This document shows positions 1 through 64,000 of a DNA stretch of 64,000 nucleotides, one piece after another. Within the stretch, counting starts at the first letter, position 1. Each line of letters starts with the position of its first letter. Origin of the DNA: an uncultured Thermoleophilia bacterium (GTDB lineage Bacteria; Actinomycetota; Thermoleophilia; UBA2241); the NCBI GenBank assembly GCA_963715985.1, contig CAVQSP010000009.1, positions 96,001-160,000 on the forward strand. The letters are read 5' to 3'. The notes under the pieces were generated by a model. That model saw only the letters and a list, made by a program, of their open reading frames with translations, searched no databases and was not told where the DNA came from. A program made the translations under genes and the position numbers.

Positions 1-624
1 GTCCAGACCCACCAGGACGTCCGCGCCGGTCTCGAGCACGTGGTCGACCTTGCGATCCACGAGCGTCCCGGAGATCAGCGGCATCTTCACCGCGAACGTG
101 CCGCCGAAGCCGCAGCACTCCTGTGCGCGGGGCAGCGGCCGGTACTCGAGCCCGTCGACCATGCCGAGCAGGCGCTCCGGCCCCTCCTTGACGCCGAGCA
201 GGCGCAGGGTATGGCACGAGTGATGCATGGTCGCCACGACCGGACAGACGCTGGGCAGATCGGCGACCTCGAGCACGTCGACGAGGAACTGGGAGAACTC
301 GTAGGTGCGGCCGGCCAGCGCCTCCGCCCGCCGGCGCTCCGGTCCGTCGGGAAACAGCGACGGGTAGTGGTGACGTACCATCGCCGCGCAGGACCCGGAC
401 ACCGACACGACGTACTCGCTGCGCGCGAACGCGTCGATGAACGCCTGCGCGGACCGTCTGGCCTCGTCCGGGTAGCCGCTGTTGAAGGCCGGCTGGCCGC
501 AGCACGTCTGGCCGCCCGGGAAGTCCACCTCGACGCCGAGACCGCGCAGCACTCTGACAGCGCTCTCCCCGACGGCGGGGTACAGGGCGTCGCCAAGACA
601 GGTGATCATCAGCGACGCCTTCAA
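1..624 (-). CDS. lutA: LutA/YkgE-type CCG-domain Fe-S protein (lactate utilization A), runs off the window edge
   Basis: Manual translation from TTG at 622-624 with a GAGGAG RBS: ITCLGDALYPAVG...QTCCGQPAFNSGY...SGSCAAM...CGFGGTFAVK. Missing from the ORF track because it is truncated. Confidence 0.85.
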   Translation of the reverse strand, partial: MKASLMITCLGDALYPAVGESAVRVLRGLGVEVDFPGGQTCCGQPAFNSGYPDEARRSAQAFIDAFARSEYVVSVSGSCAAMVRHHYPSLFPDGPERRRAEALAGRTYEFSQFLVDVLEVADLPSVCPVVATMHHSCHTLRLLGVKEGPERLLGMVDGLEYRPLPRAQECCGFGGTFAVKMPLISGTLVDRKVDHVLETGADVLVGLD

Positions 625-863
625 ACGCCCCGGTCTCCTCTGCTCGTTCCGCCCGTCCGGCTACGCCCGCTCGCTCCTACCCTACCGGAAAGCGATGCGG
701 TGGCGGCAGTCCCGAGGCTTGCCCGAGCCGTCCGTCGCCCTTCGGCCCGAGCGCTGCGCCTTAAGACGCCCCGGCCTTGACACCTCCGGGTGGGTCCGAC
801 AGTCTCCGCGCAACCCTGCAAAGCGGAGGGCCGGGGGCAGGCCGCCGCGGAAGGAGCGTCTCC

Positions 864-2708
864 ATGACCACTGCTGCGAAGCCCGTCTCGCGTCTCTCGC
901 TCGCCGGGGTCGTTCTCGCCCTTGCGTTGCTGGCCGCGCTGGCGCTCGCCGGTCCCGCCCTGGCGTCCGCAAGCCCTGCCGCGGGCGGCGAGAAGACCAT
1001 CCTGCGCGTCGGCTGGGTCCAGGACATCGACAACCTCAACCCGTTCATCGGGATCCAGGGCAACGACTACATGCTCTGGCACATGAACTACGACTTCCTC
1101 GTGGGCTTCGACGCCAAGACCCTGGAGCCGCGGCCCGAGCTGGCCACCGCTTGGGAGATGTCCCCCGACGGCCTGGAGTGGACGTTCACCATCCGCAGCG
1201 ACTCCACGTGGCAGGACGGCGTCCCGGTCACCGCCGAGGACGTGGCCTTCACCTTCAACTACATCGTCGACAACCAGCTGCTGAACCTGGCCACGTACAC
1301 CAACGGCATCACCAAGGCGGAGGTCATCGACGACACCCACGTCAAGATCTTCACGAGCGCGCCCAAGGCCAACATGCTGCGCATGGTCGTGCCGATCCTG
1401 CCCGAGCACATCTGGAGCAAGATCAGCGGCAAGGCGGCGTCGAGCTCGTACCAGAACTCGCCGCCCATCATCGGCAACGGACCCTTCCAGGTGGTCGAGT
1501 GGAAGAAGGGCAAGTACGCGCGCCTCGTGGCCAACCCCGGCTACTGGGGTGGCGACCCCAAGGTGGACGAGGTCATCTTCCAGCTCTACACCAACGCCGA
1601 CACGATGGCCTCGGACCTCAAGCTGGGGACCATCGACGGCGCCCTCGACGTGCCGCCGGCCCAGTTCAAGCCGCTCGGCGCCACCGAGGGCATCACCGCC
1701 AACAACGCCACCAGCTGGCGCTTCGTCGAGATCGGCATGAACTGCTACGACAGCCCGGACTCCATGGGCAACCCCGTACTGCTCGACCCCGAGCTCCGCA
1801 AGGCCGTCAACTGGGCCGTCGATCGGCAGAAGGTGGCCGACGTGGCCTACCAGGGGTACGCGACGATCGGCTCCACGCTCATCGTGCCGTACTCCAAGTA
1901 CCACTGGGAGCCGCCGGCCGAGAGCATGTTCACGTACAACGCCGCGAAAGCCAACGAGCTCCTCGACGCCGCCGGCTACAAGGACGTGGACGGCGACGGG
2001 TTCCGCGAGACCAAGGACGGCAAGCAGCTCAGCCTGCGCTTCTACGCCACCGCGGACTCGCCCGAGAACCAGACCGCCGGCAAGCTCATCACCGGCTGGC
2101 TCAAGGACGTCGGCATCAAGCTGGAGTTCCAGGTCATGGACGCCGGTGCGCTGATCGACGCCCAGTACAACTACAAGGGCGACACGTACGCGCCGGACTA
2201 CGACCTCTTCATCTGGTACTGGACCCAGGACGTGGACCCCAACTTCCAGATGGACATCTACACACCGCAGCAGATCGAGGGCTGGAACGATTGTCTGTGG
2301 ACCGACCCTGAGTACACCAAGCTGAACGCCCAGCAGGGGCAGACCATCGACGAGACGGCGCGCATCCCCATCGTCCAGAAGATGCAGCAGATCTTCTACG
2401 ACGCCGCGCCTTACGCCATCCTCACCTACCCGTACCAGCTCGAGGCCTACAACACGGCCAAGTGGGCCGGCTGGGTGCACGTGCCCGGCGACGCCACCGG
2501 CGGCCAGCAGGGCGCCGTCCTGTACAGCTACAACAACATCGACACGTACCGCTTCGTGGCGCCGGTGGCGACCACCGCCACGACCACGGAGTCGTCGGGA
2601 ACGTCGGACCGGTGGACGTGGATCCTCATCGGCCTCGGCGGCGCGATCGTGGTGCTGGTCCTGTGGTGGCTGCTGCAGCGGCGTATGGGTCGCAAAGAGA
2701 CCGAGTGA
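864..2708 (+). CDS. Peptide/nickel ABC transporter substrate-binding protein (family 5) with a C-terminal membrane anchor
   Basis: Signal peptide, PELATAWEMSPDGLEWTFTIR...WQDGVPVTAEDVAFT motif, IGNGPF, Thr-rich linker and C-terminal TM helix. AAGGAG precedes the ATG at 864. Confidence 0.9.
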   Translation: MTTAAKPVSRLSLAGVVLALALLAALALAGPALASASPAAGGEKTILRVGWVQDIDNLNPFIGIQGNDYMLWHMNYDFLVGFDAKTLEPRPELATAWEMSPDGLEWTFTIRSDSTWQDGVPVTAEDVAFTFNYIVDNQLLNLATYTNGITKAEVIDDTHVKIFTSAPKANMLRMVVPILPEHIWSKISGKAASSSYQNSPPIIGNGPFQVVEWKKGKYARLVANPGYWGGDPKVDEVIFQLYTNADTMASDLKLGTIDGALDVPPAQFKPLGATEGITANNATSWRFVEIGMNCYDSPDSMGNPVLLDPELRKAVNWAVDRQKVADVAYQGYATIGSTLIVPYSKYHWEPPAESMFTYNAAKANELLDAAGYKDVDGDGFRETKDGKQLSLRFYATADSPENQTAGKLITGWLKDVGIKLEFQVMDAGALIDAQYNYKGDTYAPDYDLFIWYWTQDVDPNFQMDIYTPQQIEGWNDCLWTDPEYTKLNAQQGQTIDETARIPIVQKMQQIFYDAAPYAILTYPYQLEAYNTAKWAGWVHVPGDATGGQQGAVLYSYNNIDTYRFVAPVATTATTTESSGTSDRWTWILIGLGGAIVVLVLWWLLQRRMGRKETE

Positions 2709-2741
2709 GCCGGCGGCCGGCCTGCGCGGTGGACCCGGGCG

Positions 2742-3650
2742 TCAGCTCTGTCCATCGAGCGTGAGCAGCGGCCGGTACAGCTCAGGGCGCCGATCGCGGA
2801 AGAAGGCCCACTCCTCGCGCCGCCGGCGCAGGGCGTCCAGATCGACCGTCGCCGTGATCACCTCTTCGCGATCCCGCGAGGCCTCGGCGAGCAGGGCACC
2901 GTCGGGCCCGGCGATGAACGACGAGCCGTAGAAACGGATGCCGATCTCGTCGCCGGCCTCGCCGGCCTCGCCGGGTGCCTGGGTCGGCGCCGTCTCCAGC
3001 CCGATGCGGTTGGCCGCCACGACGGGGATCGAGTTGGCCACCGCGTGACCCCGCTGCGCCAGCTGCCACGCCTCTCGCGAGTCGCTCGCGGGCAGGGGCG
3101 GGTCGCTGCCTATCGCCGTGGGGTACAGCACCACCTCCGCGCCCATCAGTGCCATGCAGCGGGCGCTCTCCGGGAACCACTGGTCCCAGCAGATGCCCAC
3201 CCCCACCCGCCCGTGGCGCGTGCCCCAGACGCGGAAGCCCGTGTCGCCGGGTGAGAAGTAGAACTTCTCCTGATAGCCGACGGCGTCGGGGATGTGGCTC
3301 TTGCGGTAGACGCCGAGCACGGAGCCGTCGGCGTCGATCACGGCCACCGAGTTGAAGAACGCCTGGCCGGCGCGCTCGAAGAAGCTCACAGGCACGACGA
3401 CGCCGAGCTCGGCGGCCAGGCGGCGGAAGCGCGCGATCGCAGGGTCGTCCTTCGGCGGTCGCGCCAGGTCGATGTGCCGCGGGTCCTGCGTGATGCAGAA
3501 GTACGGAGTCTGAAAGAGCTCCTGCAGCAGGACGATCTGCGCGCCTCGCCCAGCGGCTTCCCTCACCAGCCGCTCGGCCGTTTCCAGGTTCGCCTCGATG
3601 TCCCAGCTGCAGGCGAACTGCGCCGCCGCCAGCGTCACGTCACGCGTCAC
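2742..3650 (-). CDS. aguB: N-carbamoylputrescine amidase (nitrilase family)
   Basis: LLQELF, YRKSHIPD..GYQEKFYFSPGD, GICWDQWFPE, YPTAIGS, FFRDRRPELY. Confidence 0.9.
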   Translation of the reverse strand: MTRDVTLAAAQFACSWDIEANLETAERLVREAAGRGAQIVLLQELFQTPYFCITQDPRHIDLARPPKDDPAIARFRRLAAELGVVVPVSFFERAGQAFFNSVAVIDADGSVLGVYRKSHIPDAVGYQEKFYFSPGDTGFRVWGTRHGRVGVGICWDQWFPESARCMALMGAEVVLYPTAIGSDPPLPASDSREAWQLAQRGHAVANSIPVVAANRIGLETAPTQAPGEAGEAGDEIGIRFYGSSFIAGPDGALLAEASRDREEVITATVDLDALRRRREEWAFFRDRRPELYRPLLTLDGQS

Positions 3651-3713
3651 GATCGACCCTCCTCGGTTCGGGCCTGTGGCGCACCACGACGCCGGCGGCG
3701 CGCCCAGGGGCCA

Positions 3714-4749
3714 TCATACGCGCAGCAGCGCCCGGGCGATGGGCTGCAGCTCGGGATCGGCCGGCAGCTCGTCGATGCCGATCAGGGCGAGCAGCAGCGC
3801 CTTCTGGAAGTGCTTGCGGTTCTCGGCCTCGTCGAGGACGATCGAGAACGGCGCGTCGAGGATGGCGTCGGTCATCTCCTCGCCGCGGATGGCCGGCAGG
3901 CAGTGCATGAACTTCGCCCCGGGCTTGGCGTGCGCCCACAGCTCTTCGTTCACCTGGTAGGGCCCGAGGATGCGGCGTAGCTCGTTCTTCTCGTCCTCGG
4001 GCTGCATCCACCACCAGCCCACGGTGAAGACGACGTCGGCCTGCGAGACGGCCGCTACGGCGTCGTCGGTGAGGGTGAGGGAGGCGCCGGACTGCGCGCA
4101 GTTGGCGCGCGCGAGCGCCTCCACCTGCGGAGTCATCTGCTCCTCCGGGGGGCCGGCCATGATCATGCTGCTGCCGAGCCGCGTCATGGTGAGCGCCACC
4201 GATGTGCCCATCGCATCGGCGCACTTGCCGATGAACGCGCACGTGAGGCCCTCTACGGTCCCGAAGTGCTCGAGGATCGTCATCGCGTCGGTCATCGTCT
4301 GCACGGGGTGGTCGTAGTCGTCGGTCAGGCCGTTGATGACCGGCACTGTGGCGTGCTCGACGAGCTCCGCAAGCGTGGTGTGGTAGGCGGTGCGCGCCAT
4401 GATGCGTCGACGAGGCGGCTGATGACGCGAGCTGTGTCGGCGACTGTCTCGTGGCCGCCGAGGTGGATCTCGCCGGGGCGCAGGTACTGGGCGTGGCCGC
4501 CGAGCTCGGTCATGCCGGCCTCGAAGCTGATGCGCGTACGCGTCGAGGGGTGCTCGAAGATCATCGCCAGAGTACGGCCCTCGAGGAAGGGCGTCAGCGG
4601 CCGGCGGCGGTACAGCGCCTTGAGGGCGACGGCCAGGTCGAGCAGGCCGAGCAGCTCCTCCTGCGAGTAGTCCTGGTCGGTGAAGAAGTGACGGCCGCGC
4701 AGGGGGGCGAAGCCGGGCAGCGCGGCGGGGTCGGACGGGTCGTACTCAT
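3714..4749 (-). CDS. Putrescine/ornithine carbamoyltransferase family protein (frameshifts near 4740 and 4403)
   Basis: PSTRTRISFE, YLRPGEIHLGGHETVADTARVISRLVD (putrescine transcarbamylase-like), INGL..HPVQ, MHCLPA, EAENR. AAGGAGG RBS upstream. Confidence 0.8.
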
Positions 4750-4810
4750 GTCGATCGTGCCTCCTTGAGACGAGCCGGCCGCGGATGGCGCAGGCCGGAC
4801 AGACGACCGT

Positions 4811-4844
4811 GAAACTAAATGAACGTTTAATCCCGGTGTGTCAA
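4811..4844 (-). promoter_or_regulatory. Possible promoter/operator upstream of the carbamoyltransferase
   Basis: TTGACA on the minus strand at 4839-4844 and an AT-rich imperfect palindrome TAAATGAACGTTTA. A correctly spaced -10 is not clear. Confidence 0.35.
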
Positions 4845-5596
4845 GCCCGCTGCGTCATTTCCGCGCGTGTGTGTCGCCGGGGCACACTGTGTCGGAGGCG
4901 ACTGGCGCCATTGGTGATGCCATGTATGGCGCCATTGGTGATGCCATTCGCGCGACGCCATGACGCCGCCGGAGGACGCCGTCAGCCGGGCGGCAGCAGT
5001 GAGGTAGGCGCCGATCACGTCGCGCCACATCCGCCAGGCGCGCTCGTGGTCGAAGCCGTCAGGGTCGAGGGCGCGCTGGATGCCGAGACCCTCGACCACG
5101 GCGATGCTCACCGCCGCCAGAGCCTCGAGCTCCACCTCGCTCAGCTCGCGGGGCGCGCCGCCGAGGCAGTCGCCGTCCACCTCCCGGTAGACGCGGTACT
5201 CCTCGGCGAAGCGCGCGCGCACCTCCGGATCGCGCAAGCGCGTGGGGCAGCAGCTCGTACAGCATTCGGTTGGTGCGGTCGTTCTGCGAGACGCGCCGCT
5301 GCCAGTCGAGAAAGGCGCTCGGCGCGGTCGGCGCCGTCACGGGTCGAGCGGATCTCCTCGACGTAGCCGACGTCCGGGTTCAGGAAGAGCGTCTCGACCA
5401 GCGTCGCCAGCAGGCCCGCCTTGCCGCCGAAGTAGTAGGAGACGAGCGCGCGGTTGGCGCCGGAGACCTGCGCGATGGCGGTCATCGTCAGCTCCGAGTA
5501 ACCACGCTCGGCGAGGATGTCCTGCGCCGCCGCCAGAATGCGCTTCGCGGTCGGCGGCAGGTCGGCGAGATCGCGGTCTGCAGGCTCGGACGTCAC
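4827..5596 (-). CDS. TetR/AcrR family regulator (frameshifted, 3' end uncertain)
   Basis: RILAAAQDILAERGYSELTMTAIAQVSGANRALVSYYFGGKAGLL HTH. The C-terminal domain continues in two other frames. Confidence 0.8.
4903..4947. repeat. 21-bp direct repeat, 2 copies, period 24
   Basis: TGGCGCCATTGGTGATGCCAT at 4903-4923 and 4927-4947. Confidence 0.85.
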
Positions 5597-5644
5597 GCCT
5601 TCACGCTATCACGCGCTCGCCTCCGCACGCCGCACGCGGACCGG

Positions 5645-6376
5645 TCAAACCACCACGGGGCAGAAGAGCCCATGACGCGACGGGTAGCTCATGATCGTCG
5701 TCACTTCGAGCAACTCCGCCAGCAGCGCCGGCGGAACGCGCAGCGCCCGGTCGATGTCGACGACGAGAAGCTCCGTGTGGGTCGCCGCACCCCGGGCGCG
5801 GACCAGCACCAGCCCGCCGGACTCGGTGATCGTCGCGCCGTCCGCCTCGGCCTCCTCGCGCTTCACCGCGAGGTAGTCGTCAGAGACGACCGGCGAAAGC
5901 GCGGCGGCCCAGCGCGCCAGCGCCGCCGCGAGGGTGATCGTCTCCCGTCCGTGTTCGAGCCGGAAGCCCACTTCGCGCCAGTACTCCGCCAGCGCGTCCT
6001 CGTACAGGCAGAGCACCACCGTCTCGGCGCGGTGTCGCTCCAGCACCTCGTCGAGGAACGCCTCGCGCAGGCGGTAGCCCTGCCCGCGAAAGGCGGGGTG
6101 CACGTAGTGACTCTGGAGCAGGAGCGCGCGGAGCGGAGCGGCCTCGGCCGCGCGCCCTCCGCGCCCGAACGCCAGCGGCTCGAAGGCGACGCTCGCGGCG
6201 ACCGTCTCCCCGACCTTCCAGCCGTAGTACCAGCCGGAGCGCGACGACGTGGCCACCCAGGCGCGGGCGCCGGCGGGCGTCAGCCCGAAGCACGCGCTCA
6301 GCTGCTCCTCGATCTGCTCGCGCTCCCCCGGCGTGAGCGTCAGCGGCTCGTAGCCGCCAAGCGCTGAGCCGCTCAC
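5645..6376 (-). CDS. GNAT-like acetyltransferase
   Basis: YVHPAFRGQG motif A and YWREVGF. The GTG start overlaps the upstream stop (GTGA). Confidence 0.6.
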   Translation of the reverse strand: MSGSALGGYEPLTLTPGEREQIEEQLSACFGLTPAGARAWVATSSRSGWYYGWKVGETVAASVAFEPLAFGRGGRAAEAAPLRALLLQSHYVHPAFRGQGYRLREAFLDEVLERHRAETVVLCLYEDALAEYWREVGFRLEHGRETITLAAALARWAAALSPVVSDDYLAVKREEAEADGATITESGGLVLVRARGAATHTELLVVDIDRALRVPPALLAELLEVTTIMSYPSRHGLFCPVVV

Positions 6377-7378
6377 GGCGCGCCGGATGGTCCGGATGGT
6401 CCGGATCGTCCGGCCGCGCCGGCCGGCCCCTCCTCCGCCTCGATCTCCTCCACCACGCCCTTGCTCGACGGGAGCAATTCCACGATGAACACGCCGGTGA
6501 GCATCAGCGAACCTCCGACCAGCAGCCGCCAGGTGACCGAGTCCATGCCCGACGATGATTCCGGCGAGCGCGGCGAACACGCTCTCGAAGCCCAGCAGGA
6601 TGGCGGCGTGCGTCGAGGTCGTGTACCGCTGCGCCCAGCTCTGGATGAAGAACGCGTAGATGGTGCCGCTGATGCGCCGTCCACACCACCGCCGCCCACA
6701 CCTGCCAGGGGAGGTCGACGGTGATCTGGACGAAGAACGGTGCGAGCACGAGCATGGCCGCCGTGGAGACGATCATCTGCGTGGCCGCCAGGGTGGAGGG
6801 TTGCATCCTCGGGGCGAAGAACCCGGTCCCATGATGTGGAGCGCGTACAGCAGCGCCCCGAGCAGCGTGAGGGCGTCGCCCCAGCGGATGGAGAAGTCGC
6901 CCTGCAGGGAGAGCGCCGCGAGACCCACGGTGGCGACCACGGCGCCGATGATCTGCCAGCGCCCGGGCGAGCGGCGCGCCACCGCCCAGTAGAGAAACGG
7001 CACCATGGCCACGCTGAGCGCGGTGATGAACCCGGAGACGCCCGGCGACGTGCGCTGCAGGGCGATGGTCTGCACGATGAGCGCGCTCAGGTAGAAGAAC
7101 GCGAGGAGCGCGCCCATCCCCCAGTCGGTGCGGCGGGCGGTGAGCCAGCTCTTCGGCCTCGCCGCCGCGAAGATGGCGGTGGCCACGACGTACCGCCAGA
7201 GCAGGTACAGCATGGTGCCGGCCACGATGCTGCCGCCGGCGAGGGCGCTGGTGCGCTCGACGGCGTCCTTGATGAAGACGAAGTTGCTGCCCCAGAAGAT
7301 GGCGACGCTGAAGAGCAGCACGTCCGCCACGAGCGCCCTGCGGCGCGAAGCGTACATGGTACCGGGAGGCGTCGCCAT
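6373..7378 (-). CDS. EamA/DMT family transporter (frameshifted)
   Basis: IFWGSNFVFIK, SGFITALSVAMVP, GDALTLLGALLYALHI; multiple TM segments. Confidence 0.8.
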
Positions 7379-7422
7379 CGCCGCAATCCTACCGGAAGCG
7401 CGAGGCGCGGATGGGGCGGCCG

Positions 7423-8292
7423 TCAGTCCTTGAAGTCCGGCAGGTGCCAGTCGCGCGCGACCGCCTCCAGCACGACCTTGGCCACCTTGAGGCCGCCGTC
7501 CACCGAGAGGTGCACCCCGTCCTTCTGGCGCAGCGATGGCTGGTACGTCGTCTTCGGCGCGTCCACGGCCGTCCAGGCGTCGATGTACTCGACCATGGGC
7601 GCCCGCTTCTCGGCCTCGGCCTGGAAGATCTCGTTGACAAGCGCCATGCGCTTGTTGAACCAGCCGATGCCCATGCGCGGCATGCCGACCCAGTAGACCC
7701 TCTTCACGCCCCGCTTGAGGTACAGGTCCATCACCTCGCCCACGCGCTCGGCGTACATGGCCTTCCACGGGCCGCTGCCGAACGCGAGCTGCTTGCCGTC
7801 GACCTTGACGTCCTGGCCGTCGTTGGCGCCGATCATCAGCGCCACCGCCTCGAAGGGTTGCTTGCGCTTGTCGACGTCCTGCTTCAGGTACGCTGGCCAG
7901 TCGAAGAAATCGGGCCTGGCCAGACCGCTCGCCACCTTGACGAAACGGTGGATCTTGATGTCCTTGCGCTCCTCGGTGAGGAGCTTGAGACCGAGGAGCG
8001 CACCGCCGCCCACGGACTCGCCGTAGGCCGCCATGCGCAGCGGCTGTGCGGCCGACGGCGTGCGCAGGGCGGCGGGGACCGGCGAGGGTGTGGCGGCCGC
8101 GGTGCCGGTGGGCGTGCCGCCGCAGGCGCGCGCGCCCAGCGCTACGACCGCCACGAGCACGACGAGGACCGCGAGGAGGACGGCCAGCAGCGTGAGGCGC
8201 CGGCGACGGAGCGCCCGGCGGCGCTCGGCGCGGGCGGCCGCTCGCTCATCGCTGAAGCGCGGTGCGGAGTCCTGCACAGGCGGCTCTTCCAC
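7423..8292 (-). CDS. DUF459/SGNH-fold membrane-anchored protein
   Basis: N-terminal TM, GESVG, SGLARPDFFDW, MIGAND, WVGMP, DGVH. Confidence 0.75.
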   Translation of the reverse strand: MEEPPVQDSAPRFSDERAAARAERRRALRRRRLTLLAVLLAVLVVLVAVVALGARACGGTPTGTAAATPSPVPAALRTPSAAQPLRMAAYGESVGGGALLGLKLLTEERKDIKIHRFVKVASGLARPDFFDWPAYLKQDVDKRKQPFEAVALMIGANDGQDVKVDGKQLAFGSGPWKAMYAERVGEVMDLYLKRGVKRVYWVGMPRMGIGWFNKRMALVNEIFQAEAEKRAPMVEYIDAWTAVDAPKTTYQPSLRQKDGVHLSVDGGLKVAKVVLEAVARDWHLPDFKD

Positions 8293-8298
8293 GTCGCC

Positions 8299-9669
8299 TC
8301 AGCGTCGCGGTGGCAGCTGCCCGCGGATCCGCGCGGCCGCCAGCTCGGCCGCCTCGGCGCAGGTCTCCACGTAGCGTGTGCCCAGATAGTCGCCGGCGAG
8401 GTGGACGCGGCCGAGCGGCCGCGTGAGCGCAGGCTGCAGGCGGCCGCGGCCCACGTGGGCGAAGGGGATGCCGCGCGGCCAGCGGTGGACCACGAGGTCG
8501 AGGATGCTGTGCTCGATACCGGGGAAGACGGCGCACAGGTCGTCGCGGTACCGCGCCGCGATGGTCTCGTCGTCCTCGCGCAGCAGCCGCGCCCCCGCGG
8601 ACGCGGCGGTGTAGACCATCACGCTGCCGTGCCGCGGACGGGGCAGTGACGGATGCTCCTGTACGTTGCCGATGTTGTAGGCCATGCTGAAACTGCGGCC
8701 CGGCGTGGCGACGGCGTACACGCCGTCCCAGGGCAGGCGGGCGCTGCGCTCCACCAGGAAGGCTCCGACGGCGTAGGAGCCGTAGTGGACGGCGCGGAGG
8801 GCCTCCTCCGTCTCGGCCGGAAGGCCCCGCACGATGTCGGCCGCCACCGGAGCCGGCACCGCCACGACCGCAGCTGCGGCCGTGACCGTGCGCTCCTCCC
8901 CGCCCCGCTGCACCACGACCCTAACTCCGCCCCCGTCCTGTTCCACACTGGTGACCACCGACCCCGTCTCGATGCGCGGCACCATGCCGGCGAGGCGCTC
9001 GATGATGGTAGACGGTCCGCCGACGATGCCGCGCGAGAGGCCGGAGGACCGGTCCCACACGAGGTGGAAGTAGCCGATCCCGTACCCGGCCGCGAGCTCT
9101 TCGGGGTCGCCGCTGGAGCGCGTCAGGGTGCAGCGGAACATCGCGTCCACGTCGTCCGGAAGCCGCCCCATGTGGTCGCTGAACGAGACGTCGTCCATGA
9201 ACTCGAGGATACGAGCCTGCCGCTGCGCCGGGGTCTCCCCCGGGCGCTGCTCTGCGGCGCGCCCGTAGCGCAGCACGTCGTACCGCAGCCGCAGCCCGGC
9301 GCGGACGAGAGCGAGTCGCGAGCGCCCAGACAGCTGCAAGCGGAACGGATACGTCTCGACGGCGCTCGTGACCACGCGACCGCCATAGGCGAGCGCCGCG
9401 AGCTGCCCCGGCAACGGGAGCGCGGTGACGTCCAGGCCGCGGAGCAGGCGGTCCGTCGCGGTGCCGTCGCCGCCGTACACGTGGGCCCCGAAGTTGAGCC
9501 ACGTGTCCTCGCGGCGGAACGAGCGGATGCGCCCGCCCAGCCGGTCCGACTCCTCGAGCACCAGCACGTCGCGGTCGCGCAGGTGCCAGGCTGCGGCGAG
9601 ACCGGAGACCCCGGCCCCGACGACGACCACGTCGTGGTGCTCAGCGCCGCCTCTGGCACCTGCGGTCAT
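8299..9669 (-). CDS. Flavin amine oxidase / protoporphyrinogen oxidase-like FAD oxidoreductase
   Basis: VVVVGAGVSGLAAA, E..DRLGGR, NFGAH, HLAGDY. Confidence 0.8.
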   Translation of the reverse strand: MTAGARGGAEHHDVVVVGAGVSGLAAAWHLRDRDVLVLEESDRLGGRIRSFRREDTWLNFGAHVYGGDGTATDRLLRGLDVTALPLPGQLAALAYGGRVVTSAVETYPFRLQLSGRSRLALVRAGLRLRYDVLRYGRAAEQRPGETPAQRQARILEFMDDVSFSDHMGRLPDDVDAMFRCTLTRSSGDPEELAAGYGIGYFHLVWDRSSGLSRGIVGGPSTIIERLAGMVPRIETGSVVTSVEQDGGGVRVVVQRGGEERTVTAAAAVVAVPAPVAADIVRGLPAETEEALRAVHYGSYAVGAFLVERSARLPWDGVYAVATPGRSFSMAYNIGNVQEHPSLPRPRHGSVMVYTAASAGARLLREDDETIAARYRDDLCAVFPGIEHSILDLVVHRWPRGIPFAHVGRGRLQPALTRPLGRVHLAGDYLGTRYVETCAEAAELAAARIRGQLPPRR

Positions 9670-9971
9670 CGCGCACCTCCTGGTCTCTCAGCGGTCCGGG
9701 TGAAGACACGAGCGCGGCGATCTCACGCCGCTGCACCCGCACATCGTAGGCCGAATCGGGCCAAGCCGCCCACAGTGCGCGCCTTTCGCCGGTGTTCGAC
9801 GCCGCGACGTTTGGGCGGGCCACCATCCTGCGGACAACTGAAGTAGAGGCCGCGAACGGACGCGGACTCGCAGACGCGCACAGGTGCCGGCACCCGGGGA
9901 GGTGGTGACTGGCGCGGCGGCAGAACACGCGGGGTCCCGACCGAGGAGGTCGGCTCGAGGAAGGAGGACAC

Positions 9972-10172
9972 ATGTACTCCGTAGCGTGCAAGCAGATCGG
10001 GTTCGCCGACTGCGGTTTCGTCGCCGTCGGCAAGCACCGGCGCACCGCAATCGACATGCTCCTCGCGCACGCCCGCGACGAGCACCCTGAGCTCATCCAG
10101 GGCATCACCGAGGAGCGGCACGAAGAGATCGTGCAGCTGATCGAGAGTCACATCGCGCAGACGGCCGCCTGA
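9972..10172 (+). CDS. Small DUF1059-like metal-binding protein
   Basis: C-x7-C...HARDEH pattern; strong AAGGAGG RBS. Confidence 0.7.
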   Translation: MYSVACKQIGFADCGFVAVGKHRRTAIDMLLAHARDEHPELIQGITEERHEEIVQLIESHIAQTAA

Positions 10173-10193
10173 ACGAGGCGGGCGCAGGCGGCT

Positions 10194-10237
10194 ACGGCGA
10201 GGGGGCGGGCGCTCGCGAGCGCCCGCCCCCTCGCCGT
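10194..10237. terminator. 44-bp perfect palindrome between convergent genes, probably a bidirectional terminator
   Basis: ACGGCGAGGGGGCGGGCGCTCG|CGAGCGCCCGCCCCCTCGCCGT. Confidence 0.7.
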
Positions 10238-10247
10238 CCTCACGCCC

Positions 10248-10529
10248 TCACACCTCGTCGAGGAAGAACCCCTCCGCCTCCTCCGCCTCCCACTCCTCGA
10301 ACGGGTCGTCCGCCACGGCGGCGCGCATGGCCTCAACACCGGTGCGCCACGACGCCTCGTCCTCCCAGCGCGCCATGCCGATGAGGCGGCCGCTGCGGCG
10401 GTCGCGCAGCACCTTGGCGTCGATGAACCCCGGCGCAGCCTCAGCTGCCGCGCCGAAGCGGTGCATGGAGGCGATGAGGTCGTCCTCTTTGCCGGGTCGC
10501 GGCGTATGGATCGACAGATGGATGATCAC
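10248..10529 (-). CDS. Antibiotic biosynthesis monooxygenase (ABM) family protein
   Basis: PRPGKE...APGFI...ARWEDEASW ferredoxin-like ABM pattern. Confidence 0.75.
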   Translation of the reverse strand: MIIHLSIHTPRPGKEDDLIASMHRFGAAAEAAPGFIDAKVLRDRRSGRLIGMARWEDEASWRTGVEAMRAAVADDPFEEWEAEEAEGFFLDEV

Positions 10530-10533
10530 GTCG

Positions 10534-12250
10534 TCAGAGCCCTCCCGCCGCGCCCGTCCGCCGCGGGTCGGTGCTCGCGCTCAGCAGCCCGGTCTGCCCG
10601 TCGCGCCACGCCTGCTGATACGACCCCATGTGGTGGTCGAACGGGGGGCGTGGGGCCAGCTTCGCCCCGAGCCTGGCGAGGTCGCGCAGCACCGGCTCGG
10701 GGATCCGCGCCTCGATGTCGATCGTGTAGTCCTCGCGCATCGGCAGCATGCGCGGCAGGACCGCGGCGTCGTAGGGGTCGTTGGGATAGTCGAGCACGTT
10801 CGACAGCATCTGCGGGACGGTGCAGTGGATGTTGCCGGGCGAGCCCAGCGAGAGCCACGGCCGGCCGTCCTTCATGACGATCGGTGCTGCTGATGACGGA
10901 TCGCATCCGGCTGCCCGGCAGACCGAGCCAGCCGCTGATGAAGTAGTCCATGGCGAACTTGACGTGGCTGCCCGCCATGGGGACCCCGTCGACGACCATG
11001 CCGGGGATGCCGCCGGACTGCAGCGTGTTCATCATCTGCACCCAGTTGCCGTCCGCGTCCACGCACGTGAGCTCGCAGCTCCCGGCAGGCTGCTTCTTCG
11101 CCGTGTCCGGCCCCGGCGACTGCCAGCCGAAGGCGCGCAGAAGCGCAGGGTCGCCGGTGAGCTCGACGTGGCGGGTGAGGTCGACGCCGTCCTTGGGCCG
11201 CGAGCGGCGCAGGATCGTCGCGAGGCTCGCGTGGTAGTCGTCCGACATCCAGACGTCGAGCGGCACGTCGAAGAACTCCGGGTCGTGCAGGTGACCCAGT
11301 TCGAAGTGCGCGCGACGAAGGGCCTGGCCCATGTAGTAGAGGCTCTCGGCGGACTCGGAGTAGTGGCCGAGCTCGCTCACGCCGAGGTGCCGCAGGATGC
11401 CCAGCACGAGGCAGCAGTACACGCCCTGACGTTCGGGCGGCGGCGGCTGGAGTATCTCGTAGTCCCCGTGCCGGTAGCGCAGCGGCTCGGCCCATCGCGG
11501 CGGCGCCGCCGTGAGATCCCCGAGCTCGATCTGCCAGCCCAGCCGGTTCGCGGTCTCGACGAAGTGCCGCGCCCAGTCGCCGGTGGTGAAGTAGTCGGGT
11601 CCCTCCTCGGCGAGACGCCGCAGCGTGACGGCGAGCGCGGGGTTGCGCAGCTTCTCGCCGACCGACGGTGTGAACCCGTCCGGCGCGTAGAGCTCGCGCA
11701 TCGCCGGGAAGTAGGTGTTGCCCTCGAGCTCCCACTCGAGGATCGCGCGTGTGAACTCGTCGACCGGGAACCCGTCCTCTGCCCACGGGATCGCGGGCTC
11801 GACCAGTGCCTTCCACGGCTTCGAGCCGAAACGCTCGTGAAGCGCGGCGACGCCGGGCATGAACCCCGGCAGGCAGGCCATCGGCTCGCCCTGGGCGAGG
11901 CCGTCCATCCCCGGGGGAAAGGTGCGGAACGGCGGCAGCGTCGGGTGCAGCGTGCCCATGCTGTTGAGGTAGTGCGTCGTACCCGTCCGCGCGTCGAAGT
12001 ACAGGGCACAGACGGTCCCGGTGTGGTTCGTCATGTCGATCTGCACGGTCGCCTGCGTGAGGCAGCCGGCGACGGCGGCGTCGGCCGCGTTGCCGCCGGC
12101 GCGCAGCACGTCGAGCATCGTCTGCGTCACGATCGGGCTCTGGCTGCTGGCGACGGCGCGCTTGCCGCGTACCACCTCTTTCGGTCCCTGGCGCGGGAGC
12201 AGTGACGACGCCGGGGTGGGGCCGGCACGCGGGGCAGATGGGTCGCTCAC
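10534..12250 (-). CDS. Gamma-glutamyltransferase family protein (frameshift near 10880)
   Basis: GGNAADAAVA, PG..G...LHERFGSKPW, AEDGFPV, NPALA.TL, VDADGN, LGSPG. Confidence 0.8.
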
Positions 12251-13551
12251 GACTCAGCCTTCGGTGCCTGGACCGGAGCCGGCCCGCGCTCCGCCAGGAG
12301 GTCGCCGTCGCTGCGGCAGGCGACCCCGGCCTTGAACACCTCGCGGACCGTCCCCTTGTCGCGGAACACGGTGATGTCCGAGGGGTCCACGCCGAGCACG
12401 ATGGCGTCGAAGACGTAGCCGGGCGCGATGCGCCCGTAGCGGTCGCCGACGCCGCAGAGCTCGGCGCCGCTCGACGTGGCGGCCAGCAGGGTCTCCTCGA
12501 CCGTGAGGCCGGCCTCGTGCAGCAGCGCGAGCTCCTCGAGGTTGCGGCCGTGCTGGCGGCGGTCGATCCAGTCGCAGCCGCTGGCGATGCGCACGCCCGC
12601 CTCCCGTGCGATGCGCACGCACTCACCGAACGAGTCGCGCAGCTCCAGCACCTTCTTGATGGCGTAGGAGGGGGCGGCCACCGACTCCTCGCTCCGCTGG
12701 GAGAGAGCCGTGTCGATCAGATCGTTGACGATGGACAGCGTCGGCACCAGCCAGCAGCCGGCCGCCGCCATCGCCTCTGCCTGGCTCTCGGTCAGCATGG
12801 TGCCGTGCTCGATCGAACGGATCCCGCAGGCGACGGCCAGGTCGATGCCCTCGCCGGCGATGGCGTGGCTCATGACCGGCTTGCCGCGCCGGCCGGCCTC
12901 GAAGACGGCGGTGGCGACCTCCTCGGCGGTGAAGCTCGTGTCCCACGGAGTGTCGTGGGGAGAGACCACGCCGCCGCTCGTGCAGAGCTTGATGCAGTCG
13001 GCGCCGTCGCGCAGCAGGCGTCGCACGGTGACGCGCATGTCGTCGACGCCGTCGACGGTGGTCAGGAGGTGGCCGAGGACCGGGTCGGGGTCCACGCCGA
13101 CGCGCTCGGAGTAGGTGTCGCCGTGGCCGCCCGTCTGGCTGAGCAGGATGATCGCGACCTGCAGCCGCGGCCCGGTGACGAGTCCCTCCTCCACGGCGCG
13201 CTTGACGCCGGCGTCCGCACCTCCGGCGTCGCGCACGAAGGTGACCCCGGCGTCCAGCGTCTTGCGCAGGTTCACGGCCGTCTCCAGGGTGGAGTACGAG
13301 AGCGGGGTGCGCAGCAGTTCCCGCTCATCCACCGTGGACGATGCCATGTGGGCATGGCAGTCGAAGACGCCGGGCATCAGCCAGAGACCGCGCAGATCGT
13401 AGGCCGGCGCGTCCGCCGGCCCTTTCGCGGAACGGCCGATCCCGGTCACGACGCCGTCCTCGACGACGACGGCGGTCTCCTCCGAGAAGCCGCCGTCCTC
13501 TTCCAGGACGCGGACGTTGTGCAGCGTGAACGTGGAGCCGTTGGGTGACAT
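12247..13551 (-). CDS. Metal-dependent amidohydrolase (Xaa-Pro dipeptidase-like)
   Basis: MPGVFDCHAH, GVTFVRDAG, TGGHGD, IKLCTSGGV, SHA, SIEHG. Confidence 0.85.
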   Translation of the reverse strand: MSPNGSTFTLHNVRVLEEDGGFSEETAVVVEDGVVTGIGRSAKGPADAPAYDLRGLWLMPGVFDCHAHMASSTVDERELLRTPLSYSTLETAVNLRKTLDAGVTFVRDAGGADAGVKRAVEEGLVTGPRLQVAIILLSQTGGHGDTYSERVGVDPDPVLGHLLTTVDGVDDMRVTVRRLLRDGADCIKLCTSGGVVSPHDTPWDTSFTAEEVATAVFEAGRRGKPVMSHAIAGEGIDLAVACGIRSIEHGTMLTESQAEAMAAAGCWLVPTLSIVNDLIDTALSQRSEESVAAPSYAIKKVLELRDSFGECVRIAREAGVRIASGCDWIDRRQHGRNLEELALLHEAGLTVEETLLAATSSGAELCGVGDRYGRIAPGYVFDAIVLGVDPSDITVFRDKGTVREVFKAGVACRSDGDLLAERGPAPVQAPKAES

Positions 13552-13571
13552 AGCTGCTCCTTGAGGGGGTG

Positions 13572-15669
13572 TCATGGGCCGTCACCGCCGTCCGGGGACG
13601 GCATGCTGAGCCCGAGCTTACGCATCAGGAACCCGAGCCACTCCGCGACCTGGTCGGGGTCGGTGCCCACGCTGAGATGGCCGCCGTCCGGGCGAGCACG
13701 CAGGAGGATCTCGTTGCCGGACGTTGCCAGCTGCTGGAGGCGCGCCGCGAGCTTGCGCGCGTGCCAGGGCTGGCAGCGCGAATCGTTCTCGCCGGTCCAC
13801 ACGAGGACGGGCGGGTAGGCGGCCTCCTTCAGGTTCTGGTAGGGCGACCACCGGGCCAACGCCTGCGCTCCCTCGGGCGACTTCGGATCACCGTAGTCGA
13901 TGACCGTGGCCCCGTACCCGAACGGATCCAGGGACGGGCTGAGCAGGTCGGCGAGGGGCACCTGCACGCAGACGGCGCCCCACAGCTCCGGCCGCTGCGC
14001 CAGTGCCGCCGCCGTCAGCACTCCGCCGTTGGACTCACCCACGAGGCCGAGCTGAGCCTGGGTGGTGACGCCCTGCGCGACCAGCCACTCCGCCACCGCG
14101 AACAGGTCGTCGAAGGTGCCCTGTTTGTGCTCCAGGCGTCCCTCGTGCCACTGGCGCTCGCCGAACTCGCCGCCGCCCCGCAGGTGCAGGATGCCGACCA
14201 CGCCGCCGGCGAGCACGAAGGGAGCCAGCTTGCCGAGGTAGGTAGGGACGAAGGCGATGCTGAAGCCGCCGTAGCCGTACAGGAGCGTGGGGTGCGGCCG
14301 CGACGTGTCGAGGTCGCGCGGCCGGACCAGCGTGACCGTCACCTCGCGGCCGTCCGCGGCAACGGCCGTCCGCAGCTCGTCCACGACATCATCGAGGACC
14401 AGCGCGGGAGGCTGGACGAGCGTGAGCTGCCGGGAGGGGACGTCGTACTGATAGGCGGCCGGTGAGCGGCCCGGCGAGGCGAACGTGAAGGTGAACGAAT
14501 CGCCGCAGACGACGACGCTGTCGCCCTCCATCGGGGGCATCACCTTGTAGTGGGCGCTCATGGCGTGCTCCGCCACGACCCCGCGCCCCGGCAGCGGCAG
14601 CTCGTCGACGAGCGTCATGCCCGCGTCGAAGATGCGGACGCGCGCGGCCGCCCGAGCCAGGCCGCAGACCACGTAGTGCCCGGCGACGAGGTCGATGGTC
14701 AGCAGGACCTCGTCGGACTCCGGCAGCAGCTCCTTCCAGGTCGAGCGATCGTGGGCCGACTCGAGCGGCAGGCGCACGACGCGACCGCGCGGGGCGCCCT
14801 CGGTGGTGACCGCGACGTAGTCGTCGCCGTCCACGAAGCCGTAGGCGCGGCCCTGCCTTGCGGTCCTCGAGGACCTCGAACCACTCCCCGTCCGGCAGGC
14901 GGCGCGCGAGCCAGATGCGGCCCCCGAAGCGCTCGCTGACCAGCGTGAGCCAGCGCCCGTCCGCGGAGACCTGCGGGTAGCCGCCGGGCGGGTCGCCGAC
15001 GGCCGACGCGGAAGCCGAGCGCCGCCAGGGAGTCGCGCGCTCGGCTCGCTCCTCGTCCACCGCGAGGAAGAGCAGGTCGCGCGGCTCGTCCCCCAGGTAA
15101 GTCGCCTGCGGGGAAGTAGCAGCCGCTCGAGTCGGGCAGCCACGCCACGCGCGAGAACCACGTCTCCGGGACGGCCACGGGGAGCACCTCCTCGCGCTCC
15201 ACGTCGAGCAGGCGCAGGACGCACTGTTCGTCGCCGCCCCCGGAGATGCCGAAGGCGACGTAGCGGCCGTCCGGCGAGGGGAAGAACCAGTCGAGGGAGG
15301 CCGGCCGGCCGGGCTCCGAGAACGCGTCGGCCGTCAGGATCGCGCGCCAGGGGCCCGCAGGGCCGGAGGCGCGCTCGAGCCGCTCGCCGCCCTCGCCGTG
15401 GGCGAGGCGGATCCAGCGGTCGCCGCTGCCGTGCGGGGCGCTCACGAACGTCGAGCCCACGTGTTGTCTCCAGGGAGCGCCTGAGCTCGTCGAACCCCTC
15501 GACGTCGCCGCAAGGCGCGCTCCGCGACGGCGTTCTGCGCCGCCTGCCAGGCGAGCGTCTCGGGGCTGTCCTCCTCCAGCCAGGAGAAGGGGTCCTCGTA
15601 CGTCACGCCGGCGGCGTCCACGCGGACCGGCCGCGGCTCCGCCTTCGGCGCCTCATCTCCCAGCAGCAT
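13572..15669 (-). CDS. Prolyl oligopeptidase family (S9A), paralog 1 (several frameshifts)
   Basis: EDPFSWLE, SPDGRYVA, LLYGYGGF, LRGGGEFG, GESNGG (Ser), ENDSRC (Asp), GGH (His). Confidence 0.85.
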
Positions 15670-15711
15670 CTCGCTCCCCTTGTCGTCGGACTCCGCCCCG
15701 TGTGCTCGCCT

Positions 15712-16454
15712 TCATTGGGGTCGTTCACCGGCCAGCCATCCGCCGTCGACGGGCACGTAGGCGCCGGTCATGTACGACGAGTCGTCGCAGGTGAGGAACT
15801 GCACGACGGACGCGATCTCCTCGGGCCGGCCGTAGCGGCCGAGGGCGGCGCGGCGGCCGTAGTAGGCGATGCGCTCCGGACTGGCGAAGCCGGCCGCGTT
15901 CATCGGCGTGTCGATGACGCCGGGGCCCACGACGTTGACCCGGATGCCGTAGCGGCCCCAGTCGATGGCGAGGCCACGGCCGAGCTGCAGGACCGCGCCC
16001 TTCGACGTCACGTACGCGACCTGGCCGGGCATCGCGATCTGTGAGTTGATCGAGCCCAGCAAGACGATGCTCCCGCCTGCCCGCGCCCGATGAGGTGACG
16101 CCCCACGGCGCGGGCCATGAAGAAGCACCCGTCCACGTTCACGCGCTGCACGCGGTGCCAGGTGTCGTCGTCCATCTCGTGCGCCGGACCGGTCAGCTCG
16201 ATCCCTGCGGCAGCCACGAGGTGATCCACGTGACCGAGCTGCTCCACGGCCGCCATCACGGCCGCGTCGCACTCCGCCGAGGAGGCGACATCGACGACGA
16301 GGCCCAGCGCCGCGCCGATCTCGGCGGCGAGACGAGGGGTGTCGGGCGACAGGTCGGCGCAGACCACGCGGTCGCCTCGTGCGACGAGGCGGCGGGCGCA
16401 GGCCAGGCCGATGCCTGAGGCGGCGCCGGTGACGAGGGTGACGACGTCGCTCAC
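15712..16454 (-). CDS. SDR family oxidoreductase (frameshift near 16080)
   Basis: VTGAASGIG, YVTSK, IRVNVVGPG.IDT, SSYMTGA..PVDGG. Confidence 0.85.
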
Positions 16455-18230
16455 GGCGCGCCCGTCGGCAGTATCAGGCGCGGCGCCGAGGCGGCGTCGT
16501 GGAGGATGCGCACGTGCGCCGCCGGGGCGTCGGCGGGCCGGCCGTGCCCGTACGGCGTCAGCTGGATCGCGTAGGCGTGGCGGATCGCCAGGCGCAGGCG
16601 GCTGCCGGCCTGCACGGTGCGCGTGCACCACTTGAACTCGCGGAACGTGACGTCGGTGGGCTCGCCCGGCACCAGGTAGTGGTGCGTGCCGTCGAGGTGG
16701 CGGCAGCTCAGTCGCAGCGCGTCGCTGCTGAGGAAGATCGAGTCGCCCATCGGCGTGATCTCGTGCAGCAGCACCACGAGATCGGCGTCGGGCTGGTCGC
16801 ACACCAGGCGCACGTGCAGTTCGGGCTCGCCGACGATGGTGATGTCCGTCGGTGAGGATGCGCGACGTGTACACCACACCCTGGCCGTCGAGGTCGAGCA
16901 CGAGACGGGGATTGGTGGGGTCGTTGCCGGCTACGGACATGAGGAAGTTGTTCATCGGCTGGCCGTGGAACGGCGACTCTGGTCCGCTGCCCGCGGGTCG
17001 TGGCTGCAACTCGGCCTCGTGCGTGCGCATGTCGAACGGGTCGCACGTGAAGGTGGCGTCGGGGCTTGCCGCCGGTGCGTCCTCGACGAAGCCGGAGTGG
17101 GTGGCATCCATCGGCCCGTCGGCAGAGCGCAGGTACTTGGTGACGCTTCCGGTGGTGGCTTGCTCGAGCGACGAAGCCGAGATCCAGCGCTCGGCGCCGG
17201 CGAGGTACAACATCACCCGGTCGCGCAGGAACTCGGGCGCCGGCGCGCCGTGCAGGATGTGGCGCAGCCAGTCGCGGCGCAGTTCGGGCAGGTTCACGGC
17301 GGCATCCGGCCCGAAGACCAGTTCGCCCACCTTGCCCTCGCCGAAGTGCGTGGCCATGTGGTCCCACGGGCCCACCACGAGGTGGCTCGCGGCGACCACG
17401 TCGGCAGGTGCGTGCCGGACGAACCGCCGCCAGTTGTGGATCGTGCCGCCGCTGCTGTCGTCGTACATGCCGGTGATCGACAGCACGGGCACGGTGGTGG
17501 CTGCGAGCTGCTCGGGCTGCGCCCAGTAGACCTCCCAACGCGGCCCGGGCTCGGCGTGGTCGACCGGCTCGAGGACCCACTCGTCCAAGGGGGCGCCTGC
17601 TGCGACCGCTGCCTCAACCAGCGAAGTGCCGGCAACCGCTGCATCGTAGAGGTGGCGGTGCCAGTGGGCGATGTCGCCGGCGATGGTGAACTGCGTGCCG
17701 CGGTTGCTGACCAGGCGCCGCCAGCCGAAGTCGTACAGCGCCGGGATGCCGCCGCGCGGCAGGTCGACGCCGAAGCCGCTGGTCGAGTCGGGCGTGATCG
17801 CCTTCAGCGACGGCGGCGCAGCGGCCAGGATGAGGTACTGGTTGACGCCCGTGTACGAGCCGCCGTGCAAGGCCACCTTGCCGTCGCACCAGTCCTGCGC
17901 GGCGATCCACTCGACCGCGTCGTAGCCGTCGCTCGCGTCGCGCAGGAACGGCACGAAGTCGCCGTCGCTGTTGCCCCGGCCGCGCACGTCGATGGCCACG
18001 TAGGCGAAGCCCTCCGCCGCCCAGAACACGCCGTCCTCGTTGAGGTGGTCGACGCCGTAGGGAGTGAGCTCCATCACGGCGCTCACCGGCTCGGTGTGGC
18101 CCCGGGGCCGCCACACCGCGGCGTGCAGCGAGAGGCCGTCGCGCAGCGGGATGCGCACGCCGATCGCCGTGAACGCCGACTGCGATCGAGGGGCGGGGCT
18201 CTTCAGACTGCTGTGTACGGGCATGGTCAT
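16451..18230 (-). CDS. CocE/NonD family hydrolase (frameshift near 16850)
   Basis: LRDG, TPY, DVRGRGNSDG, DGYDAVEWIAAQDWCDGKV, GGSYTG, GPWDH. Confidence 0.85.
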
Positions 18231-19186
18231 TCCCTCCGGTCGCGGCCGCCGACGACCCCTGCCTCGACGCGCGCGAGGAAGTCGGCGACGAGCACCATGG
18301 TCCGTGTCTCCTCCTCGGAGTGGCAGCTGTGCGAGCTCTCCTCGAGGATGTGCCATTCCGAGCCTGCGATGCCGTCGTGCAACGAGCGCATCACCGCCGG
18401 GGTGGCTTCGTCGTAGCGGCCCGAGAGCAGCAGCGTGGGCGCTGTGACCTCGCCGAGGCGCGGCCTGACGTCCCAGGCATCGAACTCCGCCGGCGCGCCC
18501 CCGGTCGGGAACTCGGCGCCGCCGGTCATCACGTCGTACACACGGTGGTCGTGCTCGAACGACGCGAGTGCGAGCGTCTCCCACTCGGGAGGGTGGTCCA
18601 TCCGCAGGACGTGCCTGCGTTCCCACACCGCATATGCCGCCTTGAACGCTTCGCTGTCCTGGCGGCCGGCGGCCTGCTCCGCGTCGAGTACGGTGAGCAC
18701 GTCCGCGGGCAGTTCGCCGCGCAGCCGCAGGGTCTCGCGGTTCCACTCCTCCATGCTGGCCGGGCCGCTCTCGAGCACGAGACTGCGCACACCGCTGGCG
18801 CCCGACAGCACGTGTTCCATGGCCAGCATGCATCCCCACGACTGGCCGATCAGGTGCACCTCGCGCAGGTCGAGCGCCTCGCGCAGCGCAGCGAGCTCGC
18901 GACGGAACAGGTCGATGGAGAACACGCCGGAGCGCGCGAAGCACTCGTCGGGCACGGGCGAACGGCCGCTCCCGATCTGATCGTAGCGGATGACCCGGCG
19001 ACCCGTTGCGGCGAGAGTCTCGAACGGGCGGAGATACTCGCTGTTGTATCCGGGGCCGCCGTGCAGGAGCAGCACCGGAGGCCGGTCGTCGTCATCGCCC
19101 ACGATGCGACACCACGTGCCGCCGAGCTCCGGCAGAAGGGCGAGGACCTGCTCCGTGACGGGGCCGGCGGGAATCGGGTCGTTCAT
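18227..19186 (-). CDS. Proline iminopeptidase-family alpha/beta hydrolase
   Basis: LHGGPG, YDQIGSGRS, GQSWG, GRYDE, SSH. Confidence 0.85.
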   Translation of the reverse strand: MNDPIPAGPVTEQVLALLPELGGTWCRIVGDDDDRPPVLLLHGGPGYNSEYLRPFETLAATGRRVIRYDQIGSGRSPVPDECFARSGVFSIDLFRRELAALREALDLREVHLIGQSWGCMLAMEHVLSGASGVRSLVLESGPASMEEWNRETLRLRGELPADVLTVLDAEQAAGRQDSEAFKAAYAVWERRHVLRMDHPPEWETLALASFEHDHRVYDVMTGGAEFPTGGAPAEFDAWDVRPRLGEVTAPTLLLSGRYDEATPAVMRSLHDGIAGSEWHILEESSHSCHSEEETRTMVLVADFLARVEAGVVGGRDRRE

Positions 19187-19209
19187 GGCGTCCAACCGTT
19201 CCCGAGGGC

Positions 19210-20601
19210 CTACAGGTAGGGCCTGATCCGCCGCGCCGCCGCCGCGCAGGCCTGCGCGAGGCGCTCCATGTCCGCCTCGGTGTGCGCGGTGCTCGCGGCG
19301 CAACAGCCGTAGAGCACGTAGACGTCTTCCAGCAGCAGGGCGAGGTGCAGGATCTTGTGGCTGAGCTCCACGTCGCTCAGATCGGGGTCGTGGAGCACGT
19401 GCGGGCGGTCGAGCGGCGCGCTCGGATCGTGGGGGAAGTGGAGGCCGGTCAGCGAGCTGCCGATGCCCGCCTCGTCGCGCCCGCCCGTGCACCGCGCCTC
19501 CACGCCTCCGGCGGCGAAGCCTTCCGCGATCCGCCGGCGCATGACGTCACCCAGCGCGGCGAGCCGCGGGTACACCTCGGCCTCGTGCTCGCGCAGGTAG
19601 GAGACCATCGTCTTCGCGGCGAGCAGCGAGGCGGGGTGTGCCGAGTACGTGCCGCCGGTGAAGGCGACGCGGTTGCCGCCTGCCTCGCCGCAGAGGGCCA
19701 TGACCTCGTCGCGGCCGGCGACGGCGGCCACCGGCATGCCGCCGCCGACGATCTTGCCGACGGTGACGAGGTCGGGGCGGATGCCGTAGAGGGAGCCGAG
19801 GTCGCCGGCGCAGAAGCGGAAGGCGCTGATGACCTCGTCGAAGATGAGCAGGACGCCGTGCCGCTCGCACAGCTCGCGCGCGGCGCGCAGGTACTCGGGA
19901 TGCGCGAAGATGAAGCTCCCCGCGCCCGCGTGCGGCTCGACGATGAAGCAGGCCAGACGGTCGCCGTAGGCGCGGAAGTCCTCTTCGAGCGCCTCCAGCT
20001 CGTTGAAGCGCGTCAGCACCACTTCGTCCGCGACGCGCCCCGGCAGGCCCTCGCTCTCCGGCCCCCACGGCCGCGGCGGGCCCTGGTTGTAGACGCCGTT
20101 GAGGCCCCAGGGCTGGGCGCCGTGCCAGCCGGTGGCGACCTTGAGCACCAGGTCGCGGCCCGTGAACGCCCTGGCCAGCATGATGGCGTACATGGTGGAC
20201 AGCGAGCCACTCGTGGTGAAGCGGACCTTGTCGGCGTGCAGGCAGTCGCAGACCAGCTCGGCGGTCTCGATCTGCAACTCCTCGGTCTGCCCGAGCTGCA
20301 GGCCCGTGCCGCCCGCGAACGCCTCTGCCAGCACGGAGGTGACGACCTCCGGGTCGTTCCCGAGGATGTTGGCGAAGTGGCCCTGCCAGAAGTCGAGCAG
20401 GTCGTGACCGTCCACGTCGCGCACGAAGGCGCCCTGGGCGCTCTCGATGCGCACGGGGAACGGGCGCGTCAGACGGAACCCGTGGCTGCCCCCGTCGACC
20501 ATCACCCGTTCGGCCCTGACTGCGAGCTCCCCGGAGCGCGGGAAGCGCGCCGCGTACTCGCTGCTCAGGTGCTCGATCAGCCGCGTGTTGTCACGTCTCA
20601 T
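19210..20601 (-). CDS. Class III aminotransferase (glutamate-1-semialdehyde aminomutase-like)
   Basis: DVDG..LLD, IVEP, LLIFDEVI, GKIVGGGMP, GTYSAHP. Ends in TAG. Confidence 0.85.
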   Translation of the reverse strand: MRRDNTRLIEHLSSEYAARFPRSGELAVRAERVMVDGGSHGFRLTRPFPVRIESAQGAFVRDVDGHDLLDFWQGHFANILGNDPEVVTSVLAEAFAGGTGLQLGQTEELQIETAELVCDCLHADKVRFTTSGSLSTMYAIMLARAFTGRDLVLKVATGWHGAQPWGLNGVYNQGPPRPWGPESEGLPGRVADEVVLTRFNELEALEEDFRAYGDRLACFIVEPHAGAGSFIFAHPEYLRAARELCERHGVLLIFDEVISAFRFCAGDLGSLYGIRPDLVTVGKIVGGGMPVAAVAGRDEVMALCGEAGGNRVAFTGGTYSAHPASLLAAKTMVSYLREHEAEVYPRLAALGDVMRRRIAEGFAAGGVEARCTGGRDEAGIGSSLTGLHFPHDPSAPLDRPHVLHDPDLSDVELSHKILHLALLLEDVYVLYGCCAASTAHTEADMERLAQACAAAARRIRPYL

Positions 20602-22088
20602 GTCCGGCTCCATTCGCTCGGCCGGCCGCCCAGCGGGCGGGCGGGTCCGGTTCGGGATCGCGCGTGGGCGCGCCCGGGGAGGGCCGGGCGGCGCGCCCGG
20701 CCAGCGCCCCCACGTACACCCCATTGTGCACGGTGAGGACCCCTCGCACGAACACCATGTGCACGCCGGCCGGCGGCGTCCGCGCAGCGCTCGGGCTCGT
20801 AGTCGGCCGTGTCCACGATCGTTGCGGGGTCGAAGACGACGAGATCGGCGTCGCGGCCGGCCGCCAGCACGCCCTTGCCGGCCAGGCGCAGGCGCCACGC
20901 GGGCAGCGCCGTCATCTTGAAGAGCGCCTCCTCGAGGTCGAACAGGCGCTCGTCGCGCACGAACGGTCCCAGCACCCTGGGGAACGTGCCGGCCATGCGC
21001 GGGTGACCGCGTGTGACGCCGTCCTCACCGACCTCCGGCATGCCGTCGCTGGCCACCATGCACCAGGGCTTGCGCAGGGCCGTGCTGACGGCTCGCCACG
21101 GGATGCCGTGGCCGACGACCGTCGTGTCCTCGGGTGCCGCACGCAGCTCCCGAAAGAGCTCGTCGGTGAGGCGCTCGCCGAGGTGCGGCCCGCTGATGAC
21201 CTCGACATCGGCGAGATCCATCTCGTGGCGGGACCGCCAGTCGCCGTCGAAGACGGCGCTCTTCAGAAACGTCGACCAGGCATCGTAGGGGTAGCAGTCC
21301 GCGGTGACGTCAAGACCCTCGTCTCTGGCCTGCACGATCACGGCGAGCGTCTCCTCGATGGCGACGCCGGCGATGCTCGCCACGTGCGAGACCTGCACGG
21401 GGCAGCCGGCGGCGCGTCCCACGTCGACGACCTCGCGCACGGCCTCCGGGGCGCGGGCACCGGCGTGGCGCACGTGGGAGGCGACAGGGGCTCCGCGTGC
21501 GGCGGCCAGACGCGCCAGGGTCAGCTGCTCCTCGAAGGTCGTGCCCGGTGAGTACATCGGGCCGAACGAGACGCCGACGGCACCGGCCTCGAGGGAGGTC
21601 TCGACGAGAGCCTCGAGGCGCGCGAGCTGCACGGCCGAGAGAGGTCCGTACCCGTCGGCCTGGCCGGCCTCACGGCGCAGGGCCTGGGGCCCGACGTAGG
21701 AGGCGATGTTGCACTGCGCGCCCACCGCGTCGATCTCCGCCAGATACGCGCCGACGTCGCCCACCGACACGCCGCAGTTGCCGGTGACCACGGTCGTCAC
21801 GCCCTGGCGCACGAAGACCTCGGGACCCGTGGAGCCGCCGCCGTCGAGGTGGGCGTGGATGTCGATGAAGCCGGGGGCGACCGTGCCGCCGCCGACATCG
21901 TGCACCTGGGTGACGCCGGGCCGCACGAGCGCATCCATCTCGGCGTCCGACCCCACGGCGAGGATGCGGGCCCCGTGCGCGGCCACGGCGGTCGCCTGCG
22001 GCCGCGCCGGGTCCATCGTCAGCACACGGCCGTTGCGCAGAACGAGGGTGGCCCAGCCGGGGCCGGGGCTGCCGTCCGGCGGCTTCAC
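20591..22088 (-). CDS. N-acyl-D-amino-acid deacylase family amidohydrolase (frameshift near 20780)
   Basis: APGFIDIHAH, QGVTTVVTGNCG, DCYPY, ASDG, HPRMAGTFPR, DADLVVFDP. Confidence 0.85.
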
Positions 22089-22966
22089 GCGCCGGCCGCC
22101 CCGTCCGCTTCGAGACAGCCGGCGAGGAACGTGCGCAGCGCGCCCTCGAAGAGCTCCGGCTCGTCCTCGGGGACGTCGTGCGAGCTGCGCTCCCCGACGA
22201 CCCTGGTCACCGTGGCGTTGACGAGCCCCGCCTCCATCTCGTCGGAGCACACCGGCGGCGTGATGGGGTCGTGGACGCCGTTCAGGATCAGCGTGGGGCA
22301 GGTGATGCGGGCGAGGCTTGGGCGCAGGTCCATCCTCCAGGCCTCGTCCGAGAAGAAGTGGCGCGTCACCTCCGGGCGGATGACGGGGCGCGTCTCGCCG
22401 TAGCTGAGGTGCTCCGGGTCGCGCTTCACCGTGTAGAACGGGAAGCAGACGCGCATGAACTCCTCTTCGGCCGCCGGGTCCAGCTCGACGAGGAAGCGGC
22501 GCGCGATGGCTCTCGCCTCCGCGCCGCCCAGCCGCTCGAACGCCGGGCCGAACTGCTCCTCGGAGATCTGCGCCGCCGTGGAGAGCAGCAGGAGCCCGGC
22601 GATCTCGTCCGGGTAGCGCGCCGCGTAGGACTGCGCGACCATGCCGCCGAAGCTCCAGCCCAGGACGAACGGGCGCTCGATGCCGAGCGCCGCGCAGAAG
22701 GCGTGCACGTCGTCGCCCCAGCGCTCGAGGTTCCACAAGGCCGGGTCGCCGTCGTCGCTGCGCCCGTTGCCGCGGTGGTCGTACATGACCACCTGGACCA
22801 CGTCGCAGAGGGGGTCGAGCACGCCCTTGAAGTCCGTGTGGTCGAAGCCGGGGCCGCCGTGCAGCGCGAGGAGCACCGGCCTCTCGCGCATCACCGGGCC
22901 CTCAGGGACCAGCCCTGCGTTGAGCACGTCGAACCACAGGCGCACGTCGCCGATCGAGACTTTCAC
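22085..22966 (-). CDS. Alpha/beta hydrolase (iminopeptidase-like)
   Basis: LHGGPG.DH, DHRGNGRS, GWSFGG, HDP, SSH. GAGGAG RBS. Confidence 0.85.
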   Translation of the reverse strand: MKVSIGDVRLWFDVLNAGLVPEGPVMRERPVLLALHGGPGFDHTDFKGVLDPLCDVVQVVMYDHRGNGRSDDGDPALWNLERWGDDVHAFCAALGIERPFVLGWSFGGMVAQSYAARYPDEIAGLLLLSTAAQISEEQFGPAFERLGGAEARAIARRFLVELDPAAEEEFMRVCFPFYTVKRDPEHLSYGETRPVIRPEVTRHFFSDEAWRMDLRPSLARITCPTLILNGVHDPITPPVCSDEMEAGLVNATVTRVVGERSSHDVPEDEPELFEGALRTFLAGCLEADGAAGA

Positions 22967-23139
22967 GGTAGCGTCTCCTCTCGTGGGGTCGTCGCCCCCG
23001 CGGAGGCGGACCGCAGCTGACAGGCCACCAGCACGCCCGGCTCGCCGGCCAGGGTTCGCACGGGCTCCTCCTCGCGGTGACAACGGCTGGACCTGCTCGA
23101 TCCTGATTCTCTCACCGCCGCCCACCTGCCCGCAGTCGG

Positions 23140-23198
23140 TTACGTACTGAAATTACGCACTATATGATAGTCTTGCGCAAATCGGGAGTCGGTGTCAA
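23140..23198. promoter_or_regulatory. Bidirectional promoter/operator module, copy 1
   Basis: TTACGTA-N6-TTACGCA, TGaTAGTCT, minus-strand TTGACA at 23193-23198. Homologous to 36477-36535. Confidence 0.65.
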
Positions 23199-23292
23199 TG
23201 AGACTCCCGAGGGTGCGGACGACGGCGTCTCTTCTGGATGCGTGCCATATGCTACGTGACTGCGCTGTCGGCGCGTCGAACGCGGGCGATTC

Positions 23293-25564
23293 ATGGAGGC
23301 GAGGGTTGAGGGATGTCAGCAGAGGGCGGACGCTGGCGGACTCGGCACCTGTCTTCACCCAGCGGCGCCGGCCGCGGGCGGGTGCTCCCAACGTCGTGAT
23401 GATCCTGCTCGACGATCTGGGGTTCGCGCAGTTCGGCTGCTACGGCTCCGGCCTCATCACACCGCACGTGGACGCCCTTGCGGAGCAAGGCCTGCGCTAC
23501 AACAACTTCCACGTCACCGCGATCTGCTCCGCGACGCGAGCGTGCCTGTTGACCGGCCGCAACCACCATGCAGTCGGCATGGGCTTCTTCCCCGACCAGC
23601 CCATGGGCTTTCCCGGCTACAGCGGCCGGATCCCCAAGAGCGCGGGAACCTTGCCGCGGCTGCTGCGCGATGATGGCTACAGCACGTTCGCGGTGGGCAA
23701 GTGGCATCTCACGCCGCGTTTCGAGTGGACGGCGAGCGGCCCGTTCGACCGCTGGCCGCTGGGCATGGGTTTCGAGCGCTACTACGGCTTTCTCAGCGGG
23801 TGGACGAATCAGTGGAGCCCCGACCTGGCGTGTGACAACGGCCTGATCGAGCCACCCGCGTCGCCCGAGGACGGCTATCACCTGACGGAGGACCTCGCGA
23901 CGCAGGCGATCCGCTTCGTGCAGGACCAGCAGCAGGCCGCGCCGGACAAGCCGTTCTTCGTCTACTTCGCCCCCGGCGCCATGCATGACCCGCACCAGGT
24001 ACCTGCGTCATGGGTGGAGCCGTACCGCGGGCGTTTCGACGAGGGTTGGGAGGTACTGCGGCACCAGACGTTCCTCCGGCAGCAGGAGCTCGGTGTGGTG
24101 CCACCCGACACGACGCTCCCGGAGCGGCCCTCCTGGGTCGCGGCCTGGGACGACCTCTCCCCCGACGAACGCCGCGTGTTCGCGCGGCAGATGGAGGTGT
24201 ACGCCGGCTTCCTCACCCACACGGACGCCCAGATCGGGCGCCTGGTGGACTTCCTTGCCCGCATCGAGGTCCTGGACGACACCATCGTCATGGTCCTGTC
24301 GGACAACGGGGCGAGCGCTGAAGGCGGACCACAGGGATTCCTCGAGCCGGCTGCGCCCGACGTCGCTGCCATGCTGAGCCGCATCGACGACTTCGGTGGG
24401 CACCGGGCCTTCAACCACTACGCGTGGGGCTGGGCGTGGGCCGGCAACACGCCGTTCAAGCTGTGGAAGCGCTACTCGTGGCTCGGCGGCGTGCGGGTGC
24501 CGCTGATCGTCCGGTGGCCCGCCGGGATCTCCGCCGAGAGCAGCGGCGAGGTGCGCGGCCAGTTCTGCCACGCCATCGACCTGATGCCCACGATCCTCGC
24601 CGCCGCCGGGGTCGCTGTGCCCGAGGCGCTCGACGGCGTCTCCCAGCAGCCCGTCGACGGGGCGAGCATGCTCCCGACGTTCGGCGACGCCGGCAGTCCC
24701 AGTCCCCGAGGCACGCAGTACTTCGAGACCCTGGGCTCGCGCGCCATCTACCAGGATGGCTGGAAGGCCACCACGGATCATGTCGACAGCACGAGGCCGG
24801 CCGAGCGCGAGCTCATCGACGGCAGCTACGACTTCGACACCGATTCCTGGTCGCTGTTCCGCGTGGAGGAGGACTTCGCCGAGGCGCACGACCTCACGGA
24901 GGCACAGCCGGAACGCCTGCGCCAGATGATCGAGCTCTGGTGGCAGGAGGCTGACCGCAACCAGGTGCTGCCCTTGTGCGAGGGCATCCTCACCGAGCAG
25001 CGCGCCGCAAGCTTCGAGCCGCCGCCCTACCCGGACCGGCAGGACTACGTGTACCGGCCCGGCGGCGGCGCCGTCATCACGCCCTCGTTCCTCGCCGGCT
25101 TTCGCCTCGTCGCCGACATCGAAGTGCCGGACGGGATCTCCGCGTCCGGGGTCATCTGCGCTCACCACATCTACTCGTTCGGGGCCACAGTCCCCGGTGG
25201 CTGGGCCTGCTACGTCCTGGACGGGCGTCTGGTCGTCGCGTTCGACGCCGTGGGACTGACGACGCAGGTCACTGTGGACGATCTCAGCCTGGCCGGCAGG
25301 CACGAGGTAGGCATCGCCTACCTCCCCGACCCCGACGCCGATGGCCGGCTTCTCGTCACCCTGGACGGCCGGCAGTCGGCGACCCGCCGTGTCCCGGCCG
25401 GCCCCGGACGGGCAGTCCTGCGGTATCTCGAGGGCAAGCTCCTGATCGGCCGCGACGTGGGCTTCCCGCTCTGCGCCGACTACCGGCCGCCGTTTCCGTT
25501 CACCGGGCGCATCCACAGCGTCCGCTTCGCCGTTCCCGCCTCCACCGCCGAGAGACCCGCGTGA
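23293..25564 (+). CDS. Arylsulfatase (Cys-type); start uncertain
   Basis: PNVVMILLDDLG, CSATRACLLTGRNHH, GKWH, GFERYYGF, SDNG. Confidence 0.9.
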
Positions 25565-25622
25565 AGACCCCCAGGGTGTGCCGCGCCACGATTGAGGCGG
25601 ACCGGCAGGCGTCCGTACTCCG

Positions 25623-27056
25623 CTATCGCTCCAGAAGGCGCGCCAGCTTCGTGTCGACGTCGGGGGGGAGCGGCATCGGCCGATGATCCTCGAGGAGCTG
25701 CCGGACCTTGGCGTTCACCCGATCGCGCATCGTGAGGGACCCGCCCTTCGCCCAGCTGCCGTGGTTCTGCCGATCCTCCAGCTCGGGCGACCAAGCCGAG
25801 CGGCAGTGTGTCGACGTGTGCTTGTGGCTCAGGAACGTCCCGCCGGGTCCGACGTCGTGCGTCACGCCGACGGCAAGCGATTCCTCGTCCACGCGGATGC
25901 CGCCGAGCAGGTGGGCGCACTTGCCGATCATCTCGTTCGTGAACACCAGCTGCTCGAACGAGGACGTCATGCCGCCCTCGATGAAGCCCACGTCGTGCGC
26001 CAGGTTGGAGCCCGAGAGCGCCGCCATCATCACCCAGGTCGCCGCGTCGGCGGCCGCCTGCTCATCGAAGCACTTGGCGTCCGTGCAGCCGGCGTAGCCC
26101 CAGGCCGGCAGATCGTAGTACTCCGCCAGCTCCGAGATCGCAGCCATGGTCAGCATGAACTCCGGTGATCCGTAGCTCGAGATAGACGTGCGCATGTCCA
26201 GCGTCAGGATGCCGCCGCCCGAGACGACCGGCGTGCCCTTCCTCTTCAACTGGGCGATCAGTATCCCGGCCAGGGACTCGGCGTTGGCGAGCGCCAGGCC
26301 GCCCGCCGGCGTGACCGGCCCCGTGCCTCCGCTGAGCATCCCGGACATGAAGATGCACGGGATGCCGTGCTCCGCGCAGAACAGCAACTTCTGCATGTCG
26401 TCGGGAGCGAAGCCGAGGGGCGACACAGGCTCGATGTACATGATCGCGAAGGGCCGCTGCCGGAAGGCGTCCTCTCCGCCGGCGACGGCGCCCGCCATCT
26501 CGAGCAGCCTGCCCGCGGCCGCCACATCCAGTGCCGTGTAGACGAGGGGTTTGGTGGAGTTGCGCATCATCGCCGCGAAGTGGTGCAGTTCGGCAGTCTC
26601 GGCCGCCACGTCTGAGGCGATGCCCATGCACATGAGGAAGTCGATGTTCGGCAGGGCGTCACCGACGCGGGCAAAACCGGCGACGTCGGCCAGCAGCGGT
26701 CGACGGCGCTCGCCCGTGTACGGATCGATCACGTTGGGTGTGTCGGAACCGGTGCCGAAGTAGGTGCGGCGCCGGCCCACGTGCATGGCCTCCGCACCGT
26801 TGCGGTCGTAGATCGTGATGCTGCTCGGACTGGACCTCACAGCCCAGTCGATGAGATGCGCCGGGATCCGGACGAGCCCACCGGCACCCACGTGCGCGCC
26901 GGCGTCTGCCAGCAGGGCGGTGGCTTCGTCGCTGTAGACACGTACTCCGGTCTGCCGGAGTATGCGCATGCTGGCGTCATGGATATCGTCCAGCTGACTG
27001 CGCGAGAGGATGCGGAAGCCCACGGTTTCCAGGGGCGCTGATCCGGTGGTGATCAT
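25623..27056 (-). CDS. Non-pyrrolysine MttB-superfamily (trimethylamine methyltransferase family) protein
   Basis: FGTGSD, EPVSPL, GGTGPVT.AG, NAE.LAG, LDMRT...YGSPE, GYAGCTDAK (Cys at the Pyl-equivalent site), HDVG, VGPGGTFL. Confidence 0.88.
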   Translation of the reverse strand: MITTGSAPLETVGFRILSRSQLDDIHDASMRILRQTGVRVYSDEATALLADAGAHVGAGGLVRIPAHLIDWAVRSSPSSITIYDRNGAEAMHVGRRRTYFGTGSDTPNVIDPYTGERRRPLLADVAGFARVGDALPNIDFLMCMGIASDVAAETAELHHFAAMMRNSTKPLVYTALDVAAAGRLLEMAGAVAGGEDAFRQRPFAIMYIEPVSPLGFAPDDMQKLLFCAEHGIPCIFMSGMLSGGTGPVTPAGGLALANAESLAGILIAQLKRKGTPVVSGGGILTLDMRTSISSYGSPEFMLTMAAISELAEYYDLPAWGYAGCTDAKCFDEQAAADAATWVMMAALSGSNLAHDVGFIEGGMTSSFEQLVFTNEMIGKCAHLLGGIRVDEESLAVGVTHDVGPGGTFLSHKHTSTHCRSAWSPELEDRQNHGSWAKGGSLTMRDRVNAKVRQLLEDHRPMPLPPDVDTKLARLLER

Positions 27057-28564
27057 GGTGAGTCCCTCCGAGACGTCGGCGGTGCAGGTACACGAGTGGA
27101 ATCCAGCAGCGTCAGCAGGTCCGGCGCGTCGTCGATGCCCATCTGGCGAGCGGTCTCCGCGACCACCTCGCCGGCCTGGGCGAGCAAGCCCCGCTCGAGC
27201 CCCACCGGCTCCTGAGCCAGCGCCTCTGCGACCTTGCGGCGCGCGCGCTCCAGCATGCTCTCTCCCGCGCTCCAGCTCTCTTGCGTGCCGCGGAACGAGA
27301 GCCTGCTCTGCACCTTCTCGGTGCGAAGGTACTCGCGCGTCTGGCGGAGCCCCAGGAACCCGGCTCCGGAGAGCGCTCCGCGCTGCATCTCGGCGACGTC
27401 GAGCACAGTCTCGTCCGCCGGCCGCTCCTCGAGCGACCAGCGGATCCAGCGCGAGATCTCGTCGTCGATGACGAGCATCTCCAGCGAGCCTCCCACCGCC
27501 GCCTGCATGAGGCCCATGCCCGAGACGAAATCCGGGCGCGCGATCGAGGCCAGCAGCGCGCCGATGGCCCGCTCGAACCCACACTGCACGTCGATCACCC
27601 TGCTGTCGCTGGACAGTCCGTACACATCGCAGCGCATGCCGTACCGATGGGCGAGGATCGTTGCCGCCTGGGCTGTGGAACCGATCTCGGGCCCGCCCAT
27701 GAGGGCCTGGCCGGTACGAGAGTCGCAGGGCATGAGCCTGGAGCCGTAGGTGACGGGGGTCCCCGGCCTTGCCGCCTGGGCGACGACAAGGCCGCACAGC
27801 GCTTCCGCGGTCTGCTGTGCGAGCGCGGCCGCGAGGGGCGCCGGGGCGGTCGTACCGGCGAGAGGGCACGGCAGCACGGTGCAGGCGGCGCCGAGCCGGG
27901 CGGCCTCGACGAGCGCCTCCGCCGGTCCGGCGCCGAAGCTGAGCGGCGACAGCGGGGAGAACGCCAGGCTGATGGCGTAGCGATCCTGAGCGACGTCGCC
28001 GCCCACTGCGTCCTGAGCAAGCCGGCAGAGGCCTCGGACCTGGGCGACAGACCACAGCCCCGGCCCACTGATGCACTTGTCGGTCTGCGCCAGGCAGGCG
28101 ACGTAGCTGACGAGCGGCTCGAGGTCGCCCGGAAGCCCGCTGGGTCCGAAGAGCGGCAGCACCAGGTCGGGGTGCTCGCAGTGGTGCTGCACGCGCACCG
28201 CCGCGGACACGTCGGCGAGCGTTGCGGGACGCTGCTCGCCGGTATCGGGATCGACGACTGACGGCGCTCCCGCGAGCGGATGCGTGCGCGGCGCCGTGCC
28301 GCCCTCACCCACGACCAGCGAGCGGGCGTCGTCCCGCGCGACGAGCGTGAAGGTCCGAGGGGCGGCCGCCGACGCCTTCTCCACGACCTCCCAGGGGATC
28401 GTGACGCGCCCGCCGTCGGACTCGGTGCACCCATACTCGACCATGAGGTCTCGCACGGCCTCCGACTGGACGGCCATCCCCACCGTGCTCAGGAGATCTC
28501 GAGTCGCGCGCTCTATCGCGTCGATCGCCGATCCCGGCCAGAGACTCACTTCACGCCTGTCCAC
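27053..28564 (-). CDS. Non-pyrrolysine MttB-superfamily protein
   Basis: SPLSPL, AGTTAP, AE.LCG, PGTPV.YG, GGPE, YGLSSDSR (Ser at the Pyl site), LVIDDEI. AAGGAG RBS. Confidence 0.85.
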   Translation of the reverse strand: MDRREVSLWPGSAIDAIERATRDLLSTVGMAVQSEAVRDLMVEYGCTESDGGRVTIPWEVVEKASAAAPRTFTLVARDDARSLVVGEGGTAPRTHPLAGAPSVVDPDTGEQRPATLADVSAAVRVQHHCEHPDLVLPLFGPSGLPGDLEPLVSYVACLAQTDKCISGPGLWSVAQVRGLCRLAQDAVGGDVAQDRYAISLAFSPLSPLSFGAGPAEALVEAARLGAACTVLPCPLAGTTAPAPLAAALAQQTAEALCGLVVAQAARPGTPVTYGSRLMPCDSRTGQALMGGPEIGSTAQAATILAHRYGMRCDVYGLSSDSRVIDVQCGFERAIGALLASIARPDFVSGMGLMQAAVGGSLEMLVIDDEISRWIRWSLEERPADETVLDVAEMQRGALSGAGFLGLRQTREYLRTEKVQSRLSFRGTQESWSAGESMLERARRKVAEALAQEPVGLERGLLAQAGEVVAETARQMGIDDAPDLLTLLDSTRVPAPPTSRRDSP

Positions 28565-28661
28565 TGCTGCTCCTTGTCGAGCATCGAAGGGCTGACGGCG
28601 CGGGCTGCGGAGCGATGTCGCGACTCTCGCAGGCGCGTCAGGTCGCTCCCGGGCGCGCCGG

Positions 28662-30759
28662 CTATGACCGCACGTCTTGGTCACTCGGCCCGGGCAGCGG
28701 CAGCCCGAGCTCGCGCATGAGAAAGCCGAGCCACTCGGCCACCTGGTCCGGGTCGGTGCCGACGCTGAGGTGGCCGCCGTCGGGCCGGGCGCGCAGGAGG
28801 ACGGGGTGTGCGGAGCGATTGGCGGCAAGCAGGCGGGCCGCGAACTTGCGCGCGTGCCACGGGGCGCAGCGGACATCGTTCGCCCCGGTCCAGACCAGGG
28901 TGGGCGGGTACGACGCGTCTTGGGCATTCTGGTAGGGCGAGTACGCCGCCAGCACCGCTGCATCCGCAGCCGACGTCGGGTCGCCATACTCGACGACCAC
29001 CCCCCAGTACGTGTAGGGAGGGCGCTCGCAGCGGAGGAGGTCGGTCACCGGCACCTGGACACACACGGCACCCCAGAGCTCCGGGCGCTGGGTCAGCGCG
29101 ACGGCGGCCAGGATGCCGCCGCTCGACTCCCCCACGAAGCCGAGCCGGGCGGACGTCGTCACGCCCTCGGCGAGCAGCGCCTCGGCGATCACGTAGAGGT
29201 CGTCGAACGTGCCCTGCTTGCTCGCGAGCCGGCCTTCGAGCCATTGGCGCTCACCGTACTCGCCGCCGCCTCGCAGATGCGCGATCACGACGATCCCGCC
29301 GGCGAGCACAAAGGGGGCCAGCTTGCCCAGATACGCAGGCACGAAGGCGACGTTGGAGGCGCCATAGCCGAAGATGAGCGTGGGCCGTGGCAGCGAGCGC
29401 GCGGCGTCGCTGCTGCGAGATCAGCGTGTACGACGCTTCACGGCCGTTCGCGGCGACGGCCTTCCGGACCTCGCCGTACACACCGTCGAGGACGAACGCC
29501 GGCGGCTGGAGCAGCGTGAGCCGCCGCGACGGGACGTGGTAGAGGTAGGTGGCCGGGGAGCGTCCGGGAGAGGCGAACGTGAACGTGAACGACTCACCGC
29601 ACGCGACCACGCTCCCCCCCTCGATGGGGGGGAAGATCTTGTAGTTGCCGCTGAAGGCGTGCTCGGCCACGACGCCGCGCTCGGGAAGCGGCACATCATC
29701 GACGAACGTCCCATCCCGGTCGAGGATGCGGACCCGCGCGGCGGCGCCCTGAAGGCTGCACACGACGTAGTACCCGGCGACGTCGTCGACGCTCACCAGG
29801 ACCTCGTCGGACTCCGCCAACAGCTCGACCCAGGTGGACCTGTCGTGCGCGGACTCGAGCGGCAGGCGCACGAGACGTCCACGCGGGGCATCTTCGCTGA
29901 CCACCGCGACGTAGTCGTCGCCGTCGACGAAGCCATAGGCCCGCTTGTCCATCCGATCCTCGAGGACCTCGAACCACTCACCGTCCGGCAGGCGGCGCGC
30001 GAGCACGATGCGTCCCCCGCTGCGGCAGCTGCTGAGCGTGAGCCACCGCCCATCCGCCGAGACCTGGGGATACCCGCCGAGCGGCTCCGGATTCGAGGCC
30101 TGCGCGATCCCCAGCGCCGCGATCGACTCGCGCCGCGGTTCCCCATCGCCGACCGCCAGGAACAGCAGGTCGCGTGGCTGGTTCATCACGTAAGGACCCG
30201 CGGGGAAGAAGAAGCCGCTCGAATCCGGAAGCCAGGCCACCCGGGTGTTCCAGCACTCGGGGACCGCGACGGGAAGCAACTCCTCGCGCTCCAGGTCAAG
30301 CAGGCGCAGGACGCACTGTTCGTCGCCGCCCCAGGAGACACCGACTGCGGCGTAGCGGCCGTCGGGCGAGGGGAAGAACCAGTCCAGAGTCGCCGGCCGG
30401 CCGGGCTCGGAGAACGCGTCGACGGGCAGGACCACGCGCCACGGGCCCGCCGGTCCTGCGGCCGACTCCAGCCGCTCTCCATCGTCGCCGTACGCGAACC
30501 GCAGCCAGCGGTCGCCGCAGCCGTGGGGGGCGCTCACGTACGTCGCGCCCAGGTGGTCGCCCAGCATCTGTCTCAGAGCATCGAAGCCCTCCACGTCGCG
30601 CAGGCGGGCCTCCGCGACGGCGTTGTGCGCCCTTTGCCAGGCAAGCGACTCCGGGCTGTCGTCCTCCAGCCACACGTACGGGTCTTCGTAGTCGAGCCCT
30701 CCCGCGACGACACGGACAGGCCGCAGCTCCGCGAGCGGGGCCGCGAACTCGCCGTTCAC
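28662..30759 (-). CDS. Prolyl oligopeptidase family (S9A), paralog 2 (frameshift near 29400)
   Basis: EDPYVWLE, SPDGRY, LRGGGEYG, GESSGG, NDVRC, GGH. Confidence 0.85.
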
Positions 30760-31807
30760 CGCGAGCCCTTCGACAGCCCGGACGAGCGCAGATGACAGGC
30801 CACCAGGGTCGTGCCGCCTGAGGCTGCCGGCAGCAGCTGCGGCACCTCGACGCGGCAGCGCTCCTCGACGATCGGGCAGCGCGGATGGAAGCGGCAGCCG
30901 GGCGGCACGTGGGAGGCATCCGGCGGCTCACCCGGCAGGGTGCGCACGCGTTCCTCCTCGCGGTGCACGCGTGGTACCGCGTAGATCAGCGCCTGGGTGT
31001 AGGGGTGCTGCGGAGAGTCGATCACGGCGTGTGCGACGCCAAGCTCGACGAGGTTGCCGTGGTACATGACCGCGACCCGGTCGGCGACGTGAGCCGCCGT
31101 GGCGAGGTCGTGGGTGATCATGAGGATGCCGAGGCGCTCCTCCCTGCGCAGGCGGTCGAGCAGCTCGAGGATGCCGGCGCGCACGGAGACGTCGAGCATG
31201 GAGACGGGCTCGTCGGCAACGAGCAGGCTGAGGGCAGCAGGACGAGGCTGCCGGCGATGGCGACGCGCTGGCGCTGACCGCCGGAGAGCTGGTGCGGGTA
31301 GCGCTCGCTGAAGCTCGCGACCGGGGTGAGGCCGACCTTGGTGAGGGCGTCGGAGACGAGCTCCTCCTCGGCCGCCTTGTCGCGCGCGAGGCCGTGGATG
31401 CGCAGCGCCTCGGCGACCAGCTCGCGGGTGCGCAGGCGCGGGTCGAGGGCTGCGTAGGGGTCCTGGTGGATGAGCTGGGCGCGGCGGCGCAGCGGGCGCA
31501 GCTGGCGCCGCGAGAGGGCGGTCACGTCGCGGCCCTCGAGGAGGACCGTCCCGGCCGTCGGGTCGAGGAGGCGCAGGGCGGCGAGCGCCAGCGTCGTCTT
31601 GCCCGAGCCCGACTCGCCGACGAGGGCGAGGAGCTCGCCGGCGTCGAGGTGCAGGGAGACGCCGTCGACGGCGCGGGCGACGCTGCCGCCGCGCCCGCCG
31701 AGGCGGTCGCCGAGCGAGCGCTTGAGGGCGAAGTGCACGGCGAGGTCGCGGACCTCGAGAAGATGGGCGGCGGCGGAGCGGCCACGGGCTCTGAGGGGCG
31801 GCGGCGC

Positions 31808-31811
<4 letters not shown>
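30756..31811 (-). CDS. Oligopeptide ABC transporter ATPase (OppF-like, frameshifted)
   Basis: GESGSGKT, YPHQLSGGQRQR, ADEPVSMLD, HPYT, GCRFHPRCP. Confidence 0.88.
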
Positions 31812-32811
<1,000 letters not shown>

Positions 32812-32815
<4 letters not shown>

Positions 32816-33699
32816 GCCTCGTCCTCCGCCGTCGCCCGCCGCAGGCGGAACGAACGCGGCGAGACGTGGGCGTGCCCGAGGCGCGGGTTCATGGCCTCTT
32901 CGACGCCCTGGCCGATGAGGAAGGAGCCGAGCACGACGAGGGCGATGCAGACGCCAGGCGGCACGATGGCCCACCAGGCGCCGGAGGAGACCGCCGAGTG
33001 CAGGAAGGCGTTCTGGATGATCGTGCCCCAGGAGACGCGCGACGGGTCGCCGAGACCGATGAAGGCCAGCGCGGCCTCGAAGAAGACGGCGCTGGCCACC
33101 GTGAGCACGGTCTGCGCGACGAGCAGCGGCGCCACGTGCGGCAGGATGTGGCGGCGGATGATGTAGAGGTCACCGGCGCCCAGCGAGCGCGCTCGGGAGA
33201 CGAACCCGCGCTCCTTGAGCGTGTGCACCTGGGCGCGCACCACGTAGGTCACGCTCATCCAGCTGAGGAGCCCGATGACGAGGACGATGTGGTAGATGGT
33301 CTGCCCGAACAGCGCGGCCAGCACGATCATGAGGGGCAGGGCGGGGATCACGAGGAAGAAGTCGGTGACCCCGGTGACGGTGGTCTCGCCCCAGCTTCCC
33401 TTGTAGCCGGCGATGATGCCGAGGACGCCGCCGATGAGGACGGCCACGAAGGCCGCGGCGAAGCCCACGAGCATCGAGTTCTGGGCGCCGGCGATGACCA
33501 GGGACAGCATGTCGACGCCGGCGTCGTCACAGCCCAGCCAGTGGGCGGCCGAGGGAGGCGCAAAGGCGGCGCCGCTGGGGCGGTCGATCGGGTAGGGCTC
33601 GAGCAGCGGGGCGAAGACGGCGACGAAGGTGAAGAGGGCGACGATGACGACCCCGGCCAGTACCGTCTTGCGGGTGAGCACGCGGCGCAGGCTCTTCAT
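32812..33699 (-). CDS. Oligopeptide ABC transporter permease (OppC-like)
   Basis: HWLG.D..G.D, ARSLGA...IIRRHILP, SWG. Confidence 0.9.
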
Positions 33700-34661
33700 T
33701 CCGCGACCCTGGGGTCGAGCACGGCGTGCAGCACGTCGCCGAGGAAGTTGAAGCCCACCACCGAGACGGTGATGACGAGGAAGATGCCCTGCAGCATGGG
33801 GTAGTCGCGGGCGCCGACCGCCTGCACGGTGGCGAGCCCGACGCCGGGCCAGCTGAAGACGGCCTCGACGAGGAGGACGCCGCCGATCAGCCAGCCGAGG
33901 GTGAGCGTGGAGAGCGTGACGAGCGGCAGCATCGCCGAGCGGAAGGCCTCGCGCCAGACGATGCGCCGGTTCGCGTAGCCCTTGGCACGCGCCGTGAGCA
34001 CATGGTCCTCACCGAGCGCCTCCAGTTGGGATGAACGCACGACGAGGGCGAACGACCCGAACAACATCAGCGCCACGCAGGTGGCCGGGAGGAGCATGTG
34101 CTGGAGGCGGTCGGCGAGCGTGGTGACGAAGCCGGCATCGAACAGGTAGGGGTCGCTCATGCCGCTGGTCGGCAGCCAGTGAGCCAGCCAGACGAGGAGG
34201 AGGAGGCCCAGCCACTGTACCGGCAGGGCGTAGATGATCATGGCGGCGCCGGTGATGACGCGGTCGCGGGCGCCGCCCTGCCGGTAGGCGGCGGAGACCC
34301 CGATCCAGGTGCCGACGAGGATGGCGACCACCGTCCCCAGGAGGACCATGGGCACGGTGTTGCGGACCGACCGCCAGACCTCGTGGAGCACCGGCTGCTG
34401 CGTCTGGAAGCTGACGCCGAGGTTGCCGCGCGCGAGCTGCTTCAGGTAGAGCGCGTACTGCGTCGTCAGCGGCTTGTCGATGCCGAACTGCGCGCGCAGG
34501 GCTGCCTGTGCCTCCTTGGTGAAGTTGGGCACGCGGCTGAGGTTCGCGGTGGCGTCCCCGGGGAGCGCGCGGAACAGCACGAAGCTGAAGCTCACCGCGA
34601 TGAAGGCGATGACGAGCGCGCTCCCGGCGCGCCGCAGGATGAAGCGCTGGCGCTTGCTCAT
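33696..34661 (-). CDS. Oligopeptide ABC transporter permease (OppB-like)
   Basis: PGD, GNLGVSF, TARAKG, EAVFSWPGVG, RDYPMLQG. Confidence 0.9.
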   Translation of the reverse strand: MSKRQRFILRRAGSALVIAFIAVSFSFVLFRALPGDATANLSRVPNFTKEAQAALRAQFGIDKPLTTQYALYLKQLARGNLGVSFQTQQPVLHEVWRSVRNTVPMVLLGTVVAILVGTWIGVSAAYRQGGARDRVITGAAMIIYALPVQWLGLLLLVWLAHWLPTSGMSDPYLFDAGFVTTLADRLQHMLLPATCVALMLFGSFALVVRSSQLEALGEDHVLTARAKGYANRRIVWREAFRSAMLPLVTLSTLTLGWLIGGVLLVEAVFSWPGVGLATVQAVGARDYPMLQGIFLVITVSVVGFNFLGDVLHAVLDPRVAE

Positions 34662-34724
34662 GGTCTCAGATCGAGGCGCGGGCGGCTGCGCCGCCCGCGC
34701 CTCGAGATCCGTCCGCTCAGCCCG

Positions 34725-36430
34725 TCACTGCACTGCCAGGGAGTTGAACTGCGTCTTGTTCAGGTAGTGGTAGTAGCCGAACGGCGAGTCGCCCTGCGGC
34801 ACGCCCTGCCACTTCTTGTTCCAGGCCGTGACCACCTGCGTGTAGACGAGCGAGTGGTTGACCACCTGGTCCAGCATCATCGTCGACATCTGCTCGATGA
34901 GCGCCTTGCGCTTGTCCGCGTTCATCTCGCTGGTCTGCTGGGTCCAGAGCTTGTCGTACTCCGGGTTCGAGTAGCCCGTCGGGTTGTAGACGCCGAGCAT
35001 CTGGCTGGTCGAGATCATCAGCGACCAGTCGGGATCGGGCGTGAGCCCCCACTGCGTCAGCAGCATGTCGTAGTCGGTGTAGGGCTTGGCGCCGGCGAAC
35101 GCCACCGCGAGTGAGTTGTCGACCGCCTTCTTCTCCAGGCCGATGCCGATCTCCGCGAAGTTCTGCTTGAGGAGGTCCGCCGTGCGGCCGTCGGTCGCGA
35201 TGCTCTGCGTGCCGATCAGCAGCGTGTACTGCATCTTCACGCCGTCGGCGACGCGGATGCCGTCGCCGCCCTTGGCGTAACCCAGATCGTCCAGCAGCTG
35301 GTTGGCCTTGGCCACGTCGCGCTGCGTCACCGGCACCGGCGCCGAGAGGAACTGTGGCACGTACTGGTTGAGCAGCCACGACCCGCCGGGGTCGGCGATA
35401 GCCGCCGTACACGGAGTCGATGACGGCGGTACGGTCGATGGCGAGGTCGAGCGCCTGCCGCACCTCTACCTTGTTGAGCTCGGGGTGCTTGGTGTTGTTC
35501 TTGGAGTAGTTCACCGCGATGGACAAGGGGATGCCTCCGCCGAAGCCCTCGATCTGGAGGTTCGCGTCGCTCTTGATCGTGGGCGCCGACGCCGGCGGCA
35601 GGAAGTCGACGCAGTCGACCTGGTCGGTCTTGAGCGCCTGCACGGCGGCGTCGCCGTTGGTGAACACCTGGTAGCCGTACCCCGTGATCAGCGGCTTCGG
35701 GCCGTAGAAGGTGTCGACGCGCTTGAAGATCGTCGTGCCCTTGAGGTCGAGCTTCTGGATCTCGAACGGGCCGGAGCAGACCACGGGCCCGTCGGCCGGG
35801 TCCATGCTCACCGTCTTGAGCTTGGCGCCGTCGCCCTTCGCGTACTGGGACCAGACGTGCTCGGGCAGGATCGGCAGCTGGAAGAGGTTGGCGATCAGGG
35901 CCGCCGAGGGCTGGGCGAGCGTCACGTCGAGCGTCGTGTCGTCGACGGCCGTCGCGCTCTTGATGCCGGGGACGAACGGGCTCAGCACGGCGGCCGCCCC
36001 GCCTGCGAACTTCACCACCGTGTTGATGGTGAAGGCCGCGTCCTTGGCCGTGATCGGCTGGCCGTCGGTCCAGACCGCGCCGGAGCGCAGCTTGAAGGTC
36101 CAGGTGAGGCCGTCCGCGCTCGCCGTCCACGACTCGGCGAAGTCGGGCTGCGCCTGCGAGATCACTCGAGTACTGGACGAGGTTGGGGTACATCAGCATC
36201 CAGGCCGCATAGTCCATGGCGTACATGCCGACGAAAGGATTGAGCGAGTCGTAGCCGTAGCCGGCGGTGCCGAGCCTGTAGATCGGCTGGTCGCCGCTGG
36301 GGCTGGCCGAGCTGCTGCTACCACCGCCTCCCCCGGAGCTGCTGCCGCACCCGGCCAGCAAGATGATGGCGAAGCCGGCAAGCGCCGCGATGAACGCTCC
36401 CCGCCGTGCGAACTCTCGAGTCCGGTCCAT
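34725..36430 (-). CDS. Oligopeptide ABC substrate-binding lipoprotein (OppA-like, frameshifts near 36165 and 35395)
   Basis: Lipobox LLAGC, SLNPF, ADGLTWTFKLR..W.DG.PITAKD, SGPF, YSNPEYD. Confidence 0.88.
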
Positions 36431-36476
36431 AGTCCGATCCTCCCCCTCGTGTCACCACTTCGCGACTGGTGCTCAA

Positions 36477-36535
36477 TTACGTATTGTAATTACGTAGAGT
36501 GTGATATTTTTGCGCCATGACCGAGCCAATGTCAA
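36477..36535. promoter_or_regulatory. Bidirectional promoter/operator module, copy 2
   Basis: TTACGTA-N6-TTACGTA, TGaTATTTT ending 7 nt before the ATG at 36517, minus-strand TTGACA at 36530-36535. Confidence 0.65.
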
Positions 36536-37290
36536 CAGAGCGAGCCGGGCGGCGCAGACGCACCCGCGGTGAGACCCGAGAACTCCTTCTGGCGGCGGCG
36601 ACGCGCCTGGTGAGCAGCAGGATCGCCGGCAACGGCGCGCCGTCGGTCAATCCCCTCGCCGACGTCCTGCTCACGGACGTGCTCGACGAGGCGAACCGGG
36701 TCTTGCGCGCCGCCGACCCTGGGGCGCGCAAGATGACGACCGGGGCGGCCTACAACATCTGGCCCAACCAGACGGATTTTCAGCTGGACCTGCTCGCGCG
36801 GGTGCTGGACGCGGCGGCGACCCCGGGGCTGGAACGGGTGAGGGCGGCGACGCTGAACGGCCTTGCCCGCTCGGTGCCGTGGCAGACGGTGCTCGCCGAC
36901 ACCATGGAAGTCGACTTCCTGGAGTCGTACGCAGAGCCATCAATGTTCCTCATGATCGGGGTCGCCGCGCTGGCCGCACCGGCCGACGTCGCGGCCGGCG
37001 AGCAGGAGGCGAACGAGCGCTACGTGGCGGAGACCGGCGAGCTTCTCGCGGCCATCGTCCGCTACGCCGGCCGGCGGCTGCGCCCCGACCGCACCATGGA
37101 GGACCTGGTCTGGGCGATCGAGGCCCTGGAGACCGGCTACCTCCTGCGCATGCGCGTCGCTGACGACGTCCCGCTGCGCCGCGACGCCGCGGGGGCCAGC
37201 GCCCTGGCGACGGCGGCCACCGGCATCGTCGAGGCGTTCACGGAGCCGCTGGAGGCGTCTCCGGCCGCGGAGGCGAGCGCGCGGGACTGA
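36517..37290 (+). CDS. Atypical TetR-like transcriptional regulator, possibly leaderless
   Basis: TRELLLAAA...TTGAAYNIWP HTH-like segment; divergent from the opp operon. Confidence 0.6.
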   Translation: MTEPMSTERAGRRRRTRGETRELLLAAATRLVSSRIAGNGAPSVNPLADVLLTDVLDEANRVLRAADPGARKMTTGAAYNIWPNQTDFQLDLLARVLDAAATPGLERVRAATLNGLARSVPWQTVLADTMEVDFLESYAEPSMFLMIGVAALAAPADVAAGEQEANERYVAETGELLAAIVRYAGRRLRPDRTMEDLVWAIEALETGYLLRMRVADDVPLRRDAAGASALATAATGIVEAFTEPLEASPAAEASARD

Positions 37291-37349
37291 GTCCGACCAC
37301 TGCGTGACGCTCGAGAAGGCAGAAGCCCGGCTGCAGGTCCCGCCCGGCG

Positions 37350-38495
37350 TCAGCCGTCCGTTCTGTCTCCCGTGAGCCAGGGCCGCGCGGCGAGCAGGCG
37401 CGCGATCGCGGCCTCGTCGTACTCGACCCCGAGGCCGGGACCGTCCGGCACACGCATCATGAGCACGCCCTCCTCGCGGCGCTGGACGAAGCCAGCGGCG
37501 ATGCTGTCGATGTAGCCCATCGCCGCCTGGTCCGCCGTGTCGCTGTAGCGGGCGTTGGCAAGCGCGCCGTGCAGGGCGATCATCGCCGCGCAGGCGCCGG
37601 CCACCTCGCCCATCGCGCCCACGTGCAGCGTCATGCCGGCGGCCTCGGCCACGGCGTTGACCTTGAGCGCGTTGAGGATGCCGCCGCACTTCATGAGCTT
37701 CACGTTGATGACGTCGCAAGCGCCGGCGCGCGCGGCCGCGAGCGCCTCGCGCGGGCCCCGCACGCTCTCGTCGAGCGCGATGGGCACGTCCACGCGCTCG
37801 CGTACGAAGCGGCAGGCCTCGAGGTCGTCCATCCGCACAGGCTCCTCGACGAACTCGACGTCGTACGGTTCGAGCAGCCGGATGGCCGCGATCGCCCGGC
37901 GCGCCGTGCGCCAGCCGGTGTTGGCGTCGCACTTGATCTGCGCGCCGGACCCGACCGCCTCGCGCACGGCGGCGACGCGCTCCGCGTCACTGCACGGGTC
38001 GTCGCCGACCTTGACCTTGAAGACGGTCACGCCCTCGGCGGCGCGGGCCCGTGCCGCGGCCGCCAGCTCCTCCGGCGGGGCGTAGCCGAACGCGTGGATG
38101 AGCGGGACCGAGCCGCCGCGCACGCCGCCGACGAGCTCGACGAGCGGCCGCCCGAGCGCCTTGCCCTGCAGGTCCCACAGGGCGAGCTCGAGGCCCGCTT
38201 TGGCGGCCTGGTTGCCGACGACCTGCTCGAAGCCGGCCGTGATGCGTTCCAGGTCGAACGGGTCACGGCCCACGACCATGGGCGCCAGGTGCTCGCAGAT
38301 CACGTCCTCCACCGTCCACAGCGTCTCGCCGGTGAACTCGTAGGCCGGCATGGCCTCGCCGTAGCCCACAAGGCCATCGTCTGTCTCCACGCGCACGATG
38401 TCGACCGGGTTGGCGGCCATCGCGGAGGTGGCGATGACGTAGGGATGCGCCATGCGCATCCACAGAGGAGTGACCGAGACTGCGGTGACGCGCAT
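37350..38495 (-). CDS. Enolase-superfamily epimerase/racemase (dipeptide epimerase/MLE subgroup)
   Basis: GYGEA, ALWDL.GK, FKVKVG (KxK), DAN, EEP, DES, NVKLMKCGG. Confidence 0.85.
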   Translation of the reverse strand: MRVTAVSVTPLWMRMAHPYVIATSAMAANPVDIVRVETDDGLVGYGEAMPAYEFTGETLWTVEDVICEHLAPMVVGRDPFDLERITAGFEQVVGNQAAKAGLELALWDLQGKALGRPLVELVGGVRGGSVPLIHAFGYAPPEELAAAARARAAEGVTVFKVKVGDDPCSDAERVAAVREAVGSGAQIKCDANTGWRTARRAIAAIRLLEPYDVEFVEEPVRMDDLEACRFVRERVDVPIALDESVRGPREALAAARAGACDVINVKLMKCGGILNALKVNAVAEAAGMTLHVGAMGEVAGACAAMIALHGALANARYSDTADQAAMGYIDSIAAGFVQRREEGVLMMRVPDGPGLGVEYDEAAIARLLAARPWLTGDRTDG

Positions 38496-38504
38496 GGTCC
38501 CTCC

Positions 38505-39914
38505 TCAGCGGCGCCGCGGCCGGGGGCCGCTCGGCATCGAGAAGTCGAGCCCGCGCCGCAGCAGCCGCGACACAGGGTCCGGCCGGCGCCCCTCGTCCTC
38601 CGCGATCTCACAGCGCTCGACGGCGCTGCGCACGGCGCGCGCTCCGACGGAGCGGAAGGGCTCCGGAGGCAGATAGGTCGGCGGCTCCGAGACGAGCGGG
38701 GACAGCGCGTAGTCGTCGCGCAGACCCAGCGCGACCGAAGCCAGCGTGCGGCCGATCAGGTTGGACGGCGCGACACCGTTGCCCGAGTAGCCGACGCCGT
38801 AGTGGACGTTCGCGTGCGGACCGACCGTGCCCACCCAGGGCAGGCCGTGCTGGGTACGGTCCACCGGGCCGCCCCAGCGCCACTCCACGGGCAGGTCGCG
38901 GGTCGCCGGAAGCAAAGCGTGCATGTCGGCGACGATCTCGCCGATCTCACGCGGATCGTGGAAGTGCGCGGGGATGACGCGGCCGCCGTACCCGAGGCGG
39001 CCGCCGCCGCGCCCGAACGCCAGGCGGTCGTCGCCGGTCCGCTGGGCGTAGTGGACGGCGGTGCGGTTGTCGGAGAACGGGCGGCCCCTGACCCAGCCGA
39101 GCCGGTCGAGGTGCTCGCGCGATGCGGCCGTGGCCACCATGTGCGACGGGATGATGAAGATCGTGCGGCGCAGCTCGGGGACCAGTGCCAGCCACGATCC
39201 CGCGGCGAGCACGACCTTGTCGGCCACCACGGCGCCCGACGGCGTCTCGACCACCGCCGGCAACGTGCGCTCCAGCTCCAGCATCGGCGTCGCCTCGTAG
39301 ACGCGCACGCCGGCTTCGATCGCGAGGCGGCGGAGGCCCTGGACGAGCAGCGCCGGCTGGACGCTGCCGGCATGCAGGATCAGCTCTCCCGCCTCGGCCA
39401 GAGGCGAGCCGCACAGGGCGCGCGCTTCGTCCCCGTCGAGGACCCGCAGCAGGTCGTCGCGCCCCAGGTCGCGAGCCGCCGCGGCGGTCGCCTGCAGGGA
39501 CTCCGCCTGGGCCGGCGACGCCGCCACGACGAGGCCCCCTTCCATGCCGAAGTCGCAGTCGATGTCGCCGTCCCGCACGGTGTCGCGGATGTCTGAGACG
39601 CTGCGCCGCGAAGCTTCGAGCAGCCACGCGGCGGCCCCTGCGCCGAAGCGGGCGACCAGCTTGGGTAGCGACTTGTCCCAGCCGTTCACCCAGCCGCCGT
39701 TGCGCCCGCTGGCGCCGGCGCCGCAGTACTCGCGCTCGACGAGCACAATGTCCGTGTCCGGCTCGAGACGCTTGATGGAGAGCGCGGCCCACAGACCGGT
39801 GAAGCCCCCGCCGACGATGCAGGCGTCAGCGCGTTCGGTGGTGGTGAGCGGCACGAGGTCGCGCGGCTGCCAGCGCGGATCGCCGCCCTGCCAGAGGACG
39901 CCTGCGCGGGTCAT
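38505..39914 (-). CDS. FAD-dependent oxidoreductase (DAO/PuuB-like)
   Basis: IVGGGFTGLW.A, GASGRNGG, VQPA.L..GL, WGGP, GYSGNGV. Confidence 0.85.
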   Translation of the reverse strand: MTRAGVLWQGGDPRWQPRDLVPLTTTERADACIVGGGFTGLWAALSIKRLEPDTDIVLVEREYCGAGASGRNGGWVNGWDKSLPKLVARFGAGAAAWLLEASRRSVSDIRDTVRDGDIDCDFGMEGGLVVAASPAQAESLQATAAAARDLGRDDLLRVLDGDEARALCGSPLAEAGELILHAGSVQPALLVQGLRRLAIEAGVRVYEATPMLELERTLPAVVETPSGAVVADKVVLAAGSWLALVPELRRTIFIIPSHMVATAASREHLDRLGWVRGRPFSDNRTAVHYAQRTGDDRLAFGRGGGRLGYGGRVIPAHFHDPREIGEIVADMHALLPATRDLPVEWRWGGPVDRTQHGLPWVGTVGPHANVHYGVGYSGNGVAPSNLIGRTLASVALGLRDDYALSPLVSEPPTYLPPEPFRSVGARAVRSAVERCEIAEDEGRRPDPVSRLLRRGLDFSMPSGPRPRRR

Positions 39915-41224
39915 GACGCCACCCCGCACCAGCGCATCGCCATCACTGCCACCGCCGCCGTGAAGTCCAGCAGGCTCTGCACGCTCACGTGCTCGTTGAC
40001 GGCGTGAGCCGAGTCGATGCCGTCCGGACCGAAGCTGAAGGTGGGCGTACCGTTCGCGGTGAACGTGGCGGCGTCGTGCCAGCTGTCCAAGCCGGCGGGC
40101 CGGCCGGCACGGCCCACGAGCGCCGCGCACTCGAGCGCCGTGACGACCAGCGGGTGGTCGGCCGGCATCTCGGCCGGCACCACATCGTCGGCCCAGCGGA
40201 AGCGCAAGGGGTGCTCCGCGAACCACGGGTCCGCGGCCACGGCGGCGTTGAGGCGGTCGACGACTTCGGCCTCGACCGCCTTGCCCGTACCCTCCGCGTC
40301 CACGTGCGCGGGCAGGTAGGTGATGTCGCAGGTCACGTCGCAGCTGGCCGGGATGGTGACCATCCAGGTCCCGCCCTGGACGATGGTCGGCACGATGTCG
40401 CCGGGGGAGAGCAGCGGGTGCCGTTGGTCGGGGCGCTGCCTCCACTCCTCGCGCAGCGCCTTGATGCCCTCCAACAGCGGCATCAGCTTCTCGACGGCGT
40501 TGACGGCGCCGCCGTCGCGCCAGTCCGGCTGCGGCATCTCGGCGTGCCCGGCGCGGCCCTCCACGGTGATCGTCGGCGTCACGGTGCCGCGACAGCTCAC
40601 CCAGGCGTCGAAGCCGGTGGGCTCGGCGGCGATCCCCGCATCGGCCCGCACGCCGTGCTCGACCGCGGCCCGGCCGCCGGCGCCGGACGACTCCTCGTCG
40701 GTCACCGTGCACAGCACCACGTCGCCGGCCGGCCGCACGCCGAGCCGGTACAGCGTCTCCAGCGCCACCACCAGGCAGGCGACGCCGCCCTTCATGTCGC
40801 TGGCGCCGCGCCCGTAGAGCAGCCCCTCGCGCTCCTCCAGCCGGAAGGGGTCGCTGAGCCACTGCTCGCGCGGAGCCACGTCCACGGCGTCGATGTGGCC
40901 GTTGAGCAGCAGGCTGCGGCCGCCGCCGGCGCCGGGTATCGTGGCGGCCAGCTGGGGCCGGCCGGCGAAGTCGAGGCCGGCCGGCACGAAGCGGCTGCCG
41001 GCGCCGGTCGGCGCCGGCTCCCACAGGTCGATGCGCGCCCCGAGCGCGGCGAGGCGCGCCGCCAGGATCCGCTGCAGCTTGTCCTCGTCGCGCGCGGGGT
41101 CGCCGGGCAGGCGCGCGGTGGTGTCGCACGCCACGAGCTCGGCGAGCAGCGCGACGATCTCGTCGGGGGCGCCTCGCACAGCGCCGACGACGCTCTCCTC
41201 GACGGTGAAGCGCGGTCCACTCAC
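39911..41224 (-). CDS. ArgE/DapE family M20 deacylase
   Basis: LNGHID, GRGASDMKGG, DEE, AEPT, GHA, FGP...AH. Confidence 0.85.
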   Translation of the reverse strand: MSGPRFTVEESVVGAVRGAPDEIVALLAELVACDTTARLPGDPARDEDKLQRILAARLAALGARIDLWEPAPTGAGSRFVPAGLDFAGRPQLAATIPGAGGGRSLLLNGHIDAVDVAPREQWLSDPFRLEEREGLLYGRGASDMKGGVACLVVALETLYRLGVRPAGDVVLCTVTDEESSGAGGRAAVEHGVRADAGIAAEPTGFDAWVSCRGTVTPTITVEGRAGHAEMPQPDWRDGGAVNAVEKLMPLLEGIKALREEWRQRPDQRHPLLSPGDIVPTIVQGGTWMVTIPASCDVTCDITYLPAHVDAEGTGKAVEAEVVDRLNAAVAADPWFAEHPLRFRWADDVVPAEMPADHPLVVTALECAALVGRAGRPAGLDSWHDAATFTANGTPTFSFGPDGIDSAHAVNEHVSVQSLLDFTAAVAVMAMRWCGVAS

Positions 41225-41312
41225 CAGGCATCCTCCCAGACGACGGCGACAACACGGCCTGGCCATTGTACGCTCGTGCCGCACCGCTTCTACGCTCACA
41301 TGGAGGGCCCCC

Positions 41313-41711
41313 ATGACGCCAGGACGCTCGACCAAGATCCGCGTGATCAAGCCGCAGGACGTCGTCTGGGAGGAGGCCCTGCGCTCGTCCCAGGAGGTGG
41401 AGGAGCCCGGCAAGGAGTTCACGGCCGCGCAGTCGGTGGACCAGAAGTTCAGCTTCGGCCTTTGGCAGCGCGACGAGCAGAGCCGCCACTTCGAGCGCCC
41501 TTACCATGAGATCGCCTACATCATCGAGGGCCGGGTGGAGGTCACCGACGACGACGGCGAGGTCCTCATCGCCGGCCCCGGCGACATCCTCGTCACTCCA
41601 CAGGGGAGCAAGGGCTACTGGAAGAACCTCAGCCCGGTGAAGAAGGTGTGGGGCATCTACGAAGAGGTAGGGGCCGACCTGGACCCGTATATCGGCCCGG
41701 GCGCGTTCTGA
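41313..41711 (+). CDS. Cupin domain protein (DUF861/EutQ-like)
   Basis: GLW, EIAYIIEGRV, GPGD...P.G..G.W. GGAGG RBS. Confidence 0.8.
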   Translation: MTPGRSTKIRVIKPQDVVWEEALRSSQEVEEPGKEFTAAQSVDQKFSFGLWQRDEQSRHFERPYHEIAYIIEGRVEVTDDDGEVLIAGPGDILVTPQGSKGYWKNLSPVKKVWGIYEEVGADLDPYIGPGAF

Positions 41712-41733
41712 GACGCGATGCGGGCTGGACGTT

Positions 41734-42012
41734 CTGATCCAGCTCGTCCTCGTCCATCTCGAACACGGTCTCGTACTCGAACAGGCCCCTCCCGAGCTCG
41801 ATCTCCGCGCCGTAGCGGGCACGCATCGCCTCAGCGTACGCGGTGTTGAAGCCCGTGTCGCGGAAGTCGGTGTCGAGGGAGAAGACGGACCCGTCGATGC
41901 TCTCGACCGTGCTCTGCAGCAACGCCTGCTGGCGGCGCACCGCCTCCGCAGTGCGGACGAGGTCGCTACCGAGCTCCTCATCCGCGAGCCGAGCCCGGCC
42001 GGCAGCGGTCAT
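41734..42012 (-). pseudogene. Possible truncated PAS-domain remnant
   Basis: QQALLQSTVESIDGSVFSLD.DFR...FNTAY resembles the start of a PAS domain; no output domain follows. Confidence 0.3.
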
Positions 42013-42215
42013 GGGGCGCCGGTCGGAGTCGCCCAGGACCATGGCGGGCCCGAAGCCATTGCACTCCCTGCTGCACAACGCCGCGTCCTTAGTCCGGACG
42101 GCGTTGCGGCCTCCGGCCGCAGCCCCCCCCGCAACGACTGTCGTGCCTGCGCCCGTGGGCGTCAAGAAGCGGGCCGTCGAGCCGGGGCGTGGTCCCGCAG
42201 TGGTAGCATCGGACG

Positions 42216-43430
42216 ATGGCGCCCGTCGACCTCCTCCCTTCGCGCCGCCGCCTCCGGCAGCTCGACCCCCAGGTGCGCGATCTCGGGTGGGTGAGCCTGT
42301 TCGCCGACCTCAGCTCCGAGATCGTCTATCCGCTCTTCCCGATCTTCGTCACCACGGTGCTGGGCGCTCCGGTGGCCCTGCTGGGGCTCATCGAAGGCAT
42401 CGCTGAGGCTACGGCCAGCATCACCAAGTACCCGTTCGGCCAAGCCGCAGACTTCACAGGTCGCCACCGCCCGTTCGTGCTCGGCGGATACGGGCTCGCG
42501 GCGGCCGGCAAGCTGATCCTCGCCCTCTCCTTCGTCTGGCCGGTGGCGCTCACCGGCCGGTTCGTGGACCGCTTCGGCAAGGGCATGCGGACCGCCTCGC
42601 GCGACGACCTCATCGCCGTTCGCACCAAGCCCGGCCAGCAGGGCCTCGCCTTCGGCCTGCACCGGAGCATGGACACGCTGGGCGCCGTCCTGGGGCCGCT
42701 GGTGGCACTGGCGCTGGTGGAGGCGCACGTGCCGATGCGCTGGATCTTCGCCATCGCCGTGATCCCCGCCCTGCTGAGCGTCCTGGTCATTCTGTGGCTG
42801 GTGAAGGAGCACCGCGCCGAGCCGCGCCGCCAGGCGTTCCGGCTGTCGCTGCCCGCCTCCCCAGCCTTCCGCTGGCTGCTGGCCGGCTCGCTCCTGTTCG
42901 CAGCCGGCAACTCCAGCGACATGTTCATCCTGCTCAAGGCCAAGGATGTGGGCATGACGACGGCCGCCGTCATCCTGTTGTACGTGCTCTACAACGTGAC
43001 GTACTCGGCCGCGTCGCTGCCTCTTGGAGGCCTCAGCGACCGCATAGGGCAGTACCCGGTGGTGCTCACGGGGTACGCGCTCTTCGCCGCCGTCTACCTG
43101 GGGTTCGCGGCGGCGGGCTCCGGCTGGACCCTGGCGGCGCTCTTCGCCGTGTACGGCCTCTACATCGCCGCCACCGAGGGCACCAGCAAGGCCCTGGTCG
43201 GGCGCGCCATCCCGGAGGGCCGGCGCGCCTCCGCTCTGGGTCTCTACTACACGGCCACGGGCCTGGCGGGCTTCGCCGCAAGCACCGTCGGGGGCGTGTT
43301 GTGGAGCGCCGTGGGCCCGTGGGCGACGTTCGCGTACGGGGCGGCGGCGGCCGTGGCCGCCGCCGCCCTCATGCTGCTCGGACGCGGGCGTGTGCGCAGG
43401 GCGATCGCAGTGCCCGACCAGGACTCCTAG
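42216..43430 (+). CDS. MFS transporter
   Basis: DLSSEIVYP, DRFGKGMRT..RD, GLSDRIG; about 12 hydrophobic segments. Confidence 0.88.
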   Translation: MAPVDLLPSRRRLRQLDPQVRDLGWVSLFADLSSEIVYPLFPIFVTTVLGAPVALLGLIEGIAEATASITKYPFGQAADFTGRHRPFVLGGYGLAAAGKLILALSFVWPVALTGRFVDRFGKGMRTASRDDLIAVRTKPGQQGLAFGLHRSMDTLGAVLGPLVALALVEAHVPMRWIFAIAVIPALLSVLVILWLVKEHRAEPRRQAFRLSLPASPAFRWLLAGSLLFAAGNSSDMFILLKAKDVGMTTAAVILLYVLYNVTYSAASLPLGGLSDRIGQYPVVLTGYALFAAVYLGFAAAGSGWTLAALFAVYGLYIAATEGTSKALVGRAIPEGRRASALGLYYTATGLAGFAASTVGGVLWSAVGPWATFAYGAAAAVAAAALMLLGRGRVRRAIAVPDQDS

Positions 43431-43508
43431 CGGGGCCTTCTGTCGGCCCGGCGTTGAAGCGGGTACGATGTCGACAGGAGTCCGGTCTCTTTCACACCCG
43501 GAGGAAGT

Positions 43509-45248
43509 ATGGCCAGCACCTGCCCGTCCTGCGGCCGCGCCAACGACGACGACGCCCGCTACTGCGCCGGGTGCGGCGCGGAGCTCACGCGGCAGTGCTC
43601 GTCCTGCGGCGCGCCGCTGGCGGCCGGCGCCGTCTTCTGCCCCTCGTGCGGCGCGCTGGTCGGCAAGGCGACAGCGAGCGCCAAAGCCACCGACGAAAGA
43701 ACGCCGGCAGGGGCGGACGAGACACGCGTAGAACCACGGCCCGCCGGCGCTCGCGCGGCTGCCGGGGCCGCCGCAGCAGTGCCGCCGTCCGGCGCGGCAC
43801 CCGTGCCCGCCGAGGTCGGCCACGCGCGCCCGCCGGTCGTCCCGCCCGGCCCAGGCGGCCGAGTGGCGGGCGGACCTCCGCCCGGCCCGGCCGGACCCGC
43901 GCCCGGCCCAGGTGGCCCGCCGCCGCTCGTACCGCCGCCGCCCTCGATCCTCGCCGGGAGCGGGGGGACGGCCGTGGCAGGCGCGTGCCGGTGTGGCTCA
44001 TCGTCGTCATCATCGTGCTCGTCATCGCAGCCGCGGCCGCGGCGGCCATCGTCTTCCTCGTGCCCGGCGAGAAGACCACCGTCGAGCCCTCGACCTCGCC
44101 CAGCGCGGTGGCCTCCGCCTCGCCGTCCGGCTCCGCGAGCGCCTCGCCTACACCGTCGCCGTCGACGTCCGCCGCCGCCGGCTTCCCGATGGCGGCCGCA
44201 TCAGGCGCCAAGGCCAACATCCTGTCCACGGTGAGTGCGGACGGCACCGTCACCCTGCTCACCGAGACGCTGGGCGCACAGGTGTTCCAACTCCTGTGGT
44301 CTCCCGACGGCCGCCGGCTGGCCTGCGTCGCCGGCGACTGGAACGACTCCCGGCTCTGGCTGAGCGATGTCACCTCCGGGGACGTCACCGAGGTGGTCAT
44401 CACCACGCCCGCCGTCGTTGCCGTGGACTCCGTCGCCTGGCTGAGCGCCACCGAGCTCCTCGTGGCCGGCTACACGGTGAAGCCCGCCTCCCAGGGCGAG
44501 GTGGCGGAGTTCCTCGTGTACGACGTCGAGGCCGAGGCCGTGCAAGGGCCGCTCGAGGACGGCGGCGGCACCGCCCTGCGCGGCGTCTCCGTGAGCGCCT
44601 CAGGCGACGGCGGCAGGATCGCCGTACGCCACCTACACCGACCAGAAGACGAACAAGTACGGCATGGCCACAGCCACGGAGCGTCTCGAGCTCTTCGACC
44701 GCGCCTCGGGCGCCGTGACCGAATTGGGTTCCGACAAGGCGTTCTTCGAGGTCAACGCGCGCCGCTTCGACGACCCGCTCATCTCACCGGACGGCGAGGC
44801 GATCATCTACCGCGCGGCGGGCAGCGACGTGGGCACGAGCTACACCGTGGTGGACACCAACGGCTCGGTGCTCATGCCCACCAGGGAACTCACCTACCCG
44901 GCCGGGTACGCCTGGGACCCCACGGGCCAGAAGGTCGTGTTCACCGGCCATTCCATCCGCTGGAACGGGAGCGGCCAGGACCCCGTGGTGTTCTACGTCT
45001 TCGACCGCACTGTGGGCGGCAAGGCCAAGGCCATCACCCGCTACAAGAAGACCAACGTCCAGGACCTCTCCTGGTCGCCGGACGGTGCCACCATCGCCTT
45101 TGCCGAGTACGACCAGAAGAACTACGAGACGGGCAACATCTACCAGCTCAGCGCGAGCGGGGGTGACGCGCACCGTCTGGTGAGCGAGGCGCTGAGCCCG
45201 GCATACAGGCCGACGGGCGGGGGCGCCCAAGCGAGTCCGGCGCCGTGA
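43509..45248 (+). CDS. Double zinc-ribbon membrane protein with an extracellular TolB-like beta-propeller (frameshifted)
   Basis: CPSC..CAGC..CSSC..CPSC, Pro-rich linker, TM helix (in a shifted frame), repeated WSPDG/ISPDG/WDPTG. Confidence 0.7.
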
Positions 45249-45360
45249 GCCCGGGGGCGAGTCCGGCGCCGCGAGACCGCGGCGGGAGGCGGCGGCGGCC
45301 GCCCCTTGCGGGTCCTCTGCGAGAAACAAGACTGAAACTACCCGAAATTGGTGATCGAGC

Positions 45361-45389
45361 TTGCCCGCTGTTCCTGCGGCCACTACACT
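45361..45389 (+). promoter_or_regulatory. Sigma70-type promoter of the hdr-flx operon
   Basis: TTGCCC-N17-TACACT. Confidence 0.55.
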
Positions 45390-45405
45390 GTGCAATGAAG
45401 CACAA
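45388..45405. promoter_or_regulatory. Rex-like operator
   Basis: cTGTGCAATGAAGCACAA fits the TGTG-N8-CACA geometry of Rex sites and overlaps the -10/TSS. Confidence 0.55.
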
Positions 45406-45488
45406 GCTCTGAAACTTCCCAGCGACACCGTTCAGAGGGCGACCGTTCGGGCGCCCGTTTGCGGCAGAAGGGCAGGTTCGTCAGCAGT

Positions 45489-46028
45489 ATGAGCGCACCT
45501 AACGGCACCCTTGTCTCCGAGATCCGCACGGCCACCGGCATCAACGCGGCCACCTGTTACCAGTGCGGCAAGTGCTCGGCCGGTTGTCCCATGGCGTCCG
45601 AGTCAGACCTGCGCCCGCACAACGTCATGCGTCTCGTCGTGCAGGACCGTCGCGAGCAGGCGCTCCACGACGAGTCCATCTGGCTCTGCCTCACCTGCGA
45701 GACGTGTTCCGCGCGCTGCCCCAACGCCTGCGACCCGGCGCGCGTCATCGACCAGCTACGGGAGATGAGCATCGAGGCCGGCGCCGCCGACATGCCGCGC
45801 ACCATCGGCGCCTTCCACAGAGCCTTCCTCGACCAGATCCGCAACAACGGCCGTCTCCACGAGTTCGGCATGGTCATGGAGTACAAGCTGCGCAGCGGCG
45901 AACTCATGAAGGACGCCGCCAGCGCGCCGGCCATGATCCAGCGCGGCAAGCTCAGCTTTCGCGCCGAGCGCATCGAGGGCATGTCCGAGATCAAACGCAT
46001 CTTCGCGATGTGCGGGGTGACCCCGTGA
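45489..46028 (+). CDS. hdrC: Heterodisulfide reductase subunit C
   Basis: CYQCGKCSAGCP, WLCLTCETCSARCP, GRLHE. Confidence 0.9.
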   Translation: MSAPNGTLVSEIRTATGINAATCYQCGKCSAGCPMASESDLRPHNVMRLVVQDRREQALHDESIWLCLTCETCSARCPNACDPARVIDQLREMSIEAGAADMPRTIGAFHRAFLDQIRNNGRLHEFGMVMEYKLRSGELMKDAASAPAMIQRGKLSFRAERIEGMSEIKRIFAMCGVTP

Positions 46029-47137
46029 ATGGCCTCCGTAGTCAAACTATCGAGCGGGGCACCGAAGGAGCACCTCTCCGCGCTGCAAGCGCCACGGTGC
46101 GCGCCGCCAACGACTACGCCTACTACCCCGGCTGCTCCCTGCACGGCACCTCGCGCGAGTTCGACGAAAGCCTGCGCGCCGTGGCCGCCGAACTGAGGGT
46201 GGGCCTCACCGAGGTCACGGACTGGTCCTGCTGCGGCGCCAGCAGCGGGCACACCACCGACCACCTCCTCGGCGTGGCGCTGCCCGCCCGCAACCTGGCG
46301 CTGGCCGAGTCTCAGGGCTTCTCCTCCGTGCTCGCGCCCTGCGCCGCCTGCTACAACCGCCTCTCCGCGGCGCGTCTGGCCGTCGCTGAGGAAGAAGGAC
46401 TGGCGGAGCGCATCCCCGACATCCTCGGGCGCCCCTTCGCCAACACGGTGGAGGTACACAACGCCGTCGAGCTCCTGCGCGACGCCGCCTCGGACATCGA
46501 GGAGAAGCTCGCCGCCGCCCTGACCACCAGGCCCAACCCCATGGAGGGCGTCAAGCTGGCCAGCTACTACGGCTGCCTGCTCGTCCGCCCCTTCGAGGTC
46601 TGCGGCTACGACGACCCGGAGCAGCCCACGTCCATGGACGACGTGGTGCGCGCCTGCGGCGCCGAGCCTGTGGACTGGGACATGAAGGTCGAGTGCTGCG
46701 GCGGCTCCTTCAGCGTCAGCCGTACCGCCTCGGTGCTTCGCCTCGGACGCTCCATCATCGAGAACGCCCGCGCCCACGGCGCCGAGGCCATCGTGGTGGC
46801 GTGCCCGCTGTGCCACTCCAACCTCGACCTGCGCCAGAAGGCGGCGGTCGACCGCGGCGCTGCGCCCATGCCCATCCTGTTCATCACGCAGGTCGCAGGC
46901 CTCGCGCTGCGGCTCTCGCCGGTGGAGCTCGGCCTCACCCGCCACTTCGTGGACACCGAGCCCTTCCTGGCCGATCTGCTCGCCCGCGCCAACGTGCGCG
47001 TGGAAGAGGAGAAGAAGCTGCAGGCCGAGGCGGCCGCCAAGGCGGCCGCCCGCGCCGAGAAGCAGAAGGTCGCCGCTGCCGCCGCCGGGACCGGCGTGCG
47101 CGTCGAGCGATGCCCCCGAGCCGGCGGAAGGTGGTGA
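46025..47137 (+). CDS. hdrB: Heterodisulfide reductase subunit B
   Basis: YYPGC, DWSCCG, PCAAC, YYGCLL.RP, ECCG, ACPLC. Confidence 0.9.
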   Translation: MNGLRSQTIERGTEGAPLRAASATVRAANDYAYYPGCSLHGTSREFDESLRAVAAELRVGLTEVTDWSCCGASSGHTTDHLLGVALPARNLALAESQGFSSVLAPCAACYNRLSAARLAVAEEEGLAERIPDILGRPFANTVEVHNAVELLRDAASDIEEKLAAALTTRPNPMEGVKLASYYGCLLVRPFEVCGYDDPEQPTSMDDVVRACGAEPVDWDMKVECCGGSFSVSRTASVLRLGRSIIENARAHGAEAIVVACPLCHSNLDLRQKAAVDRGAAPMPILFITQVAGLALRLSPVELGLTRHFVDTEPFLADLLARANVRVEEEKKLQAEAAAKAAARAEKQKVAAAAAGTGVRVERCPRAGGRW

Positions 47138-47143
47138 GGCTCA

Positions 47144-49171
47144 GTGAGCCGCATCGGCGTCTTCGTCTGTCACTGCGGCGAGAACATCGCCCGCACCGTC
47201 GACTGCGCCGCGGTCGCGGAGGCCCTCAAGGACCACCCCGGCGTGGCCCACGCCGAGGACTACAAGTACATGTGCTCGGACCCGGGCCAGGCCCTCGTCA
47301 AGAAGGCCATCGAGGAGAACCACCTCACCGGCGTCGTCATCGCCGCGTGCTCGCCGCACATGCATGAGAAGACCTTCCGCCGCGCCTGCGACCAGGCGGG
47401 GCTCAACAAGTTCATGTGCGAGATGGCCAACGTCCGCGAGCACTGCTCGTGGATCCACGAGGACCGTGGCGAAGCCACGGCCAAGGCCATCGACATCGGC
47501 CGCACCATCATCGAGAAGGTCAAGCACAACAAGCCGCTCGAGGTCATCAAGATCCCCGTCACCAAGCGCGCCATGGTCATCGGCGGCGGCATCGCCGGCA
47601 TCCAGGCGGCGCTGGACATCGCCGACGGCGGCCACGAGGTCATCATCGTGGAGAAGGAGGCGTCGATCGGCGGCCATATGAGCCAGCTGAGCGAGACCTT
47701 CCCCACCCTGGACTGCTCCCAGTGCATCCTCACCCCGCGCATGGTGGAGGCGTACCAGCACCCCAACATCAAGCTGTACACCTGGAGCGAGGTCGAGAAG
47801 GTCGACGGCTACATCGGCAACTTCGAGGTCACGGTGCGCAAGAAGGCGCGCAGCGTCAACGAGGACCTCTGCAACGGCTGCGGCGACTGCTTCGGGGTCT
47901 GCCCGTCCAAGAAGATCCCCAGCGAGTTCGAGGCCGGGCTGGGCAAGCGCACCGCCATCTACGTGCCCTTCCCGCAGGCCGTGCCCAACATCCCCGTGCT
48001 GGACCGCGAGAACTGCACCCTCTTCAAGGGCCGCCGCAAGGGCCTCAAGAAGGAGGCCTGCGGCAACTGCAAAGAGGCGTGCCTCAAAGGCGCCATCGAC
48101 TACGACACCGAGGACACCTTCGTGACCGAGCAGATCGGGGCCATCGTGGTCGCGACCGGCTACAAGCTCTACGACATCGGTCGCGACCAGCCCGAGGGCC
48201 TCAAGGGCTACGGCGAGTACGGGTACGGCGAGGTGCCGGACGTCATCGACGGCCTGCAGTTCGAGCGCCTGGCCTCGGCCAGCGGGCCGACGGCGGGCGC
48301 CATCCTCAGGCCGTCCGACGGCACGGAGCCCAAGACGGTGGTCTTCGTCCATTGCGTGGGCTCCCGCGACCCGGAGAAGGGCATGGAGTACTGCAGCAAG
48401 ATCTGCTGCATGTACAACGCCAAGCACGCCATGCTCTACAAGCACAAGGTGCACGACGGCCGCGCCGTGGCCTTCTACATGGACATCCGCGCCAACGGCA
48501 AGGGCTACGACGAGTTCAGTCGGCGCGCCATCGAGGAGGACGGCGCCGAGTACGTCCGCGGCCGCGTGAGCCGCATCTTCCGCGACGGCGACAAGGTCAA
48601 GGTGTGGGGCTACGACACCCTGGCCGGCGAGCAGGTCGTCATCGACGCCGACATGGTCGTGCTGGCCACCGCCATGCGCCCCAACGACGGCGTGCGCGAG
48701 CTCGCCCAGAAGCTCAGCGTGAGCGTCGACGCGCATGGCTTCATCAACGAGGCGCACCCCAAGCTGCGCCCCGTGGAGACCAACACCGCCGGGGTCTTCG
48801 TGGCCGGCGCCTGCCAGTCGCCGCGCGACATCCCGGACGCGGTGGCCATGGCGAGCGCCACCAGCGCCAAGGTGCTGGGCCTCTTCAGCGCCGACGAGCT
48901 CGAGCGCGAGCCCGCCGTGGCCGTCGTCAGCGAGCAGACCTGCATCGGTTGCATGCGCTGCGCCCTCGTGTGCCCCTACGGCGCCATCGAGCAGCGCGAC
49001 ATCTGCACCGTGGACGGCCAGGTGTGCGGCCACACCGCCTACGTGAACCCGGGCGTGTGTCAGGGCTGCGGCACCTGCGAGGCGGTGTGCCTGAGCAACA
49101 GCGTCGAGCTGCAGACGTTCACCGACGAGCAGGTCTACAGCGAGATCAACGCGCTCTGCGCGTGGGAGTGA
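47144..49171 (+). CDS. hdrA: Heterodisulfide reductase subunit A
   Basis: RIGVFVCHCG, AACSP, ANVREHCSW, GGGIAG, TFPTLDCSQCILTP, CVGSRD, YCSKICC, two ferredoxin domains. Confidence 0.95.
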   Translation: MSRIGVFVCHCGENIARTVDCAAVAEALKDHPGVAHAEDYKYMCSDPGQALVKKAIEENHLTGVVIAACSPHMHEKTFRRACDQAGLNKFMCEMANVREHCSWIHEDRGEATAKAIDIGRTIIEKVKHNKPLEVIKIPVTKRAMVIGGGIAGIQAALDIADGGHEVIIVEKEASIGGHMSQLSETFPTLDCSQCILTPRMVEAYQHPNIKLYTWSEVEKVDGYIGNFEVTVRKKARSVNEDLCNGCGDCFGVCPSKKIPSEFEAGLGKRTAIYVPFPQAVPNIPVLDRENCTLFKGRRKGLKKEACGNCKEACLKGAIDYDTEDTFVTEQIGAIVVATGYKLYDIGRDQPEGLKGYGEYGYGEVPDVIDGLQFERLASASGPTAGAILRPSDGTEPKTVVFVHCVGSRDPEKGMEYCSKICCMYNAKHAMLYKHKVHDGRAVAFYMDIRANGKGYDEFSRRAIEEDGAEYVRGRVSRIFRDGDKVKVWGYDTLAGEQVVIDADMVVLATAMRPNDGVRELAQKLSVSVDAHGFINEAHPKLRPVETNTAGVFVAGACQSPRDIPDAVAMASATSAKVLGLFSADELEREPAVAVVSEQTCIGCMRCALVCPYGAIEQRDICTVDGQVCGHTAYVNPGVCQGCGTCEAVCLSNSVELQTFTDEQVYSEINALCAWE

Positions 49172-49178
49172 GAGAACC

Positions 49179-49679
49179 GTGAGCGACACACACGCCGACT
49201 TCGAGCCCCGCATCACGGCCTTCGTCTGCAACTGGTGCACCTACACCGGCGCCGACCTGGCCGGCACGAGCCGCCTGCACATGGCGAGCAACGTGCGCCT
49301 CATCCGCCTGCCCTGCACCGGACGCATCGACCCCCTCTTCATCATCAAGGCGTTCGAGCGCGGCGCCGACGGCGTCATCGTCAGCGGCTGCCATCCCGCC
49401 GACTGCCACTACACCTCGGGCAACTACCACGCGCGGCGCCGCTTCGCGGTGTTCCACGACTTCCTCGAGTTCATCGGCGTCGACCCCCGCCGCATCACCT
49501 TCAGCTGGGTGTCCGCCAGCGAGGGCGCCAAGTGGCGCGACGTGGTGGACGAGACCGTCGCCAACGTCGTGGCATTGGGCCCGTACGACGAGTACAGGGC
49601 GCTGGCGCCGGAGGCCGTCGAGCCGTGGCCCGGCGCTTTGCAGCCGGAGCCGGCCGTGGCCGCAGGGGAGGCCTCATGA
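49179..49679 (+). CDS. flxD: MvhD-like [2Fe-2S] subunit (FlxD)
   Basis: FVCNWCTY.GADLAG, PCTGRID, GCHPADCHY..GN, WVSASEG. Confidence 0.88.
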   Translation: MSDTHADFEPRITAFVCNWCTYTGADLAGTSRLHMASNVRLIRLPCTGRIDPLFIIKAFERGADGVIVSGCHPADCHYTSGNYHARRRFAVFHDFLEFIGVDPRRITFSWVSASEGAKWRDVVDETVANVVALGPYDEYRALAPEAVEPWPGALQPEPAVAAGEAS

Positions 49680-50608
49680 GCGACGCGACCACCGCCACCA
49701 TGGCCGAGGCCCCCGTGTACACCGGCGTGGACGACCTGCGCCGCATCGCCCGCGAGCTGCTCGAGGCCGGCGACGTGCGCGTCATCATCGGCTGGGAGCA
49801 CGCACGCCGCGGCGCGCGGCCGGTGTTCATCGCCGACCCGGCCGAGGCCGACAAGCTCATCTTCGACACGCGCTGCGTGCACAACCTCGTCACCTACCTC
49901 AACCCGCGCCGCGACCACGTCACGGAGCTGGGCAAGATCGGGCTCGTCGTCAAGGGCTGCGACGTGAAGGCGGTCGCGGGCCTGCTGCGCGAGCAGCAGA
50001 TCGACCGCGACCACGTCGTGCTCATCGGGGTCAAGTGCGGCGGCGTGCTCGAGGAGAACGAGCTGCCCGCCGCCGTCGCCCTCTCGCCCGAGAACGTGGC
50101 GCCGCGGTGCTACGGCTGCGACAACCGCGAGCCCACCCTGGTCGATCACCTGGTGGGCGAGTCGCAGCCCGAGCCGCCGCGCCCGGTCATGACCATCGAC
50201 GAGCGCGTCGCCATCCTCGACGAGAAGCCCCTCGAGGAGCGCTGGGCCTTCTGGACCGAGCAGTTCAGCAAGTGCGTGCGCTGCTACGCCTGCCGCCAGG
50301 TGTGCCCCCTCTGCATCTGTGAGCGCTGCATCGTCGAGAAGACGCAGCCGCAGTGGATAGAGCCGTCGGCGCACCCCCGCGGCAACATGAGCTGGAACAT
50401 CACCCGCGCCGTCCACCTGGCCGGCCGCTGCGTCGATTGCGGCGAGTGCGAGCGCTTCTGCCCGGTGGGCATCCCGCTCAGTCTCGTCAACCGCAAGCTG
50501 CAGCAGATCGTCCACGACCGCTACGACTACGTCGTGGCCGAGGACCCGGAGAAGCCGGCGCCCATCGGCGACTATCGTCTCGACGACCAGCAGGAGTTCA
50601 TCAAGTGA
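49676..50608 (+). CDS. flxC: Flx Fe-S subunit C
   Basis: KGCD, KCVRCYACRQVCPLC.C, HLAGRCVDCGECERFCP; position within hdrCBA-flxDCBA. Confidence 0.75.
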   Translation: MSDATTATMAEAPVYTGVDDLRRIARELLEAGDVRVIIGWEHARRGARPVFIADPAEADKLIFDTRCVHNLVTYLNPRRDHVTELGKIGLVVKGCDVKAVAGLLREQQIDRDHVVLIGVKCGGVLEENELPAAVALSPENVAPRCYGCDNREPTLVDHLVGESQPEPPRPVMTIDERVAILDEKPLEERWAFWTEQFSKCVRCYACRQVCPLCICERCIVEKTQPQWIEPSAHPRGNMSWNITRAVHLAGRCVDCGECERFCPVGIPLSLVNRKLQQIVHDRYDYVVAEDPEKPAPIGDYRLDDQQEFIK

Positions 50609-51735
50609 GCGATCGCTACTTCATCAGCACCGAAGACCTGCGTGGCCTCGCCGGCGACCTGATCGCCGCAGGCACCGAAGTGATCGCGCCCGTCGCCGTC
50701 GACATCTGCCAGTCGCCGGCCGCCTTCGCCGCCTCCGCGTGCAGGCTGCCGGGCACGACGGCCGTCGACGTCGACTACCGCATGCTCGGCGACGCGGCCG
50801 AGCTGGACCTCAGCCGCGGCCTCCCGGAGCTCTCGCTCAAGGGCTACTTCCTGCCCGAGCACGAGGCGCTCTGCCGCTGGAGGCAGAAGGGCACCACCGT
50901 CGAGGTCCAGGAGGTGCCCACCGAGTTCGCTCCGCGGGTCGTGCTCGCGGCCAAGCCCTGCGACGCCGCCGCCCTGGTCGTGGTCGACCAGGTCATGAAC
51001 TGGGACTACGAGGACGAGCTGTGGAACGGCCGCCGCGCGGCCACCACCGTCATCAACCTCTCCTGCCCGGTCATCGACGACAGCTGTTTCTGCACCGCGG
51101 TCGGCGCCGCTCCCGACGACACCAAGGGCGCCGACGGCCTGCTCACGCAAGTCGAGGGCGGCTACGTCCTCGAGGTCACCACCGACAAGGGGCGCGCCCT
51201 GGCCGAGGCCCACAAGGCGCGCCTCAGCACGGACGTCCCCGCCGACACCCTCGGGCGGCAGGCCGACGACGAGCGCTCCGCGGCTCGCGCTCGCGTGGCC
51301 GCCAACCTCGAGATCGACGCCGGCTCCGTGCGCGACTGGATCGCCACCCACTTCGAAGATCCGCTGCTGGCCATGCTCGCCGTCCGCTGCAACGGCTGCG
51401 GCGCCTGCACCAGCGTGTGCCCCACCTGCCACTGCTTCGACATCGTCGATGAAGAAGAGGGCGTCGGCCGCGGCACCCGGCGTCGCTGCTGGGACACCTG
51501 CCAGGCGCCCACGTTCACGCTGCACGCCAGCGGCCACAACCCGCGCGACAACCAGCACGTGCGGTACCGGCAGCGCATCAACCACAAGTTCTCCATCTAC
51601 CCGCTCAAGTTCGGCGAGGTCCTCTGCACCGGCTGCGGGCGCTGCACGCGCGTGTGCCACGCCGGCCAGGACCTCGTGGAGATCCTTGCGCACATCGACA
51701 TCGCGGCGCGACGGCCCGCGGAGGCGGCATCATGA
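50605..51735 (+). CDS. flxB: Flx Fe-S subunit B (AsrA/sulfhydrogenase beta-like)
   Basis: KPCD, CFC, CNGCGACTSVCPTCHCF, R.WDTC, HKF, CTGCGRC. Confidence 0.8.
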   Translation: MSDRYFISTEDLRGLAGDLIAAGTEVIAPVAVDICQSPAAFAASACRLPGTTAVDVDYRMLGDAAELDLSRGLPELSLKGYFLPEHEALCRWRQKGTTVEVQEVPTEFAPRVVLAAKPCDAAALVVVDQVMNWDYEDELWNGRRAATTVINLSCPVIDDSCFCTAVGAAPDDTKGADGLLTQVEGGYVLEVTTDKGRALAEAHKARLSTDVPADTLGRQADDERSAARARVAANLEIDAGSVRDWIATHFEDPLLAMLAVRCNGCGACTSVCPTCHCFDIVDEEEGVGRGTRRRCWDTCQAPTFTLHASGHNPRDNQHVRYRQRINHKFSIYPLKFGEVLCTGCGRCTRVCHAGQDLVEILAHIDIAARRPAEAAS

Positions 51736-52563
51736 ACATCTACCAGCCGCAGCTCGCCACCGTCACCGAGCTGATCGACGAGACTCCCGACACGCGCACC
51801 CTGCGCCTGGAGTTCCAGGACGAGGCGCTGCGCTCGTCCTTCGAGTTCAAGGCCGGCCAGTTCGGCGAGTACAGCATCTTCGGCGCCGGCGAGAGTACGT
51901 TCTGCATCGCCAGCTCACCCACGCGCGAGGGCTACATCGAGTGCAGCTTCAAGGCCGTGGGCAAGGTCACCTCGGCCCTGCGCGAGGCCAATATCGGCGA
52001 CATCGTGGGCTTCCGCGGCCCGTACGGCAACTGGTTCCCGGTGGACGACTGGAAGGGCAAGGACGTGGTCTTCGTGGCCGGCGGCATCGGCCTCGCCGCC
52101 GGTGCGCTGCGTCATCTGGAACGTGCTCGATCGCCGCGACGAGTTCGGCGACGTCACCATCGTCTACGGCGCGCGCAGCGTGAGTGACCTCGTGTACAAG
52201 CGCGAGCTGGAGGAGTGGGGCTCGCGCACCGACGTCAAGATGGTCACCACCGTCGACCCCGGCGGCCAGACCGAGGACTGGACCGGCGATGTGGGCTACG
52301 TCACGCCGGTCGTCGAGAAGACGGCGCCCAAGGCCGACAACGCGGTCGCCGTGCTCTGCGGCCCGCCCATCGTGGTCAAGCTCACGCTGCCGGTGCTGGA
52401 GCAGCTCGGCTTCGCCGAGGACGCCATCTTCACCACGCTCGAGAACCGCATGAAGTGCGGGATCGGCAAGTGCGGCCGCTGCAACATCGGGCCCGTGTAC
52501 GTGTGCAAGGACGGGCCGGTCTTCACCGCCGCACAGATGAAAGAGCTGCCGCCGGAGTTCTGA
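51732..52563 (+). CDS. flxA: Flx FAD/NAD(P)H-binding subunit A (AsrB-like; frameshift near 52100)
   Basis: GQF, RGPYGN, AGGIGLA, YGAR, CGPP, LENRMKCGIGKCGRC...VCKDGPVF. Confidence 0.85.
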
Positions 52564-52611
52564 TCGGGCCGGCCCTCGTCACTCTGGCCGGCCACGCCGC
52601 AGCCGGACCCG

Positions 52612-53193
52612 ATGCTGCCGCCTGAGCTCACGACCGAGCGGCTCGTCCTCGACGGCCTCAGCGCCCGCGACGCGGACGCGTTCTCCGCCTACCGTGCGCT
52701 GCCCGAGGTGTGCCGCTTCCAGAGCTTCGCGCCCGCGGACGCGGAGGACGCGGCGCGTTTCATCGCGTCGGTCGAGCGGGCGGCCTGGGACGTCCCGGGG
52801 ACGTGGGCGCAGCTCGCGGTCCGCGACCGTGGCTCGCACACGCTCGTCGGCGACCTCGGCGTGCACTTCGTCGACGAGGAGCAGGTCGAGATCGGCTTCA
52901 CCGTCGCTCCGGCGTTCCAGCGGACCGGCCTCGGAACAGAGGCCGTCCGGGCGCTCCTCGACCACCTGTTCCTGGTGATGGGCAAGCATCGCGTCGTCGC
53001 CTCCGTGGACCCCCGCAACAAGGCGTCGGTCGCGCTGCTCGAACGGATCGGGATGCGCCGGGAGGCGCACTTTCGCGAGAGCCTGCGCTTCAAGGGGGAG
53101 TGGGCCGACGACCTCGTGTTCGCGGTGCTCGCTGGGGAGTGGCCGCGCAGCGCCGGCAGGAGCGCCGGCAGGGACCGCGGCCTCTCCGGTTGA
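52612..53193 (+). CDS. RimJ/RimL-family GNAT acetyltransferase
   Basis: TERL.L, EIGF, GLGTEA, DPRN.AS..LLERIGMRRE. Confidence 0.85.
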   Translation: MLPPELTTERLVLDGLSARDADAFSAYRALPEVCRFQSFAPADAEDAARFIASVERAAWDVPGTWAQLAVRDRGSHTLVGDLGVHFVDEEQVEIGFTVAPAFQRTGLGTEAVRALLDHLFLVMGKHRVVASVDPRNKASVALLERIGMRREAHFRESLRFKGEWADDLVFAVLAGEWPRSAGRSAGRDRGLSG

Positions 53194-53326
53194 CGCAGCC
53201 GTGACCTCCCATCACCGTTGGGGCGTGAACGGACGACCTGGGGCGGAAGAAGGCGTAGCCGGCCGCGATACGCAGTCTCGCAGCAGGCGGCGCCGCGGCG
53301 ATGAGGGCCACGCGCGGAGGCGGAGT

Positions 53327-54403
53327 GTGGGCCGCGCCCGGTCCGCGGTCGCCTTCTCCCTCGCGGTCGTGTTCATCGCGCTCGTGGCCTTCCCGCCCGC
53401 AGGCGCGGCGGCGCCCGCGTACCGCGTCTTCTTCGGCGACCTGCACGACCACACGCACTTCTCGGACGGGCAGGGGACCCCCGAGGAGGCCTGGGCGCGG
53501 GCCGCGGCGGGTGGCGCCGACTTCATGGCCGTCACCGACCACAGGGAAGGGCTCACGGCGGCCGAGTGGACCCGCACCCAGAGCGCCGCCGACGCCGCGA
53601 CCACTCCCACGTTCGTGGCCATCCCGGCGTTCGAGGTCAAGCCCAGGATCGGCCATCTCAACGTCTACGGCACGAGCGAACTGCCGCCGATCGGGCTGGA
53701 TGGAGCCGCCCTGTACGACTGGATCGCCGCCCAGGGGGCGATCGCTGAGTGGAACCACCCCAGGCGCAACAGCGACGACTTCGACGGCTACGCCTACCGC
53801 ACGCCGGTGCGCGCCGCCGCCATCGGTCTGCTCGAAGTGGTCAACCGCGGGAGCGGCTGGCTGTATCCCGATTTCGAGAGCAGCTACGTGCGCGCCCTCG
53901 ACAAAGGTTGGCGCATCATGCCCGCGGCCAACGGTGACGTCCACGACACATCCTGGATCACGGGCTACGGTACGCGCACGGCGCTTCTGGCTCCGGCCCT
54001 CACTCGCGATGGACTGTACGAGGCGATGACGGCGCGGCGCGGCTACGCCACCAAGCTCGACGGGCTCGTGGTGGACTACAAGGTCGGCGGAGCGGTGATG
54101 GGCTCGACGGTCACGCGGACGGGCGCTCGGCTTCCGGTCACGGTACACGTGCGCGAGCGGGACGCGGCGGGCGGCGCCGTCATCAGCAAGCTGGAGATCA
54201 TCACCAACGGCGGCAAGGTCGTGGCCTCGCACAAAGGGGACACCGCGGCGGCCGACTGGACGTCCAGCGTCCGGTCGCGCGCCGGCCGCTACTACTACCT
54301 GCGCGTGTGGACCAGGGGCTTCCTGGGGCTGGGCGCCAAGACGGCCTGGACGGCGCCGGTCTGGGTGGTGGCCGGGGCGTCGGCCGGCGGCATCTCGCGG
54401 TAG
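53327..54403 (+). CDS. Secreted PHP-domain (CehA/McbA-like) metallohydrolase
   Basis: Signal peptide, GDLHDHT.FSDG, AVTDH, GHLN, NHP, NGDVH. Confidence 0.75.
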   Translation: MGRARSAVAFSLAVVFIALVAFPPAGAAAPAYRVFFGDLHDHTHFSDGQGTPEEAWARAAAGGADFMAVTDHREGLTAAEWTRTQSAADAATTPTFVAIPAFEVKPRIGHLNVYGTSELPPIGLDGAALYDWIAAQGAIAEWNHPRRNSDDFDGYAYRTPVRAAAIGLLEVVNRGSGWLYPDFESSYVRALDKGWRIMPAANGDVHDTSWITGYGTRTALLAPALTRDGLYEAMTARRGYATKLDGLVVDYKVGGAVMGSTVTRTGARLPVTVHVRERDAAGGAVISKLEIITNGGKVVASHKGDTAAADWTSSVRSRAGRYYYLRVWTRGFLGLGAKTAWTAPVWVVAGASAGGISR

Positions 54404-54629
54404 CGACGGAGCGCAGGATGCCCGTCCCCATCCCCTTCGTCCTCGTCTGACTCGGCAGGCGGCTCCCCGGCCGACCTGCCCCGGTCACCCCAGCGGCGGC
54501 GCAGGGCAGGGGAGATGTCGTACCATCCACACGACCGACGATCGCCGGCACGCCGGCAGAACACTCAACGACAGGACACTCCCGGGCGCACCGCGGCGCT
54601 GACGAGAGAGACAGGAGACGACGCACGCC

Positions 54630-55058
54630 ATGCTGTACCTGGGCCACTTCTCTTTCACGACTGCCCCGACCGACGAGGACGGGCCGTCGCACGGGGTCTT
54701 CACCTGCTGCGCCGACGCCGAGGACGTCGATGCGGCGCTCGAGAAGCTGCGCGCACTGGTCCTCCGCCTGAAGGAGGAGGACGACACGCTCGACGACGTG
54801 AGCGAGGTGTACCTCGACAGCTGCGTGGAGGTCAGGACGATGCCGGAGGCCGGCATGATGTCCTACTGGATCAAGTGGCCGCACGAGGAGACCACCTCCA
54901 TCTCCACAGGGCTCCGCTGGGCCGGCGACGACGAGGCGGTCGGGTACTCCATCCTCCCCGACGACGACCACGCCGAAGATGAGCACGATCACGACCACGC
55001 TGATGACGGGGCGGACGACGACGAAGGCTACGAAGTCGAGCCGTTCGTGGAGTTCTGA
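54630..55058 (+). CDS. Hypothetical acidic protein with an Asp/His-rich tail
   Basis: AGGAG RBS, GC3-biased codons, tail DDDHAEDEHDHDHADD. Confidence 0.65.
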   Translation: MLYLGHFSFTTAPTDEDGPSHGVFTCCADAEDVDAALEKLRALVLRLKEEDDTLDDVSEVYLDSCVEVRTMPEAGMMSYWIKWPHEETTSISTGLRWAGDDEAVGYSILPDDDHAEDEHDHDHADDGADDDEGYEVEPFVEF

Positions 55059-55061
55059 CCC

Positions 55062-55976
55062 GTGCAGAAGGTGGACCCGAGCATGAACGCGGTGGCGGCC
55101 GCCGTCGGCGCGCCCGATTTCATCCTGCCGTGGCTCGACCGCTTCTACGAAACGGAGGACGTGGAGCTGGTCCTCGCCGCGCCGGCCCTGGACGGGGTCG
55201 ACGAGGCGCGGCTCGAGCGCGCCGTGCGTCGCGCGGTCCTCGACCGCGACGAGGCCGGCGTGCACACGCCGGCCTCCTTCCACGGGCGCCTCGAGATCTG
55301 GGCGATGTTCGAGGGCTGGAAGGACGTGCCGCTGGCCGTGCACCGGCAACTCGCCGACTGGGACGTCGACTACTACGCAGAGTCGATCCGCGCCGACGTC
55401 GAGGCCGTCCGCGACGGTCGCACGACCAGCGCGTACCAAGCCGCGTACACCTACCTGCTGCTCCCCGAGGCCGAGGCCGTCATCGCGGAGCAGGAGCACG
55501 TCTATCTGTGGCCCTGCGACTGCCGTTCTATCGTCTCGAAGTGCCGCAAGCCGCTGTTCGTCTGCCTGCGCTTCGAGAACGACCGTGGCTTGGGCTGGGA
55601 GATCTCCAAGCAGCGCGCCGTCGAGGTTTTGCACAGCAGCGACAAGGCCGGGCTCACGCACACCGACTACCTGAGCAACAGGCCGGGGGACCCGCACGCC
55701 ATCTGCAACTGCTGCACCGACTGCTGCTACCCGCACCTGGCCACGGACCGCTTGGGCACGGCTGACGTGTGGCCGGTGCGCCGGCACGTCGCCGTCATCG
55801 ACATGGGTGTCTGCACGAGCTGCGGCCGCTGCGGGCTGCGCTGCCCCTTCGACGCCATCATGTGCACCGTGAGCGGCCGGCCGGCGCTCGACCCGGCGCT
55901 CTGCCGCGGCTGCGGGCTCTGCGCCACGGGCTGCAGTGCGGACGCCATCGAGCTGCGGCCGCTCGCGGCCGGGTGA
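55062..55976 (+). CDS. 4Fe-4S dicluster domain protein
   Basis: CDCR, ICNCCTDCC, CTSCGRCGLRCP, CRGCGLCATGC. Confidence 0.8.
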   Translation: MQKVDPSMNAVAAAVGAPDFILPWLDRFYETEDVELVLAAPALDGVDEARLERAVRRAVLDRDEAGVHTPASFHGRLEIWAMFEGWKDVPLAVHRQLADWDVDYYAESIRADVEAVRDGRTTSAYQAAYTYLLLPEAEAVIAEQEHVYLWPCDCRSIVSKCRKPLFVCLRFENDRGLGWEISKQRAVEVLHSSDKAGLTHTDYLSNRPGDPHAICNCCTDCCYPHLATDRLGTADVWPVRRHVAVIDMGVCTSCGRCGLRCPFDAIMCTVSGRPALDPALCRGCGLCATGCSADAIELRPLAAG

Positions 55977-55998
55977 ACGCCCGGCCGGACGAACCGGC

Positions 55999-56565
55999 TC
56001 AGCCCGCGATCGATTGCTTTCGGATCGTGGCCAGCTCGGCGGCCACGTCCAGCCGATCCGCCCATTCGTCGAGGTAGTCCTCGTCCAGTATCCCTGCCTG
56101 CAGCTCATAGACGCGCAGGGCGTCGTTCAGCTGCTTCTCGCTCCCGCCCGCCTGTGCCGACCAGCGGAGCTTCATGAGGATCGTGTCCTCTGGCGTGCAG
56201 ACGCTGATGCGCAGGCCGAGCGCGTCGACGAGTACGCGCCGTGCGAACCGTTCACGGTCAAACGGCTCGTCGGTCAGTAGCCAGAAGTCCGCTTTGTCTC
56301 CTGATGCGGAGTCGATGAGGTTGAACATGGCGTGGCGGCGTGTGGCCTCCTCGACGGCGCGCTCGTCGAGGTAGACGTGCGGGCCGGACAGGGCCCGCGT
56401 CACTCGCCCCACATCGGTCGCCGAGACGTCGACGACCAGGTCGATGTCGTGGGTGGCCCTTGGTTCACCCTGGAGGCTCGATGCCAGCGACCCGGTCAGC
56501 ATGTAGGGCACGCCGGCCTCGTCCAAGGCCTCGACGATGCGCTTCAGGAGGGCCTGTTGTGACAT
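55999..56565 (-). CDS. Nucleotidyltransferase-fold protein, MenT1/Rv0078A-like putative toxin
   Basis: TGS.A...GEPRAT.DIDLVV, EDTILMKL, KQLNDA. Confidence 0.7.
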   Translation of the reverse strand: MSQQALLKRIVEALDEAGVPYMLTGSLASSLQGEPRATHDIDLVVDVSATDVGRVTRALSGPHVYLDERAVEEATRRHAMFNLIDSASGDKADFWLLTDEPFDRERFARRVLVDALGLRISVCTPEDTILMKLRWSAQAGGSEKQLNDALRVYELQAGILDEDYLDEWADRLDVAAELATIRKQSIAG

Positions 56566-56759
56566 GCAGACAGCCGCTCCAGGTAGATGCGCTCCAGCTC
56601 AGCCTCGTCGGCCTCTGGAAAGCGTCGCTTCAAGCCCGCGCGGAAGAGCTCGCGCGAGAGTTCCGTGAGCTCGAAGGCCTTGAGGAGGCGCTGCTCCGGC
56701 GTGAGCCGGCGGAGCGCCTCGAGGTAGAGCTGGTGGTTCGGCCGCGGCTTGGGGTCCAC
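56544..56759 (-). CDS. Small helical protein, MenA1/Rv0078B-like putative antitoxin
   Basis: LRRLTPEQRL..AFEL...RAGLKRRFPEADEAEL; overlaps the start of the downstream NTase. Confidence 0.6.
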   Translation of the reverse strand: MDPKPRPNHQLYLEALRRLTPEQRLLKAFELTELSRELFRAGLKRRFPEADEAELERIYLERLSACHNRPS

Positions 56760-56835
56760 GCGAAGAGGATAGCACCGCGCGCGACCAGCGCGGCCGGGTC
56801 TTTCGTTCAACCGGGCGGCGCCTGATCGGCGGCCG

Positions 56836-58275
56836 TCAGTCGGCCGGTACGATCGCGTTCAGGCGCTCGGTCAGCTCCTCCGGAGCGCCGGCGCCTCGTG
56901 CGTCGCGAGCAGCTCGAGCGCCTTGCGGCGGGCCTTCTCCGTGGCGTCCAGCCCGCCGCCGTCTATCCAGCGGTCGTAGCTGGCGCGGTTGAGCAGCTGG
57001 GCGCGCCACTGGCTGCTGCGCAGGTGGCGCCTGGTGTGCCGCTGGCCGAGGTAGTCGCCGCCGGGGCCGACGGCCTTGAGCACGTCCACGGCCAGCGTCT
57101 CGTCCGAGACCTCGATCTCGGCGAGCAGGCGCCGGTCGCGGGCGATGAACTCGGCCGCCAGCACGACCTCGGCGAGCGAATCCGGAGAGGCCGAAGTCCA
57201 TGTAGCCGACGTCGTGGTTGAGGTTGGCGCCCAGCTGCATGGAGAGCTTGATGAGCTCGTCGGCCTCCATGCCGGCCTGGGCGTCCACGACCTGCGCGTC
57301 GGTGTGGCCGCTGAACCCCCAGTTGGGGATGTCCAGCCACTTGGCCATCTCCACCTCGCAGGCATAGGCGCGCGTGAACTCGGGCGAGTTGTACGACGAC
57401 TGCGACGTCGCCATGTCCAGCGTGTTGGGGCCCTGCCCGATGACGAACGGGCGCTCCGGGGACCCGGAGCTGGTGCATGACGAGGCCGAACAGCGCCTCG
57501 GCCACGCCGAGCGTGATCTGGCCGGCGGTGGTGATCGGGGCGGTGCCGCCGGCGACCGGCGACGGGCAGTAGGTGGACGGGACGCCGTGGTCGGCGCAGA
57601 ACAGCAGCTTGTCCACCGTCTCGAACGGGTGCTTGAGCGGCGTGACGGGCTGGTTGTACATGACGAAGTAGGGCTTCTCGCGCAGCGCCTCGGCGCCGCC
57701 GCGGACCTCGCAGGCCATCCGCCACATGGGCTCCACGGTCTCCACGCCGCCGGCCGTCATCACGAGCGGCTTGGTGGTGGCCGGGATCATGGCGCGGAAC
57801 TGCTTGCGGGTAGGCCTCCCGCGCGTCCATGCCGTCGGGGTAGGCGCCCGACATGACGAAGTCGATGTCGGGCAGGGCGTCGCAGAGACGCGCCGCCTCG
57901 GTGACGTCTTCGAGCTTGCCGAGGCGGCGTTCGCCGGTCTCCAGGTCGTGCAGGTGCATCACGTCGGAGCCGTTGCCGAAGTACGAGCCTCGGCCGCCGA
58001 GGTCCATGGCCGGCTCGCCGTCGCGGTCGTAGACGACGAAGCTCGACGGCACCGACTCGCGCGCCTGCTCGACAAGGGCGGCGCGGGACGTGGACGAGGC
58101 CGTCGCCGTCCTTCGTGCAGCCGCCCTCGAGCATGACCTGCTCGCCCTCCTCGTGGAGGACGACCATGCCGATGTCGGCGAGGATGCCGAGGGCCGTCTC
58201 GTAGATGCGCCGCTTCTGCTCTTCGCTGAGGAAGCTGACGCGGCCGGCGCCGATCTCCTTGCTGCTGTCTGACAT
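56836..58275 (-). CDS. Non-pyrrolysine MttB-superfamily protein (frameshifted)
   Basis: [45 protein letters not shown] (His at the Pyl site), [13 protein letters not shown]. Confidence 0.85.
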
Positions 58276-58291
58276 GGTCGCTCCTCGGGAT

Positions 58292-58350
58292 GGTGGTGCA
58301 AAGGCCAGGCGCCGCCGCCACGGACGGCGCGCCTGGCCGAACACTACACC
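58292..58350 (-). other. Long intergenic stem-loop between Pyl-mttB and the next mttB paralog
   Basis: GGCCAGGCGC/GCGCCTGGCC stem (58303-58312 with 58329-58338), extended by GGTG/CACC; short T run on the minus strand. Confidence 0.5.
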
Positions 58351-58360
58351 GTCCGGCGGC

Positions 58361-59836
58361 CTAGTGCACGTCCAATTCGCGTTCTGCGGCATCGATAATC
58401 GACTTAAGTTCTGCCGCGACCGCGTCCGGGCAGCGGCTCCGGCCGGTGCGTCTCGAGGATGCGCCGGGCCTCGGCGAGGGCGCGGTCGTAGAGCGTCGTC
58501 GACCCGTCGGCGGCCCACTCCTCGCGGACCCGGCGGTCGATGAGACCTGCTCCGCGACTGGTCGCGCATGCCTTTGTACGTGTCGTCGTGGGCGAGGAAG
58601 TCGTTGAACGGCCCGATCTCGGCGATGACGTCCACGGCGAGCGTCTCGTCGCTCACCGGGATGCCCGGCACGCAGTACTTGACCATGCGCGCGAACTCCG
58701 CGTCCATGACCAGCTGCGCGTAGTCGATGGTGACGCCCGATTCCAGCATCCCCAGCCCGTAGATCAGGTTGGCCCCTGCCAACGCCGGCAGCAGGCTGGT
58801 GATCGTCTTCTCGTGTCCGGATTGGGCGTCCGACACTTTGGAGTCGCCCTACGCACCGGCGACCCAGCTGGGCAGCAGGTAGTAGCGCGCCAGGCAGGCC
58901 ACGCCGGCGCCGATCATGCCGCACTCGGGGCTGCCCACCGAGGCGCTGGCGAAGCGCAGGTCCAGAGCCGTGGTGGACGAGCCGTAGATGACCGGGCGTG
59001 CCGCGCTCCGTGAGCTGCGCCAGCGTGATGCCGCTGAGCACCTCGGCGTTGTGGCCGACCAGCGTGCCGGCCAGGCTCACCGGCGACGACCCGCCGGCCA
59101 TGGCCATGGAGAGCACGTTGACGGGGATGCCGGCGCGGGCGCCCTCGATGATGATGCGGCAGACGTCGGCGACCAGCTTGAGCGGGCTCACCGGGCAGGT
59201 GAGGAACGAGAGGATGGGGCGGCGGCGGAGCTCGTCGTGCCCGCCGGCGATGGCCGCCGCCATGTCGATCATCTTGCGCGCGCAGAAGCCCGTGAGCGGG
59301 CCGATGGTGGCGTGCTTCGTGGTGTTGCTGAAGATGGCCTCGGCGTTGTGCAGCGCCGCCGTGTCCTGCGGCGACGTCGTGGGCGCCCAGCGGCCGCTCC
59401 ACCACGTCGATCTCGGGCAGCGCGTCGATGATCCTGCGTGCAGTCGGCGACGTCCTGCTTGCGCGACTCGTGCAGCTCGCCGGTGTACGGGTCGACGACC
59501 TGGATGCCCTCGCCGAAGTTGGTGAAGCCGACGCGGCCGTCCTCAAGGACGACGTCCCGGGCCGGGTCGCGCCCGCACATCACGACCTTGGGCGGCGCCG
59601 AGCGGATCGCGTCCTCCACGAGGTGCGCCGGGATGCGCACCACGCCGCGTCTCGCGATCGACCTCGGCGCCGGCCGCCGGCGAAGATCTCCTGCGCCTCC
59701 GCGTCCTCCACGAAGACACCGGTGCGCGCCAGTACCTCCAGCGTCGCGAGATGGATCTCGTGAGCTCGTCGTCGGTGAACACCTCGAGCCTGAAGCCGCC
59801 GCTCTTGCGCGCTCCTGCGCGCGGGTTACGGATCAT
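58361..59836 (-). CDS. mttB: Trimethylamine:corrinoid methyltransferase, pyrrolysine-containing (in-frame TAG at 58849-58851; several frameshifts)
   Basis: [93 protein letters not shown], matching the Pyl context of methanogen MttB. Confidence 0.92.
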
Positions 59837-59839
59837 CGG

Positions 59840-61236
59840 TCAGCCTCCCGCCGTGCGTTCCTTGAACTTCTCGACGCTGTTGATGGGCACGTCCAGCACG
59901 CGCGCGATGTTGAACTTGGCCTCGATCTGGTTGGCCTGCCAGGGCTGGCTGATGGCGTAGCTGTGGACGCGCCCGAACCCGTGCTCGTTGCGCACGTCGG
60001 TCATCACGACCGGGTCCGAGAGGTCGAACGGCGTGACGCCGAGCTTGTCGGCCACGTACTGCTTGGCTTCCGTGAGGCGCATGCCCCGAGTCATCTGCAT
60101 ACGGGCAACCAGGTCTCCGCCTGCCCGAATACCGCCGATGCTCGCCGCCTGCGCGTGCGCGTTGTGCATGCCGTGCGGGTCGCCCGAGCCGACCTACAAG
60201 CCGTCCACGTGCAGCAGCTCGACGAACGACTTGGCCGCCCGGCAGACGGCGTCCGAGGGCAGGTGCACGAACATCGGCACGCCGCCGACGCCCATGCCGG
60301 CGTTGGGGTGCACGGGGATCTCGGCGACCTCCATGCAGGGCTTGATGAGGGCGATGGCGCGGGCCATGTTCCAGGCCAGCGACTTGCCGGTGTTGACGTT
60401 GACGACGGGCCCGAACATGGTGGCGCCGGCCTTCTGCGCGAGCAGCAGCTGGTCCTTGGGCCACAGCCCGGCGAGGCGCACGCCCTCCCACTCGAGCTGG
60501 CCGTGCATGCCGAGCACGAACTCGCCGGCCATGCCCAGCTGCACGCCCATGTCGGGGTACTTCTCGCGGATGATCTTCGTGGCGCGCAGCGCGGCCAGGA
60601 ACTCGGGGTCGCCGGAGGCGCCGGTGGTGTCCCAGTCGATGGCGTCGGCGCCGGCCTCCCACTGCGAGTCGGCGAGGTTGACCATGTCGACGACGGCCAT
60701 CTCGACGGCCTCTTCGGCGGCCGCCCGCGCCTCGGCGATCTTGCCCAGCGGCAAGCAGCTCGTTCCAGTTGTCGCAGGGCCCGTCGGGCTTGGAGTAGAG
60801 GCCCAGGTTGGGCATCACGCCGTACTGCAGCGGGGCGATGGTGCAGAGCTGCGCGTCGTGCATGTACTGGGCCTCGTAGGCGAGGATGGTGCGCACCACC
60901 TTGAGCGAGTAGTCGCCGACGCAGAGCTCGAGCAGGTCGGCGCCCATCCACTGCTCGTAGGACTGCAGGTCCTGGATGCGCGTGGCGTGCGTCTTCATGC
61001 CCCGTGCCGTCGCAGCTGAGGACGATCTCCTCGCCGACGTCGACGCCGATGAAGCGCAGCGGCGAGGCGTAGATGTCGAGCAGGTGGTCGATCTCGTCGT
61101 CGGTGAGCGGCGCCACCTTGGCGCGCTTCACGGCCGCCGCCACGCCCGCCTCGAGATCGGCGCGGATCTCGCTGCGCGTCAGCCGCGCAAAGGTGCCGTC
61201 GCCCATGCGGGTCGGCACCCTGGCCTCGTTCGTCAC
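59840..61236 (-). CDS. mtbB: Dimethylamine:corrinoid methyltransferase, pyrrolysine-containing (in-frame TAG at 60194-60196; frameshifts near 61000 and 60755)
   Basis: RMGDG, MPNLGLY..PDGP, DTTGASGD, GMAGEFVLGMHG, GMGVGGVPM, VDGL-TAG-VGSGDP.GM..AH...GIRAGGDLVARMQ...EAK.YVA.KLGV, AK.NI...L...INS. Confidence 0.93.
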
Positions 61237-61279
61237 GTCGTCCTCCCCGTTCAGGCGACCGGCGCGGTCGGGCCATCGA

Positions 61280-61299
61280 CTAATCGACCGGTCAATTAG
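61280..61299. promoter_or_regulatory. 20-bp near-perfect palindrome, probably an operator, between divergent methyltransferase units
   Basis: CTAATCGACCGGTCAATTAG (one mismatched pair), AT-rich relative to its context. Confidence 0.65.
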
Positions 61300-61430
61300 C
61301 TGATAGACAGTCCACACCAGCGCACGCGGCGATGTCAAGAGCGGCCGGGCGCTGGCGTCGCACGGGTATCATCGCGCCGTGCGCGCAGTGCGGCGGCAGA
61401 AGCGAAGACGGAGACGGAAGAAGGCGGCGG

Positions 61431-62888
61431 ATGAGAGCGCACACGACCTGGCTGAGCGAGGCCGAGAAGAGCAGGATCGTCGACGCAGGCGATGGAGCCT
61501 GCTCGGGAACGTGGGCATGCGCTTCGCCGGCTCGAGCGTGCTGCCCCTGCTGGCGGAGCGCGGGGCGGACGTGGACGAGGCCACCGGGCTCGTCCGTCTT
61601 CCCCGCGAGCTCGTGGAGTGGGCGGTCGGCCAGTGCCCCCGCCGGATCGTCATGGCCGGCCTCGACGGAGGCGGACGACGTGCGTGCTGGACGAGGGCGA
61701 GCCCTTCCACTTCGCGCCCAGCGGCTGCGTCGCGAAGACGCTCGACTTCCGCAGCGGGCGAGCGCCGCGCCAGCACGCTGCAGGACGTGCGCGAGTGCAC
61801 GGCCCTCAACGACGAGCTGCCCGAGCTCGACATCATGTGGACGCAGGTGAGCGCATCCGACGTGCCGCTGGAGGCACGCGAGCTCACCGAGTACTTCACG
61901 CTGCTCACCGAGACGCGCAAGCACGTGACCTTCGTCGACTGCCCTACGGAGGTCGACGCGGTCGTGCGGCTCTGCGAGGCCCTGGCGGGCGACCTGGAGC
62001 GCTTCCGCGCCCGCCCGCGCATCTCCACCGTGGTCACCGCGGCGTCGCCGCTGCAGGTGGACGGCGGCATCCTCGACGTGCACGTGGCGCTGGCGCGGCA
62101 CGGCGTGCCCGTCAAGATCTACTCGATGGCCATCGCCGGGGCGACGGCGCCGGTGACGCTGGCCGGCACGGTGGTGCAGGGTCTCGCCGAGTTCCTCGGC
62201 GTCGCCACGGCGCTGCAGGTGGCGGCGCCCGGGCGCGCGCCTCGTCTTCTGCTTCGGCTCGGGCGTGCTCGACATGCGCCAGACGACGTTCGCGCTGGGC
62301 TGCGTGGAGGCGCGCTGATGGCGGCCATGGCCACCGAGGTCGGCCACCACGTCGGCGTGCCGACCCTCAGCCCCGGCTTCTCGACCGACGCCCGGCACGT
62401 CGCCCTGCAGGACGGCTACGAGAAGGCGATGAAGGCGGCGACAGTGTGCGCCGCCAACCCGGACGTCGTCACCGGCTGGGGGCTCGTGGACTCGCACAAC
62501 ACGATGTCGCTGCCGCAGTCGGTCATCGACAACGAGATGGCCGGCATGCTGCAGGCGGCTGAACCGGCCGGTCGAGGTCTCCGACGCCACGCTCGCCGCC
62601 GAGGCCTTCGACGCCGTCGGGCCGGGCGGCGGGTTCCTCGGCCGCAAGGAGACGGCCAAGCGCATCCGCGCCGGCGAGCACTACCTGCCGACCCTCTCGA
62701 GCCGGCTCTCCTACGAGAAGTGGGTGGAGCAGGGCGCGACGGAGTACGACGAGGCCTGCGCGCGCGTGGAGGCGCTGCTGGCCGCGCACGCCTCAAGGAG
62801 CCGTACATCGACGGCGCGCTGCTGGACGAGATCGCGGCCATCTGCCGCGTGGACGACGACGCCGTGCGCCGAGCACGGCGCGAAGTGA
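61431..62888 (+). CDS. Non-pyrrolysine MttB-superfamily protein (frameshifted)
   Basis: HFAPSGC, TAASPL, AIAGATAPVTLAGT, LDMR, SPGFSTDAR (Ser at the Pyl site), GYEKA, VIDNE, VGPGGGFL. Confidence 0.82.
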
Positions 62889-62903
62889 CCTGGGGAGGAC
62901 TAC

Positions 62904-63825
62904 ATGACGCTCAGGATCGGCTACATCGGGCTCGGCGCCCTCGGCAGGCACCTGGCCGGGAGCCTGCTGCGCGCCGGCTTCCCGCTCACCGTGTACGACG
63001 TGGACGCGAGCTGCGCCGTCGAGCTCGGCAGGGCGGGCGCCGTCTGCGCCGACTCGATCGCGGAGACCGCGCGCGCCTCCGACACCATCATCACCTGCCT
63101 GCCGTCGCCCGAGGCGGTGGCCTCCGTGGTCGCCGAGGAGGGCGGCGTGCTCGAGGCGCTCGCCCCCGGCGGCACCTGGATCGACATGAGCACCAACGAC
63201 GCGCACGAGCTGCAGCGCCTCTCCCGGCTCGCCGCCGCCAGAGGCATCGAGACGCTCGAGGCGCCGGTCACCGGCGGCGTGCACCGCGCCGCCGCCGGCA
63301 TGATCACCGTGCTCGTCGGCGGCAAGCCGGAGGTGTTCGAGAAGCACCGCCCGGCCTTCGACGCCATGGGCGGGCGCGTCTTCTACATCGGCGAGCTGGG
63401 CCAGGCCTCGGTGATCAAGGTCATCACCAACATGCTGGCCTTCATCCACCTCGTCGCCGACGGCGAGGCGCTCATGCTCGCCAAGAAGGGCGGCATCGAC
63501 CTCAAGCTGGCCTGGGACGTCATCAAGGCGAGCTCGGGCAACAGCTTCGTGCACGAGACCGAGGGCCAGCTCGATCCTGAACGGCAGCTACAACATCAAC
63601 TTCACCATGGACCTGGCCCGCAAGGACCTCTACTTCGCCCACCAGATGGGCCGCGAGTTCGGCGTGCCGCTGGAGCTGGCCGGCCTCACCGAGCAGATCT
63701 TCGCGCGCGCCCGGGCCATGTACGGCGGGGGCGCGCAGTCGCCCATGGTCGTCAAGATGCTGGAGGAGGCCGTGGGCACCGACCTGCGCGCCCCGGGCTT
63801 CCCCGCCGAGCTCGAGCCCGAGTGA
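62904..63825 (+). CDS. 3-hydroxyisobutyrate dehydrogenase-family NAD(P)-dependent oxidoreductase (frameshift near 63572)
   Basis: IGYIGLGALG, TCLPSP, IDMST, EAPVTGG, KVITN, F.MDLARKDL. GGAGG RBS. Confidence 0.85.
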
Positions 63826-63923
63826 TCGCCGCAGGCGGATCATCGTGCGGCGCGCCGAAGGGGCGCCGCACAATGATCGCCGCAGTCAAATCACCGTGCG
63901 GCGCGCCGAAGATGGCGCCGCAG
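63823..63923. repeat. Tandem repeat of about 51 bp (2 copies), each forming a hairpin
   Basis: TGATCGCCGCAG...GTGCGGCGCGCCGAAG..GGCGCCGCA starting at 63823 and 63874. Confidence 0.75.
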
Positions 63924-64000
63924 TCAGTGAGCGGCGACGACGGCAGTGAGCCGGCCGCCGAAGATTCAGCGAAAGCAGCTGACGAGGCACAGATGTTCTT

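Follow-up and report, generated by a model that had tools for sequence, protein, structure and literature searches.

The stretch of DNA analyzed here (the window, 64,000 nucleotides of contig C9, positions 96001 to 160000) very probably carries a genuine pyrrolysine (Pyl)-type mtbB-mttB pair, flanked by two non-Pyl paralogs in a Thermoleophilia genome, whose reading frames were most likely broken by errors of assembly. The host is an uncultured Thermoleophilia (Actinomycetota) bacterium from soil or wetland, and its genome is a MAG of 22 contigs (88.8% complete, 7.29% estimated contamination). Judged from the genes alone, Pyl would be inserted at both UAG codons. The features of the cluster are listed in Table 1.

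Table 1. Coordinates of the methyltransferase cluster, counted from the first letter of the window.
Feature	Position	Strand	Remarks
Gene 1, non-Pyl MttB-superfamily paralog	56871..58275	-	PF06253 matches on three pieces; His at Pyl column
mttB (trimethylamine:corrinoid methyltransferase)	58361..59836	-	start ATG 59836; PF06253 matches on frame pieces
Own terminator of mttB (second TAG)	58363-58361	-	
Rfam PYLIS_3 match	58752..58851	-	100 nt starting at mttB UAG; TAG = position 1
mttB Pyl-position TAG	58849..58851	-	context WVAGA-TAG-GDSK
mtbB (dimethylamine:corrinoid methyltransferase)	59840..61236	-	start GTG 61236 or ATG 61206; stop TGA 59842-59840
Rfam PYLIS_2 match	60097..60196	-	100 nt starting at mtbB UAG; TAG = position 1
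mtbB Pyl-position TAG	60194..60196	-	context VDGL-TAG-VGSGDP
Gene 4, non-Pyl MttB-superfamily paralog	61409..62795 (end approximate)	+	Ser at Pyl column

As proposed in the initial annotation, each gene of the adjacent pair has an in-frame TAG at the conserved Pyl position. The TAG of mttB (query residue 49) aligns with residue 334, printed X, of the M. barkeri MttB chain 7xcl_A, and its column is common to nine other mttB loci of the genome. The codon sits within a 148-codon frame piece and not in a whole open gene; this fragment of the frame-broken copy reached 256.8 bits on TIGR02369 over model positions 266-412 (cut-off 525), and the intact ortholog in L065 (89% nucleotide identity) reached 739.6 bits over positions 1-469. 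The PYLIS_3 match at the mttB TAG scored 73.4 bits (gathering score 38, E = 4.3e-14). This region contains a conserved hairpin with the core TTGGC-AGGG-GCCAA, spanning roughly nt +59 to +88 counted from the first base of the UAG, which appears to be preserved through compensatory changes and rare codons and is gone from the single non-Pyl paralog with the same peptide.

The mtbB gene is broken into three frame pieces and has extra bases, specific to the window, near 60753 and 61000. All three pieces match PF09505 (400.7, 81.5 and 58 bits; cut-off 25), the highest score belonging to a 324-codon piece, which scored 313.8 bits on TIGR02368 and in which the TAG again stands outside any whole open gene. 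The intact ortholog in L065 matched TIGR02368 over its full length at 414.7 bits (cut-off 369.1). In archaeal MtbB, Pyl is found at about residue 356; here the TAG column is common to all 11 mtbB loci of the genome. The PYLIS_2 match scored 60.1 bits (gathering score 36, E = 5.6e-13), and a hairpin predicted across the 11 mtbB paralogs overlaps the 3' helix of this model. A structure search for a solved MtbB that could be used for active-site comparison returned 0 matches.

The non-Pyl MttB paralogs reported on either side of the pair were also recovered, with ordinary residues at the Pyl column (Table 1). Gene 1 contains 4 window-specific single-base insertions, and its intact ortholog reached 325.6 bits on TIGR02369, under the cut-off of 525. 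Gene 4 matches PF06253 in two frames (133.1 and 41.2 bits), and 7 single bases are extra in it and 2 are missing; since insertions are found near 61486 and 61498, its true start, at or before 61517, is uncertain.

The pyl genes, which had been expected to lie elsewhere in the genome, were found on contig C13, which holds pylB, pylC, pylD, tRNA-Pyl(CUA), pylSn and pylSc. PylC and PylD scored 317.9 and 199.5 bits (cut-offs 248.3 and 150.05), while pylB is split into two frame pieces that adjoin each other and score 303.8 and 125.8 bits, neither reaching the cut-off of 348.2 by itself. The two parts of the synthetase are encoded by separate genes (pylSc, TIGR02367, 316.5 bits vs cut-off 178.15; pylSn, TIGR03912, 124.6 bits vs cut-off 51.15), which lie on opposite strands some 3 kb apart and are separated by a corrinoid-protein gene. 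A tRNA-Pyl (cta) was identified with ARAGORN at C13:555126-555198; it folds as a cloverleaf with the anticodon CUA, a 5-nt D-loop and a short variable region, and gave no Rfam match at E ≤ 0.01. Corrinoid proteins and RamA, likewise predicted to be encoded elsewhere, were detected as about 20 corrinoid proteins (24 TIGR02370 matches, 4 of them over cut-off) and 2 RamA-like activases (RACo_C_ter matches), together with an acetyl-CoA synthase (CdhC/ACS), all of them outside the window, and 4 Pterin_bind matches, which denote pterin-binding methyltransferase genes at the family level. No corrinoid-protein match was obtained on C9 between 96001 and 160000, and no corrinoid protein, activase or methyl-THF transferase was found beside the methyltransferase cluster.

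A TAG at or within the expected place occurs in 23 loci of the genome (10 mttB, 11 mtbB and 2 mtmB, the latter with one TAG each). A stop codon stands at the Pyl column in 10 of 55 MttB-family loci and in 11 of 11 MtbB loci, and all these stops are TAG. The position is not due to chance, since only those 10 MttB-family loci have a stop there, among them the nine loci most closely related to the true-MttB query, and since, of the 53 genomes with a match, the 11 congeners whose orthologous clusters score best all retain both TAGs. PYLIS matches over the gathering score were obtained in 20 of 20 paralog loci tested (of 21). According to the match tables, 6 of the 10 Pyl-mttB loci and 8 of the 11 mtbB loci are uninterrupted, with intact paralogs for example at C4:32137-34934. 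TAG also ends 398 of 2150 confident coding frames (about 18.5%), and decoding of UAG must therefore be ambiguous or regulated and not a full reassignment.

This use of TAG as a common terminator, including at the end of mttB itself, is what would be expected if the two codons were ordinary stops and the genes encoded truncated or two-piece MttB and MtbB without Pyl. However, the genome contains a complete pyl gene set with a tRNA-Pyl(CUA), 21 diverged paralogs, with identities of 43-90% to the queries, and the 11 orthologs mentioned above all have the TAG exactly at the Pyl column, and beyond this codon both the coding signal and the family matches carry on without a change of frame, which makes ordinary termination extremely unlikely. 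It is also very unlikely that C9, with the methyltransferase cluster, and C13, with the pyl operon, come from different organisms and were binned together in error. The number of contigs and the estimated contamination of the MAG would allow for such an error, but the two contigs have nearly the same G+C content (0.707 for C9 and 0.706 for C13), TAG-bearing mttB and mtbB loci are present on C13 itself (C13:306720 and C13:312530), and the orthologous cluster and PylSc are found in one genome among the congeners, e.g., in G013, G016, G020, G001 and G024.

All four methyltransferase genes change frame repeatedly, which the initial annotation had overlooked; mttB alone is spread over at least six frame pieces by tblastn, and compared with its orthologs 6 bases are extra and 1 is missing. 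The frame steps run in the +1 direction. The cluster contains 35 window-specific indels: extra bases occur in 28 runs, of which 23 are single bases, and 7 runs are missing; the number of indels specific to each ortholog is 1 to 9. Since single-base insertions are roughly tenfold denser in the 6.1-kb cluster (23) than in the adjacent 7.06-kb Hdr region (2), a uniform error rate fails to explain them; their density fits either a poor consensus in a paralog-rich region or a real decay of the window copy. If the latter applied, the cluster would be a decaying pseudogene array of a strain that lost this mtbB-mttB copy and relies on its intact paralogs. Apart from the uneven density, this explanation draws on the location of the inserted bases outside long homopolymers and on the presence of the uninterrupted spare copies. 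Nevertheless, we consider decay unlikely. Extra-base runs predominate over missing runs and no large deletion was seen. When the extra bases are ignored, stretches of 994 and 498 codons result, and these 1492 projected codons contain no TAA or TGA; synonymous changes are still frequent, with synonymous/non-synonymous counts of 138/130 and 79/41, respectively. The orthologous clusters are 86-89% identical to the window copy, which is no lower than for the intact Hdr region (84-85%), and 10 of the best 11 are open over their full length, the one in L062 being broken as well. The same type of break is seen in unrelated single-copy genes, and the split genes of the genome include pylB, ACS, OTCase, GGT, S9 peptidases and more. 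Finally, short-read contigs from four independent runs are without one base at 57180, 57807, 59435/59437, 60756 and 61002/61003 (among the 40 of 708 base differences listed). These contigs are short pieces, 88-99% alike, that were obtained from relatives rather than the source sample, and they are not proof of what the source reads contain. The frame breaks of the window copy are thus most likely due to single bases inserted in error by the assembly and not signs of gene decay.

These breaks also bear on the proposal that gene callers split both genes at the TAG. The TAG does contribute, but the splits are mainly caused by single-base insertions. Gene callers will split or drop these TAG-bearing methyltransferase genes, and because false breaks from single-base insertions in long-contig MAGs add to this effect, counts of mttB, mtbB and mtmB from automatic annotation are unreliable in this lineage.

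The suggestion of an actinobacterial host was confirmed, the closest PylSc loci being derived from MAGs titled Thermoleophilia. Of 36 congeners, 33 have PylSc; among 24 genomes belonging to other families of the class there is 1 with it, and a phylum-wide draw of 400 other genomes likewise gave 1. In this one uncultured Thermoleophilia lineage, Pyl use is accordingly stable throughout the genus (33 of 36 species), and in the rest of the phylum it is rare. Runs with related sequence come from wetland or peat habitats. We take RBG-16-64-13 to be a Thermoleophilia lineage. This genus is named by Ellenbogen et al. 2023 (PMC10805028), who describe Actinobacteriota MAGs of Stordalen Mire in which mttB and mtbB of the Pyl type are expressed. 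PylRS has moreover been in print for ‘two Actinobacteria’ (PMC9630628), so that the rarity of Pyl implied by the initial annotation was overstated; the trait is already known in Actinobacteria and the present cluster is a further case. The Stordalen Mire MAGs share with it the phylum, both gene types and the wetland or peat habitat, and the pertinent passages of that account (PMC10805028) describe neither a pyl operon nor the distribution over the genus, the numbers of paralogs or the oxidase.

From the established chemistry of these families, a pathway can be proposed in which UAG would be read as Pyl by Pyl-tRNA(CUA). Pyl-MttB and Pyl-MtbB would then methylate Co(I) corrinoid proteins from trimethylamine and dimethylamine, respectively, while the two copies of Pyl-MtmB encoded elsewhere in the genome would take monomethylamine. 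Tetrahydrofolate would receive the methyl group through a second methyltransferase, after which the C1 unit may be oxidised or incorporated into acetyl-CoA, and RamA would re-reduce inactivated cobalt. Anaerobic growth, as proposed in the initial annotation, agrees with the acetyl-CoA synthase and with HdrABC-MvhD, which is encoded within the window, but a full-length haem-copper oxidase subunit I is present on C13, the contig of the pyl genes, and such an oxidase is found in 40 of 54 genomes of the genus; this part of the prediction therefore holds only partially.

Methylamines are precursors of methane, and bacteria that consume them in wetlands and soils would therefore be competitors of methylotrophic methanogens. 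Put together, these observations allow a tentative reading, rather unlikely to hold as a whole, in which the genus is an overlooked, widespread methylamine sink in soils and wetlands with one of the largest bacterial Pyl gene sets (23 TAG-bearing loci), in which the ambiguous reading of UAG is perhaps helped by the lineage-specific mttB hairpin ~60-90 nt after the UAG, and in which demethylation may be coupled to oxygen respiration. If true, oxygen-coupled Pyl-dependent demethylation would take the use of Pyl outside strict anaerobes. Specialist interest lies in the co-occurrence with the haem-copper oxidase and in the hairpin after the mttB UAG.

Compared with known systems, the window mttB belongs to the same family as M. 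barkeri MttB (Pyl334; PDB 7XCL, 7XCM, 7XCN; PF06253 and, by its intact ortholog, TIGR02369): its UAG is at the position aligned with residue 334, the motif VAG-x-Pyl-xD-xKV ... GHEKT is conserved, and a match to Rfam PYLIS_3 extends over 100 nt from the UAG. Unlike M. barkeri MttB, it is encoded in a bacterial, high-GC host, its window copy is frame-broken, no mttC adjoins it, and its hairpin ~59-88 nt past the UAG lies outside the Rfam consensus structure; the methyl acceptor expected downstream would be tetrahydrofolate and not coenzyme M. The ortholog of the window mtbB likewise matches the family of Methanosarcina MtbB (PF09505 Dimeth_Pyl, TIGR02368) over its full length above the equivalog cut-off, and the gene shares with it one UAG in the conserved DGL-Pyl-VG-GDP and a PYLIS_2 match, but differs in its bacterial host and in the eleven mtbB paralogs of the genome.

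Genes 1 and 4 resemble MtgB, the glycine betaine:corrinoid methyltransferase of D. hafniense (PDB 2QNE, 9YCE), which likewise belongs to the MttB family and is of the non-Pyl type; this likeness is at the family level, and the His and Ser residues together with the low scores give no substrate assignment. As in the bacterial split-PylRS systems of Desulfitobacterium hafniense, Acetohalobium arabaticum and the deltaproteobacterial Olavius symbiont, pylSn and pylSc are separate, pylBCD adjoins pylT, Pyl is used in methylamine methyltransferases and TAG is retained as a common stop. The present system differs from these three in its phylum, Actinomycetota, in the placement of pylSc relative to pylSn described above, and in its very large gene set, with 23 TAG-bearing mtmB, mtbB and mttB loci and 55 MttB-family loci.

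The family assignments of the four methyltransferase genes of the cluster (56.8-62.9 kb), mtbB, mttB and the two non-Pyl MttB-family genes 1 and 4, are unambiguous. The in-frame TAG of mttB (58851-58849), which is residue 49 of the piece at window positions 58552-58995, aligns with residue 334 (X in the PDB sequence) of the M. barkeri MttB chain 7xcl_A, and the TAG of mtbB (60196-60194) lies in the context VDGL-TAG-VGSGDP. A search for solved structures gave no match for MtbB. When the source genome was searched by tblastn with its own intact paralogs as queries, 55 MttB-family loci covered the alignment column of pyrrolysine (Pyl). Ten of them carry a stop codon in this column, every one a TAG, and the nine nearest relatives of the true-MttB query are all among these ten; the other 45 encode an ordinary residue, which is His in gene 1 and Ser in gene 4. 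Likewise, all 11 mtbB loci of the genome have a TAG in one common column, and the best two of its seven mtmB-family loci contain one TAG apiece. The five mtmB-family loci lacking a TAG are located at C11:185068, C11:311481, C3:48518, C14:103360 and C14:620367-621708, and a corrinoid-protein gene adjoins most of them. At C3:63073-64479, a close paralog of true mttB encodes Leu (GGLGDSK) at the TAG position. This paralog is 54.5% identical to the neighbouring TAG-bearing copy C3:61572 and is, to judge from its sequence, a natural Pyl-to-Leu replacement within the Pyl clade.

The window matches the Rfam models PYLIS_3 and PYLIS_2, which describe the sequence starting at the UAG of mttB and mtbB, respectively, above the gathering threshold, the first position of the model being aligned in each case with the T of the TAG. 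Matches were found in all 20 paralog loci given (21 exist, L099 having been left out). We take these models mostly to mirror coding conservation, and the matches to confirm the position of the TAG and not an insertion signal. The weak Rfam rows CRISPR-DR23 and sR-tMet in the window were below gathering and were attributed to chance. Both TAG motifs are present in all 11 of the best orthologous loci of congeners. None of the 40 base differences listed, out of 708 in total relative to Logan contigs, falls on 58849-58851 or 60194-60196; the rest may differ in this respect.

The source genome (4.35 Mb in 22 contigs, 70% G+C, estimated completeness 88.8% and contamination 7.29%), of which the window is C9:96001-160000, encodes the pyl genes on contig C13, which together with the TAGs at the Pyl column bears out the Pyl-type assignment of mtbB and mttB in the initial annotation. 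The same annotation had placed the corrinoid proteins, RamA and a methyl-tetrahydrofolate transferase outside the window. The genome gave 24 matches at about 20 loci to the model of methyltransferase-cognate corrinoid proteins, two RamA/RACo-type activases, an acetyl-CoA synthase (ACS) and four pterin-binding domains (Pterin_bind), one of them adjoining ACS, and none of these matches lies in the window, as had been stated. The tRNA-Pyl has a cloverleaf fold with a 5-nt D-loop and the anticodon CUA (fold z = -1.68, not exceptional); an Rfam search of its region returned nothing at E ≤ 0.01, and it is solely the ARAGORN call and the fold that identify the gene. The window further contains two intact non-Pyl MttB-family genes (25626-27017 and 27212-28552) amid peptide-uptake and peptidase genes. 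Immediately downstream of the cluster, two small genes at 56002-56834 (minus strand) weakly match a nucleotidyltransferase family, at 27.1 bits, and an Rv0078B-related antitoxin, at 26 bits and slightly below the cut-off; they may form a toxin-antitoxin-like pair.

Coordinates of the features discussed (window positions unless a contig is named)
Feature	Position	Strand	Remark
HdrC, HdrB, HdrA, MvhD row and the Fe-S and oxidoreductase genes after it	45480-52560	plus	
mtbB	61236 or 61206→59840	minus	corrinoid methyltransferase family
mttB	59836→58361	minus	corrinoid methyltransferase family
Gene 1, non-Pyl MttB-family	58275→56871	minus	
Gene 4, second non-Pyl MttB-family	at or before 61517→about 62795	plus	divergent from mtbB
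mttB hairpin	58761-58792	minus	alignment A1 columns 68-97
Split OTCase	about 4.3-4.5 kb		
Split TetR	about 5.25-5.34 kb		
Split GGT	about 10.8-10.97 kb		
Split S9 peptidases	about 15.0-15.6 and 29.3-29.4 kb		
Split SDR	about 16.0-16.2 kb		
Split ABC ATPase	about 31.1-31.3 kb		
Split solute-binding protein	about 35.3-35.5 kb		
pylB	C13:551949-552972		two frame pieces
pylC	C13:553005-554252		
pylD	C13:554249-555055		
tRNA-Pyl(CUA)	C13:555126-555198		ARAGORN
pylSn	C13:556301-556558		
Corrinoid-protein gene	C13		between pylSn and pylSc
pylSc	C13:559325-560185	opposite to pylSn	

How the system works can be proposed from what is established about the chemistry of these families. A split PylRS would charge Pyl to tRNA(CUA), and Pyl would go in at the UAGs. 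Pyl-MttB, Pyl-MtbB and Pyl-MtmB would methylate Co(I) corrinoid proteins from tri-, di- and monomethylamine, respectively, the methyl group would pass onward via a putative methylcorrinoid:tetrahydrofolate methyltransferase, and the C1 unit would then either undergo oxidation or be combined with CO by ACS, while RamA-type proteins would reactivate oxidised cobalt.

The HdrC-HdrB-HdrA-MvhD row of the window is followed downstream of MvhD by two Fe-S proteins and an FAD/NAD-binding oxidoreductase, the latter split by a frame change near 52.0-52.2 kb. Three congeners have the region in synteny, with an identity of 84-85%. The row looks like a flavin-based electron-bifurcation module, and HdrABC-MvhD together with ACS are consistent with an anaerobic, acetogen-like metabolism. 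To this extent the anaerobic growth on tri- and dimethylamine suggested by the initial annotation fits the gene content. However, strict anaerobiosis is not established, because the contig of the pyl operon also encodes a haem-copper oxidase subunit I of full length (536 bits, C13:213624-214964) and this subunit is found in 40 of the 54 genomes of the genus (ACS in 41 of the 54).

All four cluster genes shift frame several times, as seen by tblastn and in a GC3 frame plot, which was used in sliding form since whole-ORF GC3 gene selection is unsuitable for broken frames. Alignment with three full-length orthologous clusters of congeners (L062-L064) yielded 35 window-specific indel events (28 runs of extra bases, 23 of them single bases, and 7 runs of missing bases) and one to nine events of its own for each ortholog. 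With the extra bases ignored, neither mttB plus gene 1 (994 codons) nor mtbB (498 codons) contains a TAA or TGA, and TAG occurs exactly at the ortholog's positions; codon differences from the ortholog are 138 synonymous and 130 non-synonymous in mttB plus gene 1, and 79 and 41 in mtbB. Of the 11 best orthologous loci, 10 have frames that are open over at least 479 codons, and the intact ortholog proteins score above the cut-offs of the equivalog models TIGR02369 and TIGR02368. Logan short-read contigs from four independent wetland/soil runs (pieces of 145-443 nt from relatives, 88-99% alike) have one base fewer at 57180, 57807, 59435/59437, 60756 and 61002/61003, and these sites coincide with frame shifts of the window. 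The share of the window's sampled words was 0.27 in the best run and 0.06-0.10 in the RNA runs X15-X20.

The frame breaks of the cluster are very probably an assembly artefact, and real decay of this copy is improbable. Like breaks occur in unrelated genes, namely pylB, ACS, OTCase, TetR, GGT, two S9 peptidases, SDR, an ABC ATPase, a solute-binding protein and a 3-hydroxyisobutyrate-dehydrogenase-like gene; in window positions 1-43500, at least eight genes are split between two frames. Homopolymer errors were rejected as the cause, the inserted bases being mostly outside homopolymer runs. What counts against a simple error model is a local excess: no more than two window-specific single-base insertions were counted in the adjoining Hdr region of 7.06 kb, and the density in the cluster is thus about tenfold higher. 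Under an assembly artefact, this excess might come from a poor consensus where a family has dozens of paralogs. The conclusion at the level of the organism stands either way, because uninterrupted TAG-bearing copies are present elsewhere, e.g. at C4:32137-34934.

Among 2150 confident coding frames, 398 (18.5%) have TAG as their terminator, as does mttB itself (58361-58363, minus strand), and UAG therefore has two meanings in the cell. The mttB terminator, which lies 162 codons past the Pyl TAG, is likewise TAG in 5 of the 11 orthologs (L062, L063, L064, L071 and L072). In L063, L064 and L072, the non-Pyl paralog follows mttB in the same frame with no intervening stop, and read-through of the terminator would thus produce a fused double MttB protein. 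The second TAG is absent from the mttB frame of other congeners, e.g. L065, L067 and L068, where mttB consequently ends in TGA or TAA. The Pyl system is probably regulated.

The nearest PylSc relatives in species-representative genomes (33 loci, 68-79% identical) are labelled Thermoleophilia (28), Actinomycetes (2), Actinomycetota, Deltaproteobacteria and Thermoleophilia-like (one each). Of 36 other species in the genus, 33 have PylSc above the cut-off. The gene was also seen in one of 24 genomes belonging to other families within the class, and in one of a further 400 sampled evenly over the phylum. Congeners contain the whole 6.1-kb cluster at 84-89% nucleotide identity, and each of the 53 other genomes in the genus yielded a match of some kind, in many cases to paralogs.

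The ten TAG-bearing mttB paralogs of the source genome (L079-L088) have in common a hairpin about 59-88 nt past the UAG, with the core TTGGC-AGGN-GCCAA made up in part of the rare codons TTG and GCA (genome GC3 about 93%). Pairing reaches 97.8% of cells, which none of 500 shuffles attained (shuffled mean 89.0), although the test leans towards structure because the nine distinct sequences tested had also served to predict the hairpin. Four of ten pairs are changed on both sides (compensatory), and slid controls pair at ≤51%. In the sole non-Pyl paralog encoding the same ALAGAN peptide (C3:64054, n=1), two of five core pairs are broken. The hairpin is too distant from the UAG to contact a ribosome decoding that codon. 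The Rfam consensus structure of PYLIS_3 lacks this hairpin.

A search of the literature library found no paper on the Pyl system of this lineage under the class name Thermoleophilia. PylRS genes are counted in 'two Actinobacteria' (Guo et al., 2022, PMC9630628), and Actinobacteriota MAGs, the genus being named RBG-16-64-13, are described as expressing Pyl-type mttB and mtbB (Ellenbogen et al., 2023, PMC10805028). Our results do not represent a new category; what they add is how the system is distributed through the genus, how many paralogs there are, the continued use of TAG as a stop codon and the oxidase.

Follow-up and report, generated by a model that had tools for sequence, protein, structure and literature searches.

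A predicted pyrrolysine codon, followed by a putative conserved hairpin, in the frameshifted mttB gene of an uncultured Thermoleophilia-like actinobacterium

The window analysed here, a stretch of 64,000 nucleotides (C9:96001-160000) from the high-GC genome of an uncultured Thermoleophilia bacterium, carries on its minus strand a row of methyltransferase genes in the order mtbB (Pyl-type), mttB (Pyl-type) and mttB-like (non-Pyl), mttB being the second, and on the plus strand a divergent non-Pyl member of the MttB family (Table 1). The mttB gene starts with the ATG at 59836 and stops with the TAG at 58363..58361; its conceptual product counts about 489 amino acids plus 8 breaks and is 89-90% identical to intact orthologues, and its frame pieces match positions 77-131, 177-291 and 292-435 of the PF06253 profile. 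The genes around it are broken in the same manner: tblastn follows mtbB through frames -2, -3 and -1, the downstream MttB-family gene through frames -3, -1, -2 and -3, and the divergent one, which has at least one frameshift, through frames +1 and +2. None of the 21 matches of the genome to the corrinoid-protein family PF02607 falls within the window, the nearest being at C9:169968; a small MttC gene could be masked by the frameshifts of the patch.

Table 1. Features of the mttB region (positions in the window)
Feature	Position	Strand	Evidence or remark
mttB, Pyl-type trimethylamine:corrinoid methyltransferase gene	58361..59836	minus	PF06253 matches on frame pieces
UAG codon of mttB, predicted to be read as pyrrolysine	58849..58851	minus	aligns to Pyl334 of M. 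barkeri MttB
mtbB, gene for a dimethylamine methyltransferase of Pyl type, next upstream of mttB	59840..61220	minus	PF09505 pieces
UAG (Pyl) codon of mtbB	60194..60196	minus	codon TAG, between Pfam profile positions 353 and 355
Non-Pyl MttB-family gene downstream of mttB, His at the Pyl column	56871..58275	minus	tblastn
Divergent non-Pyl MttB-family gene	61493..62753	plus	tblastn, PF06253 matches
One-base deletion in mttB	59762 (+/- 2 nt)	minus	vs six orthologues; related contigs have an extra base behind 59760
One-base insertion in mttB	59679	minus	vs orthologues; related contigs omit one base at 59677
One-base insertion in mttB	59649	minus	vs orthologues; related contigs omit one base at 59648
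One-base insertion in mttB	59436	minus	vs orthologues; related contigs omit one base at 59435-59437
One-base insertion in mttB	59373	minus	vs orthologues; site absent among the contig differences listed
One-base insertion in mttB	58996	minus	vs orthologues; related contigs omit one base at 58994/58996
One-base insertion in mttB	58551	minus	vs orthologues; site absent among the contig differences listed
One-base insertion in mttB	58427	minus	vs orthologues; site absent among the contig differences listed
Rfam RF02510 PYLIS_3 ("pyrrolysine insertion sequence mttB") match	58752..58851	minus	starts at the UAG
Rfam RF02509 PYLIS_2 (mtbB) match	60097..60196	minus	60.1 bits vs gathering score 36
Putative conserved hairpin in mttB	58765..58787	minus	nt 65-87 after the U of UAG; core nt 67-85

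At the site of interest the minus strand reads TGG GTC GCC GGT GCG TAG GGC GAC TCC AAA. A first-pass annotation had recognised there an in-frame amber codon at the Pyl site of mttB and described a frame, WVAGA-O-GDSK, continuing past it. The frame does continue in this way, and the TAG corresponds in the alignment to residue 334 (X) of chain 7xcl_A, the solved structure of Methanosarcina barkeri MttB. The codon nevertheless shares its frame with no more than the local piece 58992..58552, so that this annotation, right about the codon, overlooked that the gene as a whole changes frame eight times.

The TAG is found at the homologous codon in all 80 related loci that we fetched, from Thermoleophilia and Desulfobacterota MAGs, i.e. 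two phyla, and is followed in frame by about 161 conserved codons across these loci; it is therefore not there by chance. In a MAFFT alignment of the 42 long MttB rows of the genome, the same column is TAG in the ten TAG-bearing rows (nine paralogues and the window mttB), the 32 others having ordinary residues. All TAG copies of mttB in the genome share the context AG-O-xDxK...GHEKT; the first-pass annotation had matched the site to AG(S/G)-O-xD(A/S)K...GHEKT, as the context of true trimethylamine methyltransferases. That a chance amber is unlikely was first argued from a second, independent amber; this second codon is real, since the TAG of mtbB splits the upstream MtbB match, and the argument is borne out by the conservation just described. 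These comparisons confirm the mttB TAG as a genuine pyrrolysine codon.

Does the protein itself belong to the Pyl branch of the superfamily? Its 147-residue piece covering the Pyl region scores 157.5 bits (E 2e-45) against the Pyl-MttB structures 7XCM/7XCL, and 88.5-88.6 bits against 2QNE and 9YCE, which are glycine betaine enzymes of the non-Pyl kind. In the tree, mttB belongs to a 16-row clade which unites all 15 TAG-bearing rows with one secondary Leu variant (SH-aLRT 99), while 31 paralogues devoid of TAG stand apart; this support comes from a quick tree. The clade membership, on which the first-pass annotation had made its claim depend, is thus of the Pyl kind. A non-Pyl enzyme of the quaternary-amine branch (MtgB/MtcB/MtpB-like) with a coincidental TAG might have been suspected, as most long MttB rows of this genome are non-Pyl and two such genes flank mttB; but the place of mttB inside the Pyl clade, its far higher score with Pyl-MttB than with MtgB and the context it shares with all TAG copies make such an identity hardly conceivable. 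The active-site residues Gly110, Met249, Tyr364 and Gly372, as named in the passages of PMC9842639 considered here, are kept in the window mttB: the G of FGEG aligns to Gly110 and the Y of NLIYG to Tyr364, two residues which the same passages give as 100% conserved among Pyl-MttB. Where the M. barkeri enzyme has Thr111, the window mttB has Glu, as do 29/29 orthologues compared.

The machinery for reading UAG as pyrrolysine is present in the genome. Within C13:551949-560053 lie pylB (in two pieces and two frames, 303.8 and 125.8 bits), pylC (317.9 bits), pylD (199 bits), a tRNA-Pyl(CUA) gene (anticodon cta) directly after pylD, pylSn (124.6 bits) and pylSc (316.5 bits for a cut-off of 178). The Pyl loci that could be served by it amount to about 10 mttB, 11 mtbB and 2 mtmB. 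The genome also encodes RF1 (479.7 bits), and its stops show no depletion in TAG, which ends 435 of the 2220 confident long ORFs (19.6%). TAG stops have no close back-up, the next in-frame stop being at a median of 61 codons, and the window mttB itself also ends in TAG. Such an ordinary use of TAG, together with an assembly that is error-prone in the mttB patch, could favour another reading of the codon, either as a working stop giving a truncated protein of about 334 residues, with or without a C-terminal fragment, or as a sense codon miscalled in the sequence. We hold this to be very improbable: a stop or an error would not account for the conservation of the TAG, and of the codons behind it, in two phyla; the catalytic Tyr364 comes after it; the errors of the patch are indels, not substitutions; and the Pyl system of the genome is complete.

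The mttB TAG being taken as a Pyl codon, there remain the frameshifts. Compared with six orthologues, the whole gene requires eight changes of frame to be read—one deletion and seven insertions of +1 (Table 1), none of which has a counterpart in the orthologues—and it contains no indel of a multiple of three. Related contigs from four public runs are free of these indels at 5 of the 8 sites at least. Since no public run had more than 0.26 of the sampled words (0.10-0.16 for the RNA runs), the four runs used contain relatives, not the source strain itself. Read support for the TAG, whose lack would have spoken against the first-pass annotation, is accordingly weak: among the differences listed none touches 58849-58851, in contigs that belong to relatives. 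It is the presence of the TAG in 80/80 loci that bears the weight of the case.

The disorder extends beyond mttB. Four genes adjacent to it, on both strands, are frameshifted as well, and the patch shows 5-7 phase switches per 2 kb for a genome median of 2; elsewhere in the genome 49 of 2164 bins reach at least 7 switches. Splitting also affects pylB and, among unrelated genes, a Polysacc_synt_2 gene (L085). The latter is the one clear split gene in the Pfam annotation of the other frameshift-dense patches, which otherwise gave several partial matches and many fragments with no Pfam match, so that this control informs only in part. MttB-family genes look over-represented among the fragmented genes of the genome.

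Eight frameshifts in 1.5 kb leave a gene that is untranslatable as assembled, and one may ask whether mttB is a true pseudogene, a redundant paralogue decaying together with its neighbours and in which the TAG would be a relic Pyl codon. Three neighbouring methyltransferase genes are frameshifted, redundancy does exist with about 10 Pyl-mttB and 11 Pyl-mtbB loci, and the fragmentation of many MttB-family matches elsewhere in the genome would fit the decay of redundant copies. On the other hand, a neutral decay that gathered eight indels should have struck many invariant sites, and only 4 of the 317 residues invariant among orthologues are changed, all conservatively; frameshifts aside, the protein is under purifying selection. 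Besides, the gene has no in-frame stop except the Pyl TAG and no larger deletion, and its terminal branch in the quick tree (0.047) is no longer than that of its sister (0.063). Indel mutation is usually biased towards deletion, and here seven indels out of eight are insertions. Finally, the frameshift-dense patches strike unrelated genes and pylB. Decay seems to us unlikely, though it is the most probable of the alternatives. Because the orthologues are free of the eight frameshifts, because the protein is otherwise under such selection and because four neighbours are shifted too, we very much favour local consensus errors as their origin; the stretch from about 56 to 64 kb of the window would be poorly assembled, and the mttB of the organism itself is probably intact. 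Altogether we give a probability of roughly 85% to the reading of this gene as a genuine Pyl-type mttB of an uncultured Thermoleophilia-like actinobacterium, its frameshifts being most likely errors of the consensus.

Each of the two TAGs, in mttB and in mtbB, is exactly the first codon of an Rfam match, PYLIS_3 and PYLIS_2 respectively. The PYLIS_3 match covers model positions 1-100 of 100 with 73.4 bits (E 2.2e-14) for a gathering score of 38; as several of its consensus pairs are non-canonical in the window mttB, this score mostly reflects the sequence. No Rfam match at gathering score was obtained on the pyl cluster (L001) nor on the mtmB locus (L128), which accordingly shows no match of PYLIS_1 type.

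Another structure appears inside the matched region. In mttB, 58783..58778 can pair with 58773..58768 around a loop AGGG (58777..58774), lower pairs extending the stem. Across the alignment 98.1% of the cells are paired, compared with 18-56% when the hairpin is slid, and three pairs show double changes, a number reached by 0/500 shuffles; pairing is thus kept through compensatory substitutions, even those changing the amino acid. The codons of the hairpin are themselves peculiar: TTG is used at 98% against 0-11% at other Leu columns, and GCA at 100% against 0-19% at other Ala columns, so that rare codons fix the hairpin in all the UAG-bearing mttB genes examined, in Thermoleophilia and Desulfobacterota. 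Within the genome the ten copies of the hairpin motif all lie 68-71 nt after Pyl TAGs, and decay of the hairpin is seen in the only subclade that replaces Pyl, made up of the Leu variant and one orthologue of it, which represent a single evolutionary event. In mtbB, which is unrelated to mttB, the 3' hairpin of PYLIS_2 (AGAY loop, nt 73-92) covaries in 51 sequences. The behaviour of the mttB hairpin in these tests argues for a conserved RNA structure, selected independently of the protein. Folding energies lend it weak support: the 110 nt that follow the UAG fold with z = -1.79, 10/200 shuffles folding as well, and the hairpin taken alone (-12.2 kcal/mol) with z = -1.6, 14/200 shuffles being as good; for this reason the case for the hairpin rests on the comparison between sequences.

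A pairing of the hairpin with tRNA-Pyl was considered and rejected, the longest complementary word being 6 nt, which is the level of chance. As to its distribution, the consensus structure of Rfam PYLIS_3 has no hairpin at nt 69-84, where 3 of 6 positions could pair given the consensus letters; judging from this consensus line, archaeal and Firmicute Pyl-mttB would be devoid of the hairpin. A tblastn search of plasmids with the Pyl-region piece, for Pyl-mttB DNA of other lineages, gave no match.

The following scheme may be proposed. Pyrrolysine synthesised by PylBCD would be loaded by the split PylSn/PylSc synthetase onto the tRNA-Pyl(CUA) that the genome encodes, and this tRNA would decode the UAG at 58851..58849; since TAG is still an ordinary stop in this genome, the decoding would compete with RF1. 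By homology with the M. barkeri enzyme, the imine of Pyl is expected to bind and activate trimethylamine, whose methyl group would be taken over by the Co(I) of a corrinoid protein with its gene elsewhere in the genome and go then presumably to tetrahydrofolate, the host being a non-methanogen. The codon with its homology, the clade, the active-site residues and the machinery are established here; Pyl insertion, substrate and methyl acceptor of this MttB are predictions. The mttB hairpin, which has 6-7 bp and an AGGN loop and occupies nt 67-85 from the UAG, taken with the AGAY hairpin of mtbB, raises the possibility, which we put forward tentatively and consider less probable than its contrary, that decoding involves more than a bare competition with RF1: the mttB hairpin might be a bacterial cis-signal which promotes or regulates Pyl insertion, or which links the decoding of UAG with what becomes of the mRNA.

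M. barkeri MttB (PDB 7XCL, 7XCM, 7XCN; PMC9842639, from the passages considered) belongs to the same PF06253 family and has its UAG at the Pyl334 position. The window mttB differs by its bacterial, non-methanogenic host, by the Glu in place of Thr111 (FGEG), by the methyl acceptor downstream, which would be THF rather than CoM, and by a synthetase split into PylSn and PylSc. The glycine betaine methyltransferase MtgB (2QNE, 9YCE) shares the TIM-barrel family and the corrinoid-dependent methyl transfer; however it has no UAG, acts on a quaternary amine, and leaves the window mttB outside its clade. Closer relatives come from Actinobacteriota MAGs of peatland, in which the expression of Pyl-encoding mttB and mtbB was reported (Ellenbogen et al. 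2023, PMC10805028) and the genus Bog-752 named; in the passages considered, Pyl is inferred there from gene truncation only, and their discussion does not extend to RNA structure downstream. A locus from the record titled isolate bog_752 (L009) is 91% identical over the 147-residue piece and has the same TAG; compared with those Actinobacteriota, ours is a different species-level genome, whose mttB is frameshifted in the assembly. The delta-1 symbiont of Olavius algarvensis, from another phylum (Desulfobacterota), has several Pyl mttB and mtbB genes with pylT, pylSn, pylSc and pylBCD (Zhang and Gladyshev 2007, PMC1976440), and the passages considered report no RNA structure common to bacterial Pyl genes. 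A locus from an Olavius-associated Delta 1 record (L052) is 73% identical to the window mttB, with the same TAG and the same hairpin.

Pyl-type mttB and mtbB of Actinobacteriota from peat and soil are already published and the Pyl site is textbook matter, so that the gene in itself is ordinary for the field and adds one more example. For annotation, it recalls that gene callers cut Pyl genes in two at the TAG, a fragmentation which the frameshifts of this assembly make worse. For ecology, about 10 Pyl-mttB, 11 Pyl-mtbB and 2 Pyl-mtmB suggest a methylamine specialist, competing with methylotrophic methanogens for its substrate. The hairpin has a wider reach: it has been asked since 2007 how Pyl is confined to the right UAGs in bacteria where TAG remains a frequent stop. 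If it were indeed a cis-signal, the hairpin would go against the prevailing opinion, which admits no cis element; being defined by codons, it makes the restriction of Pyl testable with synonymous mutants.

The in-frame amber claimed in the first-pass annotation is real: the minus strand reads TGG GTC GCC GGT GCG TAG GGC GAC TCC AAA, with the TAG at 58851..58849, and both the ORF list and the three-frame translation place it in frame with the local piece 58992..58552 of mttB. A 147-aa piece spanning it matches the solved trimethylamine methyltransferase of M. barkeri (7xcm_A, E 2e-45, 157.5 bits; 7xcl_A, 154.9 bits), against 88.5-88.6 bits for the non-pyrrolysine (non-Pyl) enzymes 9YCE and 2QNE and 64.9 for 4YYC, and the TAG aligns to X, residue 334, of 7xcl_A. 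The available part of the study of the M. barkeri enzyme names Gly110-Thr111, Met249, Pyl334, Tyr364 and Gly372 (PMC9842639). At these positions the window mttB reads G, E, M, UAG, Y and G, so that, apart from Glu in place of Thr111, the named residues are kept, with UAG at Pyl334. The Thr-to-Glu change (motif FGEG) is common to 29/29 orthologues compared and to most TAG paralogues. The TAG is thus confirmed, and its reading as the Pyl codon of mttB is supported.

A genome-wide profile search gave 89 matches to PF06253, of which the 41 long ones were aligned with the window mttB. TAG occupies a single column in 10 of these 42 rows, in the context AG-x-O-x-D-x-K...DAQ-x-GHEKT; a context of the kind previously proposed, AG-O-xDxK...GHEKT, is shared by all ten. 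The other 32 rows carry A, C, G, H, I, L, M, N, P, S, T, V, W or Y at this column. A quick maximum-likelihood tree, built on 47 rows (the 42 family rows and five outside loci), puts all 15 TAG rows within one clade of 16 (SH-aLRT 99); the window mttB is therefore inside the Pyl clade, not among the non-Pyl clades, and its sister is L018, a locus from Thermoleophilia. In the sixteenth row, Leu (CTC) occupies the Pyl column. In this Leu variant (C3:63073-64479; L097/L098) Ala replaces the catalytic Tyr364, a residue equally lost in the only orthologue that 150 class genomes yielded (L099, G134:C4:793920-795323, 94% identical). The variant looks like a recent Pyl-free derivative whose function has presumably changed.

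The scan of species-representative genomes gave 330 relatives, the best 80 of which were examined: they come mostly from Thermoleophilia, Actinomycetes or Actinomycetota MAGs, then from Desulfobacterota, including the Olavius-associated Delta 1. The homologous codon is TAG in all 80. In 74 of them an open frame of at least 326 codons precedes the TAG (L011 and L077 stop at the record end; L016, L032 and L042 are interrupted; L081 has 310 codons), and downstream the frame runs 160-176 codons to a stop in 79. Among the 150 sampled class genomes, matches at E <= 1e-60 were found in 24/25 of the own family, 3/25 of family f4 and 1/24 of family f6, and in none of the other eight families sampled. 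As far as the accessible texts go, expression of Pyl-encoding mttB and mtbB is reported for some MAGs of Actinobacteriota from a thawing mire, the genus Bog-752 being listed among the active methylotrophs (PMC10805028), and two Actinobacteria have PylRS (PMC9630628); in the literature searched, pyrrolysine and Thermoleophilia come together in incidental mentions. The trait is thus known, and the window mttB is a further member.

The first-pass annotation nevertheless treated the frame as continuous around the TAG, and it missed that reading from the ATG (59836) to the stop (58363..58361) takes eight frame changes. Compared with six orthologues these are one-base insertions and one deletion (see the table), with no further indel inside the gene. 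They could mark a real pseudogene, which we hold to be unlikely: several comparisons point instead to a local consensus error, with a probability of about 0.85. For the residue test we started from 33 of the 37 closest loci (L011, L016, L032 and L036, truncated or interrupted, were left out) and further removed L007, L010, L027 and L033, whose starts were overrun by the fixed 334-codon window. Among the 29 remaining orthologues, 317 of the 489 columns compared are invariant, and the window mttB departs from them at four (I/L, Y/F, S/A, A/S). Its terminal branch in the quick tree (0.047) is no longer than that of its sister (0.063). Besides, four adjacent genes are frameshifted too, on both strands, and over 56-64 kb the GC3 phase switches 7, 7, 5 and 5 times per 2 kb for a genome median of 2, at least 7 switches being found in 49 of the 2164 2-kb bins genome-wide. 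Such patches occur elsewhere: in four scanned out of five retrieved, a Polysacc_synt_2 gene is split into two overlapping frames (L085:3054-3822) and several partial matches to unrelated families appeared; pylB is split as well (C13:552649-552686). Finally, the contigs of four public runs that cover mttB belong to relatives, at least 99% alike in 6 to 57 of 81 to 283 per run and in majority less than 95% alike to the window mttB. Among the indels listed, they omit one base at 58994/6, 59435-7, 59648 and 59677 and carry an extra base behind 59760, so that the indel is absent from them at no fewer than five of the eight sites. Most likely, then, the assembled copy is broken by sequencing error. 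In a genome so patched with frameshifts (4.35 Mb in 22 contigs, 88.8% complete, 7.29% contamination; the window, C9:96001-160000, has a GC of 70.8%), intact genes will be undercounted in annotation.

All Pyl decoding genes of the genome lie on contig C13. Rfam at its gathering threshold gave no match on this cluster (L001, G000:C13:547000-563000), so the tRNA-Pyl called by ARAGORN is missed by the Rfam tRNA model. RF1 is encoded as well (479.7 bits). Among 2220 confidently coding long ORFs, 435 (19.6%) stop at TAG, 1721 at TGA and 64 at TAA, and after TAG the following in-frame stop comes at a median of 61 codons; such frequent TAG stops with distant back-ups indicate that the genome has not abandoned TAG as a stop. 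The window mttB itself terminates with TAG (58361-58363, minus), the next in-frame stop being a TGA 134 codons on at 57961, and a terminal TAG is also found in 19 of the 80 related loci. UAG thus acts as both sense and stop within one mRNA. Separately, a tRNA-Sec (tca) gene lies at G000:C13:139538-139635, and the 21st amino acid as well as the 22nd may be in use in this genome.

Coordinates of the Pyl decoding genes, of the indels of mttB and of the hairpin (C13, contig of the same genome; L, loci of relatives or of this genome)
Feature	Location	Strand	Evidence or extent
pylB	C13:551949-552972		two overlapping frames, 303.8 + 125.8 bits
pylC	C13:553014-554180		317.9 bits
pylD	C13:554252-555034		199 bits
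tRNA-Pyl(cta)	C13:555126-555198		ARAGORN
pylSn	C13:556301-556558		124.6 bits
pylSc	C13:559328-560053	minus	316.5 bits
One-base insertions in mttB	window, about 59679, 59649, 59436, 59373, 58996, 58551, 58427	minus	against six orthologues
One-base deletion in mttB	window, about 59762	minus	against six orthologues
Hairpin element	window 58765-58787	minus	also in L002-L081, L087-L095, L100-L127

Upstream of mttB lies mtbB, and here the second, independent amber that had been claimed is found: the TAG at 60196..60194 splits the PF09505 match between profile positions 156-353 and 355-462. PF09505 has 15 matches in the genome, i.e. about 11 loci with one TAG each; mtmB counts two genes with TAG and five family loci without. 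Downstream of mttB comes an MttB-family gene whose Pyl column holds His, and a further non-Pyl one stands past mtbB on the plus strand. No corrinoid-protein gene (PF02607) occurs within the window, 21 being found elsewhere in the genome, which also has candidate pterin-binding methyltransferases. Two other intact non-Pyl MttB-family genes occupy 25626-29044 (minus) and adjoin, at 29254-41500, a prolyl-oligopeptidase-like gene, an Opp-type ABC transporter, an enolase-superfamily gene and an M20 peptidase; these genes possibly form a cluster that breaks down an N-methylated peptide or amino-acid derivative. At 45399-51732 (plus) stands a row of Fe-S/flavin oxidoreductase genes with several ferredoxin-domain proteins and an HdrA-like 677-aa protein (Pyr_redox_2 and 4Fe-4S domains). 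MttB-family and corrinoid-protein segments with equal or nearly equal scores (206.9/205.8 and 73.4/73.4 bits) are found at G000:C3:7432-9108 and G000:C9:168510-170186, and reflect either a segment duplication or contigs that are redundant, the bin contamination being 7.29%.

Downstream of the mttB UAG, codons +23 to +28 (A-L-A-G-A-N) form a stretch invariant at synonymous sites, GCG-TTG-GCA-GGN-GCC-AAC, whose single variable base is the third of GGN. RNAalifold, applied to the 110 nt after UAG of 27 sequences, folds it as GUUGGC / AGGN / GCCAAC. Its codon variability, scored over 84 sequences (74 loci and 10 paralogues), is the lowest of 25 scorable six-codon windows (0.40 bits, the columns averaging 1.08). 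Among the 84, GCG is found 82 times, TTG 81, GCA 83, GCC 81 and AAC 80, the loop Gly being GGG (42), GGT (25), GGC (12) or GGA (5); +27, +25, +24 and +23 are the most codon-fixed columns of mttB, and of the 224 conserved columns +25 alone uses just one codon wherever the residue is kept. Leaving out the Leu variant (83 sequences), TTG reaches 98% at +24, compared with 0-11% in the 24 remaining conserved Leu columns, and GCA 100% at +25, compared with 0-19% in the 28 remaining Ala columns.

Over 90 sequences (46 distinct), 98.1% of the hairpin cells are paired against 18-56% for slid partners, a control expectedly lower since the structure was derived from the same sequences. Double-sided changes affect three different pairs (G-C to A-U, U-A to C-G, C-G to G-C), the last arising through Ala-to-Gly and Ala-to-Leu replacements in C14:696701, a result attained in none of 500 shuffles. 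Among the further, independent loci L098-L127, 27 hairpin regions of UAG copies were scored (one a paralogue of this genome counted before; L118 was left out, the pattern requiring Tyr): 22 keep 6/6 pairs and five keep 5/6, family f4 copies included, and two L122 copies still pair despite altered amino acids. A degenerate motif of the hairpin has 10 copies genome-wide, and each lies 68-71 nt downstream of the TAG in one of the ten Pyl-mttB genes. The Leu variant and L099 keep the peptide ALAGAN with ordinary high-GC codons (GCG-CTG-GCA/GCG-GGC-GCG-AAC) and two stem mismatches, i.e. a decayed hairpin. As this decay is a single evolutionary event, these sequences suggest, rather than establish, that the presence of the hairpin is tied to UAG.

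Rfam PYLIS_3 (73.4 bits) starts at the mttB TAG and PYLIS_2 (60.1 bits) at that of mtbB, but the mttB hairpin is absent from the PYLIS_3 consensus structure. The available part of its source paper gives the mttB region as without sign of common structure (PMC3639795), another, equally partial, text reports that a cis-element was sought in bacterial Pyl genes and none found (PMC1976440), and we found no description of this hairpin in the accessible portions of the literature on PYLIS, mttB and pyrrolysine in bacteria. In mtbB, the 3' hairpin of PYLIS_2 lies at nt 73-92 after UAG (window match 60097-60196, minus) with the loop AGAC or AGAT. Across 51 distinct sequences its pairing stands at 89%, compared with 23-55% for slid partners; covariation is seen at one pair that joins two third-codon positions (CG 16, AU 16, GC 6, UA 4, UG 3, AG 6), and all 51 have GGA for Gly +26. 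Thus, in two unrelated Pyl gene families, a short hairpin whose tetraloop begins with AG lies about equally far from UAG. At more than 60 nt it is beyond the reach of the ribosome decoding UAG; it could possibly enhance recoding via a factor or ribosome queueing, serve transcription-translation coupling, or affect mRNA stability. The hairpin is the sole part of these results that might alter a textbook statement.

Follow-up and report, generated by a model that had tools for sequence, protein, structure and literature searches.

A predicted pyrrolysine codon in an mtbB-family gene of a Thermoleophilia-like bacterium, and the UUG-UAG context in which it stands

Methylamines are substrates of methanogens, and the MtbB protein of methanogenic archaea was reportedly described by Paul, Ferguson and Krzycki in 2000. 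Bacterial counterparts are also on record: the accessible text of three papers reports six bacterial Pyl-MtbB genes in the delta1 symbiont of Olavius algarvensis in 2007 (PMC1976440), a dimethylamine methyltransferase with in-frame pyrrolysine (Pyl) in marine Deltaproteobacteria in 2021 (PMC8318568), and the expression of Pyl-encoding mttB and mtbB by Actinobacteriota metagenome-assembled genomes (MAGs) from peatland at Stordalen Mire in 2023 (PMC10805028). A sequence-only reading of the DNA analysed here had considered a bacterial MtbB to be less commonly described than MttB. As such genes have been in print since 2007, and for the Actinobacteriota since 2023 (PMC1976440, PMC8318568, PMC10805028), the gene described below adds one more case rather than a new kind. 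A literature search for pyrrolysine combined with Thermoleophilia found nothing relevant. The novelty of the gene is modest, and its interest lies chiefly in how large a Pyl gene set it belongs to and in the UUG-UAG context of the codon.

The gene lies on the minus strand of the window, by which we mean the whole stretch of 64,000 nucleotides that was analysed, at 61236..59840, with a GTG start at 61236..61234 and a TGA stop at 59842..59840. As sequenced it is spread over three frames (61236..~61003, ~61002..~60755 and 60754..59840) according to frame translation and GC-frame segmentation, the latter placing a frame change at 60999/61000, near the end of the first piece. Its features are as follows.

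61241..61246, minus strand: Shine-Dalgarno-like GGAGGA, 4 bases upstream of the mtbB GTG, read from the sequence
61003..61236, minus strand: mtbB piece 1, VTNEARVPTRMGDG...LSCDGTG, matching TIGR02368 positions 7-74 with 27 bits (C9:157009-157212, C9 being the contig of the window)
61000..61003, minus strand: frameshift 1, a GGGG run that includes one extra G, which 19 of 19 orthologues lack
60755..61002, minus strand: mtbB piece 2, MKTHATRIQDLQ...DNWNELL, matching TIGR02368 positions 88-171 with 55.3 bits
60752..60754, minus strand: frameshift 2, one extra base in CTTG, placed by two alignments at T 60754 or G 60752, a gap in 19 of 19 and 10 of 10 orthologues
60197..60754, minus strand: mtbB piece 3, ending with ...ELLHVDGL just before Pyl, last codon TTG
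60194..60196, minus strand: TAG, read here as pyrrolysine, codon 347 of 464 with two private insertions set aside
59840..60193, minus strand: C-terminal part of mtbB after Pyl, VGSGDPHG...KFKERTAGG, with the TGA at 59842..59840

The TAG at 60196..60194 stands in the third frame in the context ...ELLHVDGL-TAG-VGSGDPHGMH.... The open reading frame 60194..60754 ends ...HVDGL-TAG, and the same frame runs through VGSGDPHG into the ATG at 60169 and on to the TGA, so that the sequence-only reading had both the coordinates and the flanking residues of the TAG right. Absent from its claim were the two frameshifts upstream of the TAG. Apart from the UAG, the frame of mtbB as given is thus interrupted by two +1 frameshifts; with the two inserted columns removed the gene has 464 codons, among which the only stops are the Pyl TAG and the final TGA.

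Translated through the TAG, 59840-60754 aligns to profile positions 174-465 of 466 in NCBIfam TIGR02368 (dimeth_PyL) with E 2.3e-92, and in a whole-genome search with this profile the three pieces score 309.4, 55.3 and 27 bits and jointly cover positions 7-465 of 466. Each single piece falls below the cut-off of 369.1. An intact orthologue in another genome, L014, scores 550.6 bits on Pfam PF09505 and is identical to the window mtbB in 92% of its DNA and in 97% of its protein over 303 columns. The 117 residues that follow the TAG are likewise conserved family sequence. These profile matches identify the window gene as a member of the MtbB family (TIGR02368 / PF09505). A PDB sequence search found no solved MtbB structure and returned chance matches only, at E values of at least 0.07.

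Evidence that the TAG is the Pyl codon of this family comes in the first place from the other copies in the same genome. Eight mtbB copies are full-length, with a single TAG within every match, and three, including that of the window, are frameshifted; all eight intact paralogs read DG(L/F)-TAG-(V/A)GxGD, and the Pyl column is invariant in a nine-row protein alignment of these paralogs with the window copy, to which they are 51-62% identical. The flanking motif DG(L/Y)-O-xGxGD and 80 invariant columns are common to all aligned copies. The pattern extends to other genomes. A scan for related loci that took one genome per species gave at least 525 relatives among at least 583 matched stretches, and in the 80 loci that were kept TAG occupies the Pyl column every time, a sense codon never, so that the close homologues with a sense codon that might have spoken against the assignment were not found. 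A library of 1.84 billion representative proteins yielded 585 matches at E <= 0.001; among the best 150 of them, 22 break off at query residue 346, immediately ahead of the TAG, and nine start within residues 349-359, the pattern expected where gene callers stop at a Pyl codon. Two fragments from Ca. Methanomethylophilaceae (P0165 and P0166; MBR6203772.1 and MBO4348260.1) end in ...KVDGV, and these archaeal MtbB ends, one column before the TAG, bear out the sequence-only claim that it occupies the Pyl site of MtbB.

Were the TAG an ordinary stop or a base-call error, 60194..60754 and 59840..60169 would be two genes or a broken one. TAG does end about 17% of the genes in this genome, but an ordinary stop would hardly recur in the same column of eight of eight paralogs and 80 of 80 other loci, the 117 residues beyond it are conserved in the family, and GC-frame segmentation finds the coding signal in the same frame on both sides. 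As to the base call, an independent public run (X1, record 2) contributes a 90-base contig that spans 60128-60217 with zero differences, and none of the 40 rows of differing letters listed, out of 194 for the public-run contigs, falls at 60194-60196. A structured element known from such sites also begins on the TAG itself, and its counterpart is found in the neighbouring gene.

60097..60196, minus strand: Rfam RF02509 PYLIS_2 (mtbB pyrrolysine insertion sequence), 60.1 bits (gathering score 36) across model positions 1-100 of 100
58361..59836, minus strand: MttB-family methyltransferase directly downstream of mtbB, with PF06253 pieces, several frameshifts and its own Pyl TAG at 58849-58851
58752..58851, minus strand: Rfam RF02510 PYLIS_3 (mttB pyrrolysine insertion sequence), 73.4 bits (gathering score 38)

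Consensus structures of PYLIS_2 and PYLIS_3 were proposed by Have et al. in 2013, according to the accessible text of that paper (PMC3639795). In the window mtbB, position 1 of the PYLIS_2 model is the T of the TAG, and the 100 bases from the TAG on align with the whole model at a score that exceeds the gathering threshold, although several pairs of the first hairpin are non-standard in this copy. All 14 of the other mtbB loci tested (eight own paralogs and six loci from other phyla) also have a PYLIS_2 match at the TAG, and in a set of 93 sequences covariation is seen in the 3' hairpin. This hairpin, 66-98 bases after the TAG, had at first been taken for a possible new element, a view given up when it proved to be the 3' hairpin of PYLIS_2. 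Taken together, the comparisons confirm, as far as sequence can, the TAG at 60194-60196 as a genuine pyrrolysine codon of the mtbB gene and make an ordinary stop or a miscalled base scarcely credible.

The genome would be equipped to decode it. All of the Pyl machinery is on another contig of the bin, C13, which carries pylB, pylC, pylD, tRNA-Pyl(CUA), pylSn and, on the opposite strand, pylSc, along with another Pyl-mtbB and a Pyl-mttB. ARAGORN places the tRNA-Pyl, with its CUA anticodon, at C13:555126-555198; PylSc scores 316 bits against a cut-off of 178, PylSn 124.6 against 51, PylC 317.9 against 248.3 and PylD 199.5 against 150.05, and PylB is split by a frameshift into two pieces of 303.8 and 125.8 bits, each below the cut-off of 348.2. 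With tRNA-Pyl, the synthetase and pylB/C/D all found, the organism is by its gene content a decoder of pyrrolysine, the window contig being linked to the pyl cluster through binning and composition (the bin is 88.8% complete and 7.3% contaminated, with a GC of 0.69-0.71 on all 22 contigs). The genome also has a tRNA-Sec. The closest orthologues among the matches listed, at 94-96% protein identity, come from MAGs titled Thermoleophilia or Actinomycetota, and by these nearest relatives the host appears to be a bacterium of the Thermoleophilia (Actinomycetota). Public runs that share 20-38% of the window's words are labelled wetland, soil or sediment metagenomes.

The candidate Pyl gene set comprises about 11 mtbB, about 10 Pyl-mttB and two Pyl-mtmB genes. 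Its mttB members are the 10 true Pyl sites, judged by motif, among 89 genome matches to PF06253 (MTTB), a family that here includes dozens of non-Pyl MttB genes, and its mtmB members are the two with a TAG among seven MtmB loci. GC-frame segmentation also turned up 444 places with an in-frame TAG, which we do not take as a Pyl proteome as they are mostly merged genes or wrong frames.

A second question is whether the window copy is a working gene. It could be a pseudogene whose TAG is by ancestry a true Pyl codon, its frameshifts being genuine and the mttB genes beside it decaying too. All three neighbouring MttB genes are indeed broken, the eight intact paralogs could make the window copy dispensable, and the damage is locally concentrated: GC-frame segmentation counts about 835 stop-less frame switches in the whole genome, a mean of 1.9 per 10 kb, and the 10-kb bin corresponding to window 54-64 kb, with nine, is the densest in the genome, these counts coming from an estimator of our own that is uncalibrated on a clean genome. 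The kind of damage points the other way. Over 1395 nt, mtbB is colinear with 19 orthologues of 86-93% DNA identity save for the two one-base insertions. Across window 57689-62132 (about 4.4 kb), comparison with 10 orthologous loci gives 18 private one-base insertions and no private deletion, whereas the 31 private substitutions of the window copy in 3058 gap-free columns lie within the range of the ten other genomes (6-74); the earlier claim that the errors in this window are indels and not substitutions is borne out by these counts. No premature stop has arisen by substitution. With the insertions set aside, mtbB differs from L014 by 78 synonymous and 21 non-synonymous codons, and pylB, which is indispensable, is broken in the same manner, while rpoB is intact. 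Contigs from all four public metagenome runs that were compared have one letter fewer at 61000-61004 and at 60752-60756; these contigs are short, many derive from paralogs or relatives at 88-95% identity, and, as they are not reads of the source sample, they are no proof of insertion errors. Damage by insertion only, a normal number of substitutions and purifying selection together speak for errors in the assembly consensus and against gene decay, and we consider it very likely that both mtbB frameshifts are of this origin and that the real gene is intact; decay is improbable.

The surroundings of the gene are largely those of its orthologue. In L014 a divergent MttB-family gene and a gene for an NAD-binding dehydrogenase lie on one strand, and on the other an AsnC/Lrp regulator, mtbB (Pyl), an mttB-like gene (Pyl) and a further mttB-like gene; the downstream mttB is intact there, with 299 bits. 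The window has the same genes minus that for AsnC, with about 195 bases between the two divergent starts. Of 31 loci searched, 14 have the AsnC/Lrp regulator beside the orthologue; the best match to this regulator in the own genome is on contig C4. Corrinoid-protein genes (B12-binding_2) account for 21 matches in the genome, none of which adjoins the window mtbB, the nearest being at C9:169968-170186, about 10 kb beyond the window end; some of them have URO-D/MtaA/MtbA-like genes next to them, and a CdhC/AcsB match is present in the genome. At window 46-52 kb there are ORFs that, judged by eye from their translations and not by profile, resemble HdrA, MvhD and an Fe-S protein.

From these data it is highly probable that the TAG is the Pyl codon of a working gene for a [dimethylamine--corrinoid protein] Co-methyltransferase of the mtbB family, in a host assigned by its relatives to the Thermoleophilia. 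According to the scheme that we propose, Pyl-tRNA(CUA) would read the UAG in competition with release factor 1, and the full-length enzyme of 464 residues would use its Pyl to activate a methylamine. MtbB would then methylate a corrinoid protein encoded elsewhere in the genome, from which MtaA/MtbA-like methyltransferases would hand the methyl group to a C1 carrier, and the group could feed a Wood-Ljungdahl-type pathway, consistent with the CdhC/AcsB match. The substrate might differ from that of the named enzyme. The gene could be intact and Pyl-dependent but belong to an orthogroup that acts on a methylated amine other than dimethylamine, the roughly 11 paralogs sharing out the substrates among them. 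Eleven MtbB loci in one genome, with paralogs 51-62% identical to the window copy and in separate orthogroups each kept across many Thermoleophilia MAGs, suggest lasting non-redundant roles, and substrate diversification is known in the MttB superfamily, where the accessible text states it for non-Pyl MttB (PMC10805028). Against such a division, all copies share the motif DG(L/Y)-O-xGxGD and the 80 invariant columns. We regard another substrate as rather unlikely and keep to dimethylamine for the predicted enzyme.

TAG is not avoided as a stop in this genome, ending an estimated 408 of 2398 genes, and since it is commonly used in this way read-through must be controlled somehow. The question of how bacteria tell Pyl codons from UAG stops was raised in 2007, as the accessible text of that paper shows (PMC1976440). 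The codon before the TAG may bear on it. As the PYLIS_2 model starts at the UAG, this conserved codon lies outside the model. Among 101 MtbB Pyl sites aligned by codon, the residue at -1 is Leu in 85 and Tyr (TAC) in 15, and wherever Leu directly precedes a Pyl-TAG it is encoded almost invariably by TTG (105 of 108 cases: 82 of 85 in MtbB, 21 of 21 in MttB, the latter in two sets with 16 of 16 and 5 of 5 Leu, and 2 of 2 in MtmB). TTG makes up 3.1% of the 106,275 Leu codons of the genome and 0-8% in eight other Leu-dominated columns of the same MtbB alignment, and it is found in three of 50 instances where Leu is the last codon before a TAG stop, such stops using CTG or CTC. Three of the own mtbB paralogs end in a TAG, and it is preceded by CTG-Leu. 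In loci from other phyla, with 44-54% GC, TTG stands before the Pyl-TAG in all six. Relatedness among the sequences means that the counts do not represent independent events; neighbouring synonymous sites are nonetheless well mixed, the Gly codon at -2 being GGC in 49 and GGG in 41. Among 115 conserved columns of 94 high-GC3 genes a rare codon is dominant in two only, the TTG at -1 and a GGA-Gly at +26, which sits in the loop of the PYLIS_2 3' hairpin. Avoidance of CTAG was considered as a cause of the TTG and rejected, CTG-TAG likewise being free of CTAG.

Literature searches for a UUG context before a Pyl UAG found no mention of one, and the accessible text of a 2026 ribosome-profiling study of M. 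acetivorans raises local codon context merely as a possibility (PMC13663744). As an observation, the UUG-UAG context may thus be new. We tentatively suggest, as a possibility of which we are far from convinced, that in Pyl-using bacteria the codon in the P site helps to set the meaning of the UAG, the rare UUG-Leu, read by tRNA-Leu(CAA), marking Pyl while stops take CUG or CUC. Older E. coli work on 5' context effects would fit with the P-site tRNA influencing how Pyl-tRNA competes with release factor 1. If functional, the UUG-UAG context would offer a testable answer to how bacteria that make wide use of UAG as a stop tell Pyl codons from stops.

A quick IQ-TREE analysis of 96 rows, in which relatives of the window copy are over-represented, only two rows are named archaeal ones and the outgroup branch is long, places the window copy in an orthogroup of 33 rows (support 100), conserved across Thermoleophilia MAGs, inside a clade of 81 rows labelled Actinomycetota (support 99). 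The latter clade, nested in a bacterial clade of 87 rows (support 98) with Desulfobacterota, Dehalococcoidales and Emergencia, contains five further own paralogs, each in a separate orthogroup together with other MAGs. Two own paralogs, L003 and L004, lie outside the bacterial clade of 87 rows, as do the archaeal rows. That the paralogs each fall into orthogroups common to other MAGs suggests that they are old and vertically kept. With regard to a transfer from archaea or Firmicutes, which the sequence-only reading had thought worth testing, the tree has no sign of a recent event and does not give the direction of any transfer.

By its gene content, then, a Thermoleophilia-like bacterium is confirmed to read UAG as pyrrolysine, and with an unusually large set of methylated-amine genes it bears on the question of who consumes methylamines in wetlands and soils. 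For annotation, the locus illustrates that such genes get cut at the TAG and, in this assembly, by insertion errors as well.

The closest comparison within the phylum is with the Stordalen Mire MAGs, which agree with the present genome in phylum, habitat type and gene families, a bog_752 MAG being among the related loci (L065, L091); the accessible text of that paper treats the genes in one sentence, without copy numbers, pyl cluster or codon context (PMC10805028). The archaeal MtbB belongs to the same family (TIGR02368, PF09505) and has the in-frame UAG at the same position within the common motif DG-x-O-xGxGD, and the archaeal fragments are 42% identical to L014 over the N-terminal 346 residues. 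The present gene differs in its bacterial host of 70% GC, in the residue before Pyl, which is Leu or Tyr rather than the archaeal Val, and in a PylS that is split into pylSn and pylSc; moreover, an N-terminal insertion of about 11 residues, present in the archaeal sequences and in the own paralogs L003 and L004, is missing from the clade of the window copy. The delta1 symbiont and the marine Deltaproteobacteria resemble the present organism in being bacterial hosts with several Pyl-mtbB and Pyl-mttB genes, a split pylS and both tRNA-Sec and tRNA-Pyl, as far as the accessible text of the two papers goes (PMC1976440, PMC8318568). They are of another phylum, however, the Desulfobacterota sequences fall outside the Actinomycetota clade of 81 rows in our tree, and the set of about 11 MtbB genes found here compares with the six of delta1 (PMC1976440).

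The leucine codon used immediately 5' of the pyrrolysine (Pyl) TAG and the glycine codon that lies 26 codons beyond it are both rare codons used almost without exception at their positions, and the MttB-family methyltransferase gene next downstream of mtbB carries a Pyl codon of its own. The positions concerned in the window are as follows.

60197-60199, minus strand: TTG codon preceding the Pyl-TAG of mtbB
60116-60118, minus strand: glycine codon GGA, +26 after the mtbB TAG
58849-58851, minus strand: second Pyl-TAG, in the downstream MttB-family gene, within a motif of 13 residues (not shown)
58752-58851, minus strand: PYLIS_3 (Rfam pyrrolysine insertion sequence element of mttB), 73.4 bits, 3' of the second TAG

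At MtbB sites in the own genome (L003-L010) and in the listed related loci (L013-L092), the leucine preceding the Pyl-TAG is encoded by TTG in 82 of 85 cases, and the same codon precedes the Pyl-TAG at all 21 MttB sites and both MtmB sites. This near-total use is to be set against a genome-wide frequency of 3.1% for TTG, a rare leucine codon; before terminal TAG stops the leucine codon is CTG or CTC, with TTG found in 3 of 50. Codon +26 is likewise GGA in every one of 94 high-GC3 mtbB genes, although GGA makes up 6.8% of the glycine codons in those same genes, and it falls within an invariant GGAGA, in the loop of the 3' hairpin of PYLIS_2, the corresponding element of mtbB.

Among the matches listed, three fragments have other residues in the Pyl column (P0053, Q; P0138, S; P0029, L), as does a full-length MtbB homologue of 463 amino acids from JGI/IMG (P0007, a singleton cluster), which is 39% identical to L014, the intact orthologue of the window gene. 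In P0007 the Pyl column is occupied by Trp and neighbouring positions that are otherwise invariant carry altered residues, and this protein may belong to a family branch that does not use Pyl.

Comparison of window 57689-62132 with 10 orthologous loci shows 18 private one-base insertions, in which the extra base is for the most part C or G; private deletions are absent. These insertions disrupt mtbB together with three MttB-family genes, and the density of frame switches is the highest on the contig. Elsewhere in the assembly pylB (G000:C13:551949-552972) is split between two frames; since pyrrolysine synthesis requires pylB, this fits assembly errors and not loss of function.

At 14 of 31 related loci an AsnC/Lrp regulator gene lies between mtbB and a divergent MttB gene. 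The interval compared was:

61237-61430 of the window, against L014:1906-2421: place of the AsnC/Lrp regulator gene at related loci

The regulator gene is absent from this window interval, and its best own-genome match is at C4:43404-43865 (69% identity).

The titles of three related records (L016, L053 and L062) name Alphaproteobacteria or a delta proteobacterium. The GC content of L016 and L053 (68-70%) and the position of their mtbB copies inside Thermoleophilia orthogroups suggest that these bins are mislabelled; the L016 copy is 93% identical to the window gene at the DNA level.

The methyltransferase repertoire of this genome is very large for a 4.35-Mb bin. Genome-wide there are 89 matches to PF06253 (MTTB) and 21 to corrinoid proteins, along with seven MtmB loci, only two of them with a TAG, and both tRNA-Sec and tRNA-Pyl are encoded. 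Within the window, a run of ORFs at 45399-52184 resembles, from translations alone, HdrA, MvhD and Fe-S/FAD oxidoreductase subunits, and reads like a putative cluster of the electron-bifurcation type.
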